A stretch of 64,000 bases of DNA, taken from contig JBEKFP010000001.1 of assembly GCA_050013255.1 (NCBI GenBank), positions 224,001 through 288,000 of the forward strand, given 5' to 3'. The translations under genes were made by a program, and so were the position numbers. The first letter of the stretch is position 1; each line of letters opens with the position of its first letter. Positions 1 through 64,000 of this stretch are shown one piece after another. The notes beneath the pieces were generated by a model. It was not told the DNA's origin. It ran no database searches and saw only the letters and a list, made by a program, of their open reading frames with translations. The stretch comes from Candidatus Bathyarchaeia archaeon (GTDB lineage: Archaea; Thermoproteota; Bathyarchaeia; 40CM-2-53-6).

Positions 1-9
1 AACTGGAAT

Positions 10-990
10 ATGAAACTGAGGCCAAGAGCTTTGCGCACTACCAATCTTCACCTCGCGCTCATTACTCTCTTGCTCATGGCCGCGGCATCTCCACTTCCAG
101 TTTTCGCAGCGAGAAAAATGCTCATGCAGGCAACCCTCAACCCCACCCAAATCGACCAAGGGGTCACCGTCGCAATCACCGGCCGGGTATTTGACACCGT
201 CAACTCCTCAATCCCAAACGCTGTAATTTCAATTCAAGTCAATAACCCTCAAGGAACAAGTGTTCACCTCGCCATCGCCTACACCGACCTTGGTGGCTCC
301 TTCCAAGATACGTTTTTTATCGGAACTAATTCCCCTGGCGGGAATTACACAGCCTTCTTGGTGGCGGATAAGCCAGGTTACGATGCAGCCCGTGTTACAC
401 TAATCTTCACATACTCTTCGCCCGACTTCGCACTCCAAACCTCCGTTTCCGCATTGTCGCTCCGTCAGGGCGGAACGGGGACGGTGAGCGTCACAGTCCT
501 CGGTCTTCGTGGCTTTCACGCCCCAGTGAACCTAACTGCGCTTGAACTCCCGGCAGGCGTTAGCCTTCAATTCAGTCCCACTTCAATTGCTCCCGGCGGA
601 ACCGTAACTGTCAACGTGGCACTGTCCATTTTCGCTGCCACCGGCAACTACACCATAACAATTCTTGGCGTATCTGGGGCCGTGAGCCACAAAGTTTCAT
701 TCCAGCTCAAGATTGCTCCCGGACTTATTCAAGCAGTTTACCTGTTCATTGCATTCATTGCGATTCTTCTACTCGCTTTATTCCTTCTCCTGAGGCGCCG
801 TGGTAAGCAGAAGCGCAGGGAAGCTGCGGTAGAAGAGTTGATCAAACAATCATCCGCCGACAAGGGCTATGTCGCAACTGCTAGAGCGATCGCTCGACTT
901 GAAGAACTGCGCGCGATGGAAAAAGTGGACGAATCGACGTATCAACGACTGAGGAAGGAGTATGAGAAGCGGCTCGAGAAATCTAAGTGA
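10..990 (+). CDS. Secreted, membrane-anchored Ig-like (MG2/carboxypeptidase-regulatory-like) domain protein
   Basis: N-terminal signal peptide, beta-rich Ig-like repeats, C-terminal TM helix followed by RRR and a short SHOCT-like tail (EEL..M..VDESTYQRLRKEY). Confidence 0.7.
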   Translation: MKLRPRALRTTNLHLALITLLLMAAASPLPVFAARKMLMQATLNPTQIDQGVTVAITGRVFDTVNSSIPNAVISIQVNNPQGTSVHLAIAYTDLGGSFQDTFFIGTNSPGGNYTAFLVADKPGYDAARVTLIFTYSSPDFALQTSVSALSLRQGGTGTVSVTVLGLRGFHAPVNLTALELPAGVSLQFSPTSIAPGGTVTVNVALSIFAATGNYTITILGVSGAVSHKVSFQLKIAPGLIQAVYLFIAFIAILLLALFLLLRRRGKQKRREAAVEELIKQSSADKGYVATARAIARLEELRAMEKVDESTYQRLRKEYEKRLEKSK

Positions 991-1765
991 CTGTCATTTT
1001 CTTGAGCGTTTCACCAATCTCGCTTAGGGATTTTGTGAAGGTGTGTTCGGGCTTCTCTATCGTGTATATGATTTTGCCGCCGTACGCCATTAATTCGCAC
1101 ATGCAAGGTATCATTCCGACCAATGGGAGTCCCATATCCGACTCGATCTGTTTTCCGAACTTCTCTCTGCCGCCACCTGCAGCTATTTGCTCTATCGGAA
1201 TCTTGTTCAAGACAATACCGGACTTTCTTCCGAGGGCTTCATAGACACCTTTCGAAAGTTCTTTCGTTCCCTCCAAGTCAAATTCGTCAGCCTTCATTAC
1301 TAGCGAAATCAAGTCGGCTCCAGCTAGAGCGTTTATGGATGAGTATTGTGCGCCTGGGCTCGTGTCGAATAGCAGGTAGTCGACCTTCTTCTGTTCGAAG
1401 ATTTCTTTCTTACTTGCGAGCGTTTTGGTTAGAGCTTTCACTTCCCATTTTCTATCCTTGCTCATTATATCCGTCAAAGCTTCGAGCGAGGGATTTGCGA
1501 AACCAACCCAAAGTTTGCCTCGTAAGTTTAGCCGGTCCGACTCGTCAACAAGGGTATCTATGATTCCGCACTTGTCCTCAAGGTAATCGTTTAACCAGAA
1601 TTTTGGCTTCGCTTTGAATAGAACATTCAAGCTGGGAGCGCGAAAGTCATAGTCTAACAGGCACACGTTTGCCCCTTGCTTCGCAAATAGTGCACCGAGG
1701 TTTACCACGAGGGAAGTCTTTCCCGTTCCACCCTTGTAGGAATGAAAAGCTAAACTCTTGCCCAT
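983..1765 (-). CDS. MinD/ParA family ATPase
   Basis: Deviant Walker A KGGTGKT, LLDYD..P, DTSPG, LNKIP motifs. Confidence 0.9.
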   Translation of the reverse strand: MGKSLAFHSYKGGTGKTSLVVNLGALFAKQGANVCLLDYDFRAPSLNVLFKAKPKFWLNDYLEDKCGIIDTLVDESDRLNLRGKLWVGFANPSLEALTDIMSKDRKWEVKALTKTLASKKEIFEQKKVDYLLFDTSPGAQYSSINALAGADLISLVMKADEFDLEGTKELSKGVYEALGRKSGIVLNKIPIEQIAAGGGREKFGKQIESDMGLPLVGMIPCMCELMAYGGKIIYTIEKPEHTFTKSLSEIGETLKKMTVT

Positions 1766-1777
1766 TCGCGCCGCTTC

Positions 1778-2167
1778 CTAAGCCTCCACGTAGAAGTACA
1801 CATCTCTACCCTTACGTTTCTTCTTCACTAGCCCCATGGACACAAGCTGGTTTAGGTAATCGCTTTCCACGGCTCTAACCCTGCCCGTCTCCTTTGAAAG
1901 GTCAGTTGCCGTAGCCTCCCTCAGCGTAGCCAGACCCAAGGCCGACTTACGTAGGTGATCTGGAAGAGAGAGCAGAGTAGTTACGTCAAGGGGCATGTCT
2001 TCGGGGAGGGAGACATTTGGGCGTGCTCCTTGTCCACCACTGGACCGCTGAAGTTCTATTAACCTGTCCAGTTTCTTCGAAATCGCTTCCATATTTCTAT
2101 TCATCTTCTTTAGCAAATCAACTAGGACGGAGTCTGCACCCCTAGAGTTCACCGGAAACCCACACAC
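1778..2167 (-). CDS. Coiled-coil plus winged-helix DNA-binding protein, co-oriented upstream of MinD
   Basis: C-terminal wHTH (ATATDLSKETGRVRAVESDYLNQLVSMGLVKKKRKGRDVYFY); start codon uncertain. Confidence 0.75.
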   Translation of the reverse strand: MCGFPVNSRGADSVLVDLLKKMNRNMEAISKKLDRLIELQRSSGGQGARPNVSLPEDMPLDVTTLLSLPDHLRKSALGLATLREATATDLSKETGRVRAVESDYLNQLVSMGLVKKKRKGRDVYFYVEA

Positions 2168-2206
2168 ACGAACCGTGAGTTGTCAGGATATATGAAGTAT
2201 GTTAGC

Positions 2207-2245
2207 GCCACACGTAGACAGCATATCTAAGTGTAGTTGTGTGGC
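2207..2245. promoter_or_regulatory. Imperfect inverted repeats in the divergent promoter region
   Basis: ACACGTAGA-N7-TCTAAGTGT (2210-2234, 8/9 match) nested in GCCACAC...GTGTGGC. Confidence 0.4.
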
Positions 2246-2302
2246 ACGTGAAAACACTTAAATACGGAGCCTTGCGGTATACGAAGTCCAAGAGGAAATT
2301 AG

Positions 2303-3847
2303 ATGTCCCTCCGATTTCGGGCCAGCAGCATTGCAATTTTCCTGTGCACTATGGCGGCTTTTGCAGCGGCCCAAGCAAGTGGAATCGGACCCGTGGTAGT
2401 TTCAGCTGATAATACCCTATCAATGGATCTTCTCCGAGCACCTACAAGTACGGAACCACTAGCGGCGAATGGAAGGGTACGGCTGAACCTGGATAATGGC
2501 CAGGTGGCCGTAGAACTTCATCAGGCGACACCTGAATCAAATTACACTGTCCTCTTCGTCTCCGCTTCAGCTTCAGCAAGTGTTCAGGTTGCAACAATTG
2601 TAACTGATCAAGGTGGAGAGGGCATTGCTCAAGGAATGTTGAGTTCCGGAGCATATGTCGGGATTTTCCAAGTGTTACGAGCCGACCTCATACAATTCAC
2701 AACGGCAACCGCCTCATTCAATCTTGGGGTGACCGTTTCCGCGTCTACGACCGTTTCATCTGAATCTACAACCCTAAGCACGTCAACCGAATCTGAAAGC
2801 AATGTCTCAACCAGCAACTCTGCGAAATTCGTGCTTGGAGTGGAACCAGTTTCTAACTCCATTTCAGCAGGCGACTTTGCGAAATTCAACATCCGAATCG
2901 CACGGGGACCTAACGCTGATGCTTCAGCCGTGATTTTTCTGGTGGCTAGGGGAGTCCCACCCCGTAGCGTCGCGATCTTCACACCTAACGGAGGCGTGGC
3001 AGACCCTGAATTTGACTCCACCTTAACTATTGTAACTTCGCCTAACACACCCGCTGACAATTACGAGGTCACAGTCGTAGCTCGGGTCGATGGGCAGGAA
3101 TTCTCTACGCAAGTCGCCCTAGAGATAACGGCGACCACAAGTGCAACCGCCACTATGACCGTGTCTACTGCTGCGAACTTATTCATGACCGTTACCACAG
3201 ACCAAACTCAGTACCAGCCAAACGCAACGGTGACCGTGCAAGGTCAAGTTACCGATGCCACGGGAAGTGCGATAGCGAACGCGGCTGTATCAACCCAAGT
3301 TGATTCACCAACCGGGGCGGAGGTCTTCTTCGAGAACAACATTCAGACGGACTCGGCGGGAACATTCCAAGCACAAGTCACGCTCACGGCCAACGCAGCG
3401 CTCGGCACATACACTGTCTTCGCCACTGCGAGCCAAATAGGTTACTTGAGCATCGCCGGCCGTGCGACATTCGTAGTCGGCGCCTCAACCACCCCGAGCG
3501 TCAGCATTAGCGCCGTCTACGCCGGAGACAGCTCAGGCAACCCAGTGCCAACAGTCCCTGCTGGCCAAACGGTATGGATTTGGGTCGTCGTCCACAACAA
3601 TGGCGCCACCTTCCAAGGAGTGGTCTGGGTTCAAGTTCATGATCCAAATGGTGTGCCGGTTCAAATTGGAATTCACATTGAAACACTTAATTCAGGTGAA
3701 ACTATCAAAGATGGCCTAGGGTTCACTCTTCCGGGCAACGCAGCCCACGGTGTTTACCGTGTCGACGCCCTAGTTTCTGACAAAATGATCTCCCAAGGCG
3801 GCACGTTCCTGGCAGACGCGCAAACCCAATTTGCTTTGACGGATTGA
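2303..3847 (+). CDS. Secreted multi-Ig-domain surface protein
   Basis: Signal peptide, Ser/Thr linkers, repeated V.TD..QY....TV.V.G.V.D domain. Confidence 0.7.
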   Translation: MSLRFRASSIAIFLCTMAAFAAAQASGIGPVVVSADNTLSMDLLRAPTSTEPLAANGRVRLNLDNGQVAVELHQATPESNYTVLFVSASASASVQVATIVTDQGGEGIAQGMLSSGAYVGIFQVLRADLIQFTTATASFNLGVTVSASTTVSSESTTLSTSTESESNVSTSNSAKFVLGVEPVSNSISAGDFAKFNIRIARGPNADASAVIFLVARGVPPRSVAIFTPNGGVADPEFDSTLTIVTSPNTPADNYEVTVVARVDGQEFSTQVALEITATTSATATMTVSTAANLFMTVTTDQTQYQPNATVTVQGQVTDATGSAIANAAVSTQVDSPTGAEVFFENNIQTDSAGTFQAQVTLTANAALGTYTVFATASQIGYLSIAGRATFVVGASTTPSVSISAVYAGDSSGNPVPTVPAGQTVWIWVVVHNNGATFQGVVWVQVHDPNGVPVQIGIHIETLNSGETIKDGLGFTLPGNAAHGVYRVDALVSDKMISQGGTFLADAQTQFALTD

Positions 3848-3851
3848 GAAA

Positions 3852-4889
3852 ATGTCGGACCCGAAACATTACGATCTAGATGACATCATTTCAAACCTGA
3901 ATAGCATACGCGAGGAACTGGGCGAGACGGTGACAGCGTCATCTCCAAATGGGGTGGACGCTTCAAAGGAAAACTTGAGGCCTGAGGAAGAACAATCCTC
4001 ACCTGCCCTCGAAGAATACTTAGCCAGTCGCTTACAACAAATTGGGGAAGTTACCGCAGAAAAGAAAGAAATCAAGGGTTTGAAAACAGGGAATGGTTGG
4101 GATGCCAACCAAGTCGTAGAACTCGTCTTCAAAATCGATCCCATATCGATTAGACGTGCAGTGGAGATCGCTGTCTCCTCGGATCGAAAAGTGAAAGAAC
4201 GCCTTTCAAACTTTTTCAAACGCCCCAAAGATGAAGTGAGAATAGTTGGAACGCCGACCGTTGAATATGTCCCAATTTGGAAAGTGAAAGGCTTCCACGA
4301 GTGCTACTACGTTAGGACCAATTCCTACAGGGTGAACGTCAAGGAGGACGTTGTCGCCGTCGAGGTCGAAGGCCAAAGCAGGGATTTGATACTCGAACGG
4401 AAGCACAGCCGGCTGATCCCCGCAGCCATCCTAGAACGACTCCAGAAATTAGGCTCATTCCTTTCAAACGAATCAAAGTACTTCGTGGTGGCCGACGCTC
4501 TCGAACTAGCTACAAAGAGGTCAGAGTCTGAACTGGTCGTAACCAATACAGGTCGTTCTCTATCCCAGGATGAAGAAACTGAGCTAACCTCCTGGCGAAC
4601 CAAACGTATCTTCGACATAGAAGACCTGAAGGTTCGAGGCATGAAAGTAAGTGTTCGTGACTCGATTTCAAAAGAAGCGCTCCTGACTAGATTCAGAGAA
4701 AACGTGGTTCGTATGCCCGAACGCTTCAAACAAGTCCTCAGTAACAAGCTGCAAATAACAGAGTTGAAGCGAATCTATGTCCCAATAATAAGGGTTCCAA
4801 TGCAAAAAGGACTCGTCCCCAGAGAAGTAATAGTAAATGGGACGAGTGGAGAAATCGCAGACGCGAAACTTCTTGGTCTATTAGACTAA
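3852..4889 (+). CDS. Hypothetical cytoplasmic protein
   Basis: 345-aa ORF starting 4 nt after the upstream stop; repeated YVPIW/YVPII motif. Confidence 0.65.
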   Translation: MSDPKHYDLDDIISNLNSIREELGETVTASSPNGVDASKENLRPEEEQSSPALEEYLASRLQQIGEVTAEKKEIKGLKTGNGWDANQVVELVFKIDPISIRRAVEIAVSSDRKVKERLSNFFKRPKDEVRIVGTPTVEYVPIWKVKGFHECYYVRTNSYRVNVKEDVVAVEVEGQSRDLILERKHSRLIPAAILERLQKLGSFLSNESKYFVVADALELATKRSESELVVTNTGRSLSQDEETELTSWRTKRIFDIEDLKVRGMKVSVRDSISKEALLTRFRENVVRMPERFKQVLSNKLQITELKRIYVPIIRVPMQKGLVPREVIVNGTSGEIADAKLLGLLD

Positions 4890-4966
4890 ATCCCGACGGG
4901 CTGGAAGAACATAAACTAAATCTTTAGCCGACACTTCTGAAAGCTTCAAGGGAACAGGTGAACTAG

Positions 4967-6019
4967 TTGTCATCCTTGCAAAAGCTGCTTCCATTGCTTC
5001 TCCTCGTCTCCCTTCTACTGGCCGTCCCTCTGGTCTTTTCGCAAGGATCCTTGACGGTTACCGTTTCCACAGATAGGCCTCAATACCTACAAGGTGGAAC
5101 TGTCAATATTTCGGGAAAGGTTCTGGATTCACAAAACAACCCGGTCGCTGGTGCAACCGTTTCCATACAAGTGGGCGACCCGCCGATGCACATAGATCTG
5201 GTCTACTCGGATAATTCAGGGGCCTACCTAGATTCGTTTATTCTACCAACAAGCGCAGCTCCAGGCCCATACACGGTCTATGCTTCAGTTGGCAAAGCCG
5301 GCTACTCATCGTCACAAGGACAAACTCAATTCACAATCCTGCCACAAACCACCGTAACTCCAACCTCTTCATCATCTTCGTCGACATCTTCATCGTCGTC
5401 TTCTTCTCAACCGAGCGGCCCACCGAGCCAATGCTTCATCGCAACTGCAACCTATGGGTCCGAAATTGCGCCTGAAGTTGCCCTACTACGCTACTTCAGG
5501 GACGCCCAGGTGCTCCGGACATCGGCGGGTAGAAGTTTCATGCAAGCCTTCAACGCCTTCTACTATAGCTTCAGCCCCCAAGTCGCATCCTTCATCTCCG
5601 CTAATGGAATAGTAAGGTCATCCATGAAGGTCATTCTCTACCCGTTGATCGGAATCCTCTTTTTTTCAAGCAAAATCTTTCAAGTCTTATCGTTCAACGC
5701 GGAACTCTCAATCACGATCTCCGGAATCATTGCGGCTCTTGGAATTGGGGTTGTCTATATCGGGCCAATAGCCGTCATTTGCAGCCGGCTTGGCAGACCT
5801 AAAGTTAGTTCACTATGGTCAACTGTGAGACAGCTGAACCTAGTCAGCTGCATAATCTCAACCTTCGCAATCATTGTGGGAGAAGAAATCTCCTCGCCGT
5901 TGCTGCTTACCTCAGCCACAGTCGCGACTGTGCTGAGCTTCCTGTTGCTCGGTGCTTTATCGGGTCAAGTTTTCGCATCGCTGGTAAGTGTGAGCGAGAA
6001 GAAAGTCGGAGAGAGCTAA
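4967..6019 (+). CDS. CFI-box-CTERM surface protein with an Ig-like domain
   Basis: CFIATATYGSEIAPEVALLRYFRD...FNAFYYSFSP motif, poly-Ser linker, C-terminal TM helices. Confidence 0.85.
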   Translation: MSSLQKLLPLLLLVSLLLAVPLVFSQGSLTVTVSTDRPQYLQGGTVNISGKVLDSQNNPVAGATVSIQVGDPPMHIDLVYSDNSGAYLDSFILPTSAAPGPYTVYASVGKAGYSSSQGQTQFTILPQTTVTPTSSSSSSTSSSSSSSQPSGPPSQCFIATATYGSEIAPEVALLRYFRDAQVLRTSAGRSFMQAFNAFYYSFSPQVASFISANGIVRSSMKVILYPLIGILFFSSKIFQVLSFNAELSITISGIIAALGIGVVYIGPIAVICSRLGRPKVSSLWSTVRQLNLVSCIISTFAIIVGEEISSPLLLTSATVATVLSFLLLGALSGQVFASLVSVSEKKVGES

Positions 6020-6049
6020 TTTAGCCTCTAAGACTGGCAAAGGGTAGGC

Positions 6050-6487
6050 TTAGCGCCTAGGTTTCTCTTTCTTCCCCTTCATCAGAGCGTCTAGAGAAAC
6101 TGAGTTAATTCCATAGACCTTGTAGCGTATGCCAGGAATATCGCCCATCGCTTTACCTTCAGCGCCGCCGATCCCTTCAATCAACACCTCGTCATGTTCA
6201 TCGATGAAATTTAGAGCTCCATCACCCGGAACGAAAGCAGTGATGACCTTCCCATTCTTGATCAATTGAACTCGAACTGCCTTGCGAACCGCGCTGTTGG
6301 GTTGGCGTGATTCAACACCCACTTTCTCAAGAACGATGCCGCGGCCCTGCGGCGCTCCCTGCAATGGGTCGGCTTTAGAGTCCAGCCCTAACATACGACG
6401 CTTGTACGGTCTATAGTGCCACCTGAAACGGCTTCGGTCCCTCGTTGTCTTTCGGGCGGCAAACAAGCCCATGGCGCCATTGGTCAC
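6050..6487 (-). CDS. rps12: 30S ribosomal protein S12 (uS12, archaeal type)
   Basis: [26 protein letters not shown] and GDIPGIRY motifs. Confidence 0.97.
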
Positions 6488-6741
6488 AAGGTGTCACTTC
6501 TCAGGTTAGCGATAGTCAACCTTTGGCTTGCTCTATTTGTGCTTATCGTCGCCCGAGAAAACCGATTAGCCAGATGAAACATAGCAGTTGGAACATAGTC
6601 GAGTCTATTACACCCTGACCTACAATTCTGGGTCAATATATCCACACAGTTCCTTCGAGGATCTTGGTTCTCTGACGATACTGAAATACGTCCGTTGGAA
6701 ATCTCTAGGGATACTGCCATTCCACAGTTAAGGTGAACGCT

Positions 6742-6840
6742 TTGAGCGATGAAGTCGTTACTCCAATCTATCCGCCACCCACAAGACGCAAGCGTCCGAA
6801 GCGACCCAAAGCCAAGAGTCGAAGGCGGGCAGCTTCTTGA
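6742..6840 (+). CDS. Small Arg/Lys/Pro-rich peptide (32 aa)
   Basis: MSDEVVTPIYPPPTRRKRPKRPKAKSRRRAAS; AGGTGA SD upstream; stop overlaps the next start (TTGA). Confidence 0.5.
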   Translation: MSDEVVTPIYPPPTRRKRPKRPKAKSRRRAAS

Positions 6841-7580
6841 AGCTCACATTCTTGGGCTCTGGTGGTTCCTCGGTTAGTGCAAAACGAGCATGTCCTTCGA
6901 TCGTGGTGGACGACGAATTATTGTTCGACTTGGGTCCCGGTTCGTTGAGAAACCTAAGAATTTCTGGTCTCAACCCAGAAAGCTTGTCCACGGTTTTCAT
7001 CTCCCATTGTCACGCCGACCATATCTCAGACTTGGTTCCGTTCTTGTGGGCAATTCAAATAGATGGCCGGAAGAACCCCTTGCAGGTTTATGGCCCCCAG
7101 GGTTTCAGATGGATATTTCAGAAGTTACTGGAATGTACATGCACCCCGAATGATTTTTTCAAGTTTCCCCTAACGATCTCCGAATTGGATTTCGGGCAAA
7201 GGGCGGAGAAAGTTCAGACTTGTGGCACGGTTCATGCCGTTCCTACCCTAGCCTTCAGAATCGAATCATTAGGGAAGTCGATTTGCTATAGCGCCGACAC
7301 AACTTATTGCCCATCGGTCGTTGAACTCGCCAGAAACGTGGACCTCCTAGTCCACGAAGCGACATTCCTAGAAGACCAGTTGAACATCGCACAATTAACG
7401 AAACATTCTACTGCACGTATGGCGGGGCGTGCGGGGAAGGAAGCCCATGCGAAGCGTTTGGCCCTGTTCCATATCCCCCCTCCAAACGAACACAGGGAAA
7501 ACGAATTCCACAGCGAAGCCAAGGACGCTTACGGTAGCGAAATTCAAATCGGAACAGACCTGGCCACGATCGAATTCTAG
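6837..7580 (+). CDS. MBL-fold metallo-hydrolase, RNase Z/AtsA-like
   Basis: FLGSGG, SHCHADH, YSADT, HEAT, HST and FH motifs. Confidence 0.88.
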   Translation: MKLTFLGSGGSSVSAKRACPSIVVDDELLFDLGPGSLRNLRISGLNPESLSTVFISHCHADHISDLVPFLWAIQIDGRKNPLQVYGPQGFRWIFQKLLECTCTPNDFFKFPLTISELDFGQRAEKVQTCGTVHAVPTLAFRIESLGKSICYSADTTYCPSVVELARNVDLLVHEATFLEDQLNIAQLTKHSTARMAGRAGKEAHAKRLALFHIPPPNEHRENEFHSEAKDAYGSEIQIGTDLATIEF

Positions 7581-7632
7581 TTCACCCCACCCGAACTAGA
7601 GCTTAAATTCTCAACGCTGCTATCTCCTTTGA

Positions 7633-9123
7633 TTGCAGGTTCCTTTGTTGAAAACTGAGGAAGGATTGAGGCATTCATTTCGCGCGAAATTCGAAGGGAT
7701 ACAGGTTGCCCTTACCTTCCGGGATGTCATGATTCTTCCAGGGCGCGCAGAAGTTGAACCGAGTGAGGTTGATGTAAGGACACGCGTAACGAAAAATCAT
7801 GCCTTGAATGTTCCCTTCGTCTCGTCACCGATGGACACAGTGACGGAGAGTGACATGGCAATCGCTGTTGCGAGACAGGGTGGCTTAGGCGTCGTTCACC
7901 GGAACTGCGCGGTGGAAGAACAAGTTGAGATGGTGAAGCGCGTTAAGAGAGCTGAAGCACTCATAATCCGAGATGTCATAACTGTGACGCCGGAAGATAG
8001 TGTTGGCGAAGCCTTAGCGTTGATGGAAAAACACAACATTTCGGGGCTACCAGTAGTTGATGGAACAAGGCTTGTCGGCATTGTGACAGGGCGGGACGTT
8101 AGGTTCGCCCAACCGAGCCTCTCCGTGAGACAGGTAATGACGAAAGAAGTTGTGAAGGCTGAAGAAGGAATCAGCATCGACGAAGCCCAAAGGTTGCTTC
8201 GAGATCACAAAATCGAGAAGCTCCCGATTGTGAAAAAAACCGGAGAACTGACAGGGCTCATAACATTCAAGGACATACTACTCAGGGGGAAATACCCAGA
8301 CGCCGGTCGGGACGAGAATGGGCAACTACTTTGTGCCGCGGCGGTGTCACCGTACGACCTAGATAGGGCGAAGAAGCTCGACGAGTACGCCGACATTCTA
8401 GTCACTGACGTTTCACATTTTCACAATGAAAACGTCTTCACCGCAACCAAGAAACTGATGTCCGAAGTCTCCGCGGATGTAGTTGTCGGCAACATCGGGA
8501 CGTACGAAGCAGCTGAAGACGTGATTACCGAGCTTGAACAGGTCGGTGGCTTCAGAGTGGGGATTGGTTCTGGCTCAATCTGCACAACGACCGAAGTAAC
8601 CAAGGCAGGGTCCCCGACTTTGTTCGCAACTGCACAAGTTTCAGATGCCGTCACGAAATATGGCGTAAGAATACCCATCATCGCTGATGGTGGAATTCGT
8701 ACGCCTGGAGATGTTGCCCTTGCACTGACTGCAGGCGCGTCGGCAGTTATGGTTGGGAACCTCTTCGCGCGCTGCCAGGAATCCCCTGGGACATTGATTA
8801 CGATAGGTGGACGATACTACAAGCAATACAGAGGGATGGGAAGCCCAACTGCGCGCGCGAAACGTTACTCGCTTGACCGCTACAGCATGCCATCCAAAGG
8901 CGTTCCCGAAGGCGTTGAAGGTTGGGTTCCATACAAAGGTGAAGTGAGCATAGCCCTGGACGAACTCGTTTCAGGATTGAAGGCCTCAATGGGGTACGCC
9001 GGTGCAAAAAACATACAGGAACTATGGTCGAAAGCAAAACTTGCAGCTCTCAGCCCCTCAGGTGCTGAGGAGGCGCGGCCGCACGATATTCTTCTACCGA
9101 GCGAGACGCAAGAAAGAGTCTGA
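7633..9123 (+). CDS. guaB: IMP dehydrogenase with a CBS pair
   Basis: SSPMDTVTE, GIGSGSICTT, IADGGIR, YRGMGS motifs. Confidence 0.96.
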   Translation: MQVPLLKTEEGLRHSFRAKFEGIQVALTFRDVMILPGRAEVEPSEVDVRTRVTKNHALNVPFVSSPMDTVTESDMAIAVARQGGLGVVHRNCAVEEQVEMVKRVKRAEALIIRDVITVTPEDSVGEALALMEKHNISGLPVVDGTRLVGIVTGRDVRFAQPSLSVRQVMTKEVVKAEEGISIDEAQRLLRDHKIEKLPIVKKTGELTGLITFKDILLRGKYPDAGRDENGQLLCAAAVSPYDLDRAKKLDEYADILVTDVSHFHNENVFTATKKLMSEVSADVVVGNIGTYEAAEDVITELEQVGGFRVGIGSGSICTTTEVTKAGSPTLFATAQVSDAVTKYGVRIPIIADGGIRTPGDVALALTAGASAVMVGNLFARCQESPGTLITIGGRYYKQYRGMGSPTARAKRYSLDRYSMPSKGVPEGVEGWVPYKGEVSIALDELVSGLKASMGYAGAKNIQELWSKAKLAALSPSGAEEARPHDILLPSETQERV

Positions 9124-9149
9124 GTACGAAAAGGGCCATAGCACGTTTA

Positions 9150-9165
9150 TATAACCTCCGTCATA
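9150..9165. promoter_or_regulatory. Palindromic operator TATAAC-N4-GTCATA overlapping the TATA box of the HTH regulator gene
   Basis: One mismatch to TATGAC-N4-GTCATA; the same motif precedes sufC and sufB. Confidence 0.6.
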
Positions 9166-9174
9166 CTCGGAGTA

Positions 9175-9570
9175 GTGAATTTCAAAATGCCTATGATACT
9201 CCCCGAAGAGTTAGCTTCGAAATCCGTCATCCCAGCCATTAGAGCGCTCATCGTCAAGAGGCTGGTTGAAGATCACGGGATGACACAACAACAAGCGGCT
9301 AAACTTCTAGGAGTTACGCAACCCGCAGTGAGTAAATACCTCCATGAGAAACGAGGTGCCGCGATAAGGCTCACTGGCATAAGGCAAATCGACCAAGCAA
9401 CCACGGAAATCGCCGAATTGGTCTCCACCCAGAAAGCACAACCGATCGAAGTCATGAGCAGAATCGAGGCTGCGTGCGAATACGTTCGCAGAAATAGATA
9501 CATGTGTGACCTTCACAAGAAGTTGGAACCAGGCATGGACATAGATTCCTGCCACGTATGTGAACAATAG
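9175..9570 (+). CDS. XRE-type HTH regulator (COG2522-like) with a C-terminal CxxH...CxxC metal/Fe-S motif
   Basis: HGMTQQQAAKLLGVTQPAVSKY HTH; CDLH-x11-CHVC tail. Confidence 0.85.
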   Translation: MNFKMPMILPEELASKSVIPAIRALIVKRLVEDHGMTQQQAAKLLGVTQPAVSKYLHEKRGAAIRLTGIRQIDQATTEIAELVSTQKAQPIEVMSRIEAACEYVRRNRYMCDLHKKLEPGMDIDSCHVCEQ

Positions 9571-9612
9571 TCTCAACCCAAACAAGTCTAAGATTCGGAA
9601 GTGTATCATTGA

Positions 9613-10071
9613 ATGGAAATTAAGGTCAAAGCAGGAGACAAAGCTCCCGACTTCGAAGGGCCAACCTCGGACGGCAGCCGATTAGGACTCAAGAATTTTG
9701 CTGGAAAGAAGAACGTCGTGCTCTACTTTTACCCCAAGGACGATGCGCCAGGCTGCACGAGGGAAGCTTGCAGCTTCAGGGACAATATACAACCAATTAG
9801 AGACATGGGCGCAGAAATAGTAGGCGTCAGCCTTGACAGCATTCAGTCCCACGACAGCTTCGCAAAGAAATACCAATTACCGTTCCCATTGATTAGCGAC
9901 AAAGACAAGCGCGTTGCTATGGCCTACGGTGTCCTCAGGGATATCGGGTTGTCCGCGAACCGAATAACCTTCATCATTGACAAGAATGGAGTGGTGGCAA
10001 AAGTTTTCCCTAAAGTTGACGTGTCCAAACACACCGAGGAAGTCGTAGCAGCCCTAAAGGAACTAGCCTGA
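9613..10071 (+). CDS. bcp: Peroxiredoxin, BCP/PrxQ family
   Basis: FYPKDDAPGCTREAC motif. Confidence 0.93.
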   Translation: MEIKVKAGDKAPDFEGPTSDGSRLGLKNFAGKKNVVLYFYPKDDAPGCTREACSFRDNIQPIRDMGAEIVGVSLDSIQSHDSFAKKYQLPFPLISDKDKRVAMAYGVLRDIGLSANRITFIIDKNGVVAKVFPKVDVSKHTEEVVAALKELA

Positions 10072-10189
10072 AGCCCAATTCCTGTCTGTCGTTGAAGCGA
10101 CACGCCCATCAAGAATCTGACAAACTTTTTCAATGCTTACAGACTCCCGCGTGCGTAATTATCACTCGATAGGGGCAGTGGAATAACAG

Positions 10190-10708
10190 GTGAGTCAAGA
10201 AACACTGCAGGACTTCGCTGGGATTTGGATTGGAAAGATCAGCGAAGTCGTTAGAACGATAGTTGGTTCAGGCCCGATCAAGTACTTGATCAACTGGAGC
10301 CGAATGTATGCGCTGTGGCCAGTGCACATTACCACAGCTTGTTGCAGCGCAGAGTTTGGCGCAATGATGGGCCCTCGGCTCGACCCTGAAAGGTTTGGTT
10401 TACAGGCGGTTGCGGGAGGCCTTCGGCAATGCGACCTGATCATTGTGGAAGGTACCGTTACAAAGAAAATGGCCAAGCGCCTCAAAATTGTTTACGAGCA
10501 GATGGCCAAGCCAAGGTATGTAATTGCAATGGGGGACTGCGCTTGTTCTGGGGGCCTCTTTCATGATTCATACAGCATCGTAAATGACGTGCACAAACTA
10601 TTCCCAGTAGATGTGTACGTGCCGGGATGCCCACCTAGGCCCGAAGCACTCCTCAGCGCTATCGTGAAACTACGGGAGAAAATACGGAGAGAAGAGGTCT
10701 TCGCCTAG
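10190..10708 (+). CDS. nuoB: Complex I-like oxidoreductase subunit B
   Basis: TACCSAE, MGDCACSGG, VPGCPPRPE motifs. Confidence 0.93.
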   Translation: MSQETLQDFAGIWIGKISEVVRTIVGSGPIKYLINWSRMYALWPVHITTACCSAEFGAMMGPRLDPERFGLQAVAGGLRQCDLIIVEGTVTKKMAKRLKIVYEQMAKPRYVIAMGDCACSGGLFHDSYSIVNDVHKLFPVDVYVPGCPPRPEALLSAIVKLREKIRREEVFA

Positions 10709-11202
10709 TGGCCCAAGTCGCGCTTCCCCGAGAGGAAGAAATAATCAATCAACTGAAAAGCCAATTTCCGGAAGCGATCAAAGAAACCAAGGTCGACCGA
10801 GCGCGGCGCGTAACCATCACCTTTGACAAGGACCATCTCCTGGAAATTGCAACATTCATGCGCGACCAAGCTGGCTTCGACCACGTAAAAGGAATTGCAG
10901 GCATCGACTACCCACCCCACAAGAAGATAGAGGTCCTATATTTCACGGCCTCATTCTCGAAACCAGACATTCAAGATCTTGTCGTTATTCTGAAAACAGA
11001 ATTACCCCGGGATAACCCATCGATCGCCTCCGTCGTTTCTGTGTGGCAAAGCGCGCATTTCCACGAACGGGAAACATTCGAAATGTTCGGGGTAAAATTC
11101 GAGGGGCACCCTGACCTAAGAAAACTACTCACGTTGGACAATTGGGATGGACCACCCCCGATGTTAAAGGATATTAAATTCCCTGAGATGGGCCAACGAT
11201 GA
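10708..11202 (+). CDS. nuoC: Complex I-like oxidoreductase subunit C
   Basis: ERETFEMFGVKFEGHPDLR motif. Confidence 0.92.
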   Translation: MAQVALPREEEIINQLKSQFPEAIKETKVDRARRVTITFDKDHLLEIATFMRDQAGFDHVKGIAGIDYPPHKKIEVLYFTASFSKPDIQDLVVILKTELPRDNPSIASVVSVWQSAHFHERETFEMFGVKFEGHPDLRKLLTLDNWDGPPPMLKDIKFPEMGQR

Positions 11203-12347
11203 CAACACCCCCAGCTGAGACAAAGCCTCCAGCCCCTCCCATCACGATCACTAAGACTGCAGAACCGTCAACCCTGGACGTATCCGTTGGGCCCCAACAC
11301 CCAGGATCCGGACATTTACGAATGCTCATCCGAGTCGACGGCGACTACATCGTATCCGTAGACCTCGACATAGGCTATGTTCACCGAGGCTGCGAGAAAA
11401 TCGCCGAGTATCGAAATTACGTGAGTAACATCCCGCATCTTGAGAGACCATGCATCATAGACGCCATCCACCTAAACTGGGGCTACGTGCTCCCCGTTGA
11501 AGAACTCCAAGGCGTCGAAGTCCCCCCTCGTGGCCAATATATCTCAACCATCGCGGCTGAAATGAACCGCATAATGAGCCACCTTTATTGGCTGGCAATC
11601 AACGCCGGAGTCTTCTCTGGGCACACAACAATTTTCATGTGGGCCTTCGGCGACCGGGACCTATTCATAGAACTCGCAGAGATGCTGACAGGTGCACGCT
11701 TAACGTACTCGTTTCTTCCGCCAGGCGGCCCCAGGCGAGATTTGCCCTTTGGATTTGAAGACAAACTCACCAAACTACTCGATTACTTTGAGAAGAGGCT
11801 TGTCGAGTACGACCGAATCTTCTTCAGTAATCCACTCGTCGTCGCCCGCGCTAAGGGAATTGGTGTCCTCAAGCGGCAGGAAGCAATAGAGTTAGGTGTA
11901 GCAGGCCCAGTGCTCCGAGGGTCAGGCGTTAAGTACGATGTTCGAAAGGTCGAACCGTACGGAGCGTACGCGGATCTCGATTTTGAAATTCCGACTTACC
12001 AAGAAGGCGACTCCTATGCTAGGTTCATGGTAAGATTTGACGAGATGAAACAGAGTATCAAGATCCTTCGACAAGCGCTCGAGAAAATTCCGAAAGGGCC
12101 CATCGCTCGAAAAGCTCCGCTTGTCGCGCCTGAAGGTGAAGCAACTGGCCGCGTTGAATCTTCCCGCGGAGAATATGCGGTGATGGTTATGGGCGACAAT
12201 AGCGACAAGCCGTACCGAGTCAAAATCATGAACGCCTCCTTCCGAAACTTAATCGCACTACCCTACCTCATCCGCAACGTGCATGTTGCTGATATGCCAA
12301 TCATCTATGGAAGCTTAGACTACTGGCCCGTCGAGGCGGACAGGTAA
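11199..12347 (+). CDS. nuoD: Complex I-like oxidoreductase subunit D
   Basis: GPQHP..GHLR, GYVHRGCEK, ESSRGE, C-terminal EADR; no NiFe CxxC pairs. Confidence 0.93.
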   Translation: MTTPPAETKPPAPPITITKTAEPSTLDVSVGPQHPGSGHLRMLIRVDGDYIVSVDLDIGYVHRGCEKIAEYRNYVSNIPHLERPCIIDAIHLNWGYVLPVEELQGVEVPPRGQYISTIAAEMNRIMSHLYWLAINAGVFSGHTTIFMWAFGDRDLFIELAEMLTGARLTYSFLPPGGPRRDLPFGFEDKLTKLLDYFEKRLVEYDRIFFSNPLVVARAKGIGVLKRQEAIELGVAGPVLRGSGVKYDVRKVEPYGAYADLDFEIPTYQEGDSYARFMVRFDEMKQSIKILRQALEKIPKGPIARKAPLVAPEGEATGRVESSRGEYAVMVMGDNSDKPYRVKIMNASFRNLIALPYLIRNVHVADMPIIYGSLDYWPVEADR

Positions 12348-12364
12348 CTGGAGGCACAATCGGC

Positions 12365-13960
12365 ATGGTATTCGAGGCAATGTACGAAGGAATCAAACAC
12401 ATCTTCAAACGAACATTCACCTTGAAGTACCCCTACCAGAAAGTTTTGCTCCCGAAAGGGTTCAGAGGCCGACACCAGCTTTACATGGAGAAGTGCACAG
12501 GCTGCGGAATCTGCGCGTGGATCTGCCCCGAGAGATGCATAAGCATGGTCCCAGTCACTGACCAAAAGGAATATCCACAAAACCCCGAGAAAAGATTCCC
12601 ACAGTACTGGTACGCCCGCTGCTGTTTTTGCCATTTCTGCGTGGCCCCGGACACACTGGTCACCACCAACCCATCTGTTAAGCCGATCAGTGAAATCCAA
12701 GTAGGCGACCGCGTCTTAACGCACACTGGCTTGCATCGTAAGGTGCGCCAAGTCTACAAACATGACTACTCGGGAAGACTATACACGATAAGGCCTTTGG
12801 GCGCTCCCTTCCCGCTCAAGGTAACAGAAGACCACCCACTTCTTGTTTCAACCAGAAACGTCGTAAAGAAGGGACGACTTGAGAAACAAGTTCGAGAACC
12901 TTCTTGGAAGACACCGAAGGAGTTGAAAGCTGGAGATTACTTGACCCTCCCGATTATGAAGGAAACTCGAGACATCGACTTCTTCGAGCAGCGGGTTACA
13001 GTCGGACAACCGAGCACCGGCAAACGACTACCTCGGCAACTAAAGCTTCCAGCAAGTCCTGAGCTATTCAGGTTAGTTGGCTACTATCTCGCTGAGGGCT
13101 ATGCTGTAAGAAGAACAGTTGGCTTCTCCTTCGGAGAACATGAAACCGAATACATCAACGACACGATCCGGCTGCTCAAGAAGCTGTTCAATGGTAAGCC
13201 GAAGACGCAGACCATTCACCACTCAACGCATGTTCTACTGCACTCCGTTGTAGCCCTCCAATTCTTCGAGACATTTGGACGCAGCTCAGACGGAAAGAAA
13301 GTACCAGATTGGATGATGTTCGCGCCGGTTAAGAAACAAAGAGAATTGGTGCTAGGCGCATGGCGCGGCGATGGATATCTCCATGAACCAACTAAGGGCA
13401 ATAAATCAACGTTCTTTGAATATGTCACCGTCTCTCGAACCCTAGCATTCCAGCTGCAGCAACTGCTTATGAGAATGAATCTAGTCGGGGAATTGGCAAG
13501 CCCTCAACACAAGAACAGGAAGCGCTCCTATGTCCTCGCAGTTCGTGGCAAGTTCGTCCCGCGGATGGCAGAGCTCATGGGCATCAAGTTCAGAGATGTT
13601 CGCGAAAAGACATTTACTAGATTTGAACTAGATGACAACTACGTGTATGCACCAATTCTAAGAATCTCATCAACCGACGTTACGAACCAGCCTGTGGTCA
13701 ACCTCTCGGTTGAAGGGGACGAATCTTACGTTGCAGGAAATGTCACAGCGCACAATTGTACCGATTATTGTCCGACTGGGGCGTTGGATTATACGCCTGA
13801 TTATGAGTTGGCTGAGTATGATCGTGAGTTACTTCTCTGGAGCCCGGAACGACTCTCGAGGCCGGCAACCAACATTGGCGAGTACCAGTCGGTCTTGCAT
13901 GGCAACAAGGGCAGCATGGGCGTCACGTTTGAGCTCGTAAACAAGCGGAAATCAGGCTGA
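12365..13960 (+). CDS. nuoI: Complex I-like subunit I (2x[4Fe-4S]) precursor interrupted by an intein
   Basis: YP....P..FRG, CTGCGICAWICP; the second CxxCxxCxxxCP is split by a 373-aa insertion; spliced product 158 aa. Confidence 0.92.
   Translation: MVFEAMYEGIKHIFKRTFTLKYPYQKVLLPKGFRGRHQLYMEKCTGCGICAWICPERCISMVPVTDQKEYPQNPEKRFPQYWYARCCFCHFCVAPDTLVTTNPSVKPISEIQVGDRVLTHTGLHRKVRQVYKHDYSGRLYTIRPLGAPFPLKVTEDHPLLVSTRNVVKKGRLEKQVREPSWKTPKELKAGDYLTLPIMKETRDIDFFEQRVTVGQPSTGKRLPRQLKLPASPELFRLVGYYLAEGYAVRRTVGFSFGEHETEYINDTIRLLKKLFNGKPKTQTIHHSTHVLLHSVVALQFFETFGRSSDGKKVPDWMMFAPVKKQRELVLGAWRGDGYLHEPTKGNKSTFFEYVTVSRTLAFQLQQLLMRMNLVGELASPQHKNRKRSYVLAVRGKFVPRMAELMGIKFRDVREKTFTRFELDDNYVYAPILRISSTDVTNQPVVNLSVEGDESYVAGNVTAHNCTDYCPTGALDYTPDYELAEYDRELLLWSPERLSRPATNIGEYQSVLHGNKGSMGVTFELVNKRKSG
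12638..13756 (+). mobile_element. Intein with a LAGLIDADG homing endonuclease
   Basis: Cys1 (CVAPDT), block B TEDHP, LVGYYLAEG and GAWRGDG, block F VVNLSVEGDESYVA, terminal HN followed by +1 Cys. Confidence 0.95.
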
Positions 13961-14010
13961 GCCTGTGCTAAGACTGAAATTCTAGTCCGCAGTTCTGTAG
14001 TGAGAGAACA

Positions 14011-14115
14011 ATGTCAGACGTCACCGATGATATAGAGCGGAAGAGGGAGAAGAGAACTAAGGCACGCAAGCGTACGCGTGGTCCTTACAGGAAGTCGTCG
14101 CCGCTTCCATTCTGA
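14011..14115 (+). CDS. Small basic peptide (34 aa) with an RKRTRGPYRKS motif
   Basis: MSDVTDDIERKREKRTKARKRTRGPYRKSSPLPF fills the gap between nuoI and the sufC promoter. Confidence 0.5.
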   Translation: MSDVTDDIERKREKRTKARKRTRGPYRKSSPLPF

Positions 14116-14118
14116 TTT

Positions 14119-14134
14119 TATTACGTACGTCATA
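14119..14134. promoter_or_regulatory. Operator TATTAC-N4-GTCATA upstream of sufC
   Basis: TATTACGTACGTCATA overlapping a TTTTATTA TATA-like box. Confidence 0.65.
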
Positions 14135-14189
14135 CTTAATAGCGAGAGCTAAGTTCTAGCGGAATTAGACAAATCACATGTGACGCATA

Positions 14190-14987
14190 ATGCCAACTAC
14201 GCTTGAAATCAAAGACCTCCACGTAAGCATCGAGGGCAAACAGATTCTGAAAGGGGTCAACCTGAAAGTCACACAAGGTGAAATTCACGCGGTCATGGGG
14301 CCAAACGGGTCTGGTAAGAGCACACTGGCGAACACGCTCATGGGCCACCCCAAATACAAGGTGGAGAGCGGCGACATCCTCGTTAATGGAGAGAGCATCC
14401 TTGGCCTACCCCCCGACGCCCGAGCCAAGAAAGGGCTCTTCTTAGCTTTCCAGTACCCTCTTGAAATCTCAGGCGTCCCACTTGCGCAGTTCCTACGCGC
14501 CGCCTACAGATCATTGAGGGGCGAGACGCCAAAGAACGCTGACTCGAAAGGTGTCGGCGGCGAGATGATCTCCGCCCTCGCATTCAAGAAGAAGCTTGAG
14601 GAGAAGTTGAAGGAGGTTGACATGGATCCTGCCTTCGCGAAACGCTACTTGAACGAAGGATTCTCCGGCGGAGAGAAGAAGCGTGCCGAAGTCCTCCAGA
14701 TGGCAATTCTTCAACCGGCAATCGCGATTATGGATGAAACTGATTCCGGGTTGGATATTGACGCAGTCAGGAAGGTGGCTGAGGTTGTTGCCCACATGGC
14801 TGGGCCGGAAATGGGCGTGCTTCTAATAACGCATTACCAGCGGATTCTGGACTACATAAAACCCCAATTCGTCCACGTTATGGTGAATGGCCGCATATTC
14901 CGCTCCGGAGGACCGGAATTAGCTAAAATGCTAGAAGAACGGGGTTACTCGTGGGTGGAGCAAGAGGCTGCAGCTACCGCTACTTGA
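14190..14987 (+). CDS. sufC: Fe-S assembly ABC ATPase SufC
   Basis: GPNGSGKST, FSGGEKKR, DETDSGLD, ITHY motifs. Confidence 0.96.
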   Translation: MPTTLEIKDLHVSIEGKQILKGVNLKVTQGEIHAVMGPNGSGKSTLANTLMGHPKYKVESGDILVNGESILGLPPDARAKKGLFLAFQYPLEISGVPLAQFLRAAYRSLRGETPKNADSKGVGGEMISALAFKKKLEEKLKEVDMDPAFAKRYLNEGFSGGEKKRAEVLQMAILQPAIAIMDETDSGLDIDAVRKVAEVVAHMAGPEMGVLLITHYQRILDYIKPQFVHVMVNGRIFRSGGPELAKMLEERGYSWVEQEAAATAT

Positions 14988-14997
14988 AAGGAACACT

Positions 14998-15013
14998 TAT
15001 TACGTATGTCATA
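14998..15013. promoter_or_regulatory. Operator TATTAC-N4-GTCATA upstream of sufB
   Basis: TATTACGTATGTCATA in the 46-bp intergenic gap. Confidence 0.65.
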
Positions 15014-15033
15014 AGAGAGGTTGTTGATTCGCT

Positions 15034-16437
15034 TTGGCAACTAAGCAAACCCTAGACATCGACTATACCAAGTATAACTTCAGAGACTCCACCGAAGATT
15101 ACGAGTACAAGTTTCCGAAGGGCCTCACACGAGAGGTTGTCGAGAAGATCTCTGCGATAAAGAAGGAACCTGACTGGATGCTCCAGTTTAGGCTGCGTGC
15201 TTACGACCATTTCGTCAAGAGACCGTTGCCCATGTGGGGTGGCGACTTGACCACTCTCAAATTCGATGATATGTTGTATTACGCCAGCCCAACTGAAAAG
15301 AAGAGCCGTTCATGGGAAGACGTGCCTGCGTACATTAAGGATACATTCGATAAGCTGGGCATTCCTGAAGCTGAGAGAAAATTCCTCGGCGGCGTGGGCG
15401 CCCAGTATGAATCCGAAGTTGTATACCACAGCCTTAGAGAAGACCTGGCGAAGAAGGGCATCATTTTCACAGACACCGACACCGCACTCCGAGAGTACCC
15501 GGAAATTTTCAAGAAATATTTCGGAACCGTAATCCCGCCGGAAGATAACAAGTTCGCGGCGTTGAACAGTGCGGTGTGGAGTGGTGGGAGTTTTATCTAC
15601 GTGCCGCCGGGCGTTAACGTCGATGTACCCCTTCAGGCGTACTTTAGAATTAACACGCAAAACATGGGGCAATTCGAGCGAACACTCATCATTGCCGATG
15701 AGAATAGCCGGTTGCATTACATAGAAGGCTGTACGGCCCCAATCTATTCTACCGATTCACTGCACTCAGCCGTGGTCGAGATCATAGCAAGACCAGGCGC
15801 GCACGTACGCTACACGACAATCCAGAATTGGTCTAATGACGTCTACAACCTAGTTACGAAGCGAGCATACGCATATGCTAACGCAACTGTTGAATGGGTT
15901 GACGGAAACCTCGGCAGCAAACTCACAATGAAGTACCCGTCCATCTACCTGCTCGGCCCAGGAGCGAAGGGCGAAATTCTATCAGTAGCCTTCGCCGGCA
16001 AAGGCCAACACCAAGACGCCGGCGGCAAAGTTGTACACCTCGCCCCACACACGACTTCCAGAATCACTTCCAAGTCCGTTTCCAAAGATGGCGGAAGAAC
16101 AACTTACCGAGGCCTACTACACGTCGCTAAGGGAGCTAAGGGGGTCAAGTCGACCGTACGATGCGACGCCCTACTACTTGACGAGTACTCAAGGACCGAC
16201 ACTTACCCATACAACGAGATCAACGAAGACGACGCGACGACAAGCCACGAGGCAACGGTTGGCAAGATCGGAGACGACCAGCTCTTCTATTTAATGTCCC
16301 GCGGACTTTCGGAGCAAGAGGCTCTCAGCATGATCGTCATGGGCTTCATGGAACCATTCACCAAGGAACTGCCGATGGAATATGCCATCGAATTGAACAG
16401 GCTCATCCAAATGGAAATGGCCGGCTCCGTCGGCTAG
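15034..16437 (+). CDS. sufB: Fe-S assembly scaffold SufB
   Basis: [31 protein letters not shown] motifs. Confidence 0.96.
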
Positions 16438-16499
16438 ACACCTCTTTTTTACCCACGTAACCCGTACCGGTACCCGTAACCTGAGAACGTGTTCCAGCA

Positions 16500-17915
16500 A
16501 TGTCAGAGTTGACATTAACAAAAGCAAGCGAACAGCACATCCGATCCTTAGCGGAATCCAGGCATGAACCCGAATGGTTACGGGAATTTCGCATCAAATC
16601 ACTCAACCTGTTTCGCAAGCTTCCCGTCGAACTCTCAAATTTGTATACGAAGTACGTGGACCTTGCAGGCGTCGACTTCGAATCAGTCAGCTTAGCCCCT
16701 TCAGAGCCGTCCGAGTCTCAAATTGAGGACGTTATGGCTAAGCTGAAGTCTGACAAGGCGATCACGATTTTTCAAATTGAATCGAAAACTTTCCCAGCCG
16801 AGATGCCCGAAGCTCTCCGAAAGGAAGGCGTAGTCTTTGCGGATATCGGGACTGCGATTCGAAGCGAACCAGAATTATTCCGTCGCTATTTCCTGGAGAA
16901 AGCAATTCTTCCTGAGGATGATAAGTTCGCGGCATTGAACAACGCGCTCTTCACTTCAGGGTTCTACTTACATGTCCCGAAGGGACTTGAAGTAATCGTC
17001 CCATTCAGGGTCGTAACCATACTCGACTCGGAGGGGCACGGAGTTTTCGCCCAGAACCTTGTAATGGCGGACAATCGGAGTAAGTTTACGATCCTTGAAG
17101 AGTTGTATTCGACTCGCTCAACAGGCCAGTCGAAGTCTACGTACAGTGGGCTATCTGAAGTCTACTTGCACGAAGGCGCAGAAGTTACGTACGGAAGCAT
17201 AAACAACCTATCCCAAAACGTGAACATATTTTCGAACAAGAAATCAATAGGGGAACGGGATAGCAAGATCGTTTGGTCCACAGGATTGCTCGGGGGCGCC
17301 TATACAAGGTCCCGGCTAGAGAGCGTCATGAAGGAATCCGGTGCGTCTTCTGAGAACGTGGAGGTTGTTTTTGGGGCTGGGACGCAACGCTTCGACACTG
17401 TCTCGAACATTACTCATAGCGGGCCAAATACTAGCGGCCACGCTATTTCAAAAGGAGTAGTCAAAGATAAGGCAAAGGCAATCTTCAAGGGTATGATCAG
17501 AATCGAAGCGAACGCTAAGAACTCGCGGGCCTACCTCGCAGAACACGCCATGATACTCAGCAAAGACGCCCTAGCCGACGCAATCCCCGGCCTCGAGATC
17601 GAAACGAACGATGTGAAGGCCACGCATTCGGCGTCGGTCGCGCAAATCGATGAGGAAGAAATCTTCTACCTAATGGCCAGAGGCCTCTCGAAAGATGAAG
17701 CGAAGAAACTCATCATCGTCGGATTCTTCGAACCACTCGTGGAACGCATTCCAGTTCCCGAAGTTGCAAGACGCATTCGAAGAATCATAGACCTGAAATG
17801 GTCAGGCATCTACGACTTCGCCTCCAGCCTCACGATCCCAGCCTTTGACGACGAGTACTACGAAGAGGGACAGAAGACCCGCGACATATTCGAAGGACAC
17901 TACAAGTACCGTTAG
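16500..17915 (+). CDS. sufD: Fe-S assembly protein SufD
   Basis: SufB paralog; PGLEIETNDVKATHSASV and FYLMARG motifs. Confidence 0.92.
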   Translation: MSELTLTKASEQHIRSLAESRHEPEWLREFRIKSLNLFRKLPVELSNLYTKYVDLAGVDFESVSLAPSEPSESQIEDVMAKLKSDKAITIFQIESKTFPAEMPEALRKEGVVFADIGTAIRSEPELFRRYFLEKAILPEDDKFAALNNALFTSGFYLHVPKGLEVIVPFRVVTILDSEGHGVFAQNLVMADNRSKFTILEELYSTRSTGQSKSTYSGLSEVYLHEGAEVTYGSINNLSQNVNIFSNKKSIGERDSKIVWSTGLLGGAYTRSRLESVMKESGASSENVEVVFGAGTQRFDTVSNITHSGPNTSGHAISKGVVKDKAKAIFKGMIRIEANAKNSRAYLAEHAMILSKDALADAIPGLEIETNDVKATHSASVAQIDEEEIFYLMARGLSKDEAKKLIIVGFFEPLVERIPVPEVARRIRRIIDLKWSGIYDFASSLTIPAFDDEYYEEGQKTRDIFEGHYKYR

Positions 17916-18013
17916 CGCTAATATGATTGAGAGGCCTCTGGTTGAATCGGGCTTCTATGGTGATACACTGAAGCGTATCGCCAAACAAGATACCAAGTGC
18001 ATGTCTCTAACAG

Positions 18014-18982
18014 TCAATCTTCAAGCTGTGCCCGCAGCAATGATCGCAGTTCGATAGCCTTCGCATTTGGGTTTAGTGTTCGATCCAACACTATTATTCG
18101 GTTGCGGTCGTAGCGACCATTCGCGAGTCTCCTAAAAATAATTGACTCAGCCTTGCCACGACCAATGTAGGTCCCGGCAGAGTAATGCAGACTAAACCCG
18201 ACAAGGACTATGAGAGCATAATGGTAAGAAGTAGGTGCCCCTGCCCAGAGAACGTTGTAGAAAATTCCTAGCAGACTGACCAGTATGTTGAGACCGATAA
18301 TCGATCCCAATACACCGGTTAGAAGAGTTGAGTGAAATGGTCCTGAATTGATGCCGATAATCTTGAATCGCCTGAAATATGGAAGGGCGATCGAAGGGAC
18401 CAGGCCCGAGATCATGGTGATCACAATCAACCCCGGTGTCAGCCGAAGCGAAAATAGAACACCGCTCGCACGCTGAGGAGTAGCCAAGAAGTTCAATGAA
18501 TGCAGTACCAACCGTAGCACACCGGGCCTTGTACTTGCCGTCCTTGACGGGTCAGCACTGTAGATGTCCCATCCTATGGCAATCGACGTGAAGAACAATA
18601 CTAATGGCAGGTAGACTAAGTGAGATTTCGCGATGAGGGCCTTTCCGAGGTGCAAGAATTTTTCATCCTTAGGTCTGATCACCTGCTTCGTCTTAGTGAG
18701 CCTCGCAATCAATCCAGCTATGTTCAACGAGCACATGCCTCCGAGGAGTATGATTGATCCATAACCCAGGCCTACGACCAGAAGCCCTACTATTGACGTA
18801 AAGACTGCGACTGCAAATGGATCGAGACCAACATGGGTAAGCTGGGGGATTGAGAACGTTGAAACCGCAGCGACAGAATACGCAACGAATCCTAGGATCA
18901 GCGGTCCGGCCGCATCGATAACCGCGCCACGTTCGGTGAATTTCCTCATTCCACCAGGATCTCTGACCATCCTTAACCCCAT
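18014..18982 (-). CDS. Multi-pass membrane protein of unknown function
   Basis: 322-aa ORF with about 6-7 hydrophobic segments. Confidence 0.6.
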   Translation of the reverse strand: MGLRMVRDPGGMRKFTERGAVIDAAGPLILGFVAYSVAAVSTFSIPQLTHVGLDPFAVAVFTSIVGLLVVGLGYGSIILLGGMCSLNIAGLIARLTKTKQVIRPKDEKFLHLGKALIAKSHLVYLPLVLFFTSIAIGWDIYSADPSRTASTRPGVLRLVLHSLNFLATPQRASGVLFSLRLTPGLIVITMISGLVPSIALPYFRRFKIIGINSGPFHSTLLTGVLGSIIGLNILVSLLGIFYNVLWAGAPTSYHYALIVLVGFSLHYSAGTYIGRGKAESIIFRRLANGRYDRNRIIVLDRTLNPNAKAIELRSLLRAQLED

Positions 18983-19044
18983 ACTCTTGCTAGGAAACTG
19001 AAGGTGAACTAAAAGCAGGACTATTTACGTACATACTCTGGCTT

Positions 19045-19096
19045 GCTATCAATTCAATCAATTGGCAGAGATTCTATAAGGAGGGGAGCAACTGCT
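19045..19096 (+). repeat. ~52-bp direct repeat, copy 1 (att-like left boundary)
   Basis: GCTATCAATTCAATCARTTGGCAGAGATTCTATAAGGA(A)GGGGAGC...GCT, also at 30675-30727. Confidence 0.85.
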
Positions 19097-19179
19097 GATA
19101 TTTGTTACTGGGGAAAACCCATTCGACGGTTTCTTACAGCCCTACCCGTCCGACATCAACTTTACAGGGCCTCACAAGG

Positions 19180-19779
19180 TCAGAACACTCGGGTAATAGG
19201 CTTGAATGCGGGGACCGGCCGCGTCCTCGTCGCGAACATGGCCAACGCGATGCCCCAAGCACGGTCATCATGCGTCCCATCTGGGTGGCTGAATTGAATT
19301 TGACCGGCCTTGGTGAGCTGGAATCGTTCGATGTTCAACTCGTTGGCTAACTCAAGTTGGTAGGGGATCAGGAATCGGTTCTGCTGCATCATCATCTTGA
19401 GGTAGTTCATCACGTCCTGTTTGACCGGTGCGGAGAGGACGATGCCTTCCGCGTTATGGAGCGACTTCCTCGCCTCTTCTACGACGCTCTCTCCGACGCC
19501 CGTTTGGTCGATTAGAATTCTATGAACCGTTTGCAACTTCGCCGTGAGGACTCGAACGAAGCCGACAACGCCCGCCTCACCAGTGTACTCCGTTCCTAGC
19601 GGGAAGACCTTGAGGCCCACTAGGCGGAAGGTGTCCCCGTCTTTTCGGACGAGGGCTAGGACGCTGTAGTCCTGTTTCTTGCCGAGGTCGAGGCCGGCCC
19701 AGTAGTCAGCGCGGGAGGTCTGCTGCAAGTTCCGTCGCCCAGAAGCTTCGCAATTCTCCGCCGAACTCTCGGATTTCAA
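19180..19779 (-). CDS. Terminase large subunit, C-terminal RNase H-like nuclease domain (separate frame)
   Basis: WAGLDLGKKQDYS, IDQTGVGE and HDDRAW motifs; frame overlaps the ATPase ORF by 74 nt. Confidence 0.8.
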   Translation of the reverse strand: MKSESSAENCEASGRRNLQQTSRADYWAGLDLGKKQDYSVLALVRKDGDTFRLVGLKVFPLGTEYTGEAGVVGFVRVLTAKLQTVHRILIDQTGVGESVVEEARKSLHNAEGIVLSAPVKQDVMNYLKMMMQQNRFLIPYQLELANELNIERFQLTKAGQIQFSHPDGTHDDRAWGIALAMFATRTRPVPAFKPITRVF

Positions 19780-20653
19780 GCTCCGCGTCGGTGCATTCCG
19801 TGATTAGCGAGGTGGGGAGCCAGCAATCGTCGTCCTCGCTCCACTCCGCCTCCATCTCACGCCGCCAACGCCAAGGATCGTTCGCCAACTGCTTCCGTAT
19901 CTTCTCCAGGATACCCTTCTTCAGGGGGCCGTTCGGTTCAAGCGCCTGTTCCCACGTGACGTGGTCGCGGCTGAAATCTTCAAACTCCTTATCCTTACAG
20001 ATCCTGTAGAAAACGTGGTCGCGGGACCAGGGTGTCGAGTTGGCTATGAAGAACCCGTTCGTCGTGCCCAACGTGAAAAGAATCGCATCGTAGAGCTCCT
20101 CGTCATCCCGCACGAAGTTGAACTCGGTCGCAAGTACGCCATGCAGTGTCGGGCCCCGTATCGTGTCGGGGTTGCAAGGATAGGCTTCAATGTTAGAACC
20201 GTTAGTTAGCGACACTTTCGTTTTGAGCGGTTTCCGACCGACTAGGATTTCGCGGTAAGGGACACTCCTAGGTAGACGCTGAATGAACGCGTTGATCTTT
20301 CGGATTACGAGTTTGCTTTGGCGAAAGCTTGGACCCACAACTCCTAGTTGGACGCCGTCGTTTTTGACTGCGTACCAGAGCAATTTGCTAGACGCCGAGT
20401 GGTCTTTTCCACTCTGGCGACACCATAGCTGCGCAATGAAATGGGCCGGGTCGTTGAGGAACTTGGCTTGGTAGTTGGTCGGTTCGAAGCCTAGGGCTTC
20501 TTTGCAGAAGGCTACGGGGCCTTTCCCGGCGAATTCCTTGAGCCGTTGGAAGGCGCCTAGGCTTCCCGCTTCAGCTTCCCGCTTGCTTCTGAGCTTCCTT
20601 TGTTCCTCTCTGGCTTGCTGCAATCTCCGCTCTGAATTGCTCATTCGTCTCAC
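19706..20653 (-). CDS. Terminase large subunit, N-terminal ATPase domain
   Basis: YQAKFL, RQSGKD Walker A, NGSNIEA, IRGPT, STP coupling motif, REMEAEW. Confidence 0.85.
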   Translation of the reverse strand: MRRMSNSERRLQQAREEQRKLRSKREAEAGSLGAFQRLKEFAGKGPVAFCKEALGFEPTNYQAKFLNDPAHFIAQLWCRQSGKDHSASSKLLWYAVKNDGVQLGVVGPSFRQSKLVIRKINAFIQRLPRSVPYREILVGRKPLKTKVSLTNGSNIEAYPCNPDTIRGPTLHGVLATEFNFVRDDEELYDAILFTLGTTNGFFIANSTPWSRDHVFYRICKDKEFEDFSRDHVTWEQALEPNGPLKKGILEKIRKQLANDPWRWRREMEAEWSEDDDCWLPTSLITECTDAELEIREFGGELRSFWATELAADLPR

Positions 20654-21203
20654 GAACCTCGTCTAGGAGAACTTGGATGTCGCGGCGGTCGTAACCCTGC
20701 AGAAGCGCCATGTCGGTTCGGACAGTAGTGTTAGCCAAGCGCATCGCTTCCATACGCGCCTTCGCATTCCTAGCTGCCTCCTCACTCTCGCAGAGCTTGA
20801 TAACCGTCTTCAGAATGGCGTCCACAGTGTCGTGAAGATCCAACCGACCCTGCTGTGTATCTTTGCTGGCCTTCAACGGTTGTTTCGTTGGACCAGGCGC
20901 TTCGACCGCTGGCAGTGTCAGGGCAATAGCTTGGAGTTGCAACGTGCGGACGAGGGTGTCTAGGTGGCGGAGGAGGGCTGGGGTGCCTTCCTTTGCTTCA
21001 ACGGACTGTTTCACGTATTCGACTAGCACGAACTTTGCCAACTCGTTGAGGGAAACCCCCCTCGACATGGCCCGGGCTTGTAAACCGCTTCGTATGAGGG
21101 GATCGAGGCGCAAAATGAGGCGAGGGTTACCTTCGTTTGGCACCGTTTGGCACCACCCCTCGAGGGGTGGATCCACCCTCTTAATTGCGAACGGTAGTAG
21201 CAA
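20571..21203 (-). CDS. RHH/Arc-like N-terminus plus helical domain, probable terminase small subunit
   Basis: RLILRLDP...GVSLNEL RHH signature; lies directly upstream of TerL. Confidence 0.5.
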   Translation of the reverse strand: MLLPFAIKRVDPPLEGWCQTVPNEGNPRLILRLDPLIRSGLQARAMSRGVSLNELAKFVLVEYVKQSVEAKEGTPALLRHLDTLVRTLQLQAIALTLPAVEAPGPTKQPLKASKDTQQGRLDLHDTVDAILKTVIKLCESEEAARNAKARMEAMRLANTTVRTDMALLQGYDRRDIQVLLDEVRETNEQFRAEIAASQRGTKEAQKQAGS

Positions 21204-21335
21204 CGTTACAGGTTAGAACATGTAATAGGACATCATAGCTGGCAACAGAGAGTTATGAATTGAGCGAGGGGCCTCTAATCTTCGTTCGATGTGACTAAGT
21301 TGATTTATCTGCACGCCGAAGAAAGAGTCAAGAAT

Positions 21336-21704
21336 CTATGGTCGTCGAGTGACCCTTGAACGTCGAAGCGGCAACAGTGTCTTGAGATCTTCTCCATAGG
21401 GCTGGAGACCCGCGGATTTCCTGTATCCATTCATTAACGCTCTCATCTTTGGGATCATATGAGGAACAAGGCTTACGTGCGCGGAAGTGTCCCGGCCCGT
21501 TCTCTCGCCCTCAACATGCAACGAGGAAGGATTCTCGGTCCTGAGTAATTCATACGCTTCTCGGATCAAGGATCGGTGCTTTGGGGGGTAGCCATGAGGG
21601 AGTAGTTCCATCGGTAGGTGCTTGCCCCCGATGCGATGGTCTTCGAAGAGCTTGTTTATGATGTACCCTTTTGCGTGATTGAGCGTCCCTAGTTTGAACA
21701 CCAT
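21336..21704 (-). CDS. Uncharacterised wHTH-like protein (GGxH...VSL family), paralog of 42095-42376
   Basis: KGYIINKL...IGGKHL...L.HG...HVSL aligns by eye with 42095-42376. Confidence 0.6.
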   Translation of the reverse strand: MVFKLGTLNHAKGYIINKLFEDHRIGGKHLPMELLPHGYPPKHRSLIREAYELLRTENPSSLHVEGERTGRDTSAHVSLVPHMIPKMRALMNGYRKSAGLQPYGEDLKTLLPLRRSRVTRRP

Positions 21705-21805
21705 TGGAATTTATTCCACTATCTTTGGAATTAGCCGCAACGATTATAAAGGGTGACGAAAGATGATTATCATCATGATGACGATAACGTACAGGAGGTA
21801 CACAA

Positions 21806-22105
21806 TTGAAGAGAATTAGTGAAGGTCCTCTTGGAATAGTGTTTGGTGGCCCTGTGGCCCGGGTTCTCGACCAGGCTAGGATTGTAGGCAACATGGAGCA
21901 GACGATTCCTATGCTGGCTCAGTCAACCGGCTTGACATTTAAGACTGTCCAGAAAGCGGTCCTGAGACTGAATCAAATCGGATTGGTGAAGCGCTCAAGA
22001 AAGATCGCAAACGCCCAGACCTACAGATTCGATGTGGAGAACGAGCTGCATGAGCTGCTGGTTTGGACTGAACAGCTTCCCGTCAAACGACTTCGACACC
22101 GATAG
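21806..22105 (+). CDS. Winged-helix DNA-binding protein
   Basis: GGAGGT SD; TIPMLAQSTGLTFKTVQKAVLRL..IGLVKRSRKIANAQTY; resembles 41685-42032. Confidence 0.7.
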   Translation: MKRISEGPLGIVFGGPVARVLDQARIVGNMEQTIPMLAQSTGLTFKTVQKAVLRLNQIGLVKRSRKIANAQTYRFDVENELHELLVWTEQLPVKRLRHR

Positions 22106-22260
22106 GACGACGACTGATGCGAGCGCAATGCGCCAGCTAGGCCACGAACCAAGCCAAAACATCTCGAAAACCGCGCCATAGACCAGGCTAGACTAGGTTC
22201 TAATCCCGTATCCAAAGTATGTTTCGGCAGCACGTCCAGTTTTGCCTTCCGCTATGTTCG

Positions 22261-22346
22261 AACGCAGGTGCACTTCTGCGAGAAAACAGGGTTTTTCCGC
22301 CAGACCGTTTAACCCCCCCCAATAGAACACTAACAATACCGCAACC
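22261..22346 (+). repeat. ~85-bp repeat, copy 1
   Basis: AACGCAGGTGCACTTC...TTCCGCCAGACCGTT...AACAATACC; closely similar copy at 24503-24585. Confidence 0.85.
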
Positions 22347-22470
22347 AGTATTCATTGAGCGGTTGTCCTAAGCAACTGCTTGCCTCTGACGTTTCCTTCT
22401 TGGAAACACGAACATCCGGCGGCATGCTTAATTGAAGACTCCGCTGGAGTTTGAAATCAGTGATTGACCT

Positions 22471-22749
22471 TTGCCAAATCAGGTTCACTGCGCTCATATC
22501 CTCGTGAAGACGGAGAAGGAGGCACAGATGGTCCTGGGTCGGCTGAGTAAGGGAGAGAAGTTCTCCAATATTGCGAAAGAGGTCTCCCGCGACCCGGGTT
22601 CGGGCAAACGTGGAGGAGACCTCGGCTGGTTCACGCGCGGAAAGATGGTGAAGGAGTTCGAGCAGACCGCGTTTGCGCTCCAGAAAGGACAGACCTCACC
22701 CATCGTGAAAACACCATTTGGATACCACATCATTCGCAGACTAGAATAG
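22471..22749 (+). CDS. Parvulin-type peptidyl-prolyl isomerase
   Basis: HILVK, GGDLGWF, MVKEFE, KTPFGYHII motifs. Confidence 0.93.
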   Translation: MPNQVHCAHILVKTEKEAQMVLGRLSKGEKFSNIAKEVSRDPGSGKRGGDLGWFTRGKMVKEFEQTAFALQKGQTSPIVKTPFGYHIIRRLE

Positions 22750-22828
22750 CTCTCACGCCGTTAGGGTTGTTTAGAGCGTTCACCTAGAAGCATGGCGTCT
22801 CATTGGTTCTCTGTCATATTCCCCTTAG

Positions 22829-22871
22829 GAGGTTATGTTAATGAGTAACCTCTGTATCATTAATGATACAG
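22829..22871. promoter_or_regulatory. Tandem inverted repeats at the start of the AbiE-like operon
   Basis: GAGGTTA-N10-TAACCTC (22829-22852) and a perfect 20-bp palindrome CTGTATCATTAATGATACAG (22852-22871) over the ATG. Confidence 0.7.
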
Positions 22872-23654
22872 GCGTTACTTGTGCCAAGAACCCTTGATGC
22901 AGTAAAGGCAGAAAAAGTTGCAAGTGTGGTCAAAAAACTCGGCCGCAGCGCTTCATTTCGAAACATATGGAAGGAAGTTGCGCGTGCAGGGATTTTGACG
23001 CATAACACAACGTTGCGGACGTATCTAGACCTGTTGGTGAAGAGCGACGTACTGAGTGTGCGAAAACAGGACGTAGGATCAGTATACTCAAAGGAGACAT
23101 ACTTTGTCAAGTCGGAAAAACCAAAGGTGTGCGTTGGCCTCGTTATCCTGCAGAAGCACGGCCTCAACTGGGATGTACCCGAAACGGACATCCGCACCAT
23201 TCTCACTGATTTCATCGGCCTAGCACGTTCCAAACCTTTCGAACATGGTTTGATGGCGTCCTTAGAGGACTGCCTGGTGAATGAAGCCTATGCGGATGCA
23301 AAAAAGCAGACGGGAACATTTTCTCTTGTTGCTGCGATGATCTCTACAAGGAAATTGGACCTTCCTTATTTCTTACAGCGGGCTGACGAAAATCACCTAG
23401 GAAGGGCCTTTCGGCTGCTCTTTAGCCGAATACTAGAAACAACATCCTCGAATGTCACCAGCGTCGATGCACCTGCGTTCTTAGCGGTTCGCGAGCGATT
23501 TCTTGGCATCACCAGACAATATTCGCGCTCTGGGTTTTGGAAGCTCGTCGATGGTGAGAAAGGGGTTGGAGTGATTGGACTCAATCTCGTAGAGGATTTG
23601 AGCGAAAGCGACTTGATCCTCACCGCGGCAAAACAGCTTGGAGTAGTGGGTTAA
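22863..23654 (+). CDS. AbiEi-like antitoxin with an N-terminal wHTH
   Basis: wHTH N-terminus, ASLEDCLV segment; 1-nt overlap with the downstream nucleotidyltransferase. Confidence 0.55.
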   Translation: MIQALLVPRTLDAVKAEKVASVVKKLGRSASFRNIWKEVARAGILTHNTTLRTYLDLLVKSDVLSVRKQDVGSVYSKETYFVKSEKPKVCVGLVILQKHGLNWDVPETDIRTILTDFIGLARSKPFEHGLMASLEDCLVNEAYADAKKQTGTFSLVAAMISTRKLDLPYFLQRADENHLGRAFRLLFSRILETTSSNVTSVDAPAFLAVRERFLGITRQYSRSGFWKLVDGEKGVGVIGLNLVEDLSESDLILTAAKQLGVVG

Positions 23655-24340
23655 TGAAAAGGCCTAAAGACATACGCGTTGCACCCATAGAGTGGGTCGA
23701 AATTCTCAAGGTTGCTTATCCGTTTCTTCATGAAAAGGCGGGCGATCTAGTAATCTTCGGATCCCAAGCTCTATCCATTCACATGAAGAACCCGCTGCGA
23801 AGCAAAGATCTAGACATGCTCTCTGCCCAAGTCGGCCCTCTTCAAATGGAGCAGTTGTCAACAAAACTCTCGGATCTTACGAACGTGGAATTGAGGTCAA
23901 TTTCAGTTCAAAGTAGAATGTTTGGCCCAAGGAAGATGACTACATATGCGATTGAGCTTCGGATCAAGGAAAGGCCCTTCTTCGTAGAGGTGTTCGATCG
24001 CATATTGGATGGACGGGCGCCCTCTACCCTGCAGCCCTATGTTGAGCCCGTAAAGCGTTGGAAGTTGGAGGTCTGGGCTCCCGACAGAGAAGCGACCGTC
24101 GCACTTCGTATGGCGTTCAGACAGCCCGAGGGAATAAGTAGGTTCAATGCAACACGCCTAAACGCTTTCATTGACGAGAACCGACGTTCGATACGATTTA
24201 AGCGGGTAAGGTCCATTCTCAAGAACTGGAATATTGAGGACTGGGTAGAGAAGAATCTCATTGATCTGTACCGTAGAAATAGGTTGCGAATAATCGGGGA
24301 CAGCAAAATCATTCCGGGTATTGAGAGGAAACTCGGGTGA
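23654..24340 (+). CDS. AbiEii/MenT-like nucleotidyltransferase toxin
   Basis: IFGSQAL...RSKDLD Pol-beta NTase motif. Confidence 0.65.
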   Translation: MKRPKDIRVAPIEWVEILKVAYPFLHEKAGDLVIFGSQALSIHMKNPLRSKDLDMLSAQVGPLQMEQLSTKLSDLTNVELRSISVQSRMFGPRKMTTYAIELRIKERPFFVEVFDRILDGRAPSTLQPYVEPVKRWKLEVWAPDREATVALRMAFRQPEGISRFNATRLNAFIDENRRSIRFKRVRSILKNWNIEDWVEKNLIDLYRRNRLRIIGDSKIIPGIERKLG

Positions 24341-24502
24341 CATCAAAGGGAGGTGGGCGCATTATTGTTCGATACCGTTGAAGAAAGAACAATCGCACTG
24401 ACTGTGATTATGGGTTAGAGTAGGCAATAGGAAATCCGGTCCCGTGAGGGCGGCAGAAACAAGCATTCGACGAGGCTTCGGGTATTTATGTGGTTGTGCG
24501 GA

Positions 24503-24625
24503 AACGCAGGTGCACTTCCGCTAGAAAACGGGCCTTTTCCGCCAGACCGTTCAACTCCCCATAGAACCATAACAATACCACAACCGCACGACTAACCAAC
24601 AAACCCGAATCCTTAGCCACACGCT
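24503..24625 (+). repeat. ~85-bp repeat, copy 2, with an extension shared with 30992-31015
   Basis: Matches 22261-22346; AACCCGAATCCTYAGCCACACGCT at 24602-24625 recurs at 30992-31015. Confidence 0.85.
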
Positions 24626-24763
24626 TTTTCTTCTGTGTGAGTCTGTTGTTCACCAATAAAGCGAGGCATGGACTAGCCTTGAACCGATCTCAGCTCTGGA
24701 AATCTGGCGTTGTAGCTGCGATCTTCCTGACTACACAATGAAATTTAAACGCAGACGCTCATC

Positions 24764-25834
24764 ATGAATGATGATGCTGAAAGGATGCTAACTCCACTTG
24801 GGGTCAACACTATGGATGAAAGTGAAGTGAAGATTGTGATTGGACAGGCTGTGGGAAGAGCCTACAACTTAGACCGCGCTGAAAAGAGTATTCCTATGCT
24901 TCAACGCCTATTCGAAGAGCCTCAGAGAACCGAATTGGAACGGGCGAGTAGTGAACTGCTTGCTTCGGATAACTTTGATGAGCATACTGTAGCGTTCATA
25001 CTTCAGGCCTCCCTGCAAACCGACCTTCCGAATCCAGCTCCTATCGATTGGCGTGATCTAGCATTGGATATCCGTGAATTGGAAAACACAGTCGCGGATT
25101 ACATGTATCGCCTGGAACGGGAGATGGAAAACAAAGATAAAGTGACTGAATCAGATAAGCCAGCGATGGCCGAAATGCACGATGCCCTGCGTGAATGGGC
25201 CAACTCTCTCGGCAGCGTTGTGTCTCATATGCGCGAGGAGAACTGGATTGAGGCGAAAGTTGAGGTTGACAAAGCATTCTATGCTTCGCAGTCACAAGCA
25301 ATCGACGCATTGAAAACATTCTACGAGAATCCCATTCTAGCGGAAGTTATTGATAGATTTCGTGACAAGACAAAACAATTCCACGAGACAATACTTCGTT
25401 ACCCATCACGAATGATTATTCCCAAAGATCGAGTGAAAACTATCCTTGATGTTCAAGCCGTGTACCTGCGTCTACAGCAACTCTACTTCGAGGATCGAAA
25501 CCGCGAAGCGAACCAAGTTATCGGTTACCCTATAGAGAAACTCGGAGATGCTATTGATTTCCTACTTCAAACTAGCAAGCGTTTAGAGACCGCGAATTAT
25601 GAGATTGGGCTCGGGGTAGGCAATCTAAGAAGGGGGCTACCCAAGATTAACGACCCTGCTCTTAGGAGAGTGTTAGTCGATTTGGCTGATAGGTTGGATA
25701 CAATCTTCTCAAGCCTGCCTGCAGAACCTTGGCCAATGAAGGATTATGGCCATCCTGATGTTGAATCGCGATTTGACTCAGATCCGTATGGCCCGACATA
25801 CAACCATGGAGAACAAACCAAAGACGAAACCTAG
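24764..25834 (+). CDS. Hypothetical acidic alpha-helical protein
   Basis: 356-aa ORF with a TTTAAA box ~20 nt upstream; no recognisable motif. Confidence 0.6.
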   Translation: MNDDAERMLTPLGVNTMDESEVKIVIGQAVGRAYNLDRAEKSIPMLQRLFEEPQRTELERASSELLASDNFDEHTVAFILQASLQTDLPNPAPIDWRDLALDIRELENTVADYMYRLEREMENKDKVTESDKPAMAEMHDALREWANSLGSVVSHMREENWIEAKVEVDKAFYASQSQAIDALKTFYENPILAEVIDRFRDKTKQFHETILRYPSRMIIPKDRVKTILDVQAVYLRLQQLYFEDRNREANQVIGYPIEKLGDAIDFLLQTSKRLETANYEIGLGVGNLRRGLPKINDPALRRVLVDLADRLDTIFSSLPAEPWPMKDYGHPDVESRFDSDPYGPTYNHGEQTKDET

Positions 25835-26054
25835 GTCTAGGGAGGGGATGCGGTTGGCTAATGTTCGCTTTCATCTTCAGCACTGTGGTCATGAATGAAA
25901 GTCGAAGAAGGTTTTTCCTAGAAGCACGAGATGCCCAGATTGCAAATCACGCGAGGTCATTAAGCGGCTTCGGTAGAAAGCACTGTTGCTCTCGCAAAAT
26001 TCGAGATGAAGATTGGCTTTCTGAAAAAAGACTGTTACTGTATGGTGAGACAAG

Positions 26055-29000
26055 TTGCTAGATTGGTCGAAGCTGAAACCATATCACAACAATAAGCATC
26101 TGAGCTTTGAGGAACTCTGTTATCAGACAGCCAAATGTCTTTTTCAGGATCATTTCACTCGCATTGATGATACCGGAGGAGGGGACGGTGTAGAGTTTTA
26201 CAGGGTTCTACCTGAAGGTGATGAATGGGGATGGCAAGCAAAGTTCTACTATCCTCAAGCTCGTCTAAACCTGAGCAATCGCAAAGCTTCCATCGAAGAA
26301 TCCCTAATTTCCTCGTGTAAGAAACATCCACGTCTCAAGAAGTGGATCTTGTGTACGCCGACAAACCTGACTCCTGAAGAGAGCACGTGGTTCAGCCAAG
26401 AACTCAAGAAGAAGATTCCGACCAATATGACGGTCGAACTCGAACATTGGGGTGACGGCGAGTTCAATGACTGGACAAGACATCCGCATTTTGGCGGAAT
26501 TAGGCACTATTTCTTCGGCGAGTTGGAGTTCACAATGGATTGGTTCAAGAAACGCTTCGAAGAGATCTCTCCGATCTACAAAGATAAGTTCAATCCAGCG
26601 TTGCACACACCGACTATTTTCGATAGCCATATTCAGAATACCCTCTGTGAGTTAACTCTTACACAGGAATTGCATGAAATAGTGGAATATATTCGCACTA
26701 AAATCCAAGAGTATGTGAAGACGGTTGACGATCTGAAAAAACCCTTACCTATGCACATTGACTGGGGAACAGTCAAGAGTGTCCTAATCGCTGCTCTCGA
26801 ACCAAATGCGAGTGTTGCCAAAGATGCCTTGGCTAGGCTCAAGAAGGTCTGTGAATTCTTGGACCAGGGTTTGATTGACGAGATAAGGTCCTGGAATCTA
26901 AATGAAACTGAGGATTTTCTAAAGGTGATTGTTCAATCGAGCGAGTCGTGTGAGAAGGCGTGTTCTGGGTTTGACGAAAATGCCCTTACGTACACAGGAG
27001 AGGAAAGAGAAAGAGTCAGAGCTCTTGGCGAAGCATCTCAGATGGTGCGTCAACCGATCAGACTTGCAGCCGTACTCGCCGACAGTTTTTCTGATTTTAC
27101 TCGTGTTCTAAGAGCTGTAACCCGTTCGAACCTGAACATACTCGGAGGTCCAGGAGTTGGCAAAACACACCTTGTTAGTCACGTTGTCGATGAAAGAATA
27201 AGAAGAGAACTGCCGGCTATCTTGGTGCCCGGCAGTAGGTTCATGAGTCAACAACCGATTTCGCAGCAACTACTTCAAATGCTCGACATCCCGGCAAATT
27301 ACAGTTGGGACGATTTCCTTTCTGCTCTAGATTGCTCTGCTCAGGCATACGGAACCAGAGTTCCACTCGTCATAGACGGTCTAAATGAGGCGATAGCTAG
27401 CGGGACTCTGTCAGAGATATGGAAACGCGAATTACCGGTCCTGATCAACCAAATCAAGCAACTCAAGAATATCGTGCTCATAACAACCTGTCGAACGAGT
27501 TATGAGAAAGGCGTATGGCCTGATGATGCTCTTCCAAACAGGCTTTACTTGCGCGGATGGTCTCCAGAAAATCTCGAAGCAGCAATTCACAAGTACTTCG
27601 ATTGGTACAAAATAAGTGGCGACCTGACAACTTCATCTCTTCGTCAGTTTCAGAATCCCATATACCTGAAGATCTTCTGTGAGGCTAACAACGCTGAACG
27701 TCGACAGGAGAAAGAGGTCTATGTCGGAGAAGAGACGCTTTTTGAGGTTTTCAAGGTTTGGTTGAACCAGTGCAGCCAAAGCATATGTGACAGGCTCAAC
27801 TTGCACACCAGCGTCTCAGTGGCTCAAGATTCCATCAGAAAGATCGCCCTTCGAATCTGGGAAAAGCATGTTAGAGAACTCCCCATTGCGGAATTAGCCG
27901 AGATCGTAGACAATACACCTCTGAAGGAGCTGCAGTGGAACCAGTCCTGGACAAAAGCAGTCCTCGACGAGGGGTTACTGGTGTGTCGTGATCTACGTGA
28001 CCAGGGGGAAGTCGCATACTTCACGTATGATTTACTTGGCGGATACGTGATCGCACACAGTCTTGTCGAGAAAGAGAAAAACAGCTTGGACAGTTTCCTG
28101 AAATCTAATGAGGTGACGAACAAACTCTTCTCGGACGACTACAGAAATCTGCATCCCCTGTATGAAGACATTTCGCGATCTCTTGCTGTAGTCTTGCCAG
28201 TAACAACCGGTCGATTTCTGCATCAGGTGAGGGAAGATGAGAAACCATTCAACTTCTCAATCGCGGCTATTTTCGAACTTCCACCAAGCGTTGTTTCGAA
28301 TGGTTGTGTTGAGCTCATCGCGAAGTTGTTCGATGACGAACGGAACAGGAAATATCTAATCAGTCTGGCGGCGTCTACGATGACACAGACGCAACACCCA
28401 CTTAATGCGGTTTTCTGGTCCAAGCGACTGTTGGAACTTCCGATGGCGGAACGCGACACTTGTTGGACGGAATATGTGCGAGAGAACGAGGAACAGCTCC
28501 AAAGTACTGTGGTCCGGTTCGAAAGACTTTGCATGGATAGAGACGCCTCTTCCCCCGTTGCTAAAGAAAGATGTCATCTGATGGCCCAACAGCTAATGTG
28601 GACGTTAACTTCAACGGCGCGAACGCTCCGGGATAAGACGACTCGAGCGCTGTACTGGTATGGACGATGGATGCCTGACCGTTTCTTTGACCTGGTGCTA
28701 TCATCTCTAGAAGTCAATGATCCGTACATCTCTGAGAGAATGCTCGCTGCAACCTATGGTGTGGCTATGGCTCGACAGATCGAGTTTACAGACAATACTT
28801 TCACTACGGTAACATTGCCCAGATATGGGAAAGAGTTGTATGAGGTAATGTTCGGAGAGAAGGCGCCTCATAGAACAACCCACATTCTCATGCGAGACTA
28901 TGCTCGACGCACAATTGAGCTGGCGTTGATTCATCATCCGGACTTGCTAAGCTCAGAACAGCAACAAAGGATTAGACCGCCGTTCTCAGAAGAGGGGATC

Positions 29001-30278
29001 AGAAAGTGGGGAGAAAGAGAAGACAAGAATGACCGAGAATACAGAGACGGAAATGCCCCAATTCATATGGATTTTGGCAATTACACGATGGGGCGTCTGG
29101 TCAAGGACAGAAGTAACTACGACTTTGACAATACTGAGTACAAGACCGTACGCGGAAACATATTTTGGCGAATCTACGATCTTGGATACTCGCTTGAGAG
29201 ATTTGGGGAAGTCGACAGACTCATTAATCGAATGAATTGGGGATACGGTAGAGGCGAGAACGGCGGGAAAATAGATCGCTACGGAAAGAAATACTCATGG
29301 ATAGCATTTTTCGAACTTGCCGGATTGAGGCAGGACAGAAAACTCCTACCGGACGATTATGGTTTTCCACGAATTTCTAGTTGCGATATCGATCCGAGCT
29401 TTCCTAAAGATATCCAACAATATCAAGTTCCGCTAGACGACTTCTTGGAAATCACGTCCATTTCATCTCAGGAATGGATAGAGAAAACAACCGCGCCTAA
29501 CATAAGCTCCGCCCTCATAATCCCGAAGATTCTCGGAAATGATGGTCCATGGGTTTTGCTAGACGGTTTTATCGTGCAAGAGGATTTGGAGGCAAATCGA
29601 GACTGCTTTTTGCACCCGCGATGTTTTCTGATTCAGAATTCCGATTTAGAGGAATTTGTGACTCTGCTCAAGAGAAACTCCCAAGCTTGGATTCCAGACA
29701 TACCAAAAGACTACTACACATATGCAGGCGAAATTCCATGGTGCGACACATTTCCCAACAATGGTCAAGATGAGATGGAACTCACGGTCAAGACAAAGAA
29801 AGAAGTTCGCCCAATGGCGTCGCGTGTAGAATCAGGATTTGTAATCAAAGAACAGGAAGTTGAAGTCCCAAGCGAAGTTCGGAAATTTGCTGTGTTTCTT
29901 CCAGTTAGATACAATTGCTATGAATCTTACCACAGCGAAGTCAATCCCAGTCGTTCCGTACTAGTTCCTGCAAAGGAGATCTCTCAAATCTTTAAGGTAT
30001 GTTCTCAGGCCCAAACTTTCGATATGCATGAGAAAAAAGGAAAAAAAGCGTCGATCACCGTCAGTTGGGGTAAGGAATATCACGATTCCCAGCTAGTCTT
30101 TTTGCGCCAAGATCTGCTGGACGGATATCTGGGAGGATGGAGTATGTCACTAGTATGGGTAATTAGTGGCGAAAGACGACTTTGGTCAGAAGAAAAAGAT
30201 ACTATTGGACTTGGAAGGTCGATCGAGAAGTATGCCCCATTTTTCCATGTCTTGAGCTACACGCCCAAGAAGACGTGA
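26055..30278 (+). CDS. Avs (AVAST)-like antiviral STAND NTPase with an N-terminal PD-(D/E)xK nuclease, Avs2-like
   Basis: FEELC...GDGVE...GWQAK nuclease, GGPGVGKT Walker A, VIDGLNE Walker B, NDPY..ER, RDYAR, RYGKKYSWIA and DIDPS segments. Confidence 0.75.
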   Translation: MLDWSKLKPYHNNKHLSFEELCYQTAKCLFQDHFTRIDDTGGGDGVEFYRVLPEGDEWGWQAKFYYPQARLNLSNRKASIEESLISSCKKHPRLKKWILCTPTNLTPEESTWFSQELKKKIPTNMTVELEHWGDGEFNDWTRHPHFGGIRHYFFGELEFTMDWFKKRFEEISPIYKDKFNPALHTPTIFDSHIQNTLCELTLTQELHEIVEYIRTKIQEYVKTVDDLKKPLPMHIDWGTVKSVLIAALEPNASVAKDALARLKKVCEFLDQGLIDEIRSWNLNETEDFLKVIVQSSESCEKACSGFDENALTYTGEERERVRALGEASQMVRQPIRLAAVLADSFSDFTRVLRAVTRSNLNILGGPGVGKTHLVSHVVDERIRRELPAILVPGSRFMSQQPISQQLLQMLDIPANYSWDDFLSALDCSAQAYGTRVPLVIDGLNEAIASGTLSEIWKRELPVLINQIKQLKNIVLITTCRTSYEKGVWPDDALPNRLYLRGWSPENLEAAIHKYFDWYKISGDLTTSSLRQFQNPIYLKIFCEANNAERRQEKEVYVGEETLFEVFKVWLNQCSQSICDRLNLHTSVSVAQDSIRKIALRIWEKHVRELPIAELAEIVDNTPLKELQWNQSWTKAVLDEGLLVCRDLRDQGEVAYFTYDLLGGYVIAHSLVEKEKNSLDSFLKSNEVTNKLFSDDYRNLHPLYEDISRSLAVVLPVTTGRFLHQVREDEKPFNFSIAAIFELPPSVVSNGCVELIAKLFDDERNRKYLISLAASTMTQTQHPLNAVFWSKRLLELPMAERDTCWTEYVRENEEQLQSTVVRFERLCMDRDASSPVAKERCHLMAQQLMWTLTSTARTLRDKTTRALYWYGRWMPDRFFDLVLSSLEVNDPYISERMLAATYGVAMARQIEFTDNTFTTVTLPRYGKELYEVMFGEKAPHRTTHILMRDYARRTIELALIHHPDLLSSEQQQRIRPPFSEEGIRKWGEREDKNDREYRDGNAPIHMDFGNYTMGRLVKDRSNYDFDNTEYKTVRGNIFWRIYDLGYSLERFGEVDRLINRMNWGYGRGENGGKIDRYGKKYSWIAFFELAGLRQDRKLLPDDYGFPRISSCDIDPSFPKDIQQYQVPLDDFLEITSISSQEWIEKTTAPNISSALIIPKILGNDGPWVLLDGFIVQEDLEANRDCFLHPRCFLIQNSDLEEFVTLLKRNSQAWIPDIPKDYYTYAGEIPWCDTFPNNGQDEMELTVKTKKEVRPMASRVESGFVIKEQEVEVPSEVRKFAVFLPVRYNCYESYHSEVNPSRSVLVPAKEISQIFKVCSQAQTFDMHEKKGKKASITVSWGKEYHDSQLVFLRQDLLDGYLGGWSMSLVWVISGERRLWSEEKDTIGLGRSIEKYAPFFHVLSYTPKKT

Positions 30279-30422
30279 TTGAATTCCAAGGGACACTGGG
30301 TTCTGCTAGGAATACGCGAAATATTCCTTGGACAGAACCTATGATGCCTGCACGTGGACTTCCACGTCTAAACCATCGATTACACGTGGCCATCAGAAAA
30401 TGAGCCTTATGTAATATCCCCA

Positions 30423-30452
30423 GTCAGCTGGTGCGGGCAATGGAAATTGAAC
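30423..30452 (-). repeat. tRNA 3'-end-derived repeat (T-loop, acceptor, CCA plus GCTGAC)
   Basis: Reverse complement GTTCAATT TCCAT TGCCCGC A CCA GCTGAC. Confidence 0.7.
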
Positions 30453-30590
30453 TTAGCCCATCAGTCCTACTGACAGGAGAAGTTTAGTCTAAGATATGCG
30501 CTATGTAAGTTCATGAGCCATTTGTCTGATTAGAGGAGCTCGCGAGAAGGCGAACATCCTGTGTTCGCGGAGCCGAGCACAACAGCTATG

Positions 30591-30615
30591 GAGGGTTCGA
30601 ATCCCACCCATCGCA
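30591..30615 (+). pseudogene. tRNA 3' fragment (T arm plus acceptor strand)
   Basis: GAGGG TTCGAAT CCCAC CCATCGC A; no matching 5' half. Confidence 0.55.
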
Positions 30616-30674
30616 AGAACGATGCGTCCCCCCTTGTAGGGGGGCGGTGCTAGAAAAATAGGAACCACGTAGGC

Positions 30675-30727
30675 GCTATCAATTCAATCAGTTGGCAGAG
30701 ATTCTATAAGGAAGGGGAGCGACCGCT
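30675..30727 (+). repeat. ~52-bp direct repeat, copy 2 (contains the promoter of the zinc-ribbon gene)
   Basis: Matches 19045-19096 with 3 substitutions and a 1-nt indel. Confidence 0.85.
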
Positions 30728-30735
30728 ATCATTGA

Positions 30736-30930
30736 ATGGTCATGCAAGCTGGTCCGCAAAGGCCGGGCATTGTGTTTTGCAGCAACTGTGGAATGAACAA
30801 TCCGACGGGGAACAAGTACTGTTACGGTTGCGGTAAGTCCCTTTTCAGCATAACCTGTTCCTACTGCAGTACCATCAATCCCCAGTACGCCCACTTCTGT
30901 GGGTCGTGTGGTCGAGCCCTAGCCCGCTAG
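30736..30930 (+). CDS. Double zinc-ribbon protein
   Basis: Four CxxC knuckles (CSNCG, CYGCG, CSYC, CGSCG). Confidence 0.75.
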   Translation: MVMQAGPQRPGIVFCSNCGMNNPTGNKYCYGCGKSLFSITCSYCSTINPQYAHFCGSCGRALAR

Positions 30931-30983
30931 ATTGATCAAGCGCCCCCTTTCAACCGGTCTCGATAATGTTCCCGAAACTTCCT
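30930..30983 (-). repeat. Duplicated msrA 3' end (54 bp)
   Basis: 48/54 identical to 31953-32006; encodes RKFREHYRDRLKGGA* versus RKFREHYRERLKVGN*. Confidence 0.9.
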
Positions 30984-31110
30984 TACCGACGAACCCGAAT
31001 CCTCAGCCACACGCTCTAGAGCATTGAAATCGGGCCCAATGGCTTCGGAGTAGCCTCGGCGAGTGTTCAACTCCCCACACCAATAATCCTGAACGAGCAA
31101 CGCTTATAGG

Positions 31111-31132
31111 GCGTAAACAAGATCGTTTACGC
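31111..31132. promoter_or_regulatory. Toxin-antitoxin operator inverted repeat
   Basis: GCGTAAAC-N6-GTTTACGC between the CTTATA box and the ATG. Confidence 0.65.
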
Positions 31133-31135
31133 GTC

Positions 31136-31363
31136 ATGACAACAGTTCAGGTTCAGGTCAGGGTGCCGAGGAAAGTGGTCCAAGAAATAGATAGGTGGAT
31201 AGCAGAAGGTCGGTTTGCTAACAGAAGCGAGGCCATCAAGACGGTCCTAACACTTTACGAGGAAAGAGAGAACACGAGAAAGTTCTACCAGACCATCCTC
31301 AAGCGCAGTGAGCAAGCGAAGAAGAAACCTGACTCACTAATTCCCCTCGAAGAGATTTCTTGA
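31136..31363 (+). CDS. RHH (CopG/ParD-like) antitoxin
   Basis: VQVRVP...IDRWIAEGRFANRSEAIK. Confidence 0.85.
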   Translation: MTTVQVQVRVPRKVVQEIDRWIAEGRFANRSEAIKTVLTLYEERENTRKFYQTILKRSEQAKKKPDSLIPLEEIS

Positions 31364-31629
31364 CCTATCAGGTCCTCCTTCACCCCAAATCAGCCAAGTT
31401 CCTCTCGGGATTGGCGGAACCTTTGCGAACGAGAATCAAAGACGCGTTGAGAGAATTGCGGGATTCTCCTGAAACGAAGGGTGAACGCCTATCTCCCTCT
31501 GCGTTCTGGCGAATCAGAGTCGGCGACTACAGAGGGATCTATGAGATAGATAGAAAAGACAAGAGAGTAATTGTCCTGCACATTGGACACAGAGGCAGGG
31601 TATACGATGACTTCAGTCGTCTCCTCTGA
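31360..31629 (+). CDS. RelE/ParE family toxin
   Basis: WRIRVGDYRGIYEID...IGHRGRVY. Confidence 0.92.
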   Translation: MTYQVLLHPKSAKFLSGLAEPLRTRIKDALRELRDSPETKGERLSPSAFWRIRVGDYRGIYEIDRKDKRVIVLHIGHRGRVYDDFSRLL

Positions 31630-31670
31630 TCTGTTCGGAAGTTCGGGAGTGCGATAAGATGAGCTCAGAT

Positions 31671-31696
31671 GGTTCGTGGGTTCGAATCCCAACCGG
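31671..31696 (+). pseudogene. tRNA T-arm fragment
   Basis: GGTTCGTGGG TTCGAAT CCCA ACCGG. Confidence 0.45.
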
Positions 31697-31746
31697 AAAC
31701 TCTCACCAGAACAGTATCGAATCTCGACTTCCCATGAAAGTGAAAT

Positions 31747-31989
31747 GTGGCCAGGCGAGTTGAGTTGAAGAAGAAGCGGTTCTTCGTTGCAATCGATTTC
31801 TCGAGGTACAAGGGCAGATACGTTGCCGTGGTCGGAAAGAGAGTCGTTGCAAGCGGAACCAACGCGAAACAAGTGTGGTTAGAGGCCAAAAGGAAGAATC
31901 CTAAAGCTCGACCCGAGCTTCACAAGGTCCCGAAGGACGAGACGCTCGTGTTGATTGATCAATTGCCTACTTTCAACCGTTCTCGGTAA
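31747..31989 (+). CDS. DUF5678-like small protein
   Basis: YKGRYVAVVGKRVVASG motif; 3' end runs into the msrA repeat. Confidence 0.65.
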   Translation: MARRVELKKKRFFVAIDFSRYKGRYVAVVGKRVVASGTNAKQVWLEAKRKNPKARPELHKVPKDETLVLIDQLPTFNRSR

Positions 31990-32519
31990 TGTTCCCGAAA
32001 CTTCCTAACTTTGGGCGCAATTACAATTTGGCAGTATTGTTGCCTTGGGTTATTCTCGAAGTATTTCTGGTGGTAGTCCTCGGCCTTGTAGAAGGCTTTC
32101 AACGGTTCGACTTGCGTAACGATCGGCGCATCCCAAATCCCGGCCGCCGTGATTCCCTTGATCACATGTTCGGCGACCACCCTCTGTTCGCTATTATGGT
32201 AGAAAATGACGGAACGGTACTGAGTGCCCACGTCAGCCCCCTGCCGGTTTAGAGTTGTAGGGTCGTGTACGGTGAAGAAGACCTCGAGGATTTCCTTGTA
32301 TGAAATTACCTCAGGATTAAAGGTCACTTGCGCTACTTCAGCGTGCCCAGTTCTCCCCGTGCAGACCTGTTCGTAGCTTGGATTTGCAATCGTCCCCCCA
32401 GAATATCCGGGCTCTACCTTCACGACGCCCTTCAAGCCACTGAAAACTGCTTCCGTACACCAGAAACAGCCGCCCCCGAGAGTAGCTACTTCATCACTCA
32501 TGCTTTCCTTTTGGGGCAA
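31959..32519 (-). CDS. msrA: Peptide methionine sulfoxide reductase A
   Basis: GGGCFWC, GHAE, HDPT, AEDYHQ motifs. Confidence 0.96.
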   Translation of the reverse strand: MPQKESMSDEVATLGGGCFWCTEAVFSGLKGVVKVEPGYSGGTIANPSYEQVCTGRTGHAEVAQVTFNPEVISYKEILEVFFTVHDPTTLNRQGADVGTQYRSVIFYHNSEQRVVAEHVIKGITAAGIWDAPIVTQVEPLKAFYKAEDYHQKYFENNPRQQYCQIVIAPKVRKFREHYRERLKVGN

Positions 32520-32672
32520 TCATGACGTATAAACTCGAACTTTTGACATCAATGATTAGAATCTCAAAAGGTAGCTCGATACGATTCTGGAAGGGGTCTC
32601 TCGCAAATTGAACTCGTTATGATCCAAGCGACTCAGTTCTTTGATACCAAGTCAATATCTAGGGTTGGTTGA

Positions 32673-33113
32673 ATGGCATATTCAGTGAAGGTGCTTCCTA
32701 TGGCTGGGTTGTTTAGTGTTCTTTTGCCTTACACTGCCTATCTTGCATTGTTATTGCGAGTTTGGGTTGGAGCCAACTTTGTTGCTCACGGTTATCCTAA
32801 ACTGGGCAAGGCGAAGGCGCAGACGCTTCAATGGACTAAGAGCCTAGGAGTTCCAACAATAGCGACCTACCTGGCGATAATTCTGGAGTTCTTTGGTGGA
32901 TTATCTTTGATCATTGGATTCATTGTGCCAATTGTTGCGTTTTTCATCGCACTGGAAATGGTCGGTGCTATACTCCTGAAGAAAACTAAGATGAAGGCGC
33001 CCTACATGGGTCAAAATTCGTATGAGATTGACATAACGTACCTTATGCTCGCCATCGCTCTCTTGGTGCTTGGGGCGGGCCTACTTTCAGTTGACTCTTT
33101 CCTTGGACTTTAG
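32673..33113 (+). CDS. DoxX family membrane protein
   Basis: LLRVWVG...HGYPKL, EFFGG, YE motifs; 4 TM helices. Confidence 0.85.
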   Translation: MAYSVKVLPMAGLFSVLLPYTAYLALLLRVWVGANFVAHGYPKLGKAKAQTLQWTKSLGVPTIATYLAIILEFFGGLSLIIGFIVPIVAFFIALEMVGAILLKKTKMKAPYMGQNSYEIDITYLMLAIALLVLGAGLLSVDSFLGL

Positions 33114-33216
33114 GGAAATGAATGAGTCAGGCTGCTATGACTGGTGTAGAACGGCGTGAGTCGATTTGGGTCATAAGAAGACGGAGACCACTTTGGTCGC
33201 GCACTTCCTAACGATG

Positions 33217-33262
33217 ACGGTTCAAATTCCGTTGCCCGCACCAGCTGACCCGTACACACGAA
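33217..33262 (+). repeat. tRNA 3'-end-derived repeat
   Basis: GGTTCAAAT TCCGT TGCCCGC A CCA GCTGACCCGTACACACGAA. Confidence 0.75.
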
Positions 33263-33357
33263 AAGTCATATTTCCGTCGCCGCTGCGAGTGAGAAAGTAA
33301 CACACGGCAACTGTTAGAAGTAATACATGAAAGTGTTGGGGCGTAGTTGGAATACGC

Positions 33358-33828
33358 ATGATGAGGAAGGTAGAGCCTGGAAGTTTTGTTGACTGCGTAG
33401 AATCGGTAATGGTTAGCCCCGTTGAAACCGTGAAACCGACCGACCTTCTTCAATACGCGCTGAAGAGGATCGTCAAGAAGAACATCGGGTGTGTGGTGGT
33501 TGTCGAAGGTAAGAAGCCTGTAGGAATTGTCACGGAACGTGATGTGTCTCGAAGAGTTGCGAAGAGTTCGAAGCTTCTGGTAACTCAAGTGAGACGAGTC
33601 ATGTCAAGTCCGCTTATTACTGCAACCCGGGGTACTCCTATCGACAAAGCCGTCTATCTTATGGCTAAGCACGGTATCCGAAGGCTCCCAGTCATCGATA
33701 GAGAGGAACTGGTCGGTCTCGTTTCGGAACGTGACTTGCTACGATGGATGCTTCAAGTGAGCTACGAGCCTCAGGTTCCAATCGAAATCAGACAAATCCT
33801 AGCGAGGAGAGCTGAAGCGAAAACCTAG
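33358..33828 (+). CDS. CBS domain pair protein
   Basis: PVGIVTERD, IRRLPV, LVGLVSERD motifs. Confidence 0.9.
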   Translation: MMRKVEPGSFVDCVESVMVSPVETVKPTDLLQYALKRIVKKNIGCVVVVEGKKPVGIVTERDVSRRVAKSSKLLVTQVRRVMSSPLITATRGTPIDKAVYLMAKHGIRRLPVIDREELVGLVSERDLLRWMLQVSYEPQVPIEIRQILARRAEAKT

Positions 33829-33865
33829 CTTAGCGTAGGTGGCTACATACATTTGCTGGGCCTTT

Positions 33866-33899
33866 GTGTGTGGGTCAGCTGGTGCGCACACACACGAAA
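33866..33899 (-). repeat. Truncated tRNA-end repeat forming a hairpin
   Basis: GTGTGTG GGTCAGCTGGTGCG CACACAC ACGAAA. Confidence 0.65.
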
Positions 33900-34186
33900 T
33901 GCCTATTCAGGCTGTATGAGGTGTAGAATGCGGAACAGTCACTCACTCTTTTTGTTCAGCTGAATCCGATTAAGCGGAACAACGGCACTCGCACTCAATC
34001 AACTATCTGTATTGGCGTCCACGATACAGGGTGCTCTGAATAGGCATCCGCCGATGCCGAACAACCGACACGAACAGTCATAAACCGAACAGAGCCCGCA
34101 TTGCCCGGTTCTTTTGCGTTCGAAATCGCTGCCGGCATTGAGTGGACATCCAGAAATAGTCTCTTCGTGTTCGAGTTTGGTTCGGG

Positions 34187-35386
34187 GTGTATCCGACGAG
34201 CCCAATTGCTCGGCCTAGTTTGTTCAGGGGGGAGATCTTACTCCTGATAATAGTGGACGGGCTTTTCGGGTTCGCGGTTGGCTTCAGCTCTCCCTCCGTC
34301 GCGCCGTTAATCGTCGCCATCGGGGTTAGCATAACATTCGTGGGTCAAGCACAAACCATCGGAGGCCTGGGCGCCACATTTCTTCGCTTGCCCATTGGTG
34401 TCTTGATTGATCGAATTGGGCGAAAACCCTTCATTCTCATAGGGGGACTCGTGACGCTGGTTGGTTTCTTTTCGTACTCTTTCGCCACATACTGGGTTCT
34501 GTTGGGCGCGGGCATCGTGCTAGTGAGTTTGGACCAGGCTATTCGCGGGACAGCTTCGTACGCGGCGCTCGGCCACGCAACCACAACGCAGGGACTTGGA
34601 AAGATTTTCAGCATTGACCTTGGCGTAACTGAAACGGCCGCCACACTGGCACCACTCCTTGGGGGTTTCTTAGCGACCGCGATGGGTCTCCCAAGACAAA
34701 TAATTTTCACAACTTCCGCCGCTCTCGTTGCAACTGCTCTCGGGATCGTGGTTCTGGGCTACAAACCAGAGCGAATCCAGCGAACCGAAGCCGCAGCCGG
34801 GTCTTGGTGGGGGTTCCTACGCCCCGACAAAAGCCTCATACCTTTGCTGGTGGTAGTGGCGCTCGATTCAGTCGCATGGAGAATCAGCTTCCCCTTCTGG
34901 GCGTTGTATATTTTCAAAGAGATGAAATCTACCCAAGAACAGTTAGGGATAGCATTGGCAATCTCCGCTGGAATTCCAGCGCTGACGGGTTTCACGTTGG
35001 GTTCCAAGCTCGACAAGCTCGGCGGGAGGCCTTTTCTGGCGGCTAGTGAATGGTCCGCCATTGGTTGTTTTCTGCCGCTTTTGTTGGGTTGGAGACCTGA
35101 GTTCGCGTACATATCCGCCGTATTCGCTGGTTTCGTCTACAGCTTATGGATGCCCGCCCTAAACGCTCACATTGTTCTACATTACGGGCGAGAGAGATAC
35201 GGTCAGACGTTTGGGATACTGGCGCTCGTTGCCGGCATGGCATCAGCCGTGTCCCCAATCCTGGGTGGGTGGATGTGGGACAACATATCACCACAATCCC
35301 CCTTCATACTCAACCTAGTCCTAGCCATCATAATCGGTTTCATAATCTGGTTCAAAATCAAAGAACCAACTCCAGCGGTGACCTAG
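34187..35386 (+). CDS. MFS transporter
   Basis: About 12 TM helices, G.LIDRIGRK motif A; start uncertain. Confidence 0.88.
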   Translation: MYPTSPIARPSLFRGEILLLIIVDGLFGFAVGFSSPSVAPLIVAIGVSITFVGQAQTIGGLGATFLRLPIGVLIDRIGRKPFILIGGLVTLVGFFSYSFATYWVLLGAGIVLVSLDQAIRGTASYAALGHATTTQGLGKIFSIDLGVTETAATLAPLLGGFLATAMGLPRQIIFTTSAALVATALGIVVLGYKPERIQRTEAAAGSWWGFLRPDKSLIPLLVVVALDSVAWRISFPFWALYIFKEMKSTQEQLGIALAISAGIPALTGFTLGSKLDKLGGRPFLAASEWSAIGCFLPLLLGWRPEFAYISAVFAGFVYSLWMPALNAHIVLHYGRERYGQTFGILALVAGMASAVSPILGGWMWDNISPQSPFILNLVLAIIIGFIIWFKIKEPTPAVT

Positions 35387-35482
35387 GAAGCGAGCACGTG
35401 CGGTCAGACACGTGTGGTACCCTTGGTGCGCGCCCCCCAAAATAATGAACGAACGATCGTCTGTGGATTGTTGTTAGTTGTT

Positions 35483-35519
35483 GTGTGTGGGTCAGCTGGT
35501 GCGGGCAAGGGAATTTGAA
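35483..35519 (-). repeat. tRNA 3'-end-derived repeat
   Basis: Reverse complement TTCAAAT TCCCT TGCCCGC A CCA GCTGACCCACACAC. Confidence 0.75.
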
Positions 35520-35599
35520 TTGTCGTCCTTCGTCGTTAGCAAAAGCGTGTGTGAGCCTAGTCGTTTCGGGCCATGTAGACGAATGGATCGTACCACGAT

Positions 35600-37042
35600 T
35601 TAAGAAGCGGCCGGGAGGCCGGCGAGTGTTCGGGCTAGGTCTTTCTTTCTTTCCAGGTCAGCTAGTTGTTTTATCGTCATTTGCGCGGCTGCAGGGGAGC
35701 CGCCGCCGTGCATGCAGAGCGCGCCTAGTCTCCCCGGGCCGGCAACCATGCTCTCGATGAGCCTAGCCACCCTCAACCTCTTTTCCGCCGTAACTCCATG
35801 CGAGCCACGATAGTACTTTTCCACCAGCGGGCCTATCTTCGGGTTTTTCAAATCGAGTTCGGATGGCATGGAGGATATCATTCCGCCGCCGATGTCTTCA
35901 GCTATCTTCTGAATCTCGTACGGGAGCCTTGTCACACTGATCTTGGTGACGTTGGCTAGGAGGGGGTCGGGGAACCATACGCCAGATGGCGTTGGCTGAC
36001 CCTCGTAAGCAGCACCTAAGGCTTGTGAGTATAAGGCCTCGGATAGGTACGTCATTTCAGCCAACCGGTCGGAGAGTTGCCTAGACAACCCATTGTATTC
36101 AGCCAGAAGTGCGCCAGCCCCAGTTAACACGTCACCACAACCCGCCAAACAACCGCCCAACACCATTCTATGGAGCAAAACGAACTTGGTCACGACATCC
36201 ACAGCGAAGTCGCACTCCCCGTTCATGAAAACGCGTTCTTTGGGAACGAAGACATCATCGAAAACCACGAGCGATTCGGATGAGCCGAAGTTAACGTTCC
36301 CCTTATCGAACCCTCCCTCCAATTTCCTTTCCCCGCCCGGCTGCATGTCAACAACTTGCATCACACCCTCCGCGTTCATTGGCACAGCGAAGGCGACGGC
36401 GTGCTCCTTCTCAGCTTCAGCGAACCCCGTGCCTGGTTGAACGATGATCTCGTGCGAGCCTATTGCGCCGCCAATCATACTCTTGGCGCCCCGCACTACG
36501 ATTCCTTTCTTATTCTCGTCCACTACTCTGAGGTAAACATCCTTGTCAGGTTGGTGTTTCGGTTTCAGGGACCGGTTGCCTTTCGGGTCTGTCAACGCGC
36601 CTGCGCAGGTTAGGTCTTTGCCTTGCACCATCTCGGCGTATCGTTTCAGCCGCTTGTGGTAGTCCGTGCCGAGTTGGGCGTCCATTTCATATGTTGAGTG
36701 CCAAAGCGCGTTGAGGGCGTCCCAACCACAGCAACGGCTCGCTGTACAGACTCCCGTCCATTGACAAACAAGTCGCGCCGCCTTAACGCGGTTTACCAGA
36801 TCCTCCCTGGACCTATGGATTGAGCAGTATGCGCTGATTTTCGACCCGGCTTCACCTGTTCTCGTTAGGAGGCTGTCGTACCTGGGCTGTTTGGAAAGGT
36901 TGTAGATTTCACCAATCCCTTCTAACGCCAGGCGTGTGAACGTGTTTTTTGTTACGTCTTGAATGCGGTCGCCGCGCATGTAGGCCTCAGACTTTAGCCG
37001 CTTCATGCTCTGGATGTATTGTTGTTTAGACTTTAGGACCAT
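35600..37042 (-). CDS. 4-hydroxybutyryl-CoA dehydratase-like protein (HpaB/AbfD family)
   Basis: TDPKGNRS, IVVRGAK, VFDDVFVP.ERVF, HR....GC and HGGGSP motifs. Confidence 0.85.
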   Translation of the reverse strand: MVLKSKQQYIQSMKRLKSEAYMRGDRIQDVTKNTFTRLALEGIGEIYNLSKQPRYDSLLTRTGEAGSKISAYCSIHRSREDLVNRVKAARLVCQWTGVCTASRCCGWDALNALWHSTYEMDAQLGTDYHKRLKRYAEMVQGKDLTCAGALTDPKGNRSLKPKHQPDKDVYLRVVDENKKGIVVRGAKSMIGGAIGSHEIIVQPGTGFAEAEKEHAVAFAVPMNAEGVMQVVDMQPGGERKLEGGFDKGNVNFGSSESLVVFDDVFVPKERVFMNGECDFAVDVVTKFVLLHRMVLGGCLAGCGDVLTGAGALLAEYNGLSRQLSDRLAEMTYLSEALYSQALGAAYEGQPTPSGVWFPDPLLANVTKISVTRLPYEIQKIAEDIGGGMISSMPSELDLKNPKIGPLVEKYYRGSHGVTAEKRLRVARLIESMVAGPGRLGALCMHGGGSPAAAQMTIKQLADLERKKDLARTLAGLPAAS

Positions 37043-37051
37043 GTAGAACCC

Positions 37052-38215
37052 TCAGAGGAGTTCGTTGGAAATCACGAGTCGTTGAATCTCTGATGTGCCC
37101 TCGTAGATTTCTGTGATCTTCGCGTCCCGGTAGTATCTTTCGAGGGGTAGGTCTGTCATGTAGCCGTATCCTCCGTGGATTTGTAATGCCTTTCGAGCGG
37201 CTTCGACTGCGGTTGATGCGGCGAAGAGCTTAGCCATGCTAGCCTCCTTCGTGTGTTTTCTACCTTGGTCTGTAAGGGTAGCAGCATGGTACGTGAGCAG
37301 TCTCGCGGCTTCAATTTCGGTCGCCATGTCCGCGATCATCCAACGAATCGCTTGTTGGTCGCTGATGGGTTTCCCGAATTGAACCCTCGTCCTTGCATGC
37401 TCGATCGCAGCGTCCAGGGACGCTTGGGCTATGCCTACGGCTTGTGCTGCAATGCTAATCCGCCCACAATCCAGCGTGTCCATTGCAATCTTGAATCCCT
37501 CCCCTGGCCGACCAAGCATGTTCCTTGCCGGAACTCGCACGTTATCGAAAATTACTTCAGAAACCATCGATGAACGTATTCCCATCTTATCAAATATCTT
37601 CCCAATCTTGACGCCAGGCATGTTCCGGTCAACGATGAAACATGATATGCCTCGGTGCGCGAGTGATTTGTCTGTCATCGCGAAGACGAGGTAGGTGCTC
37701 GCCATCGGAGCGTTCACGATGAAGTACTTGCGGCCACGAATCACGTACTCATCGCCGCTCAGCGTCGCCTTCGACTCCATCGACGCAACATCGCTTCCGG
37801 CTCCAGGTTCAGTTAAGCAGAATGACCCGAACTTCGAACCTTGGGCCAATGGTGTCAAGTAGAGCATCTTTTGCGGCTCGGTTCCGTACGATAGCAGTGG
37901 TTGGCTGACAAGTGATACGTGCACAGCTAAGGTAACCCCGAGGGCAGCGGAACCGCGGGAGATTTCCTCTACGGCAAGAATATAGCTCAGTACGTCTTGG
38001 CCGCCTCCTCCATACTTTCTTGGGATCGGCAGGCCAATCAGGCCGGCCTTAGCCATTGCGCGCCAAGTTTCTGTCGGGAATCTCTTGCTCTTGTCCCAAC
38101 CATCAGCCTTCGGTAAGACGAATTTCTCCGCGAAGCTACGGGCTCTTCGCAGCACATCTTCCTGGCGCTTACTTAATGCAGTTCTGTCAAGTTGTCGTCT
38201 GCTAATCAGTTTCAC
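37052..38215 (-). CDS. Acyl-CoA dehydrogenase
   Basis: LTEPGAGSD, R.QFGKPI, QIHGGYGY, IYEGTSEIQ motifs. Confidence 0.95.
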   Translation of the reverse strand: MKLISRRQLDRTALSKRQEDVLRRARSFAEKFVLPKADGWDKSKRFPTETWRAMAKAGLIGLPIPRKYGGGGQDVLSYILAVEEISRGSAALGVTLAVHVSLVSQPLLSYGTEPQKMLYLTPLAQGSKFGSFCLTEPGAGSDVASMESKATLSGDEYVIRGRKYFIVNAPMASTYLVFAMTDKSLAHRGISCFIVDRNMPGVKIGKIFDKMGIRSSMVSEVIFDNVRVPARNMLGRPGEGFKIAMDTLDCGRISIAAQAVGIAQASLDAAIEHARTRVQFGKPISDQQAIRWMIADMATEIEAARLLTYHAATLTDQGRKHTKEASMAKLFAASTAVEAARKALQIHGGYGYMTDLPLERYYRDAKITEIYEGTSEIQRLVISNELL

Positions 38216-38243
38216 TCGCCTGTTTGTTTTAATTGTGCATTCC

Positions 38244-38636
38244 AGCCATCCAGTGTTCAGTCATCAGTTGATGAAGCCGAGTCAACGGCGGGATGTGGGC
38301 TTTCGCCCGAATTAGCCGACTGGGCCGATGTTGGGTATCTGGTTGCTTTTGACCGAGCGTGAAACCCTGACTGTGCGAATGGTCTAGCTGGTTTCGTGAA
38401 TGCGAAACGAGAGCCCTGAGGTTCGGGGCCGTCGCGTCTGCAGGTGAAGCGATGGTATGGGAATCCGAGACTGACGGTAATCCCTCAGTCGATGCAGATG
38501 AGTCAAGGAGACGAAGACTTGACAGAACCCTTAATGCAAACTCCATACGAACCCCCATCAGGGGTAGCGTAAGTACCGGCAAATATCTGTTGGATACGAA
38601 CAATACTTACTATACCGATGGCTTCACCCGTTGATG
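38244..38636 (+). ncRNA. Candidate large structured ncRNA of unknown family
   Basis: More than 10 nested helices; G-U pairs consistently favour the + strand; no credible ORF; ends approximate. Confidence 0.6.
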
Positions 38637-38730
38637 CCTAAAATACTCTCTGAGAACTCACCCGAGCCGCTTGAGCAAAGGGTAACTATTCAGGCAAAGA
38701 AGCATCTTCGTTGCGCAGGGTCAGTGAATA

Positions 38731-39039
38731 TTGAACGCGTACGTGAAAGTCTGCGAAACAACCGACGTCCCATCCGGAACCATGCACCCAGTTGACGTAG
38801 GCCAGAATAAGCTGATGATCGTCAACGTAGATGGCTTTCTGTACGCATTGAACAGAATATGCTCCCATGAAACCGCAGACCTATCGACCGGTTTCCTCGT
38901 GGGTTCCGTGGTAACTTGCCCGCTACACCTGTCGAGGTTCAATGTGAAAACTGGCGAAGTAGAGAACCTTCCAGCCACAGTGCCCCTTGCCACATATGCT
39001 TTGAAGATTGAAGGGACAAGTGTATACGTCCGAGTGTAG
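38731..39039 (+). CDS. Rieske [2Fe-2S] ferredoxin
   Basis: CSH...CPLH motif. Confidence 0.92.
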   Translation: MNAYVKVCETTDVPSGTMHPVDVGQNKLMIVNVDGFLYALNRICSHETADLSTGFLVGSVVTCPLHLSRFNVKTGEVENLPATVPLATYALKIEGTSVYVRV

Positions 39040-39117
39040 GCTCAGCAGAGAGAATGAGTTGGAGAACTTATATCACGTCATACACGTTACTTCAACCAAT
39101 GTTCGCCGGTCTAGGTA

Positions 39118-40362
39118 ATGGTCGAAAAAGTTACAACGATAAACGTTTCTAAGCTCCGAGAAGACTTTCCGGTTCTAAAACGCCAAGTCAACGGAAAACC
39201 ACTCATCTACTTCGATAACGCCGCCACATCACAAAAACCCGAATCCGTCATAGAAACCACAGACCGGTACTACAGAGAGTACAATGCGAACATTCATCGC
39301 GGAATCCACAAACTAGCTGAGGAAGCAACACTCGCGCATGAAGAAGCAAGAGAAAAAATCGCCAAATTCATCAACGCAAAGCACACCGAAGAAATAATTT
39401 TCACACGAAACGCAACTGAAGCGATAAACCTAGTCGCCTACACCTGGGGCAGGGCGAACATTGGGAAAGGGGACAAGATTGTCTTAACAATCATGGAGCA
39501 TCACAGCAACATAGTTCCGTGGCAGTTGCTTGCACAAGAAAAGGGCGCCAACGTTGAGTACGTAAAGATTGATAATGGAGGGTTGCTCCGCCTGGATGAA
39601 GTTCACGAGTTGATTGATGAGAGAACGAAGATCGTGTGCGTAACTCAAGCCTCTAACGTGCTTGGAACGATTAACCCAGTTAAGGAGATTGGCAAGGTCG
39701 CCCACCGCTACGGTGCAATGTTCTTAGTTGATGCAGCCCAGTCCGTTCCGCACATGCGTGTTGACGTTAGGGATACTGACAGCGACTTCTTCGCATTCTC
39801 AGGCCACAAGATGTTGGGCCCCACCGGAATTGGAGTCCTCCACGGGAAGAGCGAACACCTCAGGAGAATGCCGCCATTCTTGGGTGGTGGAGAAATGATA
39901 AGGGAAGTTCACACTACCGGAGCCTCGTGGAAGGACATCCCATACAAGTACGAGGCTGGGACACCAAACATAGTCGGCGCCATCGGCCTCGGGACGGCAG
40001 TGGATTATCTCAGCAAGATCGGAATGGAAAACGTCCATGAGCATGAGAGAGAAATCTCCAAGTACGCAATTGGAAGAATGAGCGAAGTAAAGGACCTCAC
40101 CCTATATGGGCCCAGAGACATTGCACAAAGGGTCGGCGTACTCTCTTTCAATTTGGGAGACATCCATGCCCACGACCTCGCTTCAATCTTGGATGAAGAA
40201 GGCATCGCCATAAGGTCAGGGCACCATTGCGCCCAACCCTTGATGGAATTCCTAAACGTCCCCGCCATGTCGAGAGCAAGCTTTTACATTTACAACACGA
40301 AAGAGGAAGTTGACGTATTCATCAACGCCCTTGAGAAGGCCAGGAAGCTATTCGCGCGATGA
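39118..40362 (+). CDS. sufS: Cysteine desulfurase SufS
   Basis: YFDNAAT, EHHSN, SGHK, RSGHHCA motifs. Confidence 0.96.
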   Translation: MVEKVTTINVSKLREDFPVLKRQVNGKPLIYFDNAATSQKPESVIETTDRYYREYNANIHRGIHKLAEEATLAHEEAREKIAKFINAKHTEEIIFTRNATEAINLVAYTWGRANIGKGDKIVLTIMEHHSNIVPWQLLAQEKGANVEYVKIDNGGLLRLDEVHELIDERTKIVCVTQASNVLGTINPVKEIGKVAHRYGAMFLVDAAQSVPHMRVDVRDTDSDFFAFSGHKMLGPTGIGVLHGKSEHLRRMPPFLGGGEMIREVHTTGASWKDIPYKYEAGTPNIVGAIGLGTAVDYLSKIGMENVHEHEREISKYAIGRMSEVKDLTLYGPRDIAQRVGVLSFNLGDIHAHDLASILDEEGIAIRSGHHCAQPLMEFLNVPAMSRASFYIYNTKEEVDVFINALEKARKLFAR

Positions 40363-40766
40363 GTTCTGAAATCTACAAAGACATTATTTTGGACTATTAC
40401 CGGAACCCGCGCAACTTCGGTGACCTACAGGACCCGGATGTCCGCGCGAAGGACTCGAACCCGTTATGCGGCGACATCATAGAGATGCAGCTGAAGATCA
40501 AGGACGGTAAGGTGGACGATATACGGTTCAAGGGTAAAGGCTGCGCCATTAGCCAAGCCTCAGCTTCAATGCTCACAGAGGCGGTCAAAGGGAAGACACT
40601 TGATGAAATCAAAGCCATGGGCAAACCTAACGTGCTGGAACTCCTAGGCATAGACCCAGGCCCAACTCGAATCAAATGCGCCCTGCTAGGCTTGAAAGTT
40701 CTGAAACTCAGTGTTTACGGCTACCTCGGGCAAGCAGTAACCGATGAAGTAAAGCAACTAGTCTAA
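40359..40766 (+). CDS. sufU: SufU/IscU-type scaffold or sulfur-transfer protein
   Basis: NPLCGD, GCAISQAS, RIKCALL motifs. Confidence 0.88.
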   Translation: MSSEIYKDIILDYYRNPRNFGDLQDPDVRAKDSNPLCGDIIEMQLKIKDGKVDDIRFKGKGCAISQASASMLTEAVKGKTLDEIKAMGKPNVLELLGIDPGPTRIKCALLGLKVLKLSVYGYLGQAVTDEVKQLV

Positions 40767-40876
40767 CTGCACCCTTGCAGTCAATTCAATAGTAAGTCAG
40801 ATTGCGGAAACTGACCTTCCCGCCTGTTTTGGTTGGATGAAAAGTTTATGTGAGATGCGGTTAACGTTATGAAGCC

Positions 40877-41485
40877 ATGCCAAACAAATATGTTCTTCCG
40901 GAATTGCCATACAAATACAACGCACTCGAACCAGTCATTTCCCAAGAAATAATGACACTGCACCACGACAAACACCACGCAGCCTACGTCACCGGCGCAA
41001 ACGCGGCCCTCGAGAAACTCGACAAAGCCCGTAAAGGCGAAGCCCAAGTCGACATCAAAGCGGTTCTCAGGGATTACAGCTTCCACTATGGAGGCCACAT
41101 CCTCCACAGCATCTTCTGGCCCAACATGGCCGCTCCCGGCAAGGGAGGCGGAACCCCAGGCGGAGCCATCTCAGACAAGATTAACGCTGACTTCGGCAGC
41201 TTCGACAAGTTCAAACAACAATTCTCTGATGCAGCTAAGACGGTTGAGGGCTCAGGATGGGCACTTCTACTCTACGACAACACAACCGACCAACTCGTCC
41301 TAACACAAATCGAAAAACAAAACCACATGCACCTCGCCCAACTCCCAATACTCCTCGGCATCGACGTATGGGAACATGCATACTATCTAACCTACAAAAA
41401 TGACAGAGGGAAATACGTCGACGAGTGGTGGAAGGTTGTTAACTGGAGCGACGTAGACTCGAGGTTCGGCAAAGCAAAACATTAG
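40877..41485 (+). CDS. sod: Fe/Mn superoxide dismutase
   Basis: LHHDKHH, GH.LHS.FW, DVWEHAYY motifs. Confidence 0.96.
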   Translation: MPNKYVLPELPYKYNALEPVISQEIMTLHHDKHHAAYVTGANAALEKLDKARKGEAQVDIKAVLRDYSFHYGGHILHSIFWPNMAAPGKGGGTPGGAISDKINADFGSFDKFKQQFSDAAKTVEGSGWALLLYDNTTDQLVLTQIEKQNHMHLAQLPILLGIDVWEHAYYLTYKNDRGKYVDEWWKVVNWSDVDSRFGKAKH

Positions 41486-41505
41486 ACAGAAATTAACCAT
41501 TCTAC

Positions 41506-41537
41506 GGGTCTGAATAGAATCAGACCCACCCATTTTT
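41506..41537 (+). terminator. Hairpin plus T-tract after sod
   Basis: GGGTCTGA-ATAGAA-TCAGACCC followed by CATTTTT. Confidence 0.5.
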
Positions 41538-41554
41538 CTCATAAGCGCATTAGG
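41529..41554 (+). repeat. 25/26-bp direct repeat, left
   Basis: CCCATTTTTCTCATAAGCGCATTAGG. Confidence 0.85.
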
Positions 41555-41684
41555 CGAGCGATGTTACTTTCAGCGTCAGAAGAATGAGTGAGCTTGTGCA
41601 TAGAAAACAAAATACTCAGGCGCTGGCAGGAGAGCATTTCATACCGTAAGGGAACGAAAGCTGTAAGGCTTCCTAGGGCAAAAC

Positions 41685-42032
41685 TTAGCGTGACCTAACG
41701 AGGACAGGTTTCGGATATTCTTTGACCGCCTTGTCCATCGCTCCTCTGGCAAGGGCCATGTCCAACCGAACCAGCTGCTTTACGACTTCGTTCTGCCTCG
41801 CGAGCTGATACATAGTGGCTCTGCCAACTGATCTCGTAACCTTGACAGCCCCCGATTTTTCGAGTTCCTTCCAATACTTGAAGAAAGTCACCCGTCCCAT
41901 TCCTAGGTTCTTCACTATCTCGTTCTTGGAATAGTCGGAGAGGGAGTTGTCTAGGAAGAAGTCTATGATTCTCAATATGGGACTGGCTCCCAGATACTTA
42001 AGCAGCAAAGTATCGTTCGGCTTGTATGACAT
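41685..42032 (-). CDS. Winged-helix DNA-binding protein
   Basis: SPILRIIDFFL...DYSKNEI...GMGRVTF...L...G.V...R.VGRATMY. Confidence 0.8.
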   Translation of the reverse strand: MSYKPNDTLLLKYLGASPILRIIDFFLDNSLSDYSKNEIVKNLGMGRVTFFKYWKELEKSGAVKVTRSVGRATMYQLARQNEVVKQLVRLDMALARGAMDKAVKEYPKPVLVRSR

Positions 42033-42094
42033 ATGAACTTGATTAGTTTTGAAAGTATTTAAAGCTAGACTCTCAAAGTACCATAAGTGAACTC

Positions 42095-42376
42095 ATGCTT
42101 TCCGACGATCAAATCAAGGCCACTATACTGTTCAAGCTTTACAAAAGAGGAAACTGGGGAGGAAGCCACACTGCGCTCGATAATCTGAAGAAAGGATGGA
42201 GGGCGCAAGATCTCGGCAAGCACAGTCTGGCAAGAGTGGAGAAACTGACGAAACAGCTAATTCGTGAGGGCCTGATTGTTCCCAAGCCCACGGGCTACGG
42301 CCTGCAAGTTTCTCTCAATCCGCGCCAGAACGAGGCCATAATCGTGATCATGAAGAAATTCTTTCCAGAAGTCTAG
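42095..42376 (+). CDS. Uncharacterised wHTH-like protein (WGGSHT...VSLNP family)
   Basis: KATILFKL...WGGSHT...LIREGLI..KPTGYG.QVSLNP. Confidence 0.7.
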   Translation: MLSDDQIKATILFKLYKRGNWGGSHTALDNLKKGWRAQDLGKHSLARVEKLTKQLIREGLIVPKPTGYGLQVSLNPRQNEAIIVIMKKFFPEV

Positions 42377-42405
42377 TATGCCCAGCTTCTGCCGCTTGGG
42401 TGCTT

Positions 42406-42430
42406 CCCATTTTCTCATAAGCGCATGAGG
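42406..42430 (+). repeat. 25/26-bp direct repeat, right
   Basis: CCCATTTTCTCATAAGCGCATGAGG. Confidence 0.85.
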
Positions 42431-42518
42431 TACGGTAACTCGGCATAAGGTTCAAAAAGTACTAGGTACGTAGGCTGTTACAGCCTGCTGACGGCAATAG
42501 TCACAGGGTGTTTTTTAT

Positions 42519-42779
42519 TTGGTATGTGATATTTGTAAAGGAGATGGAGAAGTTGCTTGTGCCAAATGCAAAGGCACAGGCTCAATACCATCGAAATGCG
42601 ACGAATGCAAAGCAACCGGCAAACTGACCACTGAAAAGGGGGTACTTGATTGCGATATTTGCAACGGTACCGGCCTAGTTTCAATCAAGTGCAACGAATG
42701 CTTCGGCGGCGGCAAACTCGTCTGTGAGGCATGCGGCGGAACAGGCGGCAAAGAAAGCGAAATAGACGAATCGATCTGA
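42519..42779 (+). CDS. Stand-alone DnaJ-type zinc-finger protein
   Basis: Six CxxCxGxG-like repeats and no J domain. Confidence 0.7.
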   Translation: MVCDICKGDGEVACAKCKGTGSIPSKCDECKATGKLTTEKGVLDCDICNGTGLVSIKCNECFGGGKLVCEACGGTGGKESEIDESI

Positions 42780-42896
42780 ATTAGCTATCGCCAAACAGAA
42801 CCAGACCAACCGTCTCGTCAGGCTCGAATGGGCCTGCAATTTGGGAGGCAAGGATAAAGCCTCGCCCGGCTTTCCGATACAGGAGTCTGCTTCGCA

Positions 42897-44450
42897 ATGA
42901 AGACGACGCTCATCTCAAGTCAAGAGAAATTCCCATTCCTTCGAGAGCTGTCCATTCAGGACACTAACCCCGGCTCATGTGCTGGCCCTAAGGATTGGAG
43001 CAGCATCCAAGGGCACGAGCTTCTGGAAGTTGCGACTCCGATTGACGGCTCGGTAATCGCCAAGGTGGCACTCGCATCAGTAGACGACTACGAGCACGTC
43101 GTCAAAACCGCTGAGGGAGCTTTCCTCAAATGGCGTTCAACACCCGCACCGGTTCGAGGCCAAATCGTCCGGGAAGTTGGCGACGAACTTCGCAAGCACA
43201 AGGAACAACTTGGCAAGTTAATAACGCTAGAAATGGGCAAAATTGTCGCGGAAGGCACGGGAGAAGTTCAGGAAGCCATTGATATCGCCGATTTCGCTGT
43301 GGGACTCTCACGCCAGCTCTACGGCCTCACGATGCAATCTGAACGCCCGCTTCACCGAATGTACGAGCAATGGCATCCCTTAGGCGTCGTGGGCATAATT
43401 ACGGCCTTCAATTTCCCAGTCGCGGTCTGGTCATGGAACTCAATGATCGCAACTGTCTGCGGTGACACAATGTTATGGAAACCATCCTCGAAAGTCCCAC
43501 TTAGCGCAATTGCAGTTCAACACATCGTAAACCGAGTATTGGAACGCCACCAGCTAACGGGAATCTTTACACTCGTAATAGGTCGGGGCTCAACGATTGG
43601 GGAACGCCTGATCAATGACAAGAGAATTCCGCTAATATCCTCCACTGGGTCAACCACGATGGGAATGCGCGTTGCCGAGGCAGCGGCGAAACGACTGGCA
43701 CGAACCATACTGGAACTGGGTGGCAACAATGGCATAATTGTAGCTGAGGACGCGAACTTAGACCTCGCCGTGCGCGCGATCCTTTTTGGAGCAGTTGGAA
43801 CAGCGGGACAACGTTGCACAACGACTAGGAGGATAATCGCGCAGAAGAAGATCATGGATGAATTGACTTCGAGGCTTGTAAAAGCCTACGGACAAGTTCG
43901 CATCGGCGACCCCTTGGATCCCAACACGGTGATGGGCCCATTGGTTGACGAGGAGGCAGTTGCCAATATGATGAAGGCGTTGGGAACCTTACCGAACCAG
44001 GGCGGGAAGATTGTTACCGGTGGGAAAAGACTCGAACGACCTGGGTTCTATGTGACACCAGCAATAGTCAGGGTTCCAGGCAATACGCAATTGGTCTGTG
44101 AAGAAACGTTTGCACCGATACTCTACATAATGCCCTACGATACCATTGAAGACGCCGTTAGCCTGCATAACGAAGTCCCGCAGGGACTGTCGTCGGCAAT
44201 TTTCACCGAATCCGTCAAGAAAGCGGAGAAGTTTCTCTCCTCCGTGGGCAGTGATTGTGGCATAGCGAACGTGAACATTGGCACGTCTGGAGCCGAGATT
44301 GGTGGAGCATTCGGTGGAGAGAAGGAGACGGGTGGGGGTAGGGAGGCAGGTTCGGATTCTTGGAAACAGTACATGCGCCGCCAGACGACGACGATTAACT
44401 GGGGCGACCAACTGCCTTTAGCACAGGGCATTAAATTCGGTGAAGAATAG
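42897..44450 (+). CDS. Aldehyde dehydrogenase, ALDH7/antiquitin-like
   Basis: AFNFPVAV, LELGGNN, GQRCTT, EETFAPI, GAEIGGAFGGEKETGGGRE motifs. Confidence 0.93.
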   Translation: MKTTLISSQEKFPFLRELSIQDTNPGSCAGPKDWSSIQGHELLEVATPIDGSVIAKVALASVDDYEHVVKTAEGAFLKWRSTPAPVRGQIVREVGDELRKHKEQLGKLITLEMGKIVAEGTGEVQEAIDIADFAVGLSRQLYGLTMQSERPLHRMYEQWHPLGVVGIITAFNFPVAVWSWNSMIATVCGDTMLWKPSSKVPLSAIAVQHIVNRVLERHQLTGIFTLVIGRGSTIGERLINDKRIPLISSTGSTTMGMRVAEAAAKRLARTILELGGNNGIIVAEDANLDLAVRAILFGAVGTAGQRCTTTRRIIAQKKIMDELTSRLVKAYGQVRIGDPLDPNTVMGPLVDEEAVANMMKALGTLPNQGGKIVTGGKRLERPGFYVTPAIVRVPGNTQLVCEETFAPILYIMPYDTIEDAVSLHNEVPQGLSSAIFTESVKKAEKFLSSVGSDCGIANVNIGTSGAEIGGAFGGEKETGGGREAGSDSWKQYMRRQTTTINWGDQLPLAQGIKFGEE

Positions 44451-44482
44451 GATAGAGTAAGCAGAAGTATTCAGTGCGTATC

Positions 44483-45415
44483 TTACGTGACATAATCCAG
44501 CCATTCGGAATACTTCTTACTCCGTCCCCGCACCGCATCATCGAAAGCGGCTTGCAGTTTTCTAGTAATTGGATACTCTCCGTTTCCGATTTTTCTTCCG
44601 TCAACTTCCCTGATTGGAGTTATCTCAGCGGCCGTCCCGCAAAGGAACAACTCATCTGACGTGTACAGTTCTTCCCTGGACATGTCGATGCGGCTGCAAT
44701 GGACGCCGATGTCGCCTGCCAGTTGAATCACACTATCGCGGGTAATTCCTCGAAGTATACCTGCTGCAGCTGGCGGCGTCGAGAGCGCGCCACGCTTTAC
44801 GCGAAAGATGTTCTCACCTGTTCCCTCAGAAACCATTCCATTTGCATTTAACAGGATGGCTTCATCATATCCGGCCTTTATTGCCTCAATCTTTGCGAGT
44901 GCTGCGTTTGCGTAGTTTGCGGAGGATTTTGCTTGGGGTGGCAATGTGAGTGGGCTTATTCGCCGCCACGATGAAACGAGGCAACGGACCCCGTTTTTCA
45001 ACGCATCTTTGCCTAGGTAGGCTCCCCAGCGCCATGCTGCTACGGCGAATTCTACCTTGTTTGGTAGGGGGTTAACTCCCATTTCTCCGTAACCGTAGAA
45101 AGCGATCGGCCTTATGTAACACTCGTCAAGTCCGTTAGCTTTGACGACGGATTTGATTGCTCCGGCCATTTCATCTGGGTTGTATGGCAGTTCCATTAGG
45201 TATATCTTCGCGCTGTTAACCAGGCGCCAGACATGGTCATAGAGCCTGAAAATGGCTGGGCCTCGAGTAGTTTTGTAGCACCTGAGTCCTTCGAAAACTG
45301 CCGTCGCATAGTGTAGAGCATGGGTCAGGACGTGTATCTTGGCGTTGTCCCAGTCTACCAAGCTACCGTTGAGCCAGATCTTACTGAGCTTATCCAACAG
45401 CGAAGGCCTCCGCAC
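44483..45415 (-). CDS. ilvE: Branched-chain amino acid aminotransferase
   Basis: HY...VFEG, YIRP, K...NY, EGTGEN, GITR, GTAAE motifs. Confidence 0.93.
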   Translation of the reverse strand: MRRPSLLDKLSKIWLNGSLVDWDNAKIHVLTHALHYATAVFEGLRCYKTTRGPAIFRLYDHVWRLVNSAKIYLMELPYNPDEMAGAIKSVVKANGLDECYIRPIAFYGYGEMGVNPLPNKVEFAVAAWRWGAYLGKDALKNGVRCLVSSWRRISPLTLPPQAKSSANYANAALAKIEAIKAGYDEAILLNANGMVSEGTGENIFRVKRGALSTPPAAAGILRGITRDSVIQLAGDIGVHCSRIDMSREELYTSDELFLCGTAAEITPIREVDGRKIGNGEYPITRKLQAAFDDAVRGRSKKYSEWLDYVT

Positions 45416-45486
45416 CAGATGGCTTAGTCAAATAACTAATAATGATGCACTACGAAAAATCGGGTCCTTTATCGTGGTCAAGTGCT

Positions 45487-45924
45487 CTAAGTGATCTGAA
45501 CGTGGTCTATTTGGTAGTAACGTTTGGCTAGCATGCGAGTCTTGTCTATTGTTCGGCCGTTCTTACCAATGGCTAGAGCTTTGTCCTTAGGGTCAACTTC
45601 TACCACCACAATTTTGCGGTCGGGTCTTTCAGTTATTCGAACTTCCTTAATCTTCGCGGGGGATAGACAGTTTCTAATGAGGCCTTCCGCCGTGTCGGAA
45701 AATTCAACGACTTCGATAGGTCTGCCGGTCATCTTACGGAGGGCGTTGATGTTCTTGCCACCCTTACCAATCGCCAACCCCATCTCTCCGGCTTTGGCGA
45801 CGAAGATTATTCTGTCGTCTTCGGTGTCAATTACGCAATCGTTTGCTGTAGCTCCGGTAATGTTTTCAAAGAGTGCAATGAGTCGCATCGTTTCTCCGGT
45901 GAGTTTTATTCCTGAACTGGCCAT
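45487..45924 (-). CDS. nusA: Archaeal NusA (two KH domains)
   Basis: AIGKGGKNI and AIGKNG motifs; operon position. Confidence 0.93.
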   Translation of the reverse strand: MASSGIKLTGETMRLIALFENITGATANDCVIDTEDDRIIFVAKAGEMGLAIGKGGKNINALRKMTGRPIEVVEFSDTAEGLIRNCLSPAKIKEVRITERPDRKIVVVEVDPKDKALAIGKNGRTIDKTRMLAKRYYQIDHVQIT

Positions 45925-45927
45925 GTC

Positions 45928-46242
45928 TTAACGCTCTGTTAACTTTAGAATCTCTGAATCGCCCGGTTCCTTGATCGTTAGTACGGCTACTACGAAAGGT
46001 TTCAGGCATGCTGCCCCAAGGTCTATGCTGTTACCTGGAAAGTCGAAAATGGGTACAGAAGATTGCTTGGCATATTGAACAATATCTGTCCTGTATCGCG
46101 CGGGGCAGTTGGAGGAAACTATTAGGAGCTTGGCTTTAGCGAACCTTGCAGCGTCAACGGCTTCCTTAACGCCCAAGGCAACTTTGCCAGTTTTCACAGC
46201 GATTTGAATCTGCTTGGTTACGTCTACTTTTGTGGTTTGCAT
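45928..46242 (-). CDS. rpl30e: 50S ribosomal protein L30e
   Basis: AVKTGKV.LG, SSNCP, LG.AC.KPF, PGDS motifs. Confidence 0.95.
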   Translation of the reverse strand: MQTTKVDVTKQIQIAVKTGKVALGVKEAVDAARFAKAKLLIVSSNCPARYRTDIVQYAKQSSVPIFDFPGNSIDLGAACLKPFVVAVLTIKEPGDSEILKLTER

Positions 46243-49200
46243 TACTTCTTAACCTTCTCAGGCATGGTCATGTAAACTTCGATGAGTCCTGTACCCATAG
46301 GAACCTGTTGGCCGACGATTACGTTTTCTGCAACTCCGCGTAACATGTCCCGTGTGCCTTTGATTGCCGCATCTACGATTGTGGGTATGGTTATTTCAAA
46401 TGCTGCCTTGGCTAGCGTGCTGGCCTTCTCTCCACTCACACCATGCCTGCCGACTTGGAGGACATCACCTGACGAAGTCATAGCGTCGGCGACGAGCATA
46501 ACGTGCCGTATGTCGACATCGAGGCCTTGCTCTTCGAGAACCGATGCCGCCTCTTTTATGATTACGTTGCGTCCGGCTTCAATTCCCAGCACTTCAGCTA
46601 CCTCGTGCATATTGTTCGAAATTGTTCGGGTCGTATCTACGCCTTCGGTTTCAAGAGTTAATTCGAGGTTGGAACCCTCAGTTCGAATGACCCACTCGCT
46701 TTTCTCGCCGGTTTTCTCTTCCATGACTAGTGCACGTTTCACTTGTGGGATTCCTTTCACGTGCATCAACGGCAGCCGCAACACGAGCCTGTTGAATTGT
46801 GCTATGTCCATATCTTGCGGTGCGATGTGGACGGTGTTCCTTTCCACTTCTACTTTGCATCCGCCCGGGGTCACAGCCGCTTTCACGTCTTTGAGGGATA
46901 CTACTCTTTCCCTCATGGCTTCATTGTTCAGGGTGACGATAATTCGCATCTTTGTGATGTCCGATTCGAGGCTTGAAGCGATGTCGCCTAATGTTGTGTG
47001 AGTGATGCTTGTAGCAACTTCCTGCGCCTTCTCGCGGCTCGCGCGCAGTTTCTTGTCGAGGTAGACTATCATGCTTGGCGTGGATGGAATCTTCCGTGCG
47101 TCAACGATTTCGATTAGTCTTGGAAGGCCTAGGGTCACGTTCTGTTCTCTGACACCTGCAAAGTGGAATGTTCTAAGCGTCATCTGAGTTCCGGGCTCAC
47201 CTATTGATTGGGCTGAGACTATTCCTGCAGCTTCTCCAGGTTCGATCATCGATTTACGGTAGTTTTTGACGGCTTCCTTTATTGCTGCGTCAACTCCCTT
47301 CCGTGTGAGTTTCGCGCGGAGCAGGCTCTCTTTCAGTTGCCCCACGAGGCTTGGGGTGAGGTCTTTCTTGACATCTGCAACTTTCCTCTCAATGTAGGCC
47401 TTGCTAGCCTTTGCACCCTTCTCGATTGTGAGTTGGACCCGTTCCACAAGGCGTTCCGTATTCACTGCTTTGCCGTGGTCGCTTTTGGCGGTGTCAACTC
47501 CGTCTTCGCCATACCTGAATTGTATTATGTCGCCCCTTGAATCGCGAACTGTCCCATCATATTCAACCCGAATGTGTTCGAGTGCATTGATCAGCCTGCG
47601 TTGCATGTAGCCGCTTTGTTGCGTCCTCACCGCCGTGTCCACAAGTCCTTCTCTGCCGCCCATTGAGTGGAAGAAGAATTCCACCGGGGTTAAGCCCTCC
47701 TGGTAGGAGGCGTAGACGAACCCGCGTGCTTCTGCACCTACGTCGCCCCTTTCAAAGAATGGAAGTGCCCTGTCCCTGTAACCCCGCCTGATTCGCTGGC
47801 CTCGGATTGATTGTTGGCCTACAGTGGCCACCATTTGCGCAATGTTTAGCATTGAGCCGCGAGCTCCGGTCTTGGTCATTATGACTCCCGAATTGTCGGT
47901 CTCAGTCTTGAGGTACTGTTCTGCCAGCTCGCCGGCTTGGTCGCGTGCCTTGGAAAGTTCATCCATGATTCGAAGTTCAAGGGATTCTTGAACCGTACGG
48001 CCAGGTAGCCTTTCAAGCGTTTTCTTTTTGTATTGCTCAATAAGCTCTTGAACATGTTCTTCGGCCTTCTTAACCGCCTTAGAAATCTTGTCTCTGACCG
48101 AGGCTGAAATATCGAGTTCATCAATTCCGTAGCTAAATCCTCGCAGCGTTATGAAACGGTCAAGGAGTTTGATCAAGCCGTTTAGGAAGATGCGGCCTGG
48201 TTCAGAACCGCTGTCTTTCACTATCCGGTGGAAGAGGGTTTCGGAACGTTCAGCACCGATTGTGTTCTTGTCGATGACTCCTTCGATTAACATCCCGTCT
48301 TTTACTACGACAGAGCTACCGTCTTCCTGCGTGACCATGCTCGATTTGGCCACGAAGTTGAAACCCGCCGGAAGGAATAAGCTGAAGATTTGCTTTCCGC
48401 TCCAGAGCTCATCCGGGCGCTTTATCTCGGGTGCCGGGAGTTCCCCGTTGTACCCTGCCGCAACCAGGAGCCTTCCAACCTCTTCTTTGGTCAAGTAGGT
48501 TGACTTTCTTGTGAGGAGATATGCTGACGTGAGCAAGTCGGTTTTTGCGCCAATTATTGGGCCTCCATAGCGTGGTGAGAGAATCTGGTCTTGTACTTGC
48601 ATGAGGAGTTTTGCTTCCGTTCTTGCCTCCTCGCCTTGGGGGACATGAAGGTTCATTTCGTCGCCATCAAAGTCCGCATTGTACGGCGGGCATACGCATG
48701 GGTTGAGCCTGAAGGTCTTGTAGGGGAGTACTTTCACAGTGTGCGCCATTATCGACATTCGGTGAAGCGAAGGTTGTCGGTTGAAGAGGACAATGTCTCC
48801 ATCCCTAATGTGGCGTTCCACAATGAACCCTGGCTGAATTGCGTCAGCTAGGCTTTCACGTTCAGTGACGAATTCCAATCTGACTCTGCGCCCATCGGGC
48901 CTTACAATGTAGAGGGCGCCAGGGTATTGGTCTGGGCCGTTTCTGATGAGTCGTTTCAACTCATCAACATTCCAAGGTGTGACCCTCTCGGGAATAGTGA
49001 GTCGCTGGGCGACGTCGAGTGGTACGCCGACTTCGTTGATGTCGATATTTGGATCGGGTGAGATTACGGTCCTAGCCGAGAAGTCAACACGCTTTCCAGA
49101 AAGGTTACCCCTGAATCTTCCTTCTTTGCCTTTGAGCCTTTGGCTGAGCGTTTTCAGGGCACGCCCAGACCTATGTCGTGCAGGTGGTAGGCCGGAAACC

Positions 49201-50063
49201 TCGTTGTCAAAGTAGGTAGTGACGTGATATTGGAGTAGTTCGTGAAGTTCCTGGATGATGTTGACGGGAACACCTGACTCTAGGGCTTCCTTCAGTTTCT
49301 GATTTATCCTGATAATGTCGACAAGCTTGTGCGTAAGGTCGTCCTCTGAGCGTATTCCTGACTCGAGTGTGATGGAGGGGCGGACCGTTACAGCCGGGAC
49401 GGGTAGAACTTGCAGGATCATCCACTCAGGCCGTGCAGCGGTGGGCTCCATACCTAATAATCGAAGGTCGTCGTCTGGGATCCTTTCTAGCCGCTCGCGA
49501 ATCTGGCTTGGGTTTAACCTAGCGGCGCCGCCTTCCACCATTTCATGGAAGGTTGTTGGTTTCGCATGTTCAATTGGGTTTTGACGAGCTCCGCAGTGTG
49601 GGCATTCCTGGCTCTTCTTCGCATCCTTCATGACAGTTTCGTAGAATGTAGATGGAATTTCGTTGAGTTGCTTCTGCTGTCTTTGCATCAGTTCATTATA
49701 TGACTTGATTTTGTCGGCTGAGAGTAATATGCGTCCACAGTTTCGGCACGTCACTTGGAGCAGTTTGTGAAGCAGCTTCGCAAAAGCTACGTGAACCACT
49801 GGTTCCGCTAGCTCGATATGTCCGAAGTGTCCGGGGCATGCAGAGGCAGTGTTGCCGCACGTCTTGCATTTCTGTCGTGGTTCTAAGGTGCCTAGTCGGC
49901 CGTCCATCAAGCCCGAAACGATTGGGAGACCATCCTCGTCGTACGTGTCGGCCGTTTGGATCTCTACCGCGGAGAGTTTGCGTATTTCGCTCGGGGAAGT
50001 GAGAGTGAAATGTATACTGCCGATTACCTTAGTTGGTTCTTCAGCTACTGACATTCTAAGCAC
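46242..50063 (-). CDS. rpoA1: RNA polymerase largest subunit, fused A'+A''
   Basis: CPGHFGHI and YNADFDGDEMN followed in frame by AQSIGEPGTQMTLRTFH and ENVIVGQ..GTG. Confidence 0.96.
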   Translation of the reverse strand: MLRMSVAEEPTKVIGSIHFTLTSPSEIRKLSAVEIQTADTYDEDGLPIVSGLMDGRLGTLEPRQKCKTCGNTASACPGHFGHIELAEPVVHVAFAKLLHKLLQVTCRNCGRILLSADKIKSYNELMQRQQKQLNEIPSTFYETVMKDAKKSQECPHCGARQNPIEHAKPTTFHEMVEGGAARLNPSQIRERLERIPDDDLRLLGMEPTAARPEWMILQVLPVPAVTVRPSITLESGIRSEDDLTHKLVDIIRINQKLKEALESGVPVNIIQELHELLQYHVTTYFDNEVSGLPPARHRSGRALKTLSQRLKGKEGRFRGNLSGKRVDFSARTVISPDPNIDINEVGVPLDVAQRLTIPERVTPWNVDELKRLIRNGPDQYPGALYIVRPDGRRVRLEFVTERESLADAIQPGFIVERHIRDGDIVLFNRQPSLHRMSIMAHTVKVLPYKTFRLNPCVCPPYNADFDGDEMNLHVPQGEEARTEAKLLMQVQDQILSPRYGGPIIGAKTDLLTSAYLLTRKSTYLTKEEVGRLLVAAGYNGELPAPEIKRPDELWSGKQIFSLFLPAGFNFVAKSSMVTQEDGSSVVVKDGMLIEGVIDKNTIGAERSETLFHRIVKDSGSEPGRIFLNGLIKLLDRFITLRGFSYGIDELDISASVRDKISKAVKKAEEHVQELIEQYKKKTLERLPGRTVQESLELRIMDELSKARDQAGELAEQYLKTETDNSGVIMTKTGARGSMLNIAQMVATVGQQSIRGQRIRRGYRDRALPFFERGDVGAEARGFVYASYQEGLTPVEFFFHSMGGREGLVDTAVRTQQSGYMQRRLINALEHIRVEYDGTVRDSRGDIIQFRYGEDGVDTAKSDHGKAVNTERLVERVQLTIEKGAKASKAYIERKVADVKKDLTPSLVGQLKESLLRAKLTRKGVDAAIKEAVKNYRKSMIEPGEAAGIVSAQSIGEPGTQMTLRTFHFAGVREQNVTLGLPRLIEIVDARKIPSTPSMIVYLDKKLRASREKAQEVATSITHTTLGDIASSLESDITKMRIIVTLNNEAMRERVVSLKDVKAAVTPGGCKVEVERNTVHIAPQDMDIAQFNRLVLRLPLMHVKGIPQVKRALVMEEKTGEKSEWVIRTEGSNLELTLETEGVDTTRTISNNMHEVAEVLGIEAGRNVIIKEAASVLEEQGLDVDIRHVMLVADAMTSSGDVLQVGRHGVSGEKASTLAKAAFEITIPTIVDAAIKGTRDMLRGVAENVIVGQQVPMGTGLIEVYMTMPEKVKK

Positions 50064-53000
50064 GCTCCGATACTTCTAGGCGCGGCGCTATGCCGAGCGC
50101 CATCAGTTCCTGCAGTAACAGTTTGAATGCGTAGGACAGCTGCACGCCGGATATGACGGCTTTGTCGCCGTCGATCCGACAAACGTACTTGTTCTGTTTC
50201 ACGTCGTGGTAGGCCAATAAGCCGCACACTTCGCAAACCATAACCGTGTACTTATCGGATTCCTCAAGGAGCCGGTCTCGCAAGAGCGCCGACGCGCCGT
50301 GGCCAATTAAGCAATCCCGTTCCATTTCGCCGAATCTGAGGCCCCCGCCCCTAGCGCGACCTTCTGTTGGTTGTCGTGTGAGCATCTGTACTTGCCCGCG
50401 AGCGCGTGCATGCATTTTGTCGGCGACCATGTGGTGTAGTTTCTGGTAGTAGACGACTCCGATGAAGACATCGGCGACAAGTTTCTTGCCGTCTATTCCG
50501 TTGTAGAGGACTTCTCTTCCGCTGTGTTGGAAACCTAACTCGAGAAGCTCATCCCGCAAAGCAGCGGGGCCTTCGTTACTGAAAGCGGTTCCATCGACGG
50601 GTTCGCCTCGAAGGCTTGCAACCTTCCCTCCGACTGCTTCAACAAACTGGCCGATAGTCATGCGCGATGGGATCGCATGCGGATTAATGATAACGTCGGG
50701 CACGATTCCCTGTTCGGTGAAGGGCATGTTCTCTTGTGGGATCAGCGTTCCGATGACACCTTTTTGTCCGTGCCTTGATGCGAATTTGTCACCGAGTTCT
50801 GGTATCCGCGTGTCTCGAACGCGGGCTTTCACTAGCCGGTTGCCCTCAATCGATTCGCTGAGGAAAACTGCGTCCACTATGCCTTGTTCTGATGGGCGCA
50901 TGCCGACCGATGAATCCCGTTTTGTTGGCCCCTTGACCTCGAATTCCCGGTATTCTTCAAGGAACCTTGGTGGGCTCGTTCTACCGATTAGCACGGAGTT
51001 TCCGGTGACTTCTGATTCAACCGAAATGACACCGTCTTCTTCCAAGAGCCTGTAGTACCTGTCACCCCTGTAGCCTCGAATTCCCGCTTCAGGTACTTCG
51101 AACTTATCGCGTAGGCCACCGAGGTATTGCCTGCACTCTCCTTCGTAGACTCTGTAGAAGGTTGAACGGAAGAGTCCGCGGTCGACGGATGACTTGTTGA
51201 TGATGATAGCGTCTTCCATGTTGTAGCCTTGGTAGCAGAGAAGTGCTACCACGCAATTCTGTCCGGCCGGCCTGCTGTCATACTTGATGATGTCCATGGG
51301 TTTCGTTCTGACGACAGGAACCTGTGGGTAGTGTAGGATATGGGCACGGGAGTCAGTGCGGTTTGCGTAGTTAACGCAGAAAACGCCAAGCGCTTGCTTC
51401 GCCATCGCTGATTCGTAGGCGTTGCGTGGTGATTGGTTGTGTTCTGGATAGGGAATCAGGGATGCACAGATCCCGAGTATTGTGTATGGGGCAATTTCGA
51501 GGTGTGTGGTTTTTTCGTTGATTCGGTTTGGTGATGGTGCGATTAGAGTGCTTTCTTCCTCGTCGGCGTCCAAGTACTCAATGACGCCTCTGTCCACCAA
51601 ATCTTCCCAACGCATCTCGCCCCGCTGAACTGCTTCTACGTGTTCACGCGTTAAGCGTGGCTTAGAATTCTCAACGATAATTAGCGGCCTTCTCACTCGA
51701 CCTTGGTCGCAGTTAACGTAAAGATCCTGTCTTCCTCCTTCAAATTGTGGCGGGGAATAGGCGACATTCACTTCGGAACTTATTTCAGCACTTCTTCGCA
51801 TCTGAATGAGTTCCGCCGAAAGCTTGTCTGCTTCGCTAACGTACCCTGCAATCAGGCCGTCAACGAAAACCTTCGCGCCCACTTCACGAAGCTTGCTGTC
51901 GGCTTCATCTACTGTGATTACACCCATCCTTCGGAGTTTGGAAACGAATTCTCGCGAATCAACACCGATGGATATGACGGCGCTGAGGGCGAGGTTCTTG
52001 ACGAGACCGCAGTTCGAGCCTTCAGGGGTTTCGCTGGGACAGAGCCTCCCCCAATGTGTTGGGTGTAGGTCTCTGGCTTCTAGGTTTGGTTGGCTCCTGC
52101 TCAGCGGAGATTGGAGCCTTCGAAGGTGACTTAGTGTTGATGCGTAATTTGTTCGATCTAGGAGTTGGGTTACGCCGACTCGACCGCGAACCCAATTGCC
52201 GGTGGCTATCGCGTGCTGGATTCGTTCAGTGATAATTCCTGGACGAATTGCGTTACTTATTGAAAGTTCAGCGTGCCTGCGAATCGTGATTCTTTCAAGC
52301 TGATACTTGAGGTCACGGATGAGGTTCCGGAAGGATATTCGGAAAAGTTCGGCTAGTAGAGACCCCGCGAGCTTCAACCGTTTGTTCGCGTAATGGTCCT
52401 TGTCGTCGGGCCCCCTCATTCCAAGTTTCAGTTCAATTACTCTGCATCCGACTTCCGCGATGCATGCCGCCTTCTCCTTCCTGTCCTCAGGGTTCCGTCC
52501 AATATGTGGGAGAAAGTTTCTGTCAACGGAAGCTTCGGCCTTCTTTAACCGGTAATCTTCGACCTGGCCGGGAGCCAACCTGTTGCCAATGTAGAGGAGT
52601 GCGTCCCTCTGCGTGACGACTCCGACGGACTTCTCGAAGGTTGGTGCAAGTTGATTTTGAAGCGTCTCGTCAGTGGATATCATTTCGGCGATTTTCGAAT
52701 CTTCTTCGTAGCCGAGCGACTTTATCATCACTACTATTGGAATGTCCGATGGGACTCCAGGCATTGTGATGTACATAGCGCCGTCAGTTTTCAGAGTGAC
52801 TTCTGTTCTAGCCCTGAAGCCGACGGTAGTCGAGAAAATCTTGGCCTTATAGGTCGGGTGAACACCTGTTTGCTCTTTGTCCACGAGAATCTTGTTCGCT
52901 GCCAAATCTTCTAGCGCGACTACGACGCGTTCCGCGCCATTTACTATGAAGTAACCACCGGGGTCAATCGGGTCCTCACCAATGCTGATGAGTTCTTCAG

Positions 53001-53418
53001 GCGCCATGCGGGAAAGTGGGCAGATTTTCGAGCGGAGCATTACGGGGAAGTCCCCGATGTAGACAATCTCGGTCTGCCCTTCTCTTTCGCCAATAACTGG
53101 CGTCATTTCCAGATGTAAGGGAGCCGCGTAGGTGAGATTGCGAATTCTGGCTTCAGTGGGAAAAATCTGCCGTTCCGATCCGTCTACTTCAGTAACACGC
53201 GGCGTTCCAATCTCGATCTTCCCCAGCTTGATCTTCAGCGGGTAGTCTTCAATTTCAATCGGTATTTCTCCTGTCTCGTCGACAATAGCTTGCAGCCCAG
53301 TTTCGATGAATTCGTTATACGAGTCGATGTGCTGCCTAACCAGCCCTTTCTCGTCCAGGAAATGTTTGATTAGATCCCAGATTTGAGGGCTAACCATTCC
53401 ACTTGCTGTTACAGTCAT
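50056..53418 (-). CDS. rpoB: RNA polymerase subunit B (unsplit)
   Basis: GGYFIVNG, GDKFASRHGQKG, GLRFGEMERD motifs. Confidence 0.97.
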   Translation of the reverse strand: MTVTASGMVSPQIWDLIKHFLDEKGLVRQHIDSYNEFIETGLQAIVDETGEIPIEIEDYPLKIKLGKIEIGTPRVTEVDGSERQIFPTEARIRNLTYAAPLHLEMTPVIGEREGQTEIVYIGDFPVMLRSKICPLSRMAPEELISIGEDPIDPGGYFIVNGAERVVVALEDLAANKILVDKEQTGVHPTYKAKIFSTTVGFRARTEVTLKTDGAMYITMPGVPSDIPIVVMIKSLGYEEDSKIAEMISTDETLQNQLAPTFEKSVGVVTQRDALLYIGNRLAPGQVEDYRLKKAEASVDRNFLPHIGRNPEDRKEKAACIAEVGCRVIELKLGMRGPDDKDHYANKRLKLAGSLLAELFRISFRNLIRDLKYQLERITIRRHAELSISNAIRPGIITERIQHAIATGNWVRGRVGVTQLLDRTNYASTLSHLRRLQSPLSRSQPNLEARDLHPTHWGRLCPSETPEGSNCGLVKNLALSAVISIGVDSREFVSKLRRMGVITVDEADSKLREVGAKVFVDGLIAGYVSEADKLSAELIQMRRSAEISSEVNVAYSPPQFEGGRQDLYVNCDQGRVRRPLIIVENSKPRLTREHVEAVQRGEMRWEDLVDRGVIEYLDADEEESTLIAPSPNRINEKTTHLEIAPYTILGICASLIPYPEHNQSPRNAYESAMAKQALGVFCVNYANRTDSRAHILHYPQVPVVRTKPMDIIKYDSRPAGQNCVVALLCYQGYNMEDAIIINKSSVDRGLFRSTFYRVYEGECRQYLGGLRDKFEVPEAGIRGYRGDRYYRLLEEDGVISVESEVTGNSVLIGRTSPPRFLEEYREFEVKGPTKRDSSVGMRPSEQGIVDAVFLSESIEGNRLVKARVRDTRIPELGDKFASRHGQKGVIGTLIPQENMPFTEQGIVPDVIINPHAIPSRMTIGQFVEAVGGKVASLRGEPVDGTAFSNEGPAALRDELLELGFQHSGREVLYNGIDGKKLVADVFIGVVYYQKLHHMVADKMHARARGQVQMLTRQPTEGRARGGGLRFGEMERDCLIGHGASALLRDRLLEESDKYTVMVCEVCGLLAYHDVKQNKYVCRIDGDKAVISGVQLSYAFKLLLQELMALGIAPRLEVSERA

Positions 53419-53427
53419 AAATCCACC

Positions 53428-53694
53428 CTAACTATCAACAACATAACGATAAACGACAACTTCGCCAGCGGTCGCGCTCTTACGGGTAATACGCAAGATG
53501 TCACCCATCTTTGCTCCCAGGACTTCAGCAGTAGGATCACTACTCTTGATGTATGGGAGCTGATATGGCCTGATATGAAATTCCCGCATCAGTTCTTCTG
53601 CTTCTTTCTTGGAAAGAAGTTCATGTTTAGGGACAAAGGAATGTCCGAAAATATTGTATGACCTCTCCTTTTCGGTATCTTTCAATCTAGGCAT
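53428..53694 (-). CDS. rpoH: RNA polymerase subunit H (Rpo5)
   Basis: HSFVPKHELL, LP.I...DP, RKS.TAG...YRYV; ATG at 53694 preferred over the longer ORF. Confidence 0.93.
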   Translation of the reverse strand: MPRLKDTEKERSYNIFGHSFVPKHELLSKKEAEELMREFHIRPYQLPYIKSSDPTAEVLGAKMGDILRITRKSATAGEVVVYRYVVDS

Positions 53695-53923
53695 TCTCTC
53701 CACGGAGAAAAGGTTCATCCGGCCCTCGTTTGAAGCCCTTCCGAAACTTTCCGTACATGCACCGGGACCCACGCTAATAAAGTTTCGTCCACATCAAAGC
53801 GCTCCGCTAGACGAAGAAGCTGCTTCCGAAGCGAAATTTCGGAGCAGACGACGACTCGACGATCACATTCTATGTGGGAGCTCATTAATTATGTTTGAGG
53901 CACCCCAAACTAATCCAATCCCT

Positions 53924-54700
53924 TCACTCACGTCGATAAACCAGGGTTGAGCTTGCCTGGTCGGTAGGCAGCAAGACGATTTCGCTAACGTTAACGTGTG
54001 AGGGCCTGGTTATTGCGTAAAATACCGTGTCGGCAACATCATCAGCTGTTAACGGAGTCATACCCTTATAGGTCTGGGTGGCGCGCTCCCGGTTGCCACG
54101 AAACCTGACCTGCGCAAATTCAGTTTCCACAAGCCCCGGGCTAATTGTTGTAACACGGATTGGTGTGCCCAACAGGTCTTGCCTTAACCCATCCGACAGG
54201 ACCCTAACTGCAGCTTTGGATGCACAGTAGACGTTCCCACGAGGATATGTCTGGATGCCAGCAATGGAAGCAATGTTAACCACATGCCCCTTCCCTCGTT
54301 TCACCATCCCTGGAACAACCAGACGGGTGACGTAGAGCAGGCCTTTGACGTTGCTATCAATCATCTCTTCCCAGTCTTCGATATGCCCCTCATGCAACTT
54401 GTCGAAACCACGAGCGAGACCCGCATTGTTAATCAACACACCGATAGACTGCCACTCATTAGGGAGCGTTTCGAGAGCGGTCTTGACCTGGTCAGAGTTG
54501 CGGACGTCGAATGGCAGAACGAGGCTTGAAGTGCCGTAGCGCTCCTTCAATTCTGCAGCTAAGGCATTAAGGCGCTCCTCTCTACGTGCGTTCAAAATGA
54601 CTCTGGCACCGTTCTTGCTGCATACCCGTGCGCAAGCTGCGCCGATCCCGCTACTCGCGCCCGTGATTAGAACAATCTCATTCGTCAGCGTCTGCAACAC
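53924..54700 (-). CDS. SDR oxidoreductase (YdfG-like)
   Basis: TGASSGIG, NNAG, YCASK, PGLVET motifs. Confidence 0.92.
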   Translation of the reverse strand: MLQTLTNEIVLITGASSGIGAACARVCSKNGARVILNARREERLNALAAELKERYGTSSLVLPFDVRNSDQVKTALETLPNEWQSIGVLINNAGLARGFDKLHEGHIEDWEEMIDSNVKGLLYVTRLVVPGMVKRGKGHVVNIASIAGIQTYPRGNVYCASKAAVRVLSDGLRQDLLGTPIRVTTISPGLVETEFAQVRFRGNRERATQTYKGMTPLTADDVADTVFYAITRPSHVNVSEIVLLPTDQASSTLVYRRE

Positions 54701-54814
54701 CTACCTATAGACGAAGCAGTAAATCTGCCGTATATCAGAGCTTGCGTGCGCAGGTTAGGATTATCGTTAGTCTACCGGCTAGTATAGAGACTACAGACGG
54801 CATGGATATACTGT

Positions 54815-54846
54815 ATTCTAATCTTCGAATATTCGGCGAATGGAAT
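54815..54846. promoter_or_regulatory. Two tandem ATTC-N8-GAAT palindromes over the arsR start
   Basis: ATTCtaatcttcGAAT directly followed by ATTCggcgaatgGAAT. Confidence 0.7.
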
Positions 54847-55189
54847 GCTCTCGCCGACTAAGCAACGAATCCTGCAGCTACAATCTGAAATCTGTAAGAT
54901 ACTCTCCAATCCGAAACGCCTCCAAATCCTTCACGAACTCCGTGGTGGCGAAAAGACCGTGGGTGAATTGGCATCCAGCACCGCCTTGAAACAAGCAAAC
55001 GTTTCGCAGCATCTAGCGCTTATGCGACACCGAATGATTGTGGTTGAAAGGCGTGTTGGCAACACAGTGTTCTATCGAATTTCAGACCGGCGCATCAACG
55101 AGGCTTGTGACATCATGCAACAAGTCCTACTCACGCAGGCTGGCGAGGACTCGAAGTTGGTTAGGTTGGCGGTCACGTCCAGTCGCTAA
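54845..55189 (+). CDS. ArsR/SmtB family regulator with two Cys
   Basis: LSNPKRLQIL, VSQHLALM motifs; Cys in EICK and EACD. Confidence 0.92.
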   Translation: MLSPTKQRILQLQSEICKILSNPKRLQILHELRGGEKTVGELASSTALKQANVSQHLALMRHRMIVVERRVGNTVFYRISDRRINEACDIMQQVLLTQAGEDSKLVRLAVTSSR

Positions 55190-55197
55190 AAAAGGAG

Positions 55198-55704
55198 ATG
55201 AAAAAAATGCAAACCTTAGAACAGAAAACTGCTCCGCCGTTGAAACGAAATAGGCTCGTCATAATTTGCTCGAAAGGCAGCTTGGATATGGCTTATCCGC
55301 CGTTAATGTTGGCAACGACAGGCGCGGCGATGGGCATGGACGTACACCTCTACTTCACCTTCTGGGGAATGAACATGATTACGAAGAAGACAATTGACTC
55401 ACTAAAAATCTCCCCCGTCGGAAACCCAGCCCTCCCAATGCCGAACATTCTTGGAATGATTCCTGGAATGAGCAGCATGGTGACCTCAATGATGACAAAG
55501 AAAATGCAGAAAATGAAGATGCCCAGCATCAGAGAAATGATAGCTACTGCCAAGGAGAGCGGCGTCAAATTCCACGCGTGCTCCCCATCAATGAACATGA
55601 TGGGCCTGAAGAAGGAAGACTTGATTCCGGAAGTGGACGACATCATCGGCGCAACAACATACCTCGACCTAGCATCAGAAGACGCCATAACACTCTTCGT
55701 GTAA
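55198..55704 (+). CDS. DsrE2-like sulfur-relay protein
   Basis: LDMAYPP, FTFWG, GVKFHAC motifs. Confidence 0.88.
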   Translation: MKKMQTLEQKTAPPLKRNRLVIICSKGSLDMAYPPLMLATTGAAMGMDVHLYFTFWGMNMITKKTIDSLKISPVGNPALPMPNILGMIPGMSSMVTSMMTKKMQKMKMPSIREMIATAKESGVKFHACSPSMNMMGLKKEDLIPEVDDIIGATTYLDLASEDAITLFV

Positions 55705-55718
55705 ACTGAGGAACCCCC

Positions 55719-55979
55719 ATGTCAACACCTGAAACTGCAATCAAAACCCCCATCGTAGTTGACTCACGGGGCACAATGTGCCCCGGCCCCATTACGGACC
55801 TATTCAAAGCCTACCGCCACGCAAACATCGGCGACGTAATCGAACTCCTCGCCACCGACCCTGCGGCAAAAAGCGACACTCAGGCTTGGGCAAAACGAAG
55901 CGGAAACGAAATTCTGGAAATCGTTGACGAGAAAGACTACGTTCGAATCAAAGTACACATCGTCAAGAAAGGCCGGTAG
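55719..55979 (+). CDS. tusA: TusA family sulfur carrier
   Basis: DSRGTMCPGP and TDP...D..AW motifs. Confidence 0.88.
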   Translation: MSTPETAIKTPIVVDSRGTMCPGPITDLFKAYRHANIGDVIELLATDPAAKSDTQAWAKRSGNEILEIVDEKDYVRIKVHIVKKGR

Positions 55980-55991
55980 CAAGAAGTATCT

Positions 55992-57203
55992 ATGATGGCC
56001 CAACACCGGATCAACATTGTCATTGTTGGGGGTGGAACGGGAGGAACGTTAGCCGTTAATCTGTTGGCGAGCCACCTTCACCGGGAAATAAGAGCAGAAC
56101 AGGTGGGGGTGCAGCTCATCTGCGGCCAAAAGACCCACATTTTTCAACCTGGTTACCTACACGTCGCCTTCAAGGGCCTGAACCCGAGCGATATCATCCG
56201 CTCCGAAGAAGAGCTCGTCAATTCGGGCGTGAAGCTCATAGCTCAAGATGCGCAACGAATCGAATTGGCAGCGAAGACAGTGACGCTCGTATCCGGAGAG
56301 AAGATTAGCTATGACTATTTGGTAGTAGCAACGGGAAGCGTTCCGGACCCATCAGCGATTCCCGGCTTAAGTAAAGCTTCTCTAAACTTTCACACCAGCC
56401 CTGAGGAATCAAGAAAAATCTGGAATGCAATCCAGAACTTTGATGGAGGCCACGTCGTCGTCGGAATCGCCGGTGTACCACACAAGTGCCCCCCGTCGCC
56501 AAATGAAGCGGCCTTCCTAGTCGACGATTATTTCAGGGAGCAGGGTACACGTGATAAGGTGAAGATAACTTTCGTTACTCCATACCCACGGCCTTACCCT
56601 GCCGAGCCCATGTCCAAGGTTATCGAACCGCGTTTTCAGAAGCGCGGGATTGAAGTCGTGACATTCTTCAATGTTGAGTCCGTGGACCCAACAAAGCGTG
56701 AGGTCTATTCCCTCGAAGGCGAATCATTACAATACGATTTACTCATAATGGTTCCACCGCATCGTGGCGCTGACGTTGTGATGAAGTCGGGAATCGGAGA
56801 CGCGGATGGATGGATTCCCACCGACAAGGGCACACTTCGAATTGTAGACTATGAGAACACGTACGCGATTGGGGATGCTACGAACATCCCTGTCTCGAAG
56901 ACTGGCGTCACCGCACACCTGGAATCAATCGTTGCCGTAGACAACATCATATCCTCTATTCGGAAGAGCGGTAAGCTCTTCAAGTACAACGGGCGAATTA
57001 ACTGCCCGTTCGAGATGGGTTCGGGGCAAGCTTCGTTTGTCGTCGGATCCTACGACATGCCGGTGAAACAAATTCAGCCCTCACGAATTCGTTATATGAT
57101 GAAGAAAGCATTTGCCCGATTTTACTGGCGAACGTTGTCCGGAAGTTGGGATTGGTTGCTGAAAGCATATTTCGGGAGAACGTACACCATCGACACGACA
57201 TAA
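55992..57203 (+). CDS. Sulfide:quinone oxidoreductase-like flavoprotein
   Basis: GGGTGG, FQPG, KCPPSP.E, PPH.G, GDAT, SKTG motifs and a C-terminal Cys. Confidence 0.85.
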   Translation: MMAQHRINIVIVGGGTGGTLAVNLLASHLHREIRAEQVGVQLICGQKTHIFQPGYLHVAFKGLNPSDIIRSEEELVNSGVKLIAQDAQRIELAAKTVTLVSGEKISYDYLVVATGSVPDPSAIPGLSKASLNFHTSPEESRKIWNAIQNFDGGHVVVGIAGVPHKCPPSPNEAAFLVDDYFREQGTRDKVKITFVTPYPRPYPAEPMSKVIEPRFQKRGIEVVTFFNVESVDPTKREVYSLEGESLQYDLLIMVPPHRGADVVMKSGIGDADGWIPTDKGTLRIVDYENTYAIGDATNIPVSKTGVTAHLESIVAVDNIISSIRKSGKLFKYNGRINCPFEMGSGQASFVVGSYDMPVKQIQPSRIRYMMKKAFARFYWRTLSGSWDWLLKAYFGRTYTIDTT

Positions 57204-57217
57204 CGGGTGCAAGTGAG

Positions 57218-57685
57218 ATGGCTGCACAAGTTTCATTGAAATTAGAGCGGGTTAAGGATCTTAAGTTCAACGTCAACCTACAGGACGGCCGCAGAATCGA
57301 ACTGAACTCAGCGGACGAGATGGGACAGGCCTTCACTCCCATGGAGCTCTTCTTGATCGGTTTGGCAGGTTGCACTGCGATGGATGTGCAATGGATTATG
57401 GATAAGCAGAGGCAGCAGGTTGACCGGCTAGAGATTTCAGCCCGGGGAACACGGCGCGATGAAGATCCGAGGTATTATGAAACCATAGACCTAGAATACA
57501 CGCTCGCAGGCCCGAGCATCAGAAAGGATGCCGTTGAAAAGGCAATTAGACTCTCACAGGAAAAATACTGTTCAGTACGGGCCATGGTAACGAATAATGT
57601 CAAAATTAACATAACATACAAGATTGCGAACGGAACCGAACCCGAGCAAAAGTACGTCTACACTCCGCCGCAGGCTTCAGATTGA
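57218..57685 (+). CDS. OsmC family protein
   Basis: PMEL...LAGC...D and KYCSV motifs; ATG at 57218 preferred. Confidence 0.88.
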   Translation: MAAQVSLKLERVKDLKFNVNLQDGRRIELNSADEMGQAFTPMELFLIGLAGCTAMDVQWIMDKQRQQVDRLEISARGTRRDEDPRYYETIDLEYTLAGPSIRKDAVEKAIRLSQEKYCSVRAMVTNNVKINITYKIANGTEPEQKYVYTPPQASD

Positions 57686-57949
57686 AGAACTTGAGCCACC
57701 GCATGGATGACAACGTCGCTTTTATCCCGGTTGGACCTTAACTTACCTAGATGAACATTGGGTAACCCTAAGATGGTTCGTAAGAAAAAGAAAGAACAGG
57801 CTAAACCCGCATCTACGGGTCAGACGCCGTCCTCAGGACATTAACCGCCCCCTAGCTAGTTCCGAATCGCCTGCGTCAAAGAACTCGACTTTATGTACGT
57901 AAGTCTCTATTGGGCCACAGCGATTCACAACTTCGGCGGACCTGACCAA

Positions 57950-59122
57950 ATGCAGCAAACAGACCCCAAAGAATTCTACCAATACGACCCCGACAAAAGG
58001 GCCCTTGCTGCGCGTTACGAAAATGTGAAACTAATTCTAGAGCCCATAACTGGAACCATCGTTCCAGTCGCATTTTCTCTCCTTCTACTATTCTCAGGCA
58101 CTTCAGTGTGGCTCGTACACTATCTCGCTTCAACGACCGATTCCTATTGGGTGACATTGGGTGTGTACCTTGTCATCTTCGTGAGCCTCCTTCAGCTTGT
58201 AGAGGCCCCAATCTCATTCTATTCCGGGTTCGTAGTTGACCACAGATTTCATCTTTCGACACAGAATCTGAAGGGCTGGGCCGTGGACGAGTTAAAGAGC
58301 CTAGGAATCGAGGTAGCGTTTGGCGTTCTTGCGGTAACAATCCTCTATTATCTGATAAGGTCGGTGAGTTTGTGGTGGCTCGCGGCAGCAGTCCTATTTG
58401 CGATTTTCTCAATCTTGCTTTCAATAATCCTGCCCTACGTCCTCATGCCCATATTTTACAAAGTGATACCGCTCACCGATTCATCATTGAAGGATACTCT
58501 TCTTGAAATGTCCAGAAAAGTCGGAGCTAAGAGCGTTGACCGTGTCATAGTGGCAGATGAAAGCAGAAAATCCGTCAGAGCGAACGCATTCTTCTCTGGA
58601 ATCGGTAAGAGTAAAGCGATCGTACTATTCGATACGTTGTTAAGCAATTTCACACGGAGAGAAGTGATTACCGTGGTTGCTCACGAGCTTGGCCATTACG
58701 TGAATAAGGATATTTGGAAGGAGGCGATTCTATCAGGTTTCTTGACTGTACCGCCCTTCTTCATTGCTGACTACGTTCTGAGGTTGGGCGCGGGCAACTT
58801 GGGGCTGACTGGAGCAGCTGACCCTGCAGGTGTTCCCGTAATCTTCGCCATCCTAATAGGCGTGAGCTTCGTCCTTCAACCCATCTCCAATGGAATCTCA
58901 CGAACAATGGAGAGTAAAGCAGATGAGTTTGCTCTCCGAGCCGCGGATGATTCAGAGGCGCAGTCGTCAGCCGAGAGGAGGCTGGCCGACCTGAGCCTTG
59001 CAGTCGACAAGCCGAACCGGCTGGTGGAACTCGTCTTCTACTCTCATCCTTCGCCCTCCAAACGCGTGCAATTGGCTGACGGTTGGAGGAAAGAGCATAC
59101 GAGCGGAAAAAACGTCGGGTAG
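57950..59122 (+). CDS. M48 (Ste24-like) membrane zinc protease
   Basis: NAFFSG, AHELGH, E..AD, SHP motifs; start may be 57893. Confidence 0.92.
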   Translation: MQQTDPKEFYQYDPDKRALAARYENVKLILEPITGTIVPVAFSLLLLFSGTSVWLVHYLASTTDSYWVTLGVYLVIFVSLLQLVEAPISFYSGFVVDHRFHLSTQNLKGWAVDELKSLGIEVAFGVLAVTILYYLIRSVSLWWLAAAVLFAIFSILLSIILPYVLMPIFYKVIPLTDSSLKDTLLEMSRKVGAKSVDRVIVADESRKSVRANAFFSGIGKSKAIVLFDTLLSNFTRREVITVVAHELGHYVNKDIWKEAILSGFLTVPPFFIADYVLRLGAGNLGLTGAADPAGVPVIFAILIGVSFVLQPISNGISRTMESKADEFALRAADDSEAQSSAERRLADLSLAVDKPNRLVELVFYSHPSPSKRVQLADGWRKEHTSGKNVG

Positions 59123-59138
59123 AATGTGTCTCGAGACC

Positions 59139-59678
59139 TTATCGGTAGACCTTTCTGATTCGCGAGATTAGGGACGGGCCAATCGCGGCAAGCAATATTG
59201 CTGTGGTTAACTCGTGCGCTAGGCCGAAAGGATAAACGCTTGTACCACCCGTGATGAATGGAACGTAGAGGGCAAGGACCGCGCTCACCCAAGGATAGCT
59301 GAAAAGTAAGGCATCGATGATAGAGGTCCCAATATCGAAGATCATGGTCAGCAAGTAACCTACCCCCGCCATTTTCCACCGATTAAGCGAGCTGGCATGA
59401 TACCATAGAAGACCCGCGAATAATCCAACTATGGCCATACAGCTTGAAGTCTCCAGGGTCCATATACCAGCCCCGTATGGGCTGACCAAATCGCTAAGCG
59501 TCATGGAAAGCCAACCCACGGCAAACCCGGCCAGGGGGCCGCCGATCACTCCGCCAACGATGACAAGAAAGGCAATTGGCTTGACGTTAGGTGGGCCCCA
59601 AGCGAGAGCGAACCTGAAGGCGACGTTCGCCGCGGAGAGTGAGGCTACGAGGGCCAAGAGCCTTGTCTTGCTTGGCAA
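59139..59678 (-). CDS. ECF transporter S component, CbrT-like (cobalamin specificity inferred)
   Basis: PNVKP...G...G....SD....G.WT motif; about 6 TM helices. Confidence 0.75.
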   Translation of the reverse strand: MPSKTRLLALVASLSAANVAFRFALAWGPPNVKPIAFLVIVGGVIGGPLAGFAVGWLSMTLSDLVSPYGAGIWTLETSSCMAIVGLFAGLLWYHASSLNRWKMAGVGYLLTMIFDIGTSIIDALLFSYPWVSAVLALYVPFITGGTSVYPFGLAHELTTAILLAAIGPSLISRIRKVYR

Positions 59679-59908
59679 GCACGATGCTACCTGGATGGAT
59701 TATCCAGGCCACCACATGTAAATCCTTCCCAAGGCACGAGACGGATTTCCGGAATGAAACACTACCACCACTCGCGCAACCTTGGGAACTCTGCCGGCAG
59801 CATCGAGCATTTTGCTGGCTGAATGATTGGACGGATCGTCTATGAAACTTAAATCTAGGCACGAATTCCAAGCTCGAATCTATTGTCTGTAGGAGAAGAC
59901 TGAGAAAG

Positions 59909-61462
59909 TTGTCTAAAACAAGAAGCGCGATCTGTCTTGCAATTGTCCTGCTCATGGTCGGTGGGGCGACGATTCCAATTCTAGCTTTCAATGTGAAGGA
60001 CACGCCTTCCAAGATTCAGCACATCATTTTCATAATCCAAGAAAACCACTCCTTCGACAACTATTTCGGAACCTATCCAGGCGCGAATGGCTTTCCACTT
60101 GGAATCACGATTCCAGTCGATCCCAATCAAACGAACCTAGGGGGTGTTCAACCCTTTCATCTGAATGTAACCCAGCCAGTCCTGATTGTGGGGGATGAGT
60201 TGCCCCCAGGTGTTTCCGACCCTTCGCAGTTAGGAGATGAAGGAAACGGTTCGATGGCGCCTTTCCCATTTGATAATGAATCGATCAACGGTGATCTTAA
60301 CCACGCATGGAGGGTTGCACACGTAGACTATGATGGAGGTAAGATGGATGGGTTCGTTGCCGGCGAGGGGAGCACACTAACGATGGGGTACTACGATAGA
60401 AGTGACATACCTTACTATTGGGATTACGCTGACAATTATGTATTGGACGATAATTTCTTTTCTTCTCAGATGGGTCCGAGCTTTACGAACCATCTGTACA
60501 TCGTCTCTGGGACCAACGGCCCAACGAATGGACTGACTTATCGTTGGGTATTGCACAACGGCGTAATCGATAACCCAGGCAATGGGTTTGGTTGGCAGGG
60601 AGTCAGCCTCTCGTGGGCCACGCTCGCAGAAGAAATGAGCGACGCGAATGCCCCCTGGACTTGGTACGACGGCGACCTGAAACCTCTAGATCCTTCAATC
60701 TGGAACGTCCTCCCCCTCTTCACCTACTTCCAGAACCATCCTGACCAGTTGAAGGAGCATGTGAAGAACACACAACACTTCATCTCAGACGTTCAAAGCG
60801 GACAATTGCCTGCTGTTTCTTGGATAATCCCTGGAGGATGGCATCCGCCCGGTTGGCCGACTGTGTGTATTGGACGATCAACGAGCGAGCATCCACCCTC
60901 CAGAATTGATTGCGGAATGGATTACGTTGCCTACTTGATCAACCAAGTGATGCAGAGCCAATACTGGGAGTCCACCGCTATCGTGCTGACGTGGGATGAT
61001 TATGGAGGGTTCTACGACCACGTCCCCCCGCCGCAAGTAGATCAATACGGTGAGGGGTTCCGGGTCCCAACCCTCGTAATCTCGCCTTGGGCAAAACACC
61101 ATTTCATCGACAACACCCAATACGAATTCGGTTCGTTCTTGAAACTGGCAGAAGAAACATTCAACTTGCCATCACTCGGGACGAGGGATGTAAAAGCGAA
61201 CGACATGATGAATTCGTTTGATTTCAATCAAGCTCCACAATCAGGACTAAATGAGCCAGCTAATTTTGTGGGGCCTGCCCAGTCATCGACGACAACGCAG
61301 CTCTCAACCCAAACGATTGGAACCACAAGTACTGAGTCAGCGATACTCTCGGCGATGGGTTTCTTCTACATCGTTGCGACAGCGGTAGTGGTTACCGCGG
61401 CAATCATAGCCGCGATCGTAATTCGACGATGGAACAGTAGGTTACCGCAAGGGTCTCATTAG
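59909..61462 (+). CDS. Secreted, membrane-anchored phosphoesterase/phospholipase C
   Basis: [32 protein letters not shown] motifs; C-terminal TM helix. Confidence 0.9.
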
Positions 61463-62476
61463 AACCTCGCCGGCCGTCCTTCGAGGAGTCGGCTTGACAC
61501 CTGGACCATAGCCTAGGCGTAGGAGAAGCTGCGGAAAGCCCCTCACGCCCAAAATCTCCCGAAGCCTGGGGAGCAGCTCAGGGACTTCGATCGGTTGGTT
61601 CAAGAAAGATGCCCAGACCTGTTCAGCGCGGCCGCTTAACAATACTCTTTCCAAGGCTTGGCCCGTTGACAACCAGTTCTCTGGGGCATTGGCGTCTGAC
61701 CCAAGCACCGCCAAAACCGGGGACCCAGTGGCAAGTTGACGGTCTTTAGCAGCTTGCCCTTTCCCAAAGTCGAAGGTTCGTACGATAATAGGCGCAAGGG
61801 TGGAAGTGAGGCCTCCCAAACCAAGAGCGAAGCCGGGCATGCCATCGTGGCTAACGTCCCGATTGCGATGCATCCAAGCGGCGAGTTCACGGCGAAAAGA
61901 CGCGTTAGCCATTTGAATGTTGTCACCTTCAGCGACCAGGTCGGCAACTTTGTTGCGGTCACTTTCGCCGAGGATGAAATGAAGCCACGCATCTTCTTTG
62001 CTTGCCGCCGCCTTCAGCTTTGAGAGGACTTTCTCTGGAACCTCACGAGGTTCGAACGGCATACGGTTTGTGTGGCGTTGGGGGATTGCATGGAAGAGTG
62101 AATCATCCTCTGCGGTAGGCTTTCGTTTTTCGCCAAAACCCACGCGTGCCAGAAGGTCGGGTTCATTCTTATCTGGGAAAGTCTTCACTTTGCCCTCATA
62201 ACCAAAATGTCGGAGGGCCACGCGCAAGTTGAGGAGGGCCGCACCACACGCCATCACTAGTTCTCGGTCTTCAGGGTCACAAACGGCGAGAGCCCGAGTT
62301 CGGTCAGCATATAGCTCGACCTCTTCTCCCACGATCTTGAACAGCCAAGGTTGGGAATTGTGTCCTGATGGTGCCAGGGCTGCATAGTTCAAGAGGTAAC
62401 GCAGCTTGTCTGAGGGCTTTCCCTTTTTCGGAAAGATTCGCTCGGAAATCTCCCACGGATTCCATAATTCTGACAT
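61442..62476 (-). CDS. Acg family nitroreductase-like FMN protein
   Basis: [23 protein letters not shown]...TPRR motifs. Confidence 0.88.
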
Positions 62477-62604
62477 TTCAGAACTCCCCGAATTTCGTGA
62501 AATTTCGGAGTCGCCCAGCTATTAAGAGAATTGCCCAGTTCCCTTGCTAGAACACCAAAAGTCTGTTATCGCTCCTTAACCGATTTTCGCTTCGATGGCC
62601 TACC

Positions 62605-64000
62605 ATGAAGGAGTACGACGTTATCGCAATCGGTACTGGTTCAGCGATGTATGTTCTCGAAGGTTTGATGCAACGGAATCCGAACATCAAAATCGCTGTC
62701 ATAGACAAGGATGAGCCTGGCGGAATATGCCTGACTCGAGGATGCATCCCCTCTAAGATTCTACTATACCCAGCAGAAGTCATCCGCACAATTCAACGGG
62801 CGAAAGTCTTCGGGATTGAGGTCGACTTGAAGACCGTGAATTTTGCGAAGGTAGTGAAACGGATGAGAACGATAATAGACAAAGATATAGAATCAATAAG
62901 GCAAGGCCTATCCAGTTCCCCAAACATCGACTACTACCACGCCACCGCTGAATTTACCGGCCCGTACACGCTCAAGGTTCAAGGTGAGACGATCAGGTCG
63001 AACATGATTCTCCTCTCCACGGGCTCACAGACGGCCATACCCCCCATTGATGGCTTGAAGGAAGCAGGATACTACACCAGCGACACCATTCTTTACGAAA
63101 CGAAACTACCCAGAAGCATTGCAATCGTCGGGGGCGGCTACATAGCGGCCGAATACGGCCATTTCCTATCGGCGATGGGTTCGAAGGTTACGATAATTGG
63201 CAGAAACCCGCAGTTCCTCCCACAAGAAGAGCCTGAGGTCTCTGCACTCGCCAAAGAGGAGCTAGGGAAACACATGACTATCCTGACAAATTATGAGGTC
63301 ATGCAAGTGGGTAAGACGCCCGGCGGCAAGAAGAAACTCGTTGCTGTGGATAGAGAAACTGGGCAGAAAACACCGATTACCGCTGATGAAGTAATGATTG
63401 CCACAGGGCGAGGACCTGGCACCGACATTCTTCACCCGGACCGCGCTGGAATTCAGACTGACGCGCACGGGTGGATTGTAGTCGACGAGTATTTGCAAAC
63501 AACGTCCCCAAACGTCTGGGCGTTCGGCGACGCGAACGGCAAGTACCTCTTCAAACACAAAGCCAACTACGATGCTGAAATAGTCTATTACAACGCTGTC
63601 CTGGGGAGGAAGACTCCCTTCGACTACCACGCCGTCCCACACGCCGTCTTCACAGATCCTGAAATTGCGAGCGTCGGGCTGGGGGAGGAAGAAGCGGTAG
63701 AACGACTCGGCCCGGGCAGGATTCTGATCGGTTTTGAACGATATGAGGACACGGCCAAAGGAGAAGCCATGGCTGTGAAGAACTTCTTCGTTAAGGTAAT
63801 CTTGGAAAGGGATAGCCTCCGCATACTGGGCGCTCACCTTATCGGTCCAGAGGCGTCCGTCCTAATCCAGGAAATCATCAACCTCATGTACACGCCGGAC
63901 CAGAGCGCGCGGCCCCTGATGGCTGCGATGCACATTCACCCCGCGCTGAGCGAGGTAATCCAGCGAGCGTTCGGATCACTAATGACGCCTGAACAGTACC
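62605..64000 (+). CDS. Dihydrolipoamide dehydrogenase/mycothione reductase-like flavoprotein (runs off the window end)
   Basis: Read from the DNA: MKEYDVIAIGTGS, GGICLTRGCIPSK, GGGYIAAE, HIHPALSE. Confidence 0.88.
   Translation, partial: MKEYDVIAIGTGSAMYVLEGLMQRNPNIKIAVIDKDEPGGICLTRGCIPSKILLYPAEVIRTIQRAKVFGIEVDLKTVNFAKVVKRMRTIIDKDIESIRQGLSSSPNIDYYHATAEFTGPYTLKVQGETIRSNMILLSTGSQTAIPPIDGLKEAGYYTSDTILYETKLPRSIAIVGGGYIAAEYGHFLSAMGSKVTIIGRNPQFLPQEEPEVSALAKEELGKHMTILTNYEVMQVGKTPGGKKKLVAVDRETGQKTPITADEVMIATGRGPGTDILHPDRAGIQTDAHGWIVVDEYLQTTSPNVWAFGDANGKYLFKHKANYDAEIVYYNAVLGRKTPFDYHAVPHAVFTDPEIASVGLGEEEAVERLGPGRILIGFERYEDTAKGEAMAVKNFFVKVILERDSLRILGAHLIGPEASVLIQEIINLMYTPDQSARPLMAAMHIHPALSEVIQRAFGSLMTPEQY

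Follow-up and report, generated by a model that had tools for sequence, protein, structure and literature searches.

In a 64,000-nt stretch of the genome of a soil Bathyarchaeia archaeon (hereafter the window), the uncharacterised 127-residue DNA-binding protein P0001 probably represses both its own gene and those of iron-sulfur (Fe-S) cluster assembly through a palindrome at their promoters. The operator, its conservation, the members of the regulon and the covariation of protein with operator were all established by computation. P0001 is likely to be a homodimeric XRE-type repressor of Fe-S assembly, sulfur, metal and peroxide genes that acts by way of a metal site at the subunit interface. 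The field of Fe-S regulation is dominated by bacterial models (IscR, SufR, RirA and Fur), and to our knowledge no archaeal transcription factor dedicated to Fe-S cluster biogenesis has been described; a literature search for one found none. P0001 is a candidate for such a regulator, with a concrete protein, an operator and a regulon of six promoters, and it belongs to a family found in nearly every genome of its phylum (280 of the 301 sampled).

The initial annotation had reported that the regulator, sufC and sufB share a 16-bp near-palindrome, TATWAC-N4-GTCATA, and exact matches are present at 9150-9165, 14119-14134 and 14998-15013. These are the only matches in the window (0.01 expected), all three lie on the + strand, and none of 100 shuffles of the window reached three. 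The whole 2.46 Mb genome holds only four matches, all at promoter positions, the fourth being on contig 3, ahead of a gene for an S8 peptidase. Each of the three window sites falls in an intergenic promoter. In the regulator promoter (9146..9165, + strand) the operator overlaps a TATA-like box at 9146-9153 and lies 21 nt upstream of the regulator ATG (9187). The sufB operator (14998..15013, + strand) starts 11 nt past the sufC stop codon, overlaps a TATA-like box with its left half and is 20 nt ahead of the sufB TTG (15034). The sufC operator (14119..14134, + strand), 55 nt upstream of the sufC ATG (14190), abuts its TATA-like box (14135-14142). The consensus of the dyad would be roughly TAT-K/A-AC, four variable bases and GT-C/M-ATA. 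In five related genomes, 20 sites matched a generalised palindrome, versus 6 for the reversed control. A position weight matrix (PWM) derived from the very promoters scored with it found 14 sites scoring 14 bits or more in this genome, and 3 in the reversed genome.

We judge this dyad to be a real operator because its half-sites stay fixed while spacer and flanks drift across relatives. At the regulator promoter, 18 or more of the 21 genus genomes keep the half-sites and three have a perfect palindrome, and the half-sites are fixed at the regulator, sufC and sufB promoters in about 20 genus genomes, the 4-bp spacer and flanks having drifted. The dyad is present at the sufC promoter in 20 of 21 genus genomes (versus 0.9% of random 100-nt windows) and at sufB likewise in 20 of 21, although genome counts across the genus overstate the support because these genomes share ancestry and are not independent. 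Two sister genera also have the dyad at sufC, and in the sister genera it precedes the gene of their own regulator, a protein with seven Cys residues. Outside the window, a rhodanese gene has a TATA box plus dyad in about 17 orthologues, the combination being absent from paralogues, and the dyad of a ZIP metal-importer gene (ZupT-like) is conserved.

A 16-mer with TATA-like ends would by its composition be biased to promoters, and the link between protein and site is indirect; hence the pattern could be imagined as a common core-promoter element, or as the site of another factor to which the XRE protein is a mere neighbour. We consider this very improbable. The dyad symmetry is kept, and perfected in relatives, despite a varying spacer, the position of the dyad relative to the TATA box differs from gene to gene, and there are very few sites per genome. 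Moreover, the dyad follows the family to distant lineages: in other Bathyarchaeia families, the promoters of the members' own genes hold it once or twice. The half-site covaries with residue 50 of the recognition helix, Lys or Arg occurring with TGAC/GTCA, Leu or His with TTAC/GTAA, and Asn with neither. Because the dyad follows the family to its own promoters and residue 50 covaries with it, we judge the link between protein and operator to be good. We considered as an alternative binder the product of a multi-wHTH gene, which in other Bathyarchaeia lineages lies divergently to the regulator; a search of this genome with that query did not find it. Ammonia-oxidiser-like and other aerobic members (L166-L173) have no clear dyad at their own promoters, and thus the operator model was not extended to them.

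The proposed autoregulation fits these data, in that the regulator's own promoter carries the operator common to sufC and sufB. The same operator at its own and at suf promoters places P0001 in the functional class of autoregulated suf regulators (SufR/IscR). Across TACK the family, which nearly all genomes of the phylum encode, is not specific to suf. No SufB/D match was found in four of five other Bathyarchaeia having self-operator copies, and family members also adjoin unrelated genes.

The gene names given for SufC, SufB, SufS and MsrA proved correct by domain and family matches, which also confirmed SufD and SufU. On the + strand, sufC (14190..14987; TIGR01978, 4.8e-100, above cut-off) is followed by sufB (15034-16437; TIGR01980, 1.2e-216), the TTG start of which is ATG at the same position in relatives, and by sufD (16500-17915; TIGR01981, 6e-76). 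Farther along the same strand are sufS (39118-40362; Aminotran_5, 2.6e-157) and sufU (40359-40766; NifU_N, 3.2e-30). The regulator gene itself (9187..9570, + strand) precedes a peroxiredoxin gene of the Bcp/PrxQ type (9613..10071, + strand; AhpC-TSA, 2.9e-39; PrxQ-like) across a 42-nt gap without a TATA box. The order guaB-regulator-bcp is kept in 20 of 21 genus genomes, and the peroxiredoxin is probably co-transcribed with the regulator. The predicted targets of the dyad in the genus are the regulator-peroxiredoxin operon, sufC and sufBD, with sufSU in many relatives; those outside the window are the genes of the rhodanese-type sulfurtransferase and the ZIP importer.

ACGTCAT half-sites had been noted at sufS and msrA. 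Both are present, although one position away from where they were first placed (39075-39081 and 32522-32528). With six occurrences in the window against 7.3 expected, ACGTCAT is at chance level, and we rejected it as a stand-alone signal. The sufS promoter (39066..39090, + strand) has a TATA-like box and the single surviving half-site, the remnant of a decayed operator: its PWM score is -4.4 versus 9.4-23.8 in 10 of 21 genus orthologues, and comparison with the closest relatives suggests that 3 bp were lost. Overall, sufS has the dyad in about half of the genus and only a decayed remnant in this genome. We attribute the msrA half-site to chance and dropped msrA from the regulon, as even the closest relatives have lost the half-site and PWM scores are low throughout. 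The nuoB promoter was also considered as a target; it lacks the operator and has a different conserved inverted repeat. Further PWM matches, identified by annotation only and left out of the proposed regulon, belong to the S8 peptidase, a methyltransferase, an SRPBCC protein, an unknown 126-aa ORF and a radical-SAM/enoyl-CoA hydratase spacer.

The regulon also invites a reading as that of a peroxide or thiol-redox regulator with PerR or OxyR logic, in which oxidation of Cys residues or of a bound metal frees the repressor. The regulator shares an operon with a peroxiredoxin, the Leu-50 clade of the family is divergent from flavodiiron O2/NO reductase genes, and the combination of suf, a metal importer and a peroxidase resembles bacterial OxyR and PerR regulons. 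However, msrA, a typical oxidative-stress gene, lacks a conserved half-site, and no catalase, superoxide dismutase (SOD) or thioredoxin promoter is among the sites of at least 14 bits. Although sequence alone does not separate this reading from Fe-S sensing, we hold it to be fairly unlikely.

In the mechanism that we favor, a P0001 homodimer would bind the 16-bp dyad and most likely block access of TBP/TFB, giving repression, and its release would jointly induce peroxide removal, Fe-S assembly and the supply of sulfur and metals. Through a metal site, P0001 probably responds to iron, Fe-S or redox status. Repression, the nature of the signal and the choice of sensing site are what we infer. 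The position of the dyad relative to the TATA box varies between genes, and this bears on the mode of control. In most genomes of the genus the sufC dyad ends just ahead of a TATA-like box, as do the tandem self-sites of other families; some archaeal factors activate from such a placement, and P0001 might there be an activator or dual regulator that recruits TFB/TBP. We give this only a minor chance: at the regulator, sufB, rhodanese and ZIP promoters, and at the sufS promoters of relatives, the dyad overlaps or follows the TATA box, and a site covering the BRE can repress too.

P0001 combines an XRE-type HTH (HTH_3, PF01381; 29.8 bits versus a cut-off of 23, residues 24-56), which is matched by 74 of 100 family members, with a helical domain and a C-terminus that has the predicted CxxH-x11-CxxC form, C107-x2-H110-x11-C122-x2-C125. 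It is the sole family member in this genome. The AF2 model (pLDDT 96) puts the CxxH on a helix and the CxxC in a loop, a spacing also typical of Zn sites. The claim that the protein is structurally unrelated to IscR and SufR is supported: Pfam and NCBIfam matches at E <= 0.01 included no Rrf2/IscR signature and no SufR or ArsR/DeoR-type match, and the HTH is of XRE type. A fold search of the PDB (Foldseek, VIA-align) gave no clear match, the best hits (E 0.4, Z 5.2) being unrelated helical proteins; fold searches otherwise gave only weak XRE-type matches, and a profile search of PDB sequences only generic HTH matches. By these PDB searches the family lacks a solved structure, and its Cys-rich half lacks a Pfam model. 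The family may be akin to the COG2522-like archaeal regulators.

Homodimer prediction for P0001 gave a score of 0.53, versus 0.00 for the best of three controls; of 30 proteins solved as one-chain pairs, 20 reached the mark used for this score, as did 1 of 23 solved as single chains. At least 83% of contacts agreed between runs, with a partner pLDDT of at least 83. In the predicted dimer, residue 7 touches its counterpart 7', residues 94 and 97 touch partner residues 5-7, and the interface also takes in the C-terminal segment 114-124. The sensing site would thus consist of residue 7 of one subunit plus residues 94 and 97 of the other. C7, C94 and C97 co-occur in 62 of 126 family representatives. 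Half of the family and the sister genera have Cys/Cys/Cys at this site; it reads Glu/Glu/Cys in this genus, where E7, E8, E94 and C97 are all invariant (100% of 121 genus-clade sequences). As a single Cys remains there in this genus, an Fe-S cluster at the interface is doubtful.

The sensor first proposed was the C-terminal Cys3His set (C107, H110, C122 and C125), which would hold a [2Fe-2S] cluster as in IscR, with occupancy controlling DNA binding. Conservation of all four residues is about 96% across the family and complete within the genus, the predicted interface takes in segment 114-124, and the regulon has the make-up expected of a sensor of Fe-S demand. The proposal was nevertheless weakened, and we now think it unlikely, since the motif is kept across this near-universal family whatever the neighbours, including beside unrelated genes and in genomes without a SufB/D match, which fits a structural metal; CxxH/CxxC spacing is moreover common to Zn sites. 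It is also kept in HTH-ThiN fusion paralogues, where the effector is ThiN. The N-terminus of such a paralogue from a related archaeon (ThiN at 2.4e-44) aligns to P0001 residues 3-125 (BLASTP E 3e-11) with both the CxxH and CxxC motifs aligned, and P0001, which ends at residue 127, has no ThiN match. Because the motif persists in these fusions, the Cys3His set more probably binds a structural metal within the DNA-binding module, and the variable site 7'/94/97 on the predicted interface is the better candidate for the sensor.

More tentatively, and with somewhat less than even confidence, we propose that the family represents a hitherto unrecognised class of regulators that sense metal or Fe-S, with the sensor across the dimer interface. 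On this combined proposal, site 7 plus 94/97 lies beside a near-invariant Glu8 and is convergent with NsrR and RsrR, and in this oxygen-exposed genus it was remodelled from Cys3 to Glu2Cys, the regulator governing Suf, sulfurtransferase, ZIP importer and peroxiredoxin genes. If true, P0001 would be to archaea what IscR, SufR or Fur is to bacteria. The change from Cys3 to Glu2Cys in a lineage with SufSU, peroxiredoxin and NuoBCDI would be a natural experiment on the oxygen adaptation of sensing.

Like IscR, the Rrf2-type bacterial isc/suf regulator, P0001 would be an autoregulated dimer with palindromic sites at Fe-S genes and a Cys3His ligand set, but it has an XRE-type HTH in place of an Rrf2 domain, a different ligand spacing, cluster binding only as a candidate property, and an archaeal host with TATA/BRE promoters. 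In the Rrf2 relatives NsrR and RsrR, the other subunit contributes an N-terminal acidic residue that completes the cluster, an arrangement that the predicted 7'/8' plus 94/97 geometry of P0001 resembles. SufR, the dedicated cyanobacterial and actinobacterial repressor of sufBCDS, is likewise autoregulated, encoded near suf and Cys-rich in its C-terminal region, although the P0001 family is near-universal in its phylum and occurs also in genomes without a SufB/D match. ThiR-type HTH-ThiN proteins reportedly regulate archaeal thiamine genes; the whole 125-residue module of P0001 (HTH, helices and CxxH...CxxC) aligns with the N-terminus of the HTH-ThiN protein of a related archaeon, but P0001 lacks the ThiN effector domain and has different target genes. 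The fold of Fur and PerR is unrelated, and P0001 has no sign of their His-rich regulatory site, yet its regulon resembles theirs in taking in the regulator's own gene, suf, a peroxidase and an importer of divalent metals, and as in those proteins a structural metal site may be paired with a regulatory one.

The 16-bp near-palindrome TATWAC-N4-GTCATA reported in the initial annotation was found as an exact match at each of its three claimed positions (9150-9165, 14119-14134 and 14998-15013), in the promoters of a 127-residue XRE-type helix-turn-helix (HTH) regulator (gene at 9187-9570), sufC and sufB, respectively. The three matches compare with 0.01 expected in the window, and none of 100 shuffles reached three. 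The whole genome (2.46 Mb, 50% G+C) contains four copies, the fourth preceding an S8 peptidase gene on a different contig. The bare half-site ACGTCAT occurs at chance frequency (6 against 7.3 expected), and two annotated half-site coordinates were each one base off.

When the regulator promoter was compared with those of 22 other genomes sampled from the genus, the TATA box and both half-sites were kept and variation fell in the 4-bp spacer, the 5' leader and the upstream flank; in three genus genomes the palindrome is perfect. The dyads of the sufC and sufB promoters (sufC, sufB and sufD occupy 14190-17915) were each present in 20 of 21 genus genomes, against a background of 0.9% of random 100-nt windows, and a near-perfect palindrome precedes sufC in two sister genera as well. 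A search with a generalised palindrome returned 20 sites across five related genomes versus 6 in the reversed control, and a position weight matrix of the operator found 14 sites scoring 14 bits or more in this genome versus 3 in the reversed genome. We conclude from sequence comparison that the triad of regulator, operator and regulon is real and conserved. No description of it was found in the literature searched, and it appears to be undescribed.

An identical 16-mer resembling one half of the operator is present in seven intergenic copies (contig 1 at 107431, 413559, 421730, 524953, 829990 and 1240798; contig 2 at 487920). At least two lie beside a tRNA gene, at its 3' end, and have about 70 nt of flanking sequence in common; the 16-mer resembles the terminus of a repeated or integrated element rather than a site of the regulator.

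The regulon is wider than first proposed, minus one claimed member. The matrix scan located promoter sites at genes encoding a two-domain rhodanese (3-mercaptopyruvate-sulfurtransferase-like) and a ZIP/ZupT-like transporter. The rhodanese site, a TATA box fused to the dyad, recurs in about 17 orthologues and is absent from paralogous copies, and the ZIP-gene dyad is kept in about six orthologues. The half-site annotated at sufS (sufS-sufU, 39118-40766) is present, and in 10 of 21 genus genomes a full dyad directly follows the TATA box (scores 9.4-23.8; a score of 10 is reached by 0.2% of random windows). The sufS promoter of this genome scores only -4.4, however, and three bases seen in its nearest relatives appear to have been lost, so that one half-site survives. 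The msrA gene (31959-32501, minus strand) was rejected as a member: even the closest relatives do not preserve its half-site, which is therefore due to chance. The gene order guaB (7633-9123), regulator, Bcp/PrxQ peroxiredoxin (9613-10071) is found in 20 of 21 genus genomes, and since the 42-nt gap between the last two lacks a promoter-like box, the peroxiredoxin is probably co-transcribed with the regulator. The nuoB promoter has no operator.

In the promoters of the regulator, sufB, rhodanese and ZIP genes, and in that of sufS in relatives, the dyad either overlaps the TATA box or comes directly after it. Archaeal repressors that work by keeping out TBP, TFB or RNA polymerase classically bind there, and these genes would be repressed in this manner. 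The sufC dyad lies flush against a TATA-like box on its upstream side, a placement compatible with either repression or activation. Products of the regulon include an Fe-S scaffold, a cysteine desulfurase, a sulfurtransferase, a divalent-metal importer and a peroxiredoxin, a set that fits a response to Fe-S shortage brought on by iron limitation or oxidants. The regulatory logic is that of IscR, SufR, Fur and PerR, although the fold of the regulator is unrelated to theirs.

The family comprises 1108 representative clusters (E <= 0.001), with members detected in 280 of the 301 genomes sampled and in 118 of 131 genera in the phylum; NCBI names of the close homologues are from Candidatus Bathyarchaeia. 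This genome encodes one member, and a search of it for the multi-wHTH neighbour seen in other lineages found none. In other Bathyarchaeia families there are members with one or two dyad copies that directly precede their own TATA box. A further clade has a TTAC/GTAA version of the dyad and is divergent from a flavodiiron protein gene, and a SufC-like ATPase gene is the divergent neighbour of one member. Recognition-helix residue 50 is Lys or Arg with TGAC/GTCA half-sites, Leu or His with TTAC/GTAA and Asn with neither, the pattern that direct base contact would predict, albeit these groups are clades and the number of independent events is small. Among the least supported parts of the initial annotation was regulation of suf by the family across TACK, as no SufB/D core was found in four of the five other Bathyarchaeia having self-operator copies.

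The AlphaFold model of the regulator is confident (pLDDT 96) and all-helical. No solved structure compared with it was alike beyond the HTH, and no Pfam model covers its C-terminal half. The complex predictor scored the homodimer at 0.53 (best of three controls, 0.00); 20 of 30 proteins solved as one-chain pairs attained the mark on this scale, as did 1 of 23 solved as single chains. Contact agreement among runs was at least 83% and partner pLDDT at least 83, and thus prediction supports pairing, short of showing it. In the modeled interface residue 7 faces 7', and residues 94 and 97 face residues 5-7 of the partner.

The claimed C-terminal motif is present (C107-x2-H110-x11-C122-x2-C125), but its proposed role as an Fe-S sensor is among the annotation's least supported claims. 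About 96% of the family retains CxxH...CxxC, as do paralogues that fuse the HTH to a ThiN domain (E 3e-11 over residues 3-125), which we take to resemble the ThiR regulators of thiamine genes. Because it is retained whatever the effector domain, neighboring genes or presence of suf, the motif has the appearance of a structural element within the DNA-binding module. The variable interface triad of residues 7, 94 and 97 is a better sensor candidate. All three are Cys in 62 of 126 representatives and otherwise mostly all non-Cys, and their predicted arrangement is reminiscent of the cluster sites that NsrR and RsrR form between subunits. Sister-genus orthologues have seven Cys and an operator common to their own promoter and sufC. 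In the 121 sequences of the genus clade, which are at least 83% identical, E7, E8, E94, C97, C107, H110, C122, H123 and C125 are invariant and 26 other positions vary. As only one triad Cys is left there, a mononuclear metal or different chemistry seems as likely as a cluster. In other genomes of the phylum (loci L100, L111, L117 and L124) stand-alone members are convergent to an HTH-ThiN paralogue.

The regulator operon is separated from the suf genes by a compact module of nuoB, nuoC, nuoD and nuoI (10190-13960) with no adjoining membrane-subunit genes, and the distance from regulator to sufC is about 1 kb greater than in most relatives. An intein with a LAGLIDADG domain lies within the ferredoxin-like region of nuoI (12365-13960; Pfam Fer4, Intein_splicing, LAGLIDADG_3 and Hint_2). 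Ahead of nuoB (10072-10150), an inverted repeat following the peroxiredoxin gene and then a T-rich box are conserved genus-wide. They differ from the operator and could represent a terminator followed by the nuoB promoter, or a binding site for a different factor. A 34-codon ORF (14011-14115) situated between nuoI and the sufC operator encodes a very basic peptide with a Pro-rich tail, and is probably a real small gene because genus relatives preserve the C-terminal residues of the peptide at the protein level. A second IMP-dehydrogenase-like gene (contig 1, 1364630-1366084) is divergent from the operator-bearing rhodanese gene, a recurrence of the pairing seen at the regulator, which also sits just downstream of a guaB-like gene.

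Follow-up and report, generated by a model that had tools for sequence, protein, structure and literature searches.

A probable selfish homing intein interrupting an iron-sulfur motif of the respiratory subunit NuoI in a Bathyarchaeia archaeon

The solved class 1 inteins of archaea and yeast, including TliVMA and PhoVMA (7qsu, 7qss, 7qst), PI-SceI (1vde), PI-PkoII (2cw7) and PI-PfuI (1dq3), share a Hint fold, a nested two-motif LAGLIDADG domain, Cys1, a TxxH motif, a His-Asn pair and a nucleophilic +1 residue, all of which recur in the NuoI intein described here. Cysteines near the splice junctions have been linked to control of splicing: in the Pyrococcus abyssi MoaA intein a native C(-3)-x-x-C1 disulfide is reported to block splicing, and a Cys1-Cys+1 disulfide arrangement is reported for the Pab PolII intein (PMC3922620; PMC10663303), while inhibition of cysteine-dependent inteins by zinc is established (PMC10663303). 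Neighbouring inteins within one host protein have also been described, namely MCM-a and MCM-d of Haloferacales (PMC10643990).

The window analysed here is a stretch of 64,000 nt (positions 224,001-288,000, forward strand) of contig JBEKFP010000001.1 from Candidatus Bathyarchaeia archaeon (GCA_050013255.1), in which a single open reading frame encodes a 531-aa NuoI precursor with a 373-residue insert (Table 1). Residues 1-91 form the N-extein, ending in ...YARCCFCHF, and residues 92-464 form the intein, which begins CVAPDTLV and finishes GNVTAHN before the C-extein opens with CTDYCPTGALD, giving the precursor junctions RCCFCHF/C...HN/CTDYCP (slashes mark splice sites). Joining of the exteins yields C-C-F-C-H-F-C-T-D-Y-C-P, in which the CxxCxxCxxxCP motif is complete and the +1 residue supplies its third cysteine, and cysteines around the insertion lie at positions -6, -5, -3, 1, +1 and +5. 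The boundaries are exact, as 36 intein-free orthologues from the same family read ...CCFCHF/CTDYCP... without a gap. The spliced protein is predicted to be 158 aa long with both motifs, CTGCGICAWICP and CCFCHFCTDYCP, and with the ligated junction peptide ...CCFCHFCTDYCPTGALDYTPDYELAEYDR. Two CxxCxxCxxxCP motifs, a length within about 150-180 aa and co-encoded nuoB, nuoC and nuoD identify the host as a NuoI/TYKY-type subunit.

Table 1. Coordinates of the nuo genes, the NuoI intein and its parts (window positions unless a contig is named; residue numbers within the intein except for extein lengths).
Feature	Position	Strand	Basis
nuoB	10190-10708	+	Pfam
nuoC	10708-11202	+	Pfam
nuoD, directly upstream of nuoI	11199-12347	+	Pfam
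nuoI precursor, single open reading frame	12365-13960	+	
nuoI N-extein, 91 aa; first CxxCxxCxxxCP (CTGCGICAWICP) and Cys1, Cys2 of the second motif	12365..12637	+	TIGR01971, Fer4, junction DNA
Intein, 373 aa, class 1 (Cys1 ... His372-Asn373)	12638..13756	+	profiles, homologues, model, junction DNA
N-terminal splicing (Hint) region, residues 1-115; block A = Cys1	12638..12982	+	Hint_2, TIGR01445, invariant residues
Block B, T63-E-D-H66	12824-12835	+	T63 and H66 invariant in 100/100 homologues
Nested LAGLIDADG homing-endonuclease domain, residues ~116-330	12983..13627	+	PF14528, PI-PkoII alignment, fold matches
LAGLIDADG motif 1, LFRLVGYYLAEGY, residues 143-155, catalytic Glu153	13064-13102	+	alignment
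LAGLIDADG motif 2, LGAWRGDGY, residues 239-247, catalytic Asp245	13352-13378	+	alignment
C-terminal splicing region, residues 331-373	13628..13756	+	PI-PkoII alignment, homologue residue counts
Block F, VVNLSVEGDESYVAG, with Asn355	13694-13738	+	alignment
Block G, TAHN	13745-13756	+	alignment
nuoI C-extein, 67 aa + stop; Cys+1 = third, Cys+5 = fourth ligand of the second motif	13757..13960	+	orthologues, junction DNA
sufB	15034-16437		Pfam
Membrane-arm nuoA-H-J-K and three antiporter-like subunits	C2:212293-219567 (separate contig)		
Second nuo-like cluster with intein-free NuoI paralogue (NuoH-NuoI)	C1:821-830k		

Pfam and NCBIfam profiles detected NuoI (TIGR01971, residues 7-93), Fer4 (41-60), Hint_2, Intein_splicing and LAGLIDADG_3 (325-406) on the precursor. 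The splicing regions showed the features of a class 1 intein, with Cys1, TxxH, His-Asn followed by Cys+1, a Hint fold and an in-frame, motif-restoring insertion that has empty orthologues. Cys1 (TGC at 12638) is the sole cysteine within the intein, and Cys1, T63, H66 and N373 are invariant in 100 homologues inserted at the same position (site b). Next to the terminal Asn, His stands at the penultimate position of all 63 Bathyarchaeia-type copies, and Ser at that of 36 of the 37 Nitrososphaerota-type copies. The block F aspartate (F:4), which assists the first step of splicing, is kept in most class 1 inteins, though it is not universal. Here Asn355 aligns with the Asp of the PI-PkoII sequence VYDLSVE, so that the block F aspartate is missing; assignment to class 2 or 3 does not follow from this, since the element has Cys1 and lacks a WCT triplet. 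Asn occupies block F position 4 in all 63 Bathyarchaeia-type inteins and in those at a second NuoI site (site a), and Asp is found there in 37/37 Nitrososphaerota site-b inteins.

Analysis of the endonuclease domain gave a PF14528 match (E 3e-8) and conservation of the acidic residues Glu153 (within LVGYYLAEG) in 96/100 and Asp245 (within LGAWRGDG) in 98/100 site-b inteins. The AlphaFold (AF2) model of the intein had a pLDDT of 91.9 and a pTM of 0.89, and its secondary structure over residues 141-314 fits the twice-repeated alpha-beta-beta-alpha-beta-beta-alpha LAGLIDADG fold. The best PDB matches found by Foldseek were all inteins, with TliVMA (E 9e-23, TM 0.72) ahead of PI-SceI, PhoVMA, PI-PkoII and PI-PfuI, and the endonuclease domain matched I-DmoI and I-Tsp061I at TM(target) 0.56-0.74. 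The initial annotation had proposed a genuine endonuclease-bearing intein with both LAGLIDADG motifs intact, for which an Fe-S ligand cysteine serves as the +1 nucleophile, such that the second ferredoxin motif becomes whole only after splicing. The domain matches, the conserved acidic residues, the joined exteins and about 100 homologous precursors of the same architecture bear this description out.

Occupancy of nuoI was surveyed in 59 species genomes from five genera (g1-g5) of the host's family, the map of occupied and empty alleles for which the initial annotation had called. Approximately 18 alleles were occupied and 36 empty, counts that overstate the number of events because related genomes are not independent. 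By genus, occupied and empty alleles numbered 3 and 18 in g1, 13 and 8 in g2, 2 and 0 in g3, 0 and 9 in g4 and 0 and 1 in g5. The allele closest to that of the host (94% extein and 97% NuoD identity) is empty, and identical spliced exteins were found occupied in three genomes and empty in two others. Parsimony required nine changes in occupancy, of which at least four are forced by well-supported branches. Between g1 and g2/g3, inteins were 68-71% identical in comparison to 48-53% for the NuoI exteins, 58-62% for NuoD and 40-46% for NuoC, and the intein tree is a star in which the deep host split between g1 and g2 is absent. The four-fold-site identity was about 0.30 for intein and exteins alike; as synonymous sites are saturated, they do not give a date for the transfer.

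The endonuclease domain had a dN/dS of 0.14 and the splicing regions one of 0.11, and in the exteins of occupied alleles the value was 0.036. The strong purifying selection on these exteins implies that the host gene is still used and that splicing must occur, from which protein splicing of the precursor is predicted. Sporadic occupancy, incongruence between intein and host and selection on its own domain likewise predict an endonuclease that is, or recently was, active. Sporadic occupancy, an empty nearest allele, the missing genus split and purifying selection on the endonuclease are, taken together, the hallmarks of selfish homing. Genome-wide scans with Pfam LAGLIDADG_3 and Intein_splicing returned only this intein, one in RtcB and one in a radical-SAM enzyme, and no further copy of the NuoI intein was found in the same genome.

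Our preferred explanation, which we hold at a probability of roughly 85%, is that the class 1 intein in nuoI is selfish and moves horizontally, and that its LAGLIDADG homing endonuclease is active or was so until recently. The splicing steps proposed below draw on conserved residues and extein selection, and homing on distribution and selection. Cys1 would convert the Phe(-1)-Cys1 bond to a thioester with the assistance of block B Thr63 and His66, and the N-extein would then be transferred to Cys+1, which is later to serve as third ligand in the second [4Fe-4S] motif. Cyclisation of Asn373, aided by His372, would free the intein, and an S-to-N shift would rebuild the peptide bond to give a NuoI of 158 aa in which the CCFCHFCTDYCP motif is intact. 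Binding of both clusters, and entry into the 11-subunit complex as part of its NuoBCDI module, would be expected of the spliced protein alone. The freed intein would cleave intein-free nuoI across ...TGCCATTTC/TGCACNGATTA..., and repair would then copy the intein in. Insertion at a ligand cysteine is explained by a codon that cannot mutate away from the endonuclease and that also provides the +1 nucleophile, and no host function would be necessary for the intein to persist. Related inteins lie at ligand cysteines of IscU in relatives, and the radical-SAM intein of this genome also sits at a ligand cysteine; both parallels fit a general preference of inteins for immutable cysteine codons.

The gene neighbourhood places nuoI after nuoB, nuoC and nuoD, with the membrane arm encoded on a separate contig (Table 1). 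NuoF (PF01512), expected of an NADH-oxidising (NuoEFG) enzyme, was not found in the genome, which is estimated to be 100% complete, and the electron donor of the 11-subunit complex is probably not NADH, as in other archaeal complexes with 11 subunits. The nearby suf genes had been read as a cue to function, a reading we rejected as the adjacency is genus synteny independent of the intein: sufC follows nuoI in every genome of the host genus, occupied or empty alike, is absent after nuoI in the two other intein-bearing genera, and is preceded by its own promoter-like region.

The initial annotation had further suggested a possible post-translational redox/Fe switch for complex I. Under this interpretation the intein was recruited to sense redox state or iron/Fe-S, keeping the precursor inactive and gating assembly of the respiratory complex. 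Splicing would be blocked either by a disulfide (Cys(-3)-Cys1 or Cys1-Cys+1) or by metal or cluster binding at Cys(-6), Cys(-3) and Cys1, and the block would be lifted under reducing conditions or adequate Fe-S supply. The precursor does contain the Cys(-3)-x-x-Cys1 and Cys1-Cys+1 arrangements, its host is an oxygen-sensitive Fe-S protein from an anaerobe lineage, and cysteine-dependent inteins are known to be inhibited by zinc (PMC10663303). However, a Cys1 intein placed before the third cysteine of CxxCxxC produces this pattern automatically. A sensor role is also opposed by the absence of the intein from most close relatives, the nearest included, by its transfer between genera as reflected in the intein tree, by the suf adjacency irrespective of occupancy, and by the maintenance of an endonuclease that a domesticated sensor would not need. 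We therefore consider the switch chemically plausible but unsupported, and co-option as a sensor unlikely. The related proposal of splicing that is conditional under oxidising or iron/sulfur-poor conditions, in which a selfish element was exapted as a post-translational gate on respiration, is similarly doubtful, albeit a selfish origin may be compatible with a secondary conditional-splicing effect. If the proposal were true, these anaerobic archaea would hold back assembly of their complex I-like enzyme until conditions let Fe-S clusters survive, and the related inteins at IscU and radical-SAM ligand cysteines would be open to the same interpretation.

Loss of function was weighed against the selfish reading as well. 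An interrupted, splicing-incompetent nuoI whose activity is supplied by the second, intein-free nuo-like cluster would accord with the paralogous NuoH-NuoI pair encoded there (NuoI 36-37% identical), with Asn in place of the block F Asp and with the interrupted intein reading frames of two relatives, G275 and G197. We nevertheless judge it very improbable, as all 531 codons are open, the core splicing residues are all invariant and the exteins of occupied alleles show the low dN/dS given above. Genomes whose nuoI is empty carry the paralogue too, so that it is not a replacement for the interrupted gene. The frameshifted G275 copy was considered as a decaying intein and rejected, since sufC on the same contig is also frame-broken, which makes assembly indels likely. 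A false fusion of nuoI to a gene bearing an intein, produced by assembly or binning and a doubt named at the outset, might be entertained for a metagenome-type assembly with an estimated contamination of 8.55%, but it is contradicted by the identical 531-aa protein on 30 independent contigs from four sources (NCBI, JGI, Logan and ENA), by the same junctions in about 100 homologous precursors, by the exact restoration of frame and motif, and by the similar GC of intein (0.497) and exteins (0.509). This possibility is effectively refuted.

With the element best read as a selfish homing intein, its kind is known, and what is new is the host, NuoI, and the insertion site; a core respiratory Fe-S subunit thereby joins the replication, repair and nucleotide enzymes in the known host range of inteins. 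Full-text literature searches found no paper linking inteins with NuoI, and to this extent the claim of a new insertion site stands. It does not stand for the sequences themselves, as the search for Hint-NuoI fusions proposed in the initial annotation returned about 100 homologous precursors and more than 100 public sequence clusters of the same architecture. In JGI they carry the label 'NuoI/intein/homing endonuclease'; the NCBI label is just 'LAGLIDADG family homing endonuclease', under which NuoI can seem missing in metabolic reconstructions of these uncultured archaea. Metal-ligand cysteines are targeted by several inteins in Bathyarchaeia and Nitrososphaerota (NuoI at two sites, IscU and a radical-SAM motif), and the polymorphic occupied and empty alleles offer a natural system for the study of archaeal homing.

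In comparison to the solved inteins, the NuoI intein was related in structure (Foldseek E 9e-23 to 1e-15, TM up to 0.72) and matched PI-PkoII in sequence (E 1e-8), yet identity was just 12-21%. It also differs in its host, which is a respiratory Fe-S subunit and not an ATPase or polymerase, in its compact size (373 aa), lacking an additional DNA-recognition domain of the extent seen in PI-SceI or PI-PfuI, and in Asn at block F position 4. The Pab MoaA and PolII inteins resemble the NuoI precursor in cysteines at -3, 1 and +1 and in an oxygen-sensitive Fe-S enzyme setting, and these cysteines make a splicing-blocking disulfide chemically possible in NuoI; those inteins, however, are mini-inteins or lineage-fixed, in vitro cases, whereas the NuoI intein is polymorphic with a conserved endonuclease. 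The Cys(-3)/Cys1/Cys+1 geometry also provides a simple route to probing interference between Fe-S assembly and protein splicing. The Mycobacterium tuberculosis SufB intein, to which the initial annotation had pointed, is similar in having an Fe-S metabolism host and cysteine-dependent splicing, but host protein, site and lineage all differ, and no sequence relationship to it was found in the searches made; sufB in the window is itself intein-free, with SUFBD domains only in Pfam.

Within NuoI, the intein groups bB, bN and aN are each well supported in the tree, and their mutual order depends on long outgroup branches. A single clade of Bathyarchaeia and Nitrososphaerota site-b inteins was considered in this light, and neither one nor two origins is claimed. 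The catalytic-residue pattern, which groups bB with aN, hints at two invasions of site b. Like MCM-a and MCM-d, the two sites of Nitrososphaerota-type NuoI lie close together and occur in the states a, b, a+b and mini-a+b, while NuoI in the window is occupied at site b only. Unlike the MCM sites, those of NuoI are just 6 codons apart, so that each intein is predicted to disrupt the target of the other, making NuoI a natural setting in which to study how adjacent inteins interfere with each other.

Within a single open frame, the nuoI gene was interrupted by an insert whose limits were fixed by the translated junctions (table below). Residues 1–91 of the precursor were NuoI (TIGR01971 on 7–93, plus several NuoI equivalogs) and included the first ferredoxin motif, CTGCGICAWICP; the junctions read ...RCCFCHF/CVAPDTLV...GNVTAHN/CTDYCPTGALD.... 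Joining the exteins without the insert gave CCFCHFCTDYCP, a complete second CxxCxxCxxxCP motif with the +1 Cys as its third ligand. All the coordinates and junctions given in the initial annotation were correct, as was its reading of the motif. A ferredoxin fold with two clusters binds one of them through Cys one to three of a motif and the other through Cys four, so both NuoI clusters have ligands split across the intein.

Coordinates of the NuoI intein, its neighbourhood and two further intein genes of the same genome (C1, contig of this genome; L014 and L015, extracted loci; slashes mark splice junctions)
Feature	Position	Strand	Remarks
nuoI precursor ORF, 531 codons	window 12365-13960	+	single open frame
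NuoI intein, 373 residues	window 12638-13756	+	exact, from translated junctions
Operator-like palindrome copy	window 9150-9165		upstream of regulator-like ORF
Small regulator-like ORF	window 9175-9570		palindrome copy upstream
Operator-like palindrome copy	window 14119-14134		upstream of sufC
Operator-like palindrome copy	window 14998-15013		upstream of sufB
Radical-SAM gene (AmmeMemoRadiSam-like, 711 aa) with intein	C1:358394-360529 (L015:895-3030)	+	GCNWL/C...VCHN/CSYCQN
RtcB tRNA ligase gene (1032 aa) with 500-aa intein	C1:110966-114064 (L014:366-3464)	-	...GYDIN/C...VVSN/CGVRL

The precursor matched LAGLIDADG_3, Hint_2 and Intein_splicing in Pfam, and in NCBIfam an intein N-terminal domain and the intein-containing Tes, GyrA, RpoA'' and PolD models; PI-PkoII was the sole solved structure reached by sequence. 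An AlphaFold2 model was made from 39 sequences (pLDDT 91.9, pTM 0.89), and its best PDB matches were all endonuclease-bearing inteins, namely TliVMA (E 9e-23, TM 0.72), PI-SceI, PhoVMA, PI-PkoII and PI-PfuI, with free-standing LAGLIDADG enzymes such as I-DmoI ranking after the intein structures. Across an alignment of 100 site-homologous inteins, Cys1 (the only cysteine of the intein), Thr63 and His66 of the block B TxxH, and Asn373 were invariant, and the LAGLIDADG acidic residues were kept in 96/100 (Glu153) and 98/100 (Asp245). The sole deviation noted was Asn355 in place of Asp at block F position 4, found in 63/63 Bathyarchaeia-type copies.

Exteins of occupied (intein-bearing) alleles had a dN/dS of 0.036, indicating strong constraint. 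Because these exteins are constrained and all core splicing residues are kept, the interrupted gene appears to be in use, and the precursor must presumably splice. The genome (2.46 Mb, 3 contigs) also holds a second, complete nuo-like cluster with an intein-free NuoI paralogue (36–37% identity), which was considered as an explanation of the extein constraint and rejected because genomes whose nuoI is empty carry the cluster just as occupied ones do. The window encodes nuoB, nuoC, nuoD and nuoI; genes for the membrane arm, namely nuoA, nuoH, nuoJ, nuoK and those of three antiporter-like subunits, lie on another contig. NuoF was not found in a search of this genome, so complex I here denotes the 11-subunit archaeal type, whose electron donor is probably not NADH.

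A protein search returned ~300 homologues, and ~100 of the best 122 carried an intein before the third Cys of motif 2 (site b), 63 of Bathyarchaeia type (CCFCHF/.../CTDYCP) and 37 of Nitrososphaerota/Conexivisphaerales type (CVFCGL/.../CVDACP). Intein-free NuoI alleles of 155–165 aa reached 92% N-extein identity. Across the 59 species genomes of the window's family, occupied and empty alleles numbered 3 and 18 in the window's genus (g1), 13 and 8 in g2, 2 and 0 in g3, 0 and 9 in g4, and 0 and 1 in g5, counts that do not represent independent events as the genomes are related. All 13 complete inteins extracted from the family were exactly 373 aa long. An even sample of 400 phylum genomes yielded only two further NuoI inteins, and strong matches in the class sample were restricted to the family.

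The nearest host allele to that of the window was empty (G260; 94% extein and 97% NuoD identity), and the other occupied g1 allele was more distant (G281; 90% and 94%). Among g2 species with identical spliced NuoI, G266, G052 and G058 were occupied whereas G227 and G251 were empty. Occupancy on the extein tree required 9 changes, at least 4 of them forced by well-supported branches. Inteins of g1 were 68–71% identical to those of g2/g3, matching the divergence among g2 inteins (median 71%), whereas in the same genomes exteins were 48–53%, NuoD 58–62% and NuoC 40–46% identical. The intein tree was a star of six lineages and did not show the long branch that parts g1 from g2/g3 in the host tree, and dN/dS was 0.14 in the endonuclease domain and 0.11 in the splicing regions. 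Taken together, the empty nearest allele, patchy g2 occupancy, intein/host incongruence, star tree and dN/dS values are the marks expected of a homing element, and suggest one moving between species and genera and lost repeatedly. We regard the insert as a real homing intein, well preserved and probably active.

NuoI of Nitrososphaerota type has another insertion point, site a, which lies six codons 5' of site b and ahead of the first Cys in motif 2. Site a holds full (366–371 aa) and mini (162–182 aa) inteins. Proteins with a only, b only, a+b and mini-a+b were all found (P0077, P0078 and P0087, ~900 aa; P0098 and P0104, ~725 aa; locus L087 of G620). Each intein should destroy the target of the other, making the two sites a natural case for neighbouring-intein interference. 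Site-a and site-b inteins were 32–35% identical. Bathyarchaeia site-b inteins have in common with site-a inteins a block F Asn and penultimate His, whereas Nitrososphaerota site-b inteins combine Asp and His (His362) in block F with a penultimate Ser; among the 100 site-b inteins, position 362 (Glu in Bathyarchaeia type, His in Nitrososphaerota type) covaried strictly with the block F and penultimate residues. This pattern suggests two mechanistic flavours at site b. The tree also sets the Nitrososphaerota b group apart from the other two, and as both lines of evidence separate it, site b may owe its inteins to two lineages that invaded it independently. One NuoI homologue (L085, G527:C2) had, besides a site-b intein, a non-intein insertion of ~150 aa separating its two ferredoxin motifs.

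Inteins occurred in other hosts too. An IscU/NifU-like Fe-S scaffold was split at a ligand Cys (VGNPV/C...HN/CGDLM) by a related LAGLIDADG intein of 371–372 aa with ~33% identity to that of NuoI; the split scaffold was seen in several other families within this order and in one further class (L030, L032, L033 and L035 of G278, G257, G091 and G319; L088 of G561). The radical-SAM intein, whose endonuclease is apparently not LAGLIDADG_3, precedes the second Cys of CxxxCxxC, that Cys being +1, and gives this genome a second case of an intein placed at a cysteine that binds an Fe-S cluster. Three loci (L034 of G008, L036 of G095, L038 of G315) held related inteins in archaeal S-adenosylmethionine synthetase (GHPDYI/C...HN/CDAVM), a GHMP-type kinase (GGKV/C...HN/CGAGGGG) and a helicase. 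Bathyarchaeia have many inteins in metabolic enzymes.

Full-text literature searches, which also covered NADH dehydrogenase, NADH-quinone oxidoreductase, Bathyarchaeota and Thaumarchaeota, returned no paper describing a NuoI intein, and the main text of a 2016 intein survey mentions neither NADH nor ferredoxin. The sequences are already public, labelled automatically as NuoI/intein fusions by JGI and only as 'LAGLIDADG family homing endonuclease' by NCBI. The proposed novelty of the insertion site holds for the literature searched but not for the databases; NuoI is a new intein host protein and site, and the element is ordinary in kind.

The initial annotation had also suggested a possible redox or iron switch on complex I through conditional splicing, with the adjacent suf genes as a cue. 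The sufC start lies 230 nt past the nuoI stop, with a TATA-like box of its own ahead of it and also a 16-nt near-palindrome resembling an operator (TATWAC-N4-GTCATA; 3 copies in the window versus 0.22 expected by chance), and nuoBCDI, enclosed between palindrome-bearing genes, has no copy itself. This neighbourhood follows g1 synteny rather than occupancy, being common to occupied and empty genomes and absent beside the occupied g2 and g3 alleles. At the g2/g3 loci (L017–L027), a 406–442-aa ORF with two further CxxCxxCxxxCP motifs replaces sufC ~190 nt 3' of nuoI.

Cysteines occupy precursor positions -6, -5, -3, 1, +1 and +5, an arrangement that favours such a switch in its likeness to inteins blocked by disulfides, but that is automatic once a Cys1 intein sits ahead of the third Cys in CxxCxxC. 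Most relatives manage without the intein, and the population data speak against a selected function. We therefore consider a selected switch improbable and the regulatory reading unsupported, although it would be cheap to test. Splicing of the Pyrococcus abyssi MoaA intein is blocked by a native Cys(-3)-Cys1 disulfide, and that of the Pab PolII intein by a Cys1-Cys+1 disulfide (PMC3922620; PMC10663303). Because the NuoI precursor shares Cys(-3)/Cys1 with the former and Cys1/Cys+1 with the latter, some redox or metal sensitivity of its splicing in vitro would not be surprising.

Follow-up and report, generated by a model that had tools for sequence, protein, structure and literature searches.

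An Avs2 sensor and a two-part terminase cassette, probably of unrelated origin, in one variable region of a Bathyarchaeia chromosome

Avs2 proteins (AVAST type 2), represented by EcAvs2 and KpAvs2, combine an effector, a STAND NTPase and a sensor in a single protein of ~1400 aa (PDB 9O4E; PMC13601566, PMC11564622). [quoted passage not shown] Avs2 proteins can also have triggers other than terminase (PMC11564622, PMC13601566). The commonest effector among Avs2 homologues, present in most of them, is an Mrr-like nuclease (PMC13601566). EcAvs2, which has a non-enzymatic effector of its own, touches the ATP that the terminase binds and the hydration shell of the Mg. In phage T4, single substitutions of the Thr that follows the Walker A Lys of the large terminase gp17, or of its Walker B Asp, are lethal. 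The phage satellites PICI and cf-PICI carry their own packaging genes. EcAvs4 and SeAvs3 are further systems, reportedly characterised by Gao et al. 2022. Tailed viruses and proviruses of Bathyarchaeia have been described (e.g. 'Fuxiviridae' and 'Kunpengviridae'; 10.1101/2023.08.24.554615); in a term search of that preprint, terminase is mentioned once and 'split' never, and a literature search on split archaeal terminases returned nothing relevant.

Here, we describe an archaeal Avs2 gene that lies near a terminase cassette in a Candidatus Bathyarchaeia genome from peat soil (GCA_050013255.1). The window, that is, the whole stretch of DNA that was analysed, comprises 64,000 nucleotides (contig JBEKFP010000001.1, positions 224,001 to 288,000). 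We consider it likely that the two are unrelated residents, a horizontally acquired Avs2 and a lineage-typical two-part TerL whose state is older than Avs2 and independent of it. They would share a mosaic, repeat-bounded variable region of the chromosome that lies between sufBD and msrA (Table 1).

Table 1 Features of the terminase cassette, the Avs2 gene and the repeats around them, in window coordinates.
Feature	Position	Strand	Basis or remark
D3 direct repeat, left copy, about 42-58 nt	19045..19102	+	95% identity to right copy
Three-gene cassette (TerS-like, TerL ATPase, TerL nuclease), 2.06 kb	19174..21230	-	Same ends in three genomes
TerL nuclease ORF, +1 frame, 199 aa as listed	19180..19779	-	Pfam Terminase_6C
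TerL ATPase ORF, 315 aa as listed	19706..20653	-	Pfam Terminase_6N, PHROG TerL families
TerL ATPase motif III STPW; stop TGA	Stop 19708-19706	-
TerL Walker B VLATE	T176, codon 20128-20126; E177	-
TerL Walker A RQSGKD	D84, codon 20404-20402	-
Upstream gene of the cassette, 210 aa as listed	20571..21203	-	Overlaps TerL start
3.2-kb insertion relative to G004 and G013	21231..24412		Between cassette and Avs2 segment; blastn blocks
Repeat D1	22261-22318 and 24503-24560
Genome-specific segment, ORF 24764-25834 and Avs2	24592..31015		GC 46.8%; 34-nt direct repeat at both ends
D4 direct repeat, 34 nt	24592-24625 and 30982-31015		Bound the Avs2 segment
Avs2 gene, 1407 aa	26055..30278	+	PADLOC, NCBIfam and PDB 9O4E matches; motifs in translation
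Mrr-like PD-(D/E)xK nuclease, Avs2 N-terminus	About aa 1-110		NCBIfam
STAND NTPase Walker A GGPGVGKT	Avs2 aa 364-371		Read in translation
STAND NTPase Walker B LVIDGLNE, intact	Avs2		Read in translation
Helical repeat region and C-terminal sensor	Avs2, about aa 700-1407
D3 direct repeat, right copy	30675..30728	+

Six PADLOC Avs2 models match ORF 26055-30278 (best E 2.6e-179) and no other PADLOC defence family does; PDLC02162 spans residues 2-1382 of the protein and positions 3-1349 of the 1379 in its profile. The NCBIfam Avs2 model NF041813 matches at E 2.9e-111 with 373 bits, below its equivalog cut-off of 1000. This is a narrow model, its cut-off being reached by none of 401 Bathyarchaeia genomes and by no control genome, and we read the lower score as a probable sign of a divergent Avs2 subfamily rather than of exclusion from the family. 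The build is that of EcAvs2 and KpAvs2, with an N-terminal effector, a STAND NTPase whose Walker A and B motifs are intact and a long C-terminal sensor, and the EcAvs2 structure matches across the NTPase and helical region (PDB 9O4E; residues 357-1015, E 2.6e-38). The protein differs from both in its archaeal host and its low identity to characterised members, and from EcAvs2 in its Mrr-like nuclease. Residues 4-109 match the nuclease module of Avs4 (NCBIfam, E 2.3e-6), but the likeness to EcAvs4 is limited to this effector module; beyond it, in the NTPase and sensor regions, the protein types as Avs2, and nothing points to portal sensing. The nuclease residues D44, E47 and Q61-A62-K63 are invariant over 49 homologues, and against two homologues the gene has a dN/dS of 0.15-0.20. 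Judged by its sequence, the ORF is a genuine Avs2, a stand-alone, single-gene antiviral STAND sensor of an archaeon with a nuclease effector. The initial annotation had called a nuclease-STAND-sensor protein of 1407 aa and placed it in the Avs2 subtype; all three parts are present, and the PADLOC typing agrees with the subtype.

Its ligand, going by family membership, is presumably a large terminase. By homology with EcAvs2, an infecting tailed virus would be recognised through its large terminase, whose ATPase domain the C-terminal sensor would bind; binding would make the STAND NTPase tetramerise, and DNA cleavage by the N-terminal nuclease would abort the infection, the tetramerisation-activated logic of EcAvs4 and SeAvs3 probably applying here too. 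An alignment-based prediction of a complex between Avs2 residues 700-1407 and TerL ATPase residues 40-300, run without controls, scored 0.00 and informs neither way.

Avs2 looks like a recent, separate, horizontal import, because its GC content (46.3%) contrasts with that of the terminase cassette (56.1%) and of the genome (50.3%), it lies between flanking repeats of its own, it was found in few Bathyarchaeia (3 of 401 genomes, searched with the protein and with the NCBIfam Avs2 model), and homology to the Avs2 copy of another genome, G277, covers 26044-30289, ending at the gene ends. Among 40 relatives there were no Avs2 matches, and in G004 blastn finds a different 2.6 kb where the Avs2 segment lies here. 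A metagenome scan with this single Avs2 protein yielded one close relative (L114, 68%), the others being 26-36% identical. In 45 Avs2-bearing loci, tblastn with Bathyarchaeia TerLs and the ORFs of the island detected neither a TerL nor a homologue of ORF 24764-25834, in a search that unrelated bacterial TerLs would escape. The neighbouring ORFs 22863-23654, 23654-24340 and 24764-25834 match no PADLOC, Pfam or NCBIfam family, and for the last of these (356 aa) the protein atlas gave no usable match.

On the terminase side, the start of TerL at 20653 lies 5402 bases from the Avs2 start at 26055. The two overlapping minus-strand TerL ORFs score 31.1 bits with PF03237 (cut-off 22) and 37.1 bits with PF17289 (cut-off 22.6), and structures of T4-type gp17 (PDB 3EZK, 2O0H and 3CPE) match at E 8.6e-16 (family profile). 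The ATPase aligns with gp17 over Walker A, Walker B and motif III, and the nuclease ORF keeps the RNase H-like acidic residues (GLDLGKK, IDQTGVGE and THDD). Unlike gp17, this TerL is divided between two ORFs, and in the profile alignment its GKD and ATE stand at the Walker A GKT and Walker B DE of gp17, with Asp in place of the Thr after the Walker A Lys and Thr in place of the Walker B Asp. The canonical Walker A GK[ST] and Walker B hhhhDE are thus absent, whereas the Walker A Lys and the catalytic Walker B Glu are kept. At other sites the chromosome has two further TerL genes, unsplit and canonical, which read RQVGKT and ILDE where the split gene reads RQSGKD and VLATE. An assembly error as the source of the split is ruled out by contigs of independent peat metagenome assemblies (X3 and X14), which cover 19498-21150 and 21169-30777 with 0 differences and 0 indels. 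The split TerL 5.4 kb from the sensor and the degenerate Walker B had both been noted initially and are confirmed, and Walker A is altered as well; that the terminase is 'disabled' was an interpretation rather than an observation, and one that the data do not bear out; both halves are under purifying selection.

The gene upstream of TerL probably starts later than listed, at an ATG at 21068 that gives 165 aa; its first 40 listed codons lie within a dispersed repeat. It matches nothing in Pfam, PHROG or NCBIfam but is kept beside TerL in G004, G013, G014 and L034 (cluster 41), and from its position alone we read it as a candidate small terminase (TerS-like).

The same split and the same GKD/ATE pair occur in three genomes in which we found no Avs2, namely G004 (at the same sufBD-msrA locus), G013 and G014, and in 68 metagenomic protein clusters. 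The orthologues in these three genomes have the same open frame of 308-318 aa and an identical ORF junction, CTCCCGCGC-TGA-CTACTGGG, and the best ~100 TerL homologues (60-93% identity) are all ~300 aa long with the same end point. In a tree built from 105 ATPase sequences, the step from GKT..DE to GKD..TE, a reciprocal swap of the Walker A Thr and the Walker B Asp, maps to 1 change; the GKD+TE state forms a single clade (68 rows, SH-aLRT 99) with 0 mixed states, and the split or fused state changes at least 10 times. Both Bathyarchaeia genomes and IMG/VR contigs also have relatives of this TerL within head-tail morphogenesis modules. The 27-kb IMG/VR contig L156 carries a swap-type TerL ATPase and nuclease with portal, capsid and adaptor genes, and similar modules surround the split TerL in L158, L163 and G014. 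By comparison with the tailed viruses of Bathyarchaeia, the present locus has the terminase cassette only.

The split and the odd ATP-site residues are evidently old, conserved and selected features of a Bathyarchaeia virus lineage. The two-ORF GKD...TE TerL would be the normal form in one lineage of its tailed viruses, in which the Mg-contacting Walker A Thr and Walker B Asp appear to have traded places, and such a lineage, with a two-part terminase and swapped Mg-site residues, would offer a natural compensatory pair. In this chromosome only the 2.06-kb cassette would have survived, probably inherited vertically since before this genome (G000) and G004 diverged. The order sufB, sufD, a homologue of ORF 18014, the TerL cassette and msrA is shared with G004, and in blastn the cassette is 91.2% identical to that of G004 (L028 9049-11104) and 90.6% identical to that of G013 (L027 11732-9665), the latter with different flanks at another locus. 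The dN/dS is 0.13-0.15 for the TerL ATPase, 0.10-0.17 for the TerL nuclease and 0.11-0.20 for the TerS-like gene, at a dS of 0.22-0.38; between the same two genomes sufB (0.34) and msrA (0.22) have similar values. Because it is kept by purifying selection, the orphan cassette probably still does something; its role might be related to packaging, for instance riding in the capsids of a related infecting virus, but this is a guess. That selection keeps a terminase cassette without capsid genes in host chromosomes hints that archaea may put packaging enzymes to satellite-like or domesticated use.

Some observations count against this account. The D3 repeat occurs only twice in the genome, and its copies enclose both residents within 11.6 kb, which would allow the cassette and Avs2 to be cargo of a single element rather than strictly independent. 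The account gives no reason for purifying selection on a terminase without portal and capsid genes. Finally, some of the selection signal may reflect transfer between genomes, given that the G013 cassette lies at another locus.

Separate translation of the two TerL ORFs, through coupled initiation, is the most likely mode. The nuclease ORF has a possible start of its own, a TTG at about 19728, and separate initiation of the second ORF is supported in sister types: in L165 and L034 a conserved TTG-(A-A-T-I-P-E-L) follows the stop at a distance of 1 or 2 nt, the frame differing between the two, in L035 the stop is overlapped by a GTG, and in L158, L159 and L164 about 200 nt separate the two ORFs. 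We think it rather unlikely, although it is the strongest alternative that we considered, that a programmed +1 ribosomal frameshift at the stop (CGC-U-GAC) joins the ORFs into a normal full-length TerL. Skipping the first stop base would give ...LPR-DYWAGLDLGK, collinear with the unsplit paralogues, the 20-nt junction is identical among genomes whose proteins share 77-92% identity, and L156 and L157 retain the stop-embedded arrangement with other bases. However, no known slippery motif is present, two overlapping frames would keep the junction conserved in any case, and the variety of places, frames and gaps at which sister lineages are split fits separate translation.

A neutral, decaying provirus remnant without function, near Avs2 by chance in an integration hotspot, is an improbable account of the cassette. 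With the queries used we found no portal or capsid genes in the genome, and no integrase on the contig. Insertions with repeat-marked junctions make the region a patchwork, in which there are also tRNA and msrA end fragments and a toxin-antitoxin cassette, and no virion module. Neutral decay, however, does not fit the low dN/dS of all three genes at a dS like that of flanking housekeeping genes, the lack of stops or indels beyond the lineage-typical split, or the retention of the Walker A Lys, the catalytic Walker B Glu and the nuclease acidic residues.

We give equally little credence to the stretch between the D3 copies being a capsid-less, satellite-like element that uses helper-virus capsids, with Avs2 as anti-competitor cargo and its own atypical TerL tolerated by the sensor. 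Consistent with this, the D3 pair brackets the cassette region in G004 too (L028 4856-4908 and 13944-14001), with different cargo, the cassette moves as a discrete unit, orphan TerL cassettes are common in Bathyarchaeia, and the swap alters the very site, ATP and the Mg hydration shell, that EcAvs2 contacts. As with PICI and cf-PICI, a chromosomal element here has terminase genes and accessory cargo without a full virion set, but no integrase, helper virus, pac site or evidence of induction was identified, and the likeness is an analogy only. The cargo in G004 and G013 is ordinary metabolism (a radical SAM enzyme, a permease, a glyoxalase and an ABC transporter) rather than defence, and the rarity of Avs2 in the class, its own internal repeat boundaries and its different GC content also argue against a joint element. 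A related idea, also a long shot, is that the clade-wide swap and the free-standing ATPase make a working motor with a re-wired Mg/ATP site, that orphan cassettes are kept in host chromosomes to hitch-hike in the capsids of incoming related viruses or to poison the motors of these viruses, and that the re-wired TerL could be invisible to Avs2; if true, this invisibility would explain the coexistence.

The proposal that the arrival of Avs2 selected for inactivation of TerL, by frameshift and loss of Walker B, and so avoided autoimmunity is very improbable: it is true that 5.4 kb separates a member of a TerL-sensing family from a non-canonical two-ORF TerL, but the identical split and motifs are present in the three genomes without a detected Avs2, in the 68 clusters and on viral contigs, both TerL halves are under purifying selection, two intact canonical TerLs remain in the genome, and, as the ATPase domain alone activates EcAvs2 (PMC13601566), splitting off the nuclease would not hide TerL from self-recognition. 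Of the initial picture of a sensor and its ligand in one archaeal locus, the co-residence of Avs2 and TerL stands and the causal link is contradicted; that TerL fragments tune the sensor is without support. Immune-driven inactivation of a self-ligand would have been a rare natural example, which the data do not show. The two unrelated residents that we favour still place an archaeal Avs2 alongside three resident terminase genes, making self-tolerance of the sensor testable in one genome.

Several smaller features mark the region. A small share (0.06) of the cassette's words occurred in one RNA run (X20), a value that is not a reading on expression. The 57-nt repeat D2 matches msrA, and as it alone does so, D1 and D4 were rejected as decayed msrA 3' ends. 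The insertion between the cassette and the Avs2 segment contains no defence or Pfam family; it holds small ORFs in addition to ORFs 22863-23654 and 23654-24340, and its two junctions have ~20 bases in common. At its C-terminus, ORF 23654-24340 shares 60% identity with the gene lying downstream of the intact TerL 'B'.

The initial annotation had placed an Avs2-like sensor 5.4 kb from a large terminase (TerL) that is split and has an altered Walker B motif, and profile matches, motifs and independent contigs confirm this arrangement. Both genes lie in a variable stretch flanked by sufB/sufD and msrA, in a 2.46-Mb genome of three contigs whose close relatives are Bathyarchaeia metagenome-assembled genomes (MAGs) from soil and peat. 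By Pfam and PHROGs, two ORFs encode a T4-type TerL, one its ATPase half and the other its nuclease half; with an overlapping upstream (TerS-like) gene they form a sharp-edged 2.06-kb cassette. The ATPase ORF terminates in DLPR followed by TGA, and the nuclease runs on in the +1 frame (...SRADYWAGLDLGKK). The Walker motifs are RQSGKD (A) and VLATE (B), which a family profile places on the GKT and DE of gp17. Contigs from independent peat metagenomes match 19498-21150 and 21169-30777 with zero differences and zero indels, so the split is not an assembly error. Immediately upstream of the cassette is a short dispersed repeat that contains an internal palindrome (GGGTGGATCCACCC...GGGGTGG); it occurs in about 16 copies over all three contigs (81-100% identity), produces a spike of depth in each of the four metagenome runs and inflates the listed start of the upstream gene.

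Features of the variable stretch and its surroundings (window positions unless a contig is named); dN/dS by Nei-Gojobori, among the source genome, G013 and G004
Feature	Position	Strand	Remark
Ferredoxin-domain protein with intein	12365-13960	+	
sufB/sufD	15034-17915		left flank
First ORF of variable stretch	18014-18982	-	322 aa
Direct repeat, left copy	19045-19102		42-58 nt
Terminase cassette	19174-21230	-	
TerL nuclease ORF	19180-19779	-	dN/dS 0.10-0.17
TerL ATPase ORF	19706-20653	-	dN/dS 0.13-0.15
Upstream gene, overlapping ATPase ORF	20571-21203	-	dN/dS 0.11-0.20
Dispersed repeat	21060-21182	-	
Several small ORFs	between 20571-21203 gene and ORF 22863-23654		
ORF	22863-23654	+	
ORF	23654-24340	+	
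ORF	24764-25834	+	
Avs2 ORF	26055-30278	+	1407 aa
tRNA T-arm-like fragments	30593-30609; 31678-31694		
Direct repeat, right copy	30675-30728		42-58 nt
CxxC-rich ORF	30736-30930	+	64 aa
Toxin-antitoxin cassette	30930-32009		1 kb
RHH antitoxin	31136-31363		
RelE-like toxin	31360-31629		
msrA	31959-32519		right flank
Orphan canonical TerL cassette	contig C1, 1298353-1299642	+	
Orphan canonical TerL cassette	contig C1, 398464-399816	-	

The split is old and widely shared. In database searches with the ATPase ORF, the best 100 or so homologues (60-93% identity) all measure about 300 aa and share one end point. Orthologues in three other Bathyarchaeia genomes, G013 (92%), G004 (91%) and G014 (77%), have the same open frame as the window, and all four share the junction CTCCCGCGC-TGA-CTACTGGG. 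G004 has an unchanged gene order: sufB, sufD, a homologue of the first ORF, the cassette (91% DNA identity) and msrA. Selection on the cassette genes is purifying, and their dS values are 0.22-0.38; between the source genome and G004, sufB has a dS of 0.34 and msrA of 0.22. These data fit a cassette that was already capsid-less, descended vertically and was maintained by selection. No portal or capsid gene is detectable in the source genome, and the cassette's neighbours in G004 and G013 are metabolic genes.

The same holds for the altered motifs. Among 105 ATPase sequences, 68 combine GKD with TE and 37 combine GK[ST] with DE, and none is mixed. On the ATPase tree the exchange maps to one change and one clade (SH-aLRT 99); the split or fused state requires at least 10 changes. 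This phylogeny gives the reciprocal exchange of Walker residues a single origin. The Walker A lysine, the Walker B glutamate and many other ATPase positions are invariant.

Related terminases also sit in virus modules. A 27-kb IMG/VR contig with a swap-type split TerL (L156) carries genes for both TerL halves, a portal, a 548-aa protein, a capsid and an adaptor, and such TerLs occupy similar modules in G014 and in two further loci (L158, L163). In L035, L166 and L167, where the split TerL is of a sister type with canonical motifs, the genes after it encode portal, capsid, adaptor, neck, tail terminator, tail tube and tape measure, and more distant, fused relatives sit in tail-bearing modules across Bathyarchaeia. 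Scanning species-representative genomes gave 194 loci, nearly all in Bathyarchaeia. Directly downstream of the fused TerL, 52 of 80 loci (L039, L052 and 50 other Bathyarchaeia loci) encode a conserved protein of roughly 470 aa whose N-terminus is an ATPase of ABC/AAA type and which also matches GNAT weakly; it takes the place expected for the portal, and the putative genes for portal and capsid are found upstream of TerL instead.

The Avs2 subtype had been called correctly. Six PADLOC Avs2 profiles, and no other PADLOC profile, match the 1407-aa protein (best E 2.6e-179), one of them over residues 2-1382. The NCBIfam Avs2 model matches at E 2.9e-111, although this is under its strict cut-off, and the NCBIfam Avs4 nuclease module matches residues 4-109. 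The sole solved structure matched is 9O4E (E 2.6e-38, residues 357-1015), EcAvs2 with bound phage terminase. Both Walker motifs are intact (A, GGPGVGKT; B, LVIDGLNE), the nuclease motif (D44, E47, Q61-A62-K63) is invariant in 49 homologues, and comparison with two homologues gives a dN/dS of 0.15-0.20.

Full-length homologues of this Avs2 number over 450 (44-74% identity), Chloroflexota and cyanobacterial proteins among them. No Avs2 match was found in 40 relatives of the source genome, and Avs2 is rare within its own class, occurring in 3 of 401 Bathyarchaeia genomes by both protein and NCBIfam profile searches. DNA shared with the copy in G277 covers 26044-30289, the gene alone; GC content is 46.3% versus 50.3% for the genome; and a 34-nt direct repeat flanks a 6.4-kb segment with Avs2 and ORF 24764-25834. 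From these sequence features we conclude that this Avs2 is of the typical kind, a single gene that has moved horizontally. The G277 copy (contig C100, 519-4709), the closest archaeal one at 78% amino acid identity, has one in-frame TGA at codon 572; either the gene is broken or the fragmented MAG contains a sequencing error there.

The initial annotation had further proposed that the terminase was disabled, possibly to spare the host autoimmunity from the sensor. Neither the disabled-terminase reading nor the autoimmunity account is supported. Five observations speak against a terminase broken on the sensor's account: purifying selection; the single-origin swap clade; split TerLs inside virus morphogenesis modules; the same split and motifs in G004, G013 and G014, in which no Avs2 was found; and two further, unsplit TerLs in the source genome (429 and 450 aa) with canonical GRQVGKT and ILDE motifs. 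Moreover, the ATPase domain by itself strongly activates EcAvs2 (PMC13601566), so TerL would stay exposed to such a sensor even without its nuclease. The EcAvs2 sensor touches the terminase-bound ATP and Mg hydration shell via a bridging ATP (PMC13601566). The best reading of the co-location is that Avs2 and the cassette reside independently in a mosaic hotspot. Of greater interest is the two-part terminase, which is under selection, has its Mg-site residues swapped throughout a clade and survives here as an orphan cassette.

The unsplit TerLs are 80% identical to each other and 34-38% identical to the split one. Both are preceded by two small conserved ORFs and lack virion genes. A peptide ABC transporter adjoins the cassette at 398464-399816. 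In G013, homologues of this transporter flank the split cassette, suggesting that there is a second preferred landing site.

How the second TerL ORF is made was considered from its junctions. Omitting the first base of the stop codon yields ...LPR-DYWAGLDLGK, collinear with unsplit TerLs, and this arrangement is retained with different bases in L156 and L157. Sister types have a conserved TTG followed by A-A-T-I-P-E-L, 1 nt (L165) or 2 nt (L034) past the stop and in differing frames, and in L035 a GTG overlaps the stop. In three IMG/VR loci of the swap clade (L158, L159, L164), unrelated sequence of about 200 nt lies between ATPase stop and nuclease ORF, possibly as a small insertion or intervening element. 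These start codons and spacers argue for separate initiation; separate translation of the halves appears the likelier route, with a +1 frameshift a less probable but serious contender.

The hotspot is mosaic. The 42-58-nt direct repeat encloses cassette and cargo in both the source genome and G004, 21231-24412 is an insertion relative to G004 and G013, and in place of 24499-30588 G004 has another 2.6 kb. No integrase was found on the contig holding the window. Beyond the Avs2 ORF, the last 57 nt of msrA are present a second time at 30930-30986, and the duplicates enclose the toxin-antitoxin cassette at the msrA 3′ end. Contigs of peat runs X2 and X14 lack exactly this cassette, joining 30933 to 31975; a toxin-antitoxin-free form therefore coexists in peat populations. 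ARAGORN found no tRNA genes in the window, and the two T-arm-like fragments (GGGTTCGAATCCCACCC) are probably integration relics. The 64-aa ORF, with many CxxC pairs of double zinc-ribbon type, is kept beside the right direct repeat in G004 too.

At the left end, ORF 18014-18982 has no family match and a 37%-identical paralogue at C1 1261678-1262472. Its DNA is 95% identical to the G004 counterpart (dS 0.07, dN/dS 0.47), making it far younger and under less constraint than the genes around it; this suggests that it was recently exchanged or is non-coding. Further left, the ferredoxin-domain protein is interrupted by an intein that contains a homing endonuclease of the LAGLIDADG type; the families matched are Hint, Intein_splicing and LAGLIDADG_3.

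What the first reader, a model, noticed from the sequence alone, without database searches (positions are those of the whole stretch)
38244..38636. ~390-nt ornate structured RNA upstream of Rieske-sufS-sufU
Seen: a 515-bp gene-free gap in an otherwise compact genome, densely filled with nested helices. These include CGGC/GCCG around GGGC-TTTC-GCCC; CTGGGCC/GGTCTAG enclosing GGGT/ACCC and GGTT/GACC; GTTTCG/CGAAAC; GCCCTGA/TCGGGGC; GTATGG/CCATAC enclosing GACTGA/TCAGTC and GTCAAG/CTTGAC; ACCCC/GGGGT; and GTAAGTA/TACTTAC. Long-range pairings include AGCCATC/GATGGCT, TGAAGCC/GGCTTCA and TCAACGG/CCGTTGA, some mutually exclusive or pseudoknotted. G-U pairs consistently indicate the + strand. It lacks the SRP helix-8 and RNase P GAGGAA signatures, though AGATGA...GACAGAACCC..TTA echoes the RNase P 3' region. 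Inference: a novel large ncRNA, ribozyme or switchable leader.
Basis: partly seen in the sequence, partly recalled or inferred. Interest (0 to 1): 0.8.

Follow-up and report, generated by a model that had tools for sequence, protein, structure and literature searches.

The report
Mini-transposon carrying a TnpB guide RNA
The "ornate RNA" is real, but it is the guide-RNA scaffold of the RNA-guided nuclease TnpB, carried by a 350-bp gene-less jumping element that landed in the first codons of a neighbouring gene; this makes it an unusual variant of a known system, not a new RNA class.

Summary
The folded RNA exists on the + strand and has no Rfam match. It is not a leader or a free-standing new ncRNA.

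- **What it is.** Window 38180-38529 is a 350-bp MITE with ~24-nt IS6-like terminal inverted repeats. It is flanked by an 8-bp target duplication, CTTAATGC.
- **It is an insertion.** Four sister species carry the precise empty site. The insertion lies in codon 5/6 of the acyl-CoA dehydrogenase gene, so the "gene-free gap" is an artefact.
- **Its relatives.** The genome holds 5-6 further copies. It also holds two 1.26-1.28-kb elements with the same ends that carry tnpB, and a 3.1-kb autonomous element with an IS6-like DDE transposase.
- **Link to TnpB.** The last ~120 nt of the MITE are homologous to the tnpB 3' end and right end, where omega RNAs are encoded.
- **Structure.** Covariation is strong: 28 of 81 pairs in 11 MITEs and 22 of 36 pairs in 40 sequences from Bathyarchaeia, Nitrososphaeria and Asgard archaea.
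- **TAM-like motif.** W-T-R precedes the left duplication in 15 of 15 elements, on the RNA side only.

Expression and TnpB binding are untested. Earlier notes of this scan reached the same reading on other copies in this genome. Verdict: new variant of a known kind, moderate interest.

The parts
38169..38171 (+). TAM-like motif TTA, immediately 5' of the left target duplication
   Evidence: W-T-R at -3..-1 in 15 of 15 independent insertions on the omega-RNA side, against 3 of 15 on the mirrored side. Also present at the empty sites of sister species.
38172..38179 (.). Left copy of the 8-bp target-site duplication CTTAATGC
   Evidence: Identical to 38530-38537. Orthologues carry a single copy.
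38180..38529 (+). Whole MITE (350 bp), an insertion specific to this genome
   Evidence: TIR plus TSD. Further copies in G000 and in other species. Precise empty sites in G014, G021, G018 and G004.
38180..38203 (+). Left terminal inverted repeat, (A)GTTCTGTCAAGTTGTCGTCTGCT, IS6-like
   Evidence: Complementary to 38506-38529. The same ends bound two tnpB elements, an autonomous DDE element and a SET-gene element.
38227..38234 (+). Putative archaeal TATA-like box (TTTTAATT), ~31 nt upstream of the conserved RNA start (inferred)
   Evidence: An A/T-rich box (TTTAAT, CCTAAAGG or CTTATA) sits at the same spacing in all copies, with a variable spacer after it. In the tnpB element L022 the tnpB ATG sits at this spacing. 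No expression data.
38260..38408 (+). 5' domain of the RNA: hairpin 38261-65 with 38270-74; helix 38276-83 with 38318-25 enclosing 38296-38300 with 38305-09; hairpin 38390-96 with 38403-08
   Evidence: Covariation: 6 of 8 and 5 of 9 pairs with double changes in the two main helices. No significant sequence match to resident tnpB. Short collinear remnants (CGATATGTGGGTT, GTGAATGC) and similar helices in tnpB-linked sequences.
38409..38529 (+). 3' domain, the conserved omega-RNA scaffold core: helix 38435-42 with 38493-38500; terminal hairpin 38502-07 with 38518-23; 3' end CAGAACC
   Evidence: 81% identical to the 3' end of tnpB element L021. Translates to the TnpB C-terminus (blastx E 7e-7). 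In 40 sequences from three archaeal groups, 91% of cells are paired against 24-40% when slid, with 22 of 36 pairs showing double changes.
38506..38529 (+). Right terminal inverted repeat. It overlaps the 3' arm of the last RNA hairpin
   Evidence: In tnpB elements the tnpB stop codon lies inside this repeat.
38530..38537 (.). Right copy of the target-site duplication CTTAATGC
38530..38549 (+). Predicted guide segment of the omega RNA: TSD plus native flank, length assumed ~16-20 nt (inferred)
   Evidence: Conservation among copies stops exactly at 38529. In TnpB systems the guide follows the right end (established knowledge; PMC8612924, PMC10055086).
38544..38546 (-). Original ATG of the acyl-CoA dehydrogenase gene, now cut off from its ORF by the MITE
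   Evidence: Removing the MITE and one TSD gives MEFALSKRQED..., which matches the orthologue's MEFTLSKRQED....
37052..38215 (-). Acyl-CoA dehydrogenase ORF as it now reads. Its first 13 codons (GTG at 38215) are encoded by the MITE left end
38538..38730 (.). Native single-copy intergenic DNA between the dehydrogenase and the Rieske gene.
   Evidence: One match per related genome. The hairpins ACCCC/GGGGT and GTAAGTA/TACTTAC are broken without compensation in orthologues.

Best explanation
Window 38180-38529 is a non-autonomous miniature transposon (MITE) of an IS6-like family. It has ~24-nt terminal inverted repeats and makes an 8-bp target duplication. Its only cargo is a tnpB-less omega-RNA gene on the + strand.

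**Shown**
- It is an insertion, with empty sites in four sister species, located in codon 5/6 of the acyl-CoA dehydrogenase gene.
- It is one of about six copies in this genome.
- Elements with the same ends carry tnpB (two copies), an IS6-like DDE transposase (autonomous, 3.1 kb), or a SET-domain gene.
- Its 3' ~120 nt are homologous to the tnpB 3' end and right end.
- The whole 270-nt core keeps a + strand secondary structure through compensatory changes.

**Inferred**
- The element arose from a tnpB element by deletion of most of tnpB. This joined the left-end promoter and start site to the RNA.
- It is moved in trans by the DDE transposase.
- Its transcript (about 38260 to 38549) is bound in trans by TnpB from the resident tnpB elements.
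- The RNA's guide is the DNA just past the right end, that is, the 8-bp duplication plus flank.
- This guide matches the unoccupied site, which is preceded by a (Y)WTR TAM-like motif. TnpB could therefore cut empty alleles, and repair from an occupied copy would spread or retain the element.

The confidence given is for the identity (a MITE carrying an omega-RNA gene). The functional steps listed as inferred are less certain, about 0.55-0.6.
For: - **Multicopy:**
- **TIR plus 8-bp TSD** in the window copy and in 14 other elements.
- **Empty sites** in G014, G021, G018 and G004. The reading frame of the dehydrogenase is restored when the element is removed.
- **tnpB elements with the same ends:** Pfam Cas12f1-like_TNB; NCBIfam guided_TnpB at 131.8 bits against a cut-off of 100; PDB relatives are TnpB and Cas12f.
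- **Homology of 38409-38529 to the tnpB 3' end:**. tnpB ORFs end inside the right repeat.
- **Autonomous element** G000:C1:182371-185509, with a perfect TSD and a SWIM + DDE_Tnp_IS240 transposase. A second one is in G017 (L059).
- **Covariation:**
- **TAM-like W-T-R:** 15 of 15 on the RNA side against 3 of 15 mirrored.
- **Co-occurrence:** full MITE copies were seen in six genomes of the genus, and five of these also hold this TnpB.
- **Literature:** gene-less IS200/IS605 derivatives that encode omega RNAs acted on in trans (PMC10055086); TnpBs inside DDE transposons with inverted repeats, and solo TnpBs mobilised in trans (PMC10691335).
Against:
- The start site, 3' end and guide length are therefore inferred.
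- TnpB binding and cleavage are untested.
- The 5' 150 nt have no significant sequence match in the resident tnpB genes. Their origin and role are uncertain.
- The transposase scores just under NCBIfam's IS6 cut-off: 114.8 against 125.
- IS6-type elements are thought to transpose replicatively, which leaves no empty donor site. The benefit of a homing nuclease is then less obvious than for IS200/IS605.
- The T at -2 is mildly enriched on the mirrored side too (9 of 15). Part of the motif may therefore be a transposase target preference.
Confidence: 0.82

Rival explanations
1. Inert relic. The MITE is only a transposition substrate. The fold is inherited from the parental tnpB element, and the RNA is either not made or not used.
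For: No expression or binding data. MITEs commonly retain internal fragments of their parents. The 3' domain still resembles coding sequence.
Against: - Helices are maintained by compensatory changes among MITE copies that have lost all coding constraint. This includes the non-coding 5' domain.
- A TATA-like box sits at fixed spacing in all copies.
- The oriented TAM-like motif holds for MITEs as well as for tnpB elements.
- Gene-less copies recur in Nitrososphaeria and Asgard archaea.
Confidence: 0.12
2. The structure acts as single-stranded DNA, for example as hairpins recognised during transposition as in IS200/IS605, and not as RNA.
For: TnpB is classically linked to IS200/IS605, whose ends work as ssDNA hairpins. 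G-T wobbles can also form in DNA.
Against: The elements have TIRs and 8-bp TSDs and pair with a DDE transposase, which indicates double-stranded transposition. The conserved folded part is internal cargo 270 nt long, not subterminal. It coincides with the region where omega RNAs are encoded.
Confidence: 0.03
3. One reading: a free-standing novel ncRNA, ribozyme or switchable leader controlling Rieske-sufS-sufU.
For: No Rfam family. Real covariation. It lies upstream of, and on the same strand as, the Rieske gene.
Against: Absent from the same locus in four sister species. The other copies lie in unrelated contexts. It is bounded by TIR and TSD and is homologous to the tnpB 3' end. Read-through into the operon is possible, but it would be incidental.
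Confidence: 0.02

Closest known systems
TnpB omega RNA (reRNA) of IS200/IS605 elements, e.g. ISDra2 (PMC8612924, PMC10097598); sense-overlapping transcripts of archaeal IS1341-type tnpB genes (PMC4615843)
   Same: A structured scaffold encoded over the tnpB 3' end that stops at the right end, with the guide taken from flanking DNA and a short 5' TAM next to the target. A possible loop-to-3'-tail pseudoknot (GGUUC with GAACC) has weak support: one compensatory change in the counts.
   Different: Here the scaffold is present without tnpB. It ends in a DDE-type inverted repeat, and the guide would begin with the 8-bp target duplication. No detectable sequence similarity to any Rfam model.
PATE-like gene-less IS200/IS605 derivatives that encode omega RNAs used in trans (Meers et al., PMC10055086)
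   Same: A non-autonomous, protein-less element whose cargo is a guide-RNA scaffold that depends on TnpB and a transposase encoded elsewhere.
   Different: PATEs have subterminal hairpins, no TIRs and no TSDs, and are moved by a Y1 HUH transposase. This element has 24-nt TIRs and 8-bp TSDs, and an IS6-like DDE partner.
TnpB branches associated with DDE transposases and inverted terminal repeats, and solo TnpBs with the same ends (Altae-Tran et al. 2023, PMC10691335; review PMC13565253)
   Same: TnpB and its omega RNA ride in a TIR-bounded DDE transposon and are mobilised in trans.
   Different: The texts read here name IS630 (PMC10691335) and ISL2 and IS1031 (review PMC13565253), not IS6. They describe tnpB-carrying elements, not RNA-only MITEs. 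The supplementary tables could not be checked.
IS6/IS26 family insertion sequences and their MITEs
   Same: 8-bp target duplication; repeats starting GG(C/T)(A/T)CTGTT, as in IS26 and IS257 (own knowledge); a DDE_Tnp_IS240 transposase in the autonomous element.
   Different: The transposase is about 416 aa long, carries an N-terminal SWIM zinc finger, and falls just below NCBIfam's IS6 cut-off. The elements carry passenger modules (tnpB, omega RNA, a SET gene). Insertion sites show an oriented flanking motif.

Membership tests
MITE (non-autonomous TIR transposon) | Terminal inverted repeats | tested here: met
   38180-38203 against 38506-38529. The same holds in 10 other copies.
MITE (non-autonomous TIR transposon) | Target-site duplication and empty sites in relatives | tested here: met
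   CTTAATGC on both sides. A single copy at the orthologous site in four species.
MITE (non-autonomous TIR transposon) | Small, multicopy, without a transposase gene, and with an autonomous partner that shares the ends | tested here: met
   350 bp. About 6 copies in G000. The only ORF is the antisense read-through from the disrupted gene, with no Pfam hit. Partner: G000:C1:182371-185509.
TnpB omega RNA | Encoded over the 3' end of tnpB and ending at the transposon right end | tested here: met
   38409-38529 is homologous to that region of two resident tnpB elements and of many others. The MITE itself lacks tnpB.
TnpB omega RNA | Conserved secondary structure on the sense strand | tested here: met
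   covariation scores of 0.42 and 0.29, against at most 0.09 for slid controls.
TnpB omega RNA | Target-adjacent motif 5' of the guide-matching sequence | tested here: met
   W-T-R in 15 of 15, orientation-specific. That it is read by TnpB is an inference.
TnpB omega RNA | Transcribed, bound by TnpB, and guides DNA cleavage | not testable with these tools
IS6 family | IS6-type DDE transposase in the autonomous element | tested here: inconclusive
   Pfam DDE_Tnp_IS240 at 59.8 bits, over its cut-off of 27. The best NCBIfam model is transpos_IS6, but at 114.8 bits against a cut-off of 125.
IS6 family | 8-bp duplication and GG-initiated short TIRs | tested here: met
IS6 family | Replicative cointegrate transposition | not testable with these tools
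   Needs a genetic assay.
IS200/IS605 PATE | Subterminal hairpins, no TIRs, no TSD, Y1 transposase | tested here: not met
   TIRs and TSDs are present. It works like a PATE but is not one.
Any Rfam family (RNase P, SRP, 6S, tmRNA, HEARO, OLE and others) | Match to the covariance model | tested here: not met
   No hit at gathering thresholds over 64 kb. Only U6 at E 3.5 in permissive mode. No tmRNA or tRNA.
cis-regulatory leader of Rieske-sufS-sufU | Conserved position upstream of the operon in relatives | tested here: not met
   Absent from the orthologous loci of four species. The other copies sit in unrelated neighbourhoods.

The most novel reading that the evidence does not exclude
The RNA-only MITE is a hyperparasite that borrows two machines at once. 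It uses an IS6-like DDE transposase to move and a TnpB made by sister elements to drive itself into empty alleles. The strictly oriented W-T-R motif next to the duplication would then mean one of two things: either site and orientation choice by the DDE transposon is coupled to the TnpB TAM, or TnpB-mediated homing is strong enough to purge every non-compliant insertion. The extra 5' domain would be an adaptation for capturing TnpB in trans.
Probability: 0.25. Interest if true: 0.65.

Novelty: new variant of a known kind. Interest (0 to 1): 0.42.

Why it matters
- **RNA-only spread.** The TnpB guide-RNA module can be stripped of its nuclease gene and still spread as a 350-bp element inside a DDE-type (IS6-like) transposon. 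Until now this was described for IS200/IS605 PATEs.
- **A handle on TnpB's role in a TSD-making transposon.** The family occurs in Bathyarchaeia, Nitrososphaeria and Asgard MAGs. Its oriented TAM-like motif gives a testable way to ask what TnpB does for a transposon that makes target duplications. In such a transposon the guide begins with the duplication and points at the unoccupied site.
- **Annotation.** The 'intergenic structured RNA' is an insertion that displaced the start of an acyl-CoA dehydrogenase gene. The conserved scaffold has no Rfam family, so a model built from these alignments would annotate many archaeal genomes.

Tried and rejected
- **Rfam, ARAGORN:** Rfam at gathering and permissive thresholds gave nothing usable. 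ARAGORN found no tRNA or tmRNA.
- **Single-sequence folding:** z-scores do not discriminate the strands.
- **blastx and nhmmer of the 5' domain against tnpB loci:** no significant match to resident tnpB. The only hits were further gene-less copies. Derivation of the 5' domain from tnpB coding sequence therefore rests on short collinear remnants and similar helices.
- **Ends of the DDE elements:** an inverted-repeat search around the two resident DDE genes did not show ends at first. A TSD-anchored search then found them for the C1 copy. The C2 copy (L029) has no recognisable ends.
- **Pseudoknot GGUUC with GAACC:** only 1 compensatory change in the counts, and the alignment is out of register in Nitrososphaeraceae. 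It remains a possibility only.
- **Supplementary tables of PMC10691335:** not held.
- **109-aa ORF inside the interrupted copy:** Pfam gave no hit.
- **Considered and rejected:**
  - RNase P, SRP or 6S: no model match.
  - Retron ncRNA: no reverse-transcriptase gene was seen near the copies examined (not searched for specifically).
  - Riboswitch or leader: empty sites in relatives.
  - IS200/IS605 PATE: TIRs and TSDs are present.

Full report
**1. Observation**

The gap 38216-38730 lies between an acyl-CoA dehydrogenase ORF (37052-38215, minus strand) and Rieske-sufS-sufU (38731 onward, plus strand). Rfam 15 finds nothing in the whole window at gathering thresholds. In permissive mode it finds only a junk U6 match. 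ARAGORN finds no tRNA or tmRNA. Folding the gap alone gives z = -2.6 on either strand, which is not decisive.

**2. The region is a repeat**

A DNA search of the window's own genome and 40 relatives showed that 38259-38529 is multicopy. Five to six further copies at 74-89% identity lie in this genome, and there are copies in several species of the same genus. Aligning the copies with their flanks gave these features:
- a conserved core beginning GTCATCAG and ending CAGAACC;
- a more variable ~80-nt left arm;
- ~24-nt terminal inverted repeats, GGTTCTGT(C/T)A.. and ..T(G/A)ACAGAACC;
- 8-bp direct repeats of flanking DNA that differ at each site.

In the window the element is 38180-38529, flanked by CTTAATGC at 38172-79 and 38530-37.

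**3. It is an insertion**

The orthologous dehydrogenase-Rieske loci of four sister species (G014, G021, G018, G004) are collinear with the window on both sides. They lack 38180-38529 and carry one copy of the 8-bp target. Removing the element and one duplication restores the dehydrogenase N-terminus MEFALSKRQED..., which matches the orthologue's MEFTLSKRQED....

The element therefore sits in codon 5/6 of that gene:
- The native ATG (38546-38544, minus strand) now reads antisense through the element to a TAA at 38231-38229.
- The annotated ORF restarts at a GTG (38215) inside the left end.
- The '515-bp gene-free gap' is this insertion plus about 190 nt of native spacer.

**4. What the element carries**

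Two partial matches to 38409-38503 lie at the 3' ends of two 383-404-aa ORFs. These ORFs are TnpB:
- Pfam Cas12f1-like_TNB;
- NCBIfam guided_TnpB at 131.8 bits against a cut-off of 100;
- PDB relatives are TnpB and Cas12f.

Both tnpB genes sit in 1.26-1.28-kb elements with the same inverted repeats and 8-bp duplications. Their ORFs stop inside the right repeat. The MITE's last ~105 nt still translate to the TnpB C-terminus (blastx E 7e-7). This is the region where TnpB omega RNAs are encoded (PMC8612924, PMC4615843).

A motif search of species-representative genomes found the same 3' domain in 39 stretches of DNA from Bathyarchaeia, Nitrososphaeria and an Asgard MAG. Some copies have tnpB and some do not. 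The record titles of the relatives identify the window's genus as peat or soil Bathyarchaeia.

**5. Structure**

| Alignment | Cells paired | Cells paired, partners slid | Pairs with double changes | Covariation score | Slid controls |
|---|---|---|---|---|---|
| 11 full MITE copies from five species, 81 consensus pairs | 95.8% | 30-42% | 28 | 0.291 | at most 0.056 |
| 40 copies of the 3' domain, 36 pairs | 91.2% | 24-40% | 22 | 0.419 | at most 0.086 |

- In the 11-copy set, no shuffle of 500 reached the observed value on four of five measures; 4 of 500 reached it for further pair types. In the 40-copy set, none did on any measure.
- Several pairs are invariant G-U, so the + strand is the functional one.
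- The search pattern fixed some invariant columns in the 40-sequence set. The helices it did not fix are the ones that covary.
- The non-coding 5' domain (38260-38408) is also held by compensatory changes: 6 of 8 and 5 of 9 pairs in its two main helices.
- The 5' domain has no significant sequence match in the resident tnpB genes. However, short collinear remnants occur (CGATATGTGGGTT from the zinc-finger codons, and GTGAATGC from the D-V-N-A codons). tnpB-linked sequences also show helices in a similar arrangement. I infer a deletion derivative of a tnpB element. Its 5' domain has since diverged free of coding constraint.
- A loop-to-tail pseudoknot (GGUUC with GAACC) is possible but has little covariation.

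**6.

Those inside 38260-38529 mostly hold, with two corrections that are listed in the observation check. Every pairing with an arm beyond 38529 joins the element to native DNA that the other copies do not share. This covers GTATGG/CCATAC and the three long-range pairs; CCATAC is in fact the complement of the displaced start codon. The two hairpins that lie wholly beyond 38529 (ACCCC/GGGGT and GTAAGTA/TACTTAC) are broken without compensation in orthologues.

**7. Who moves it**

- The genome has two SWIM + DDE_Tnp_IS240 transposase genes.
- One lies in a 3139-bp element, G000:C1:182371-185509. Its repeats, GGTTCTGTCAAAAG..., belong to the same family as the MITE's repeats, and it has a perfect duplication, CGCATCAG.
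- A 2031-bp autonomous element with a perfect duplication occurs in G017.
- NCBIfam's best model for the transposase is IS6, just under its cut-off.
- From my own knowledge, the 8-bp duplication and the GG(C/T)(A/T)CTGTT ends resemble IS26 and IS257.
- The same ends also bound a 439-bp element that carries a SET-domain gene.

**8. How it most likely works**

- A TATA-like box lies ~31 nt upstream of the conserved core in every copy, with a variable spacer between them. In the tnpB element L022 the tnpB ATG occupies that position. The left-end promoter, which would give a leaderless tnpB mRNA in the parent, probably starts the RNA at about 38260.
- Conservation stops at 38529. By analogy with TnpB systems, the guide would therefore be the next ~16-20 nt, namely the duplication plus native flank.
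- In 15 independent insertions the three bases 5' of the left duplication are W-T-R in all 15: T at -2 in 15 of 15, a purine at -1 in 15 of 15, and a pyrimidine at -4 in 13 of 15. The mirrored side complies in 3 of 15. The empty sites of the sister species carry TTA or TTG there.
- This reproduces the IS605 arrangement of TAM followed by guide target at the unoccupied site. It suggests that TnpB cuts empty alleles. Homologous repair would then favour the occupied copy.
- At the occupied site the guide match is preceded by GAACC. The left duplication offers only 8-9 matching bases.
- Co-occurrence is consistent with dependence on TnpB in trans. Five of the six genomes of the genus that hold full MITE copies also hold this TnpB, and the exception is an 89%-complete, 500-contig MAG. 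These genomes are related and incomplete, so this is weak evidence.

Expression, binding, cleavage and mobilisation are all inferred; none is shown.

**9. Comparison with what is known**

- Gene-less IS200/IS605 derivatives that encode omega RNAs used in trans are published (PMC10055086).
- TnpBs inside DDE transposons with inverted repeats, and solo TnpBs mobilised in trans, are also published (PMC10691335). A 2026 review names ISL2, IS630 and IS1031 partners (PMC13565253).
- I found no description of an IS6-like partner or of an RNA-only MITE of this type. I could not read the supplementary tables.
- Earlier notes of this scan, read only after my own analysis, describe other copies in this genome with the same reading, including the T-T-purine motif.

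**10. Verdict**

This is a new variant of a known kind, of moderate interest. What this locus adds is the set of precise empty sites and the hit in the dehydrogenase start.

Noticed in passing
L101 (G000:C1:681700-682300), element at C1:681799-682237: A 439-bp element with the same IS6-like inverted repeats and an 8-bp duplication (CAAAAGTG). It carries a 127-aa SET-domain ORF (Pfam SET, 53 bits) and nothing else, so a chromatin-type methyltransferase gene is riding as transposon cargo.
   Followed up: partly
L026 (G000:C2:82600-83800), element at C2:82803-83527: A sister MITE copy is split by a ~370-bp insertion inside the RNA's 5' domain. The insertion carries a 109-aa ORF on the opposite strand. 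Pfam gave no hit. An earlier scan note calls it an HNH nuclease.
   Followed up: partly
L027:298-407 (G000:C1:685797-685906): A ~110-bp remnant made of only the left and right ends of the element, with ~29 nt between them. It is either an even smaller deletion derivative or a decayed copy.
   Followed up: no
L032 (G004:C16:60000-67500), L030 (G014:C2:3000-9000), L033 (G021): The native dehydrogenase-Rieske spacer is an insertion hotspot in the genus. G004 has three separate insertions of ~0.8, 0.8 and 1.3 kb, one of which ends in the same omega-RNA 3' domain. G014 has a ~1.5-kb insertion and G021 a ~0.7-kb one, at sites 80-150 nt from the window's insertion. A GGTTCCGCTAACTTGTC left end abuts the spacer in three species.
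   Followed up: partly
window 38213-38231 (- strand): The junk ORF that starts at the displaced native ATG ends at a TAA only 13 nt before the GTG that restarts the dehydrogenase ORF. Translational re-initiation might therefore keep the gene expressed despite the insertion.
   Followed up: no
window 35600-37042 (- strand): A 480-aa HpaB-family protein lies next to the dehydrogenase. This family includes 4-hydroxybutyryl-CoA dehydratases of archaeal carbon-fixation cycles (own knowledge).
   Followed up: no
L028 around 400-420 (G000:C1:182350-182372): The right end of another TIR-type element (..CAACTTGACAGCGTC) lies 8 bp from the left end of the autonomous IS6-like element. This recalls the adjacent insertions typical of IS26.
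   Followed up: no
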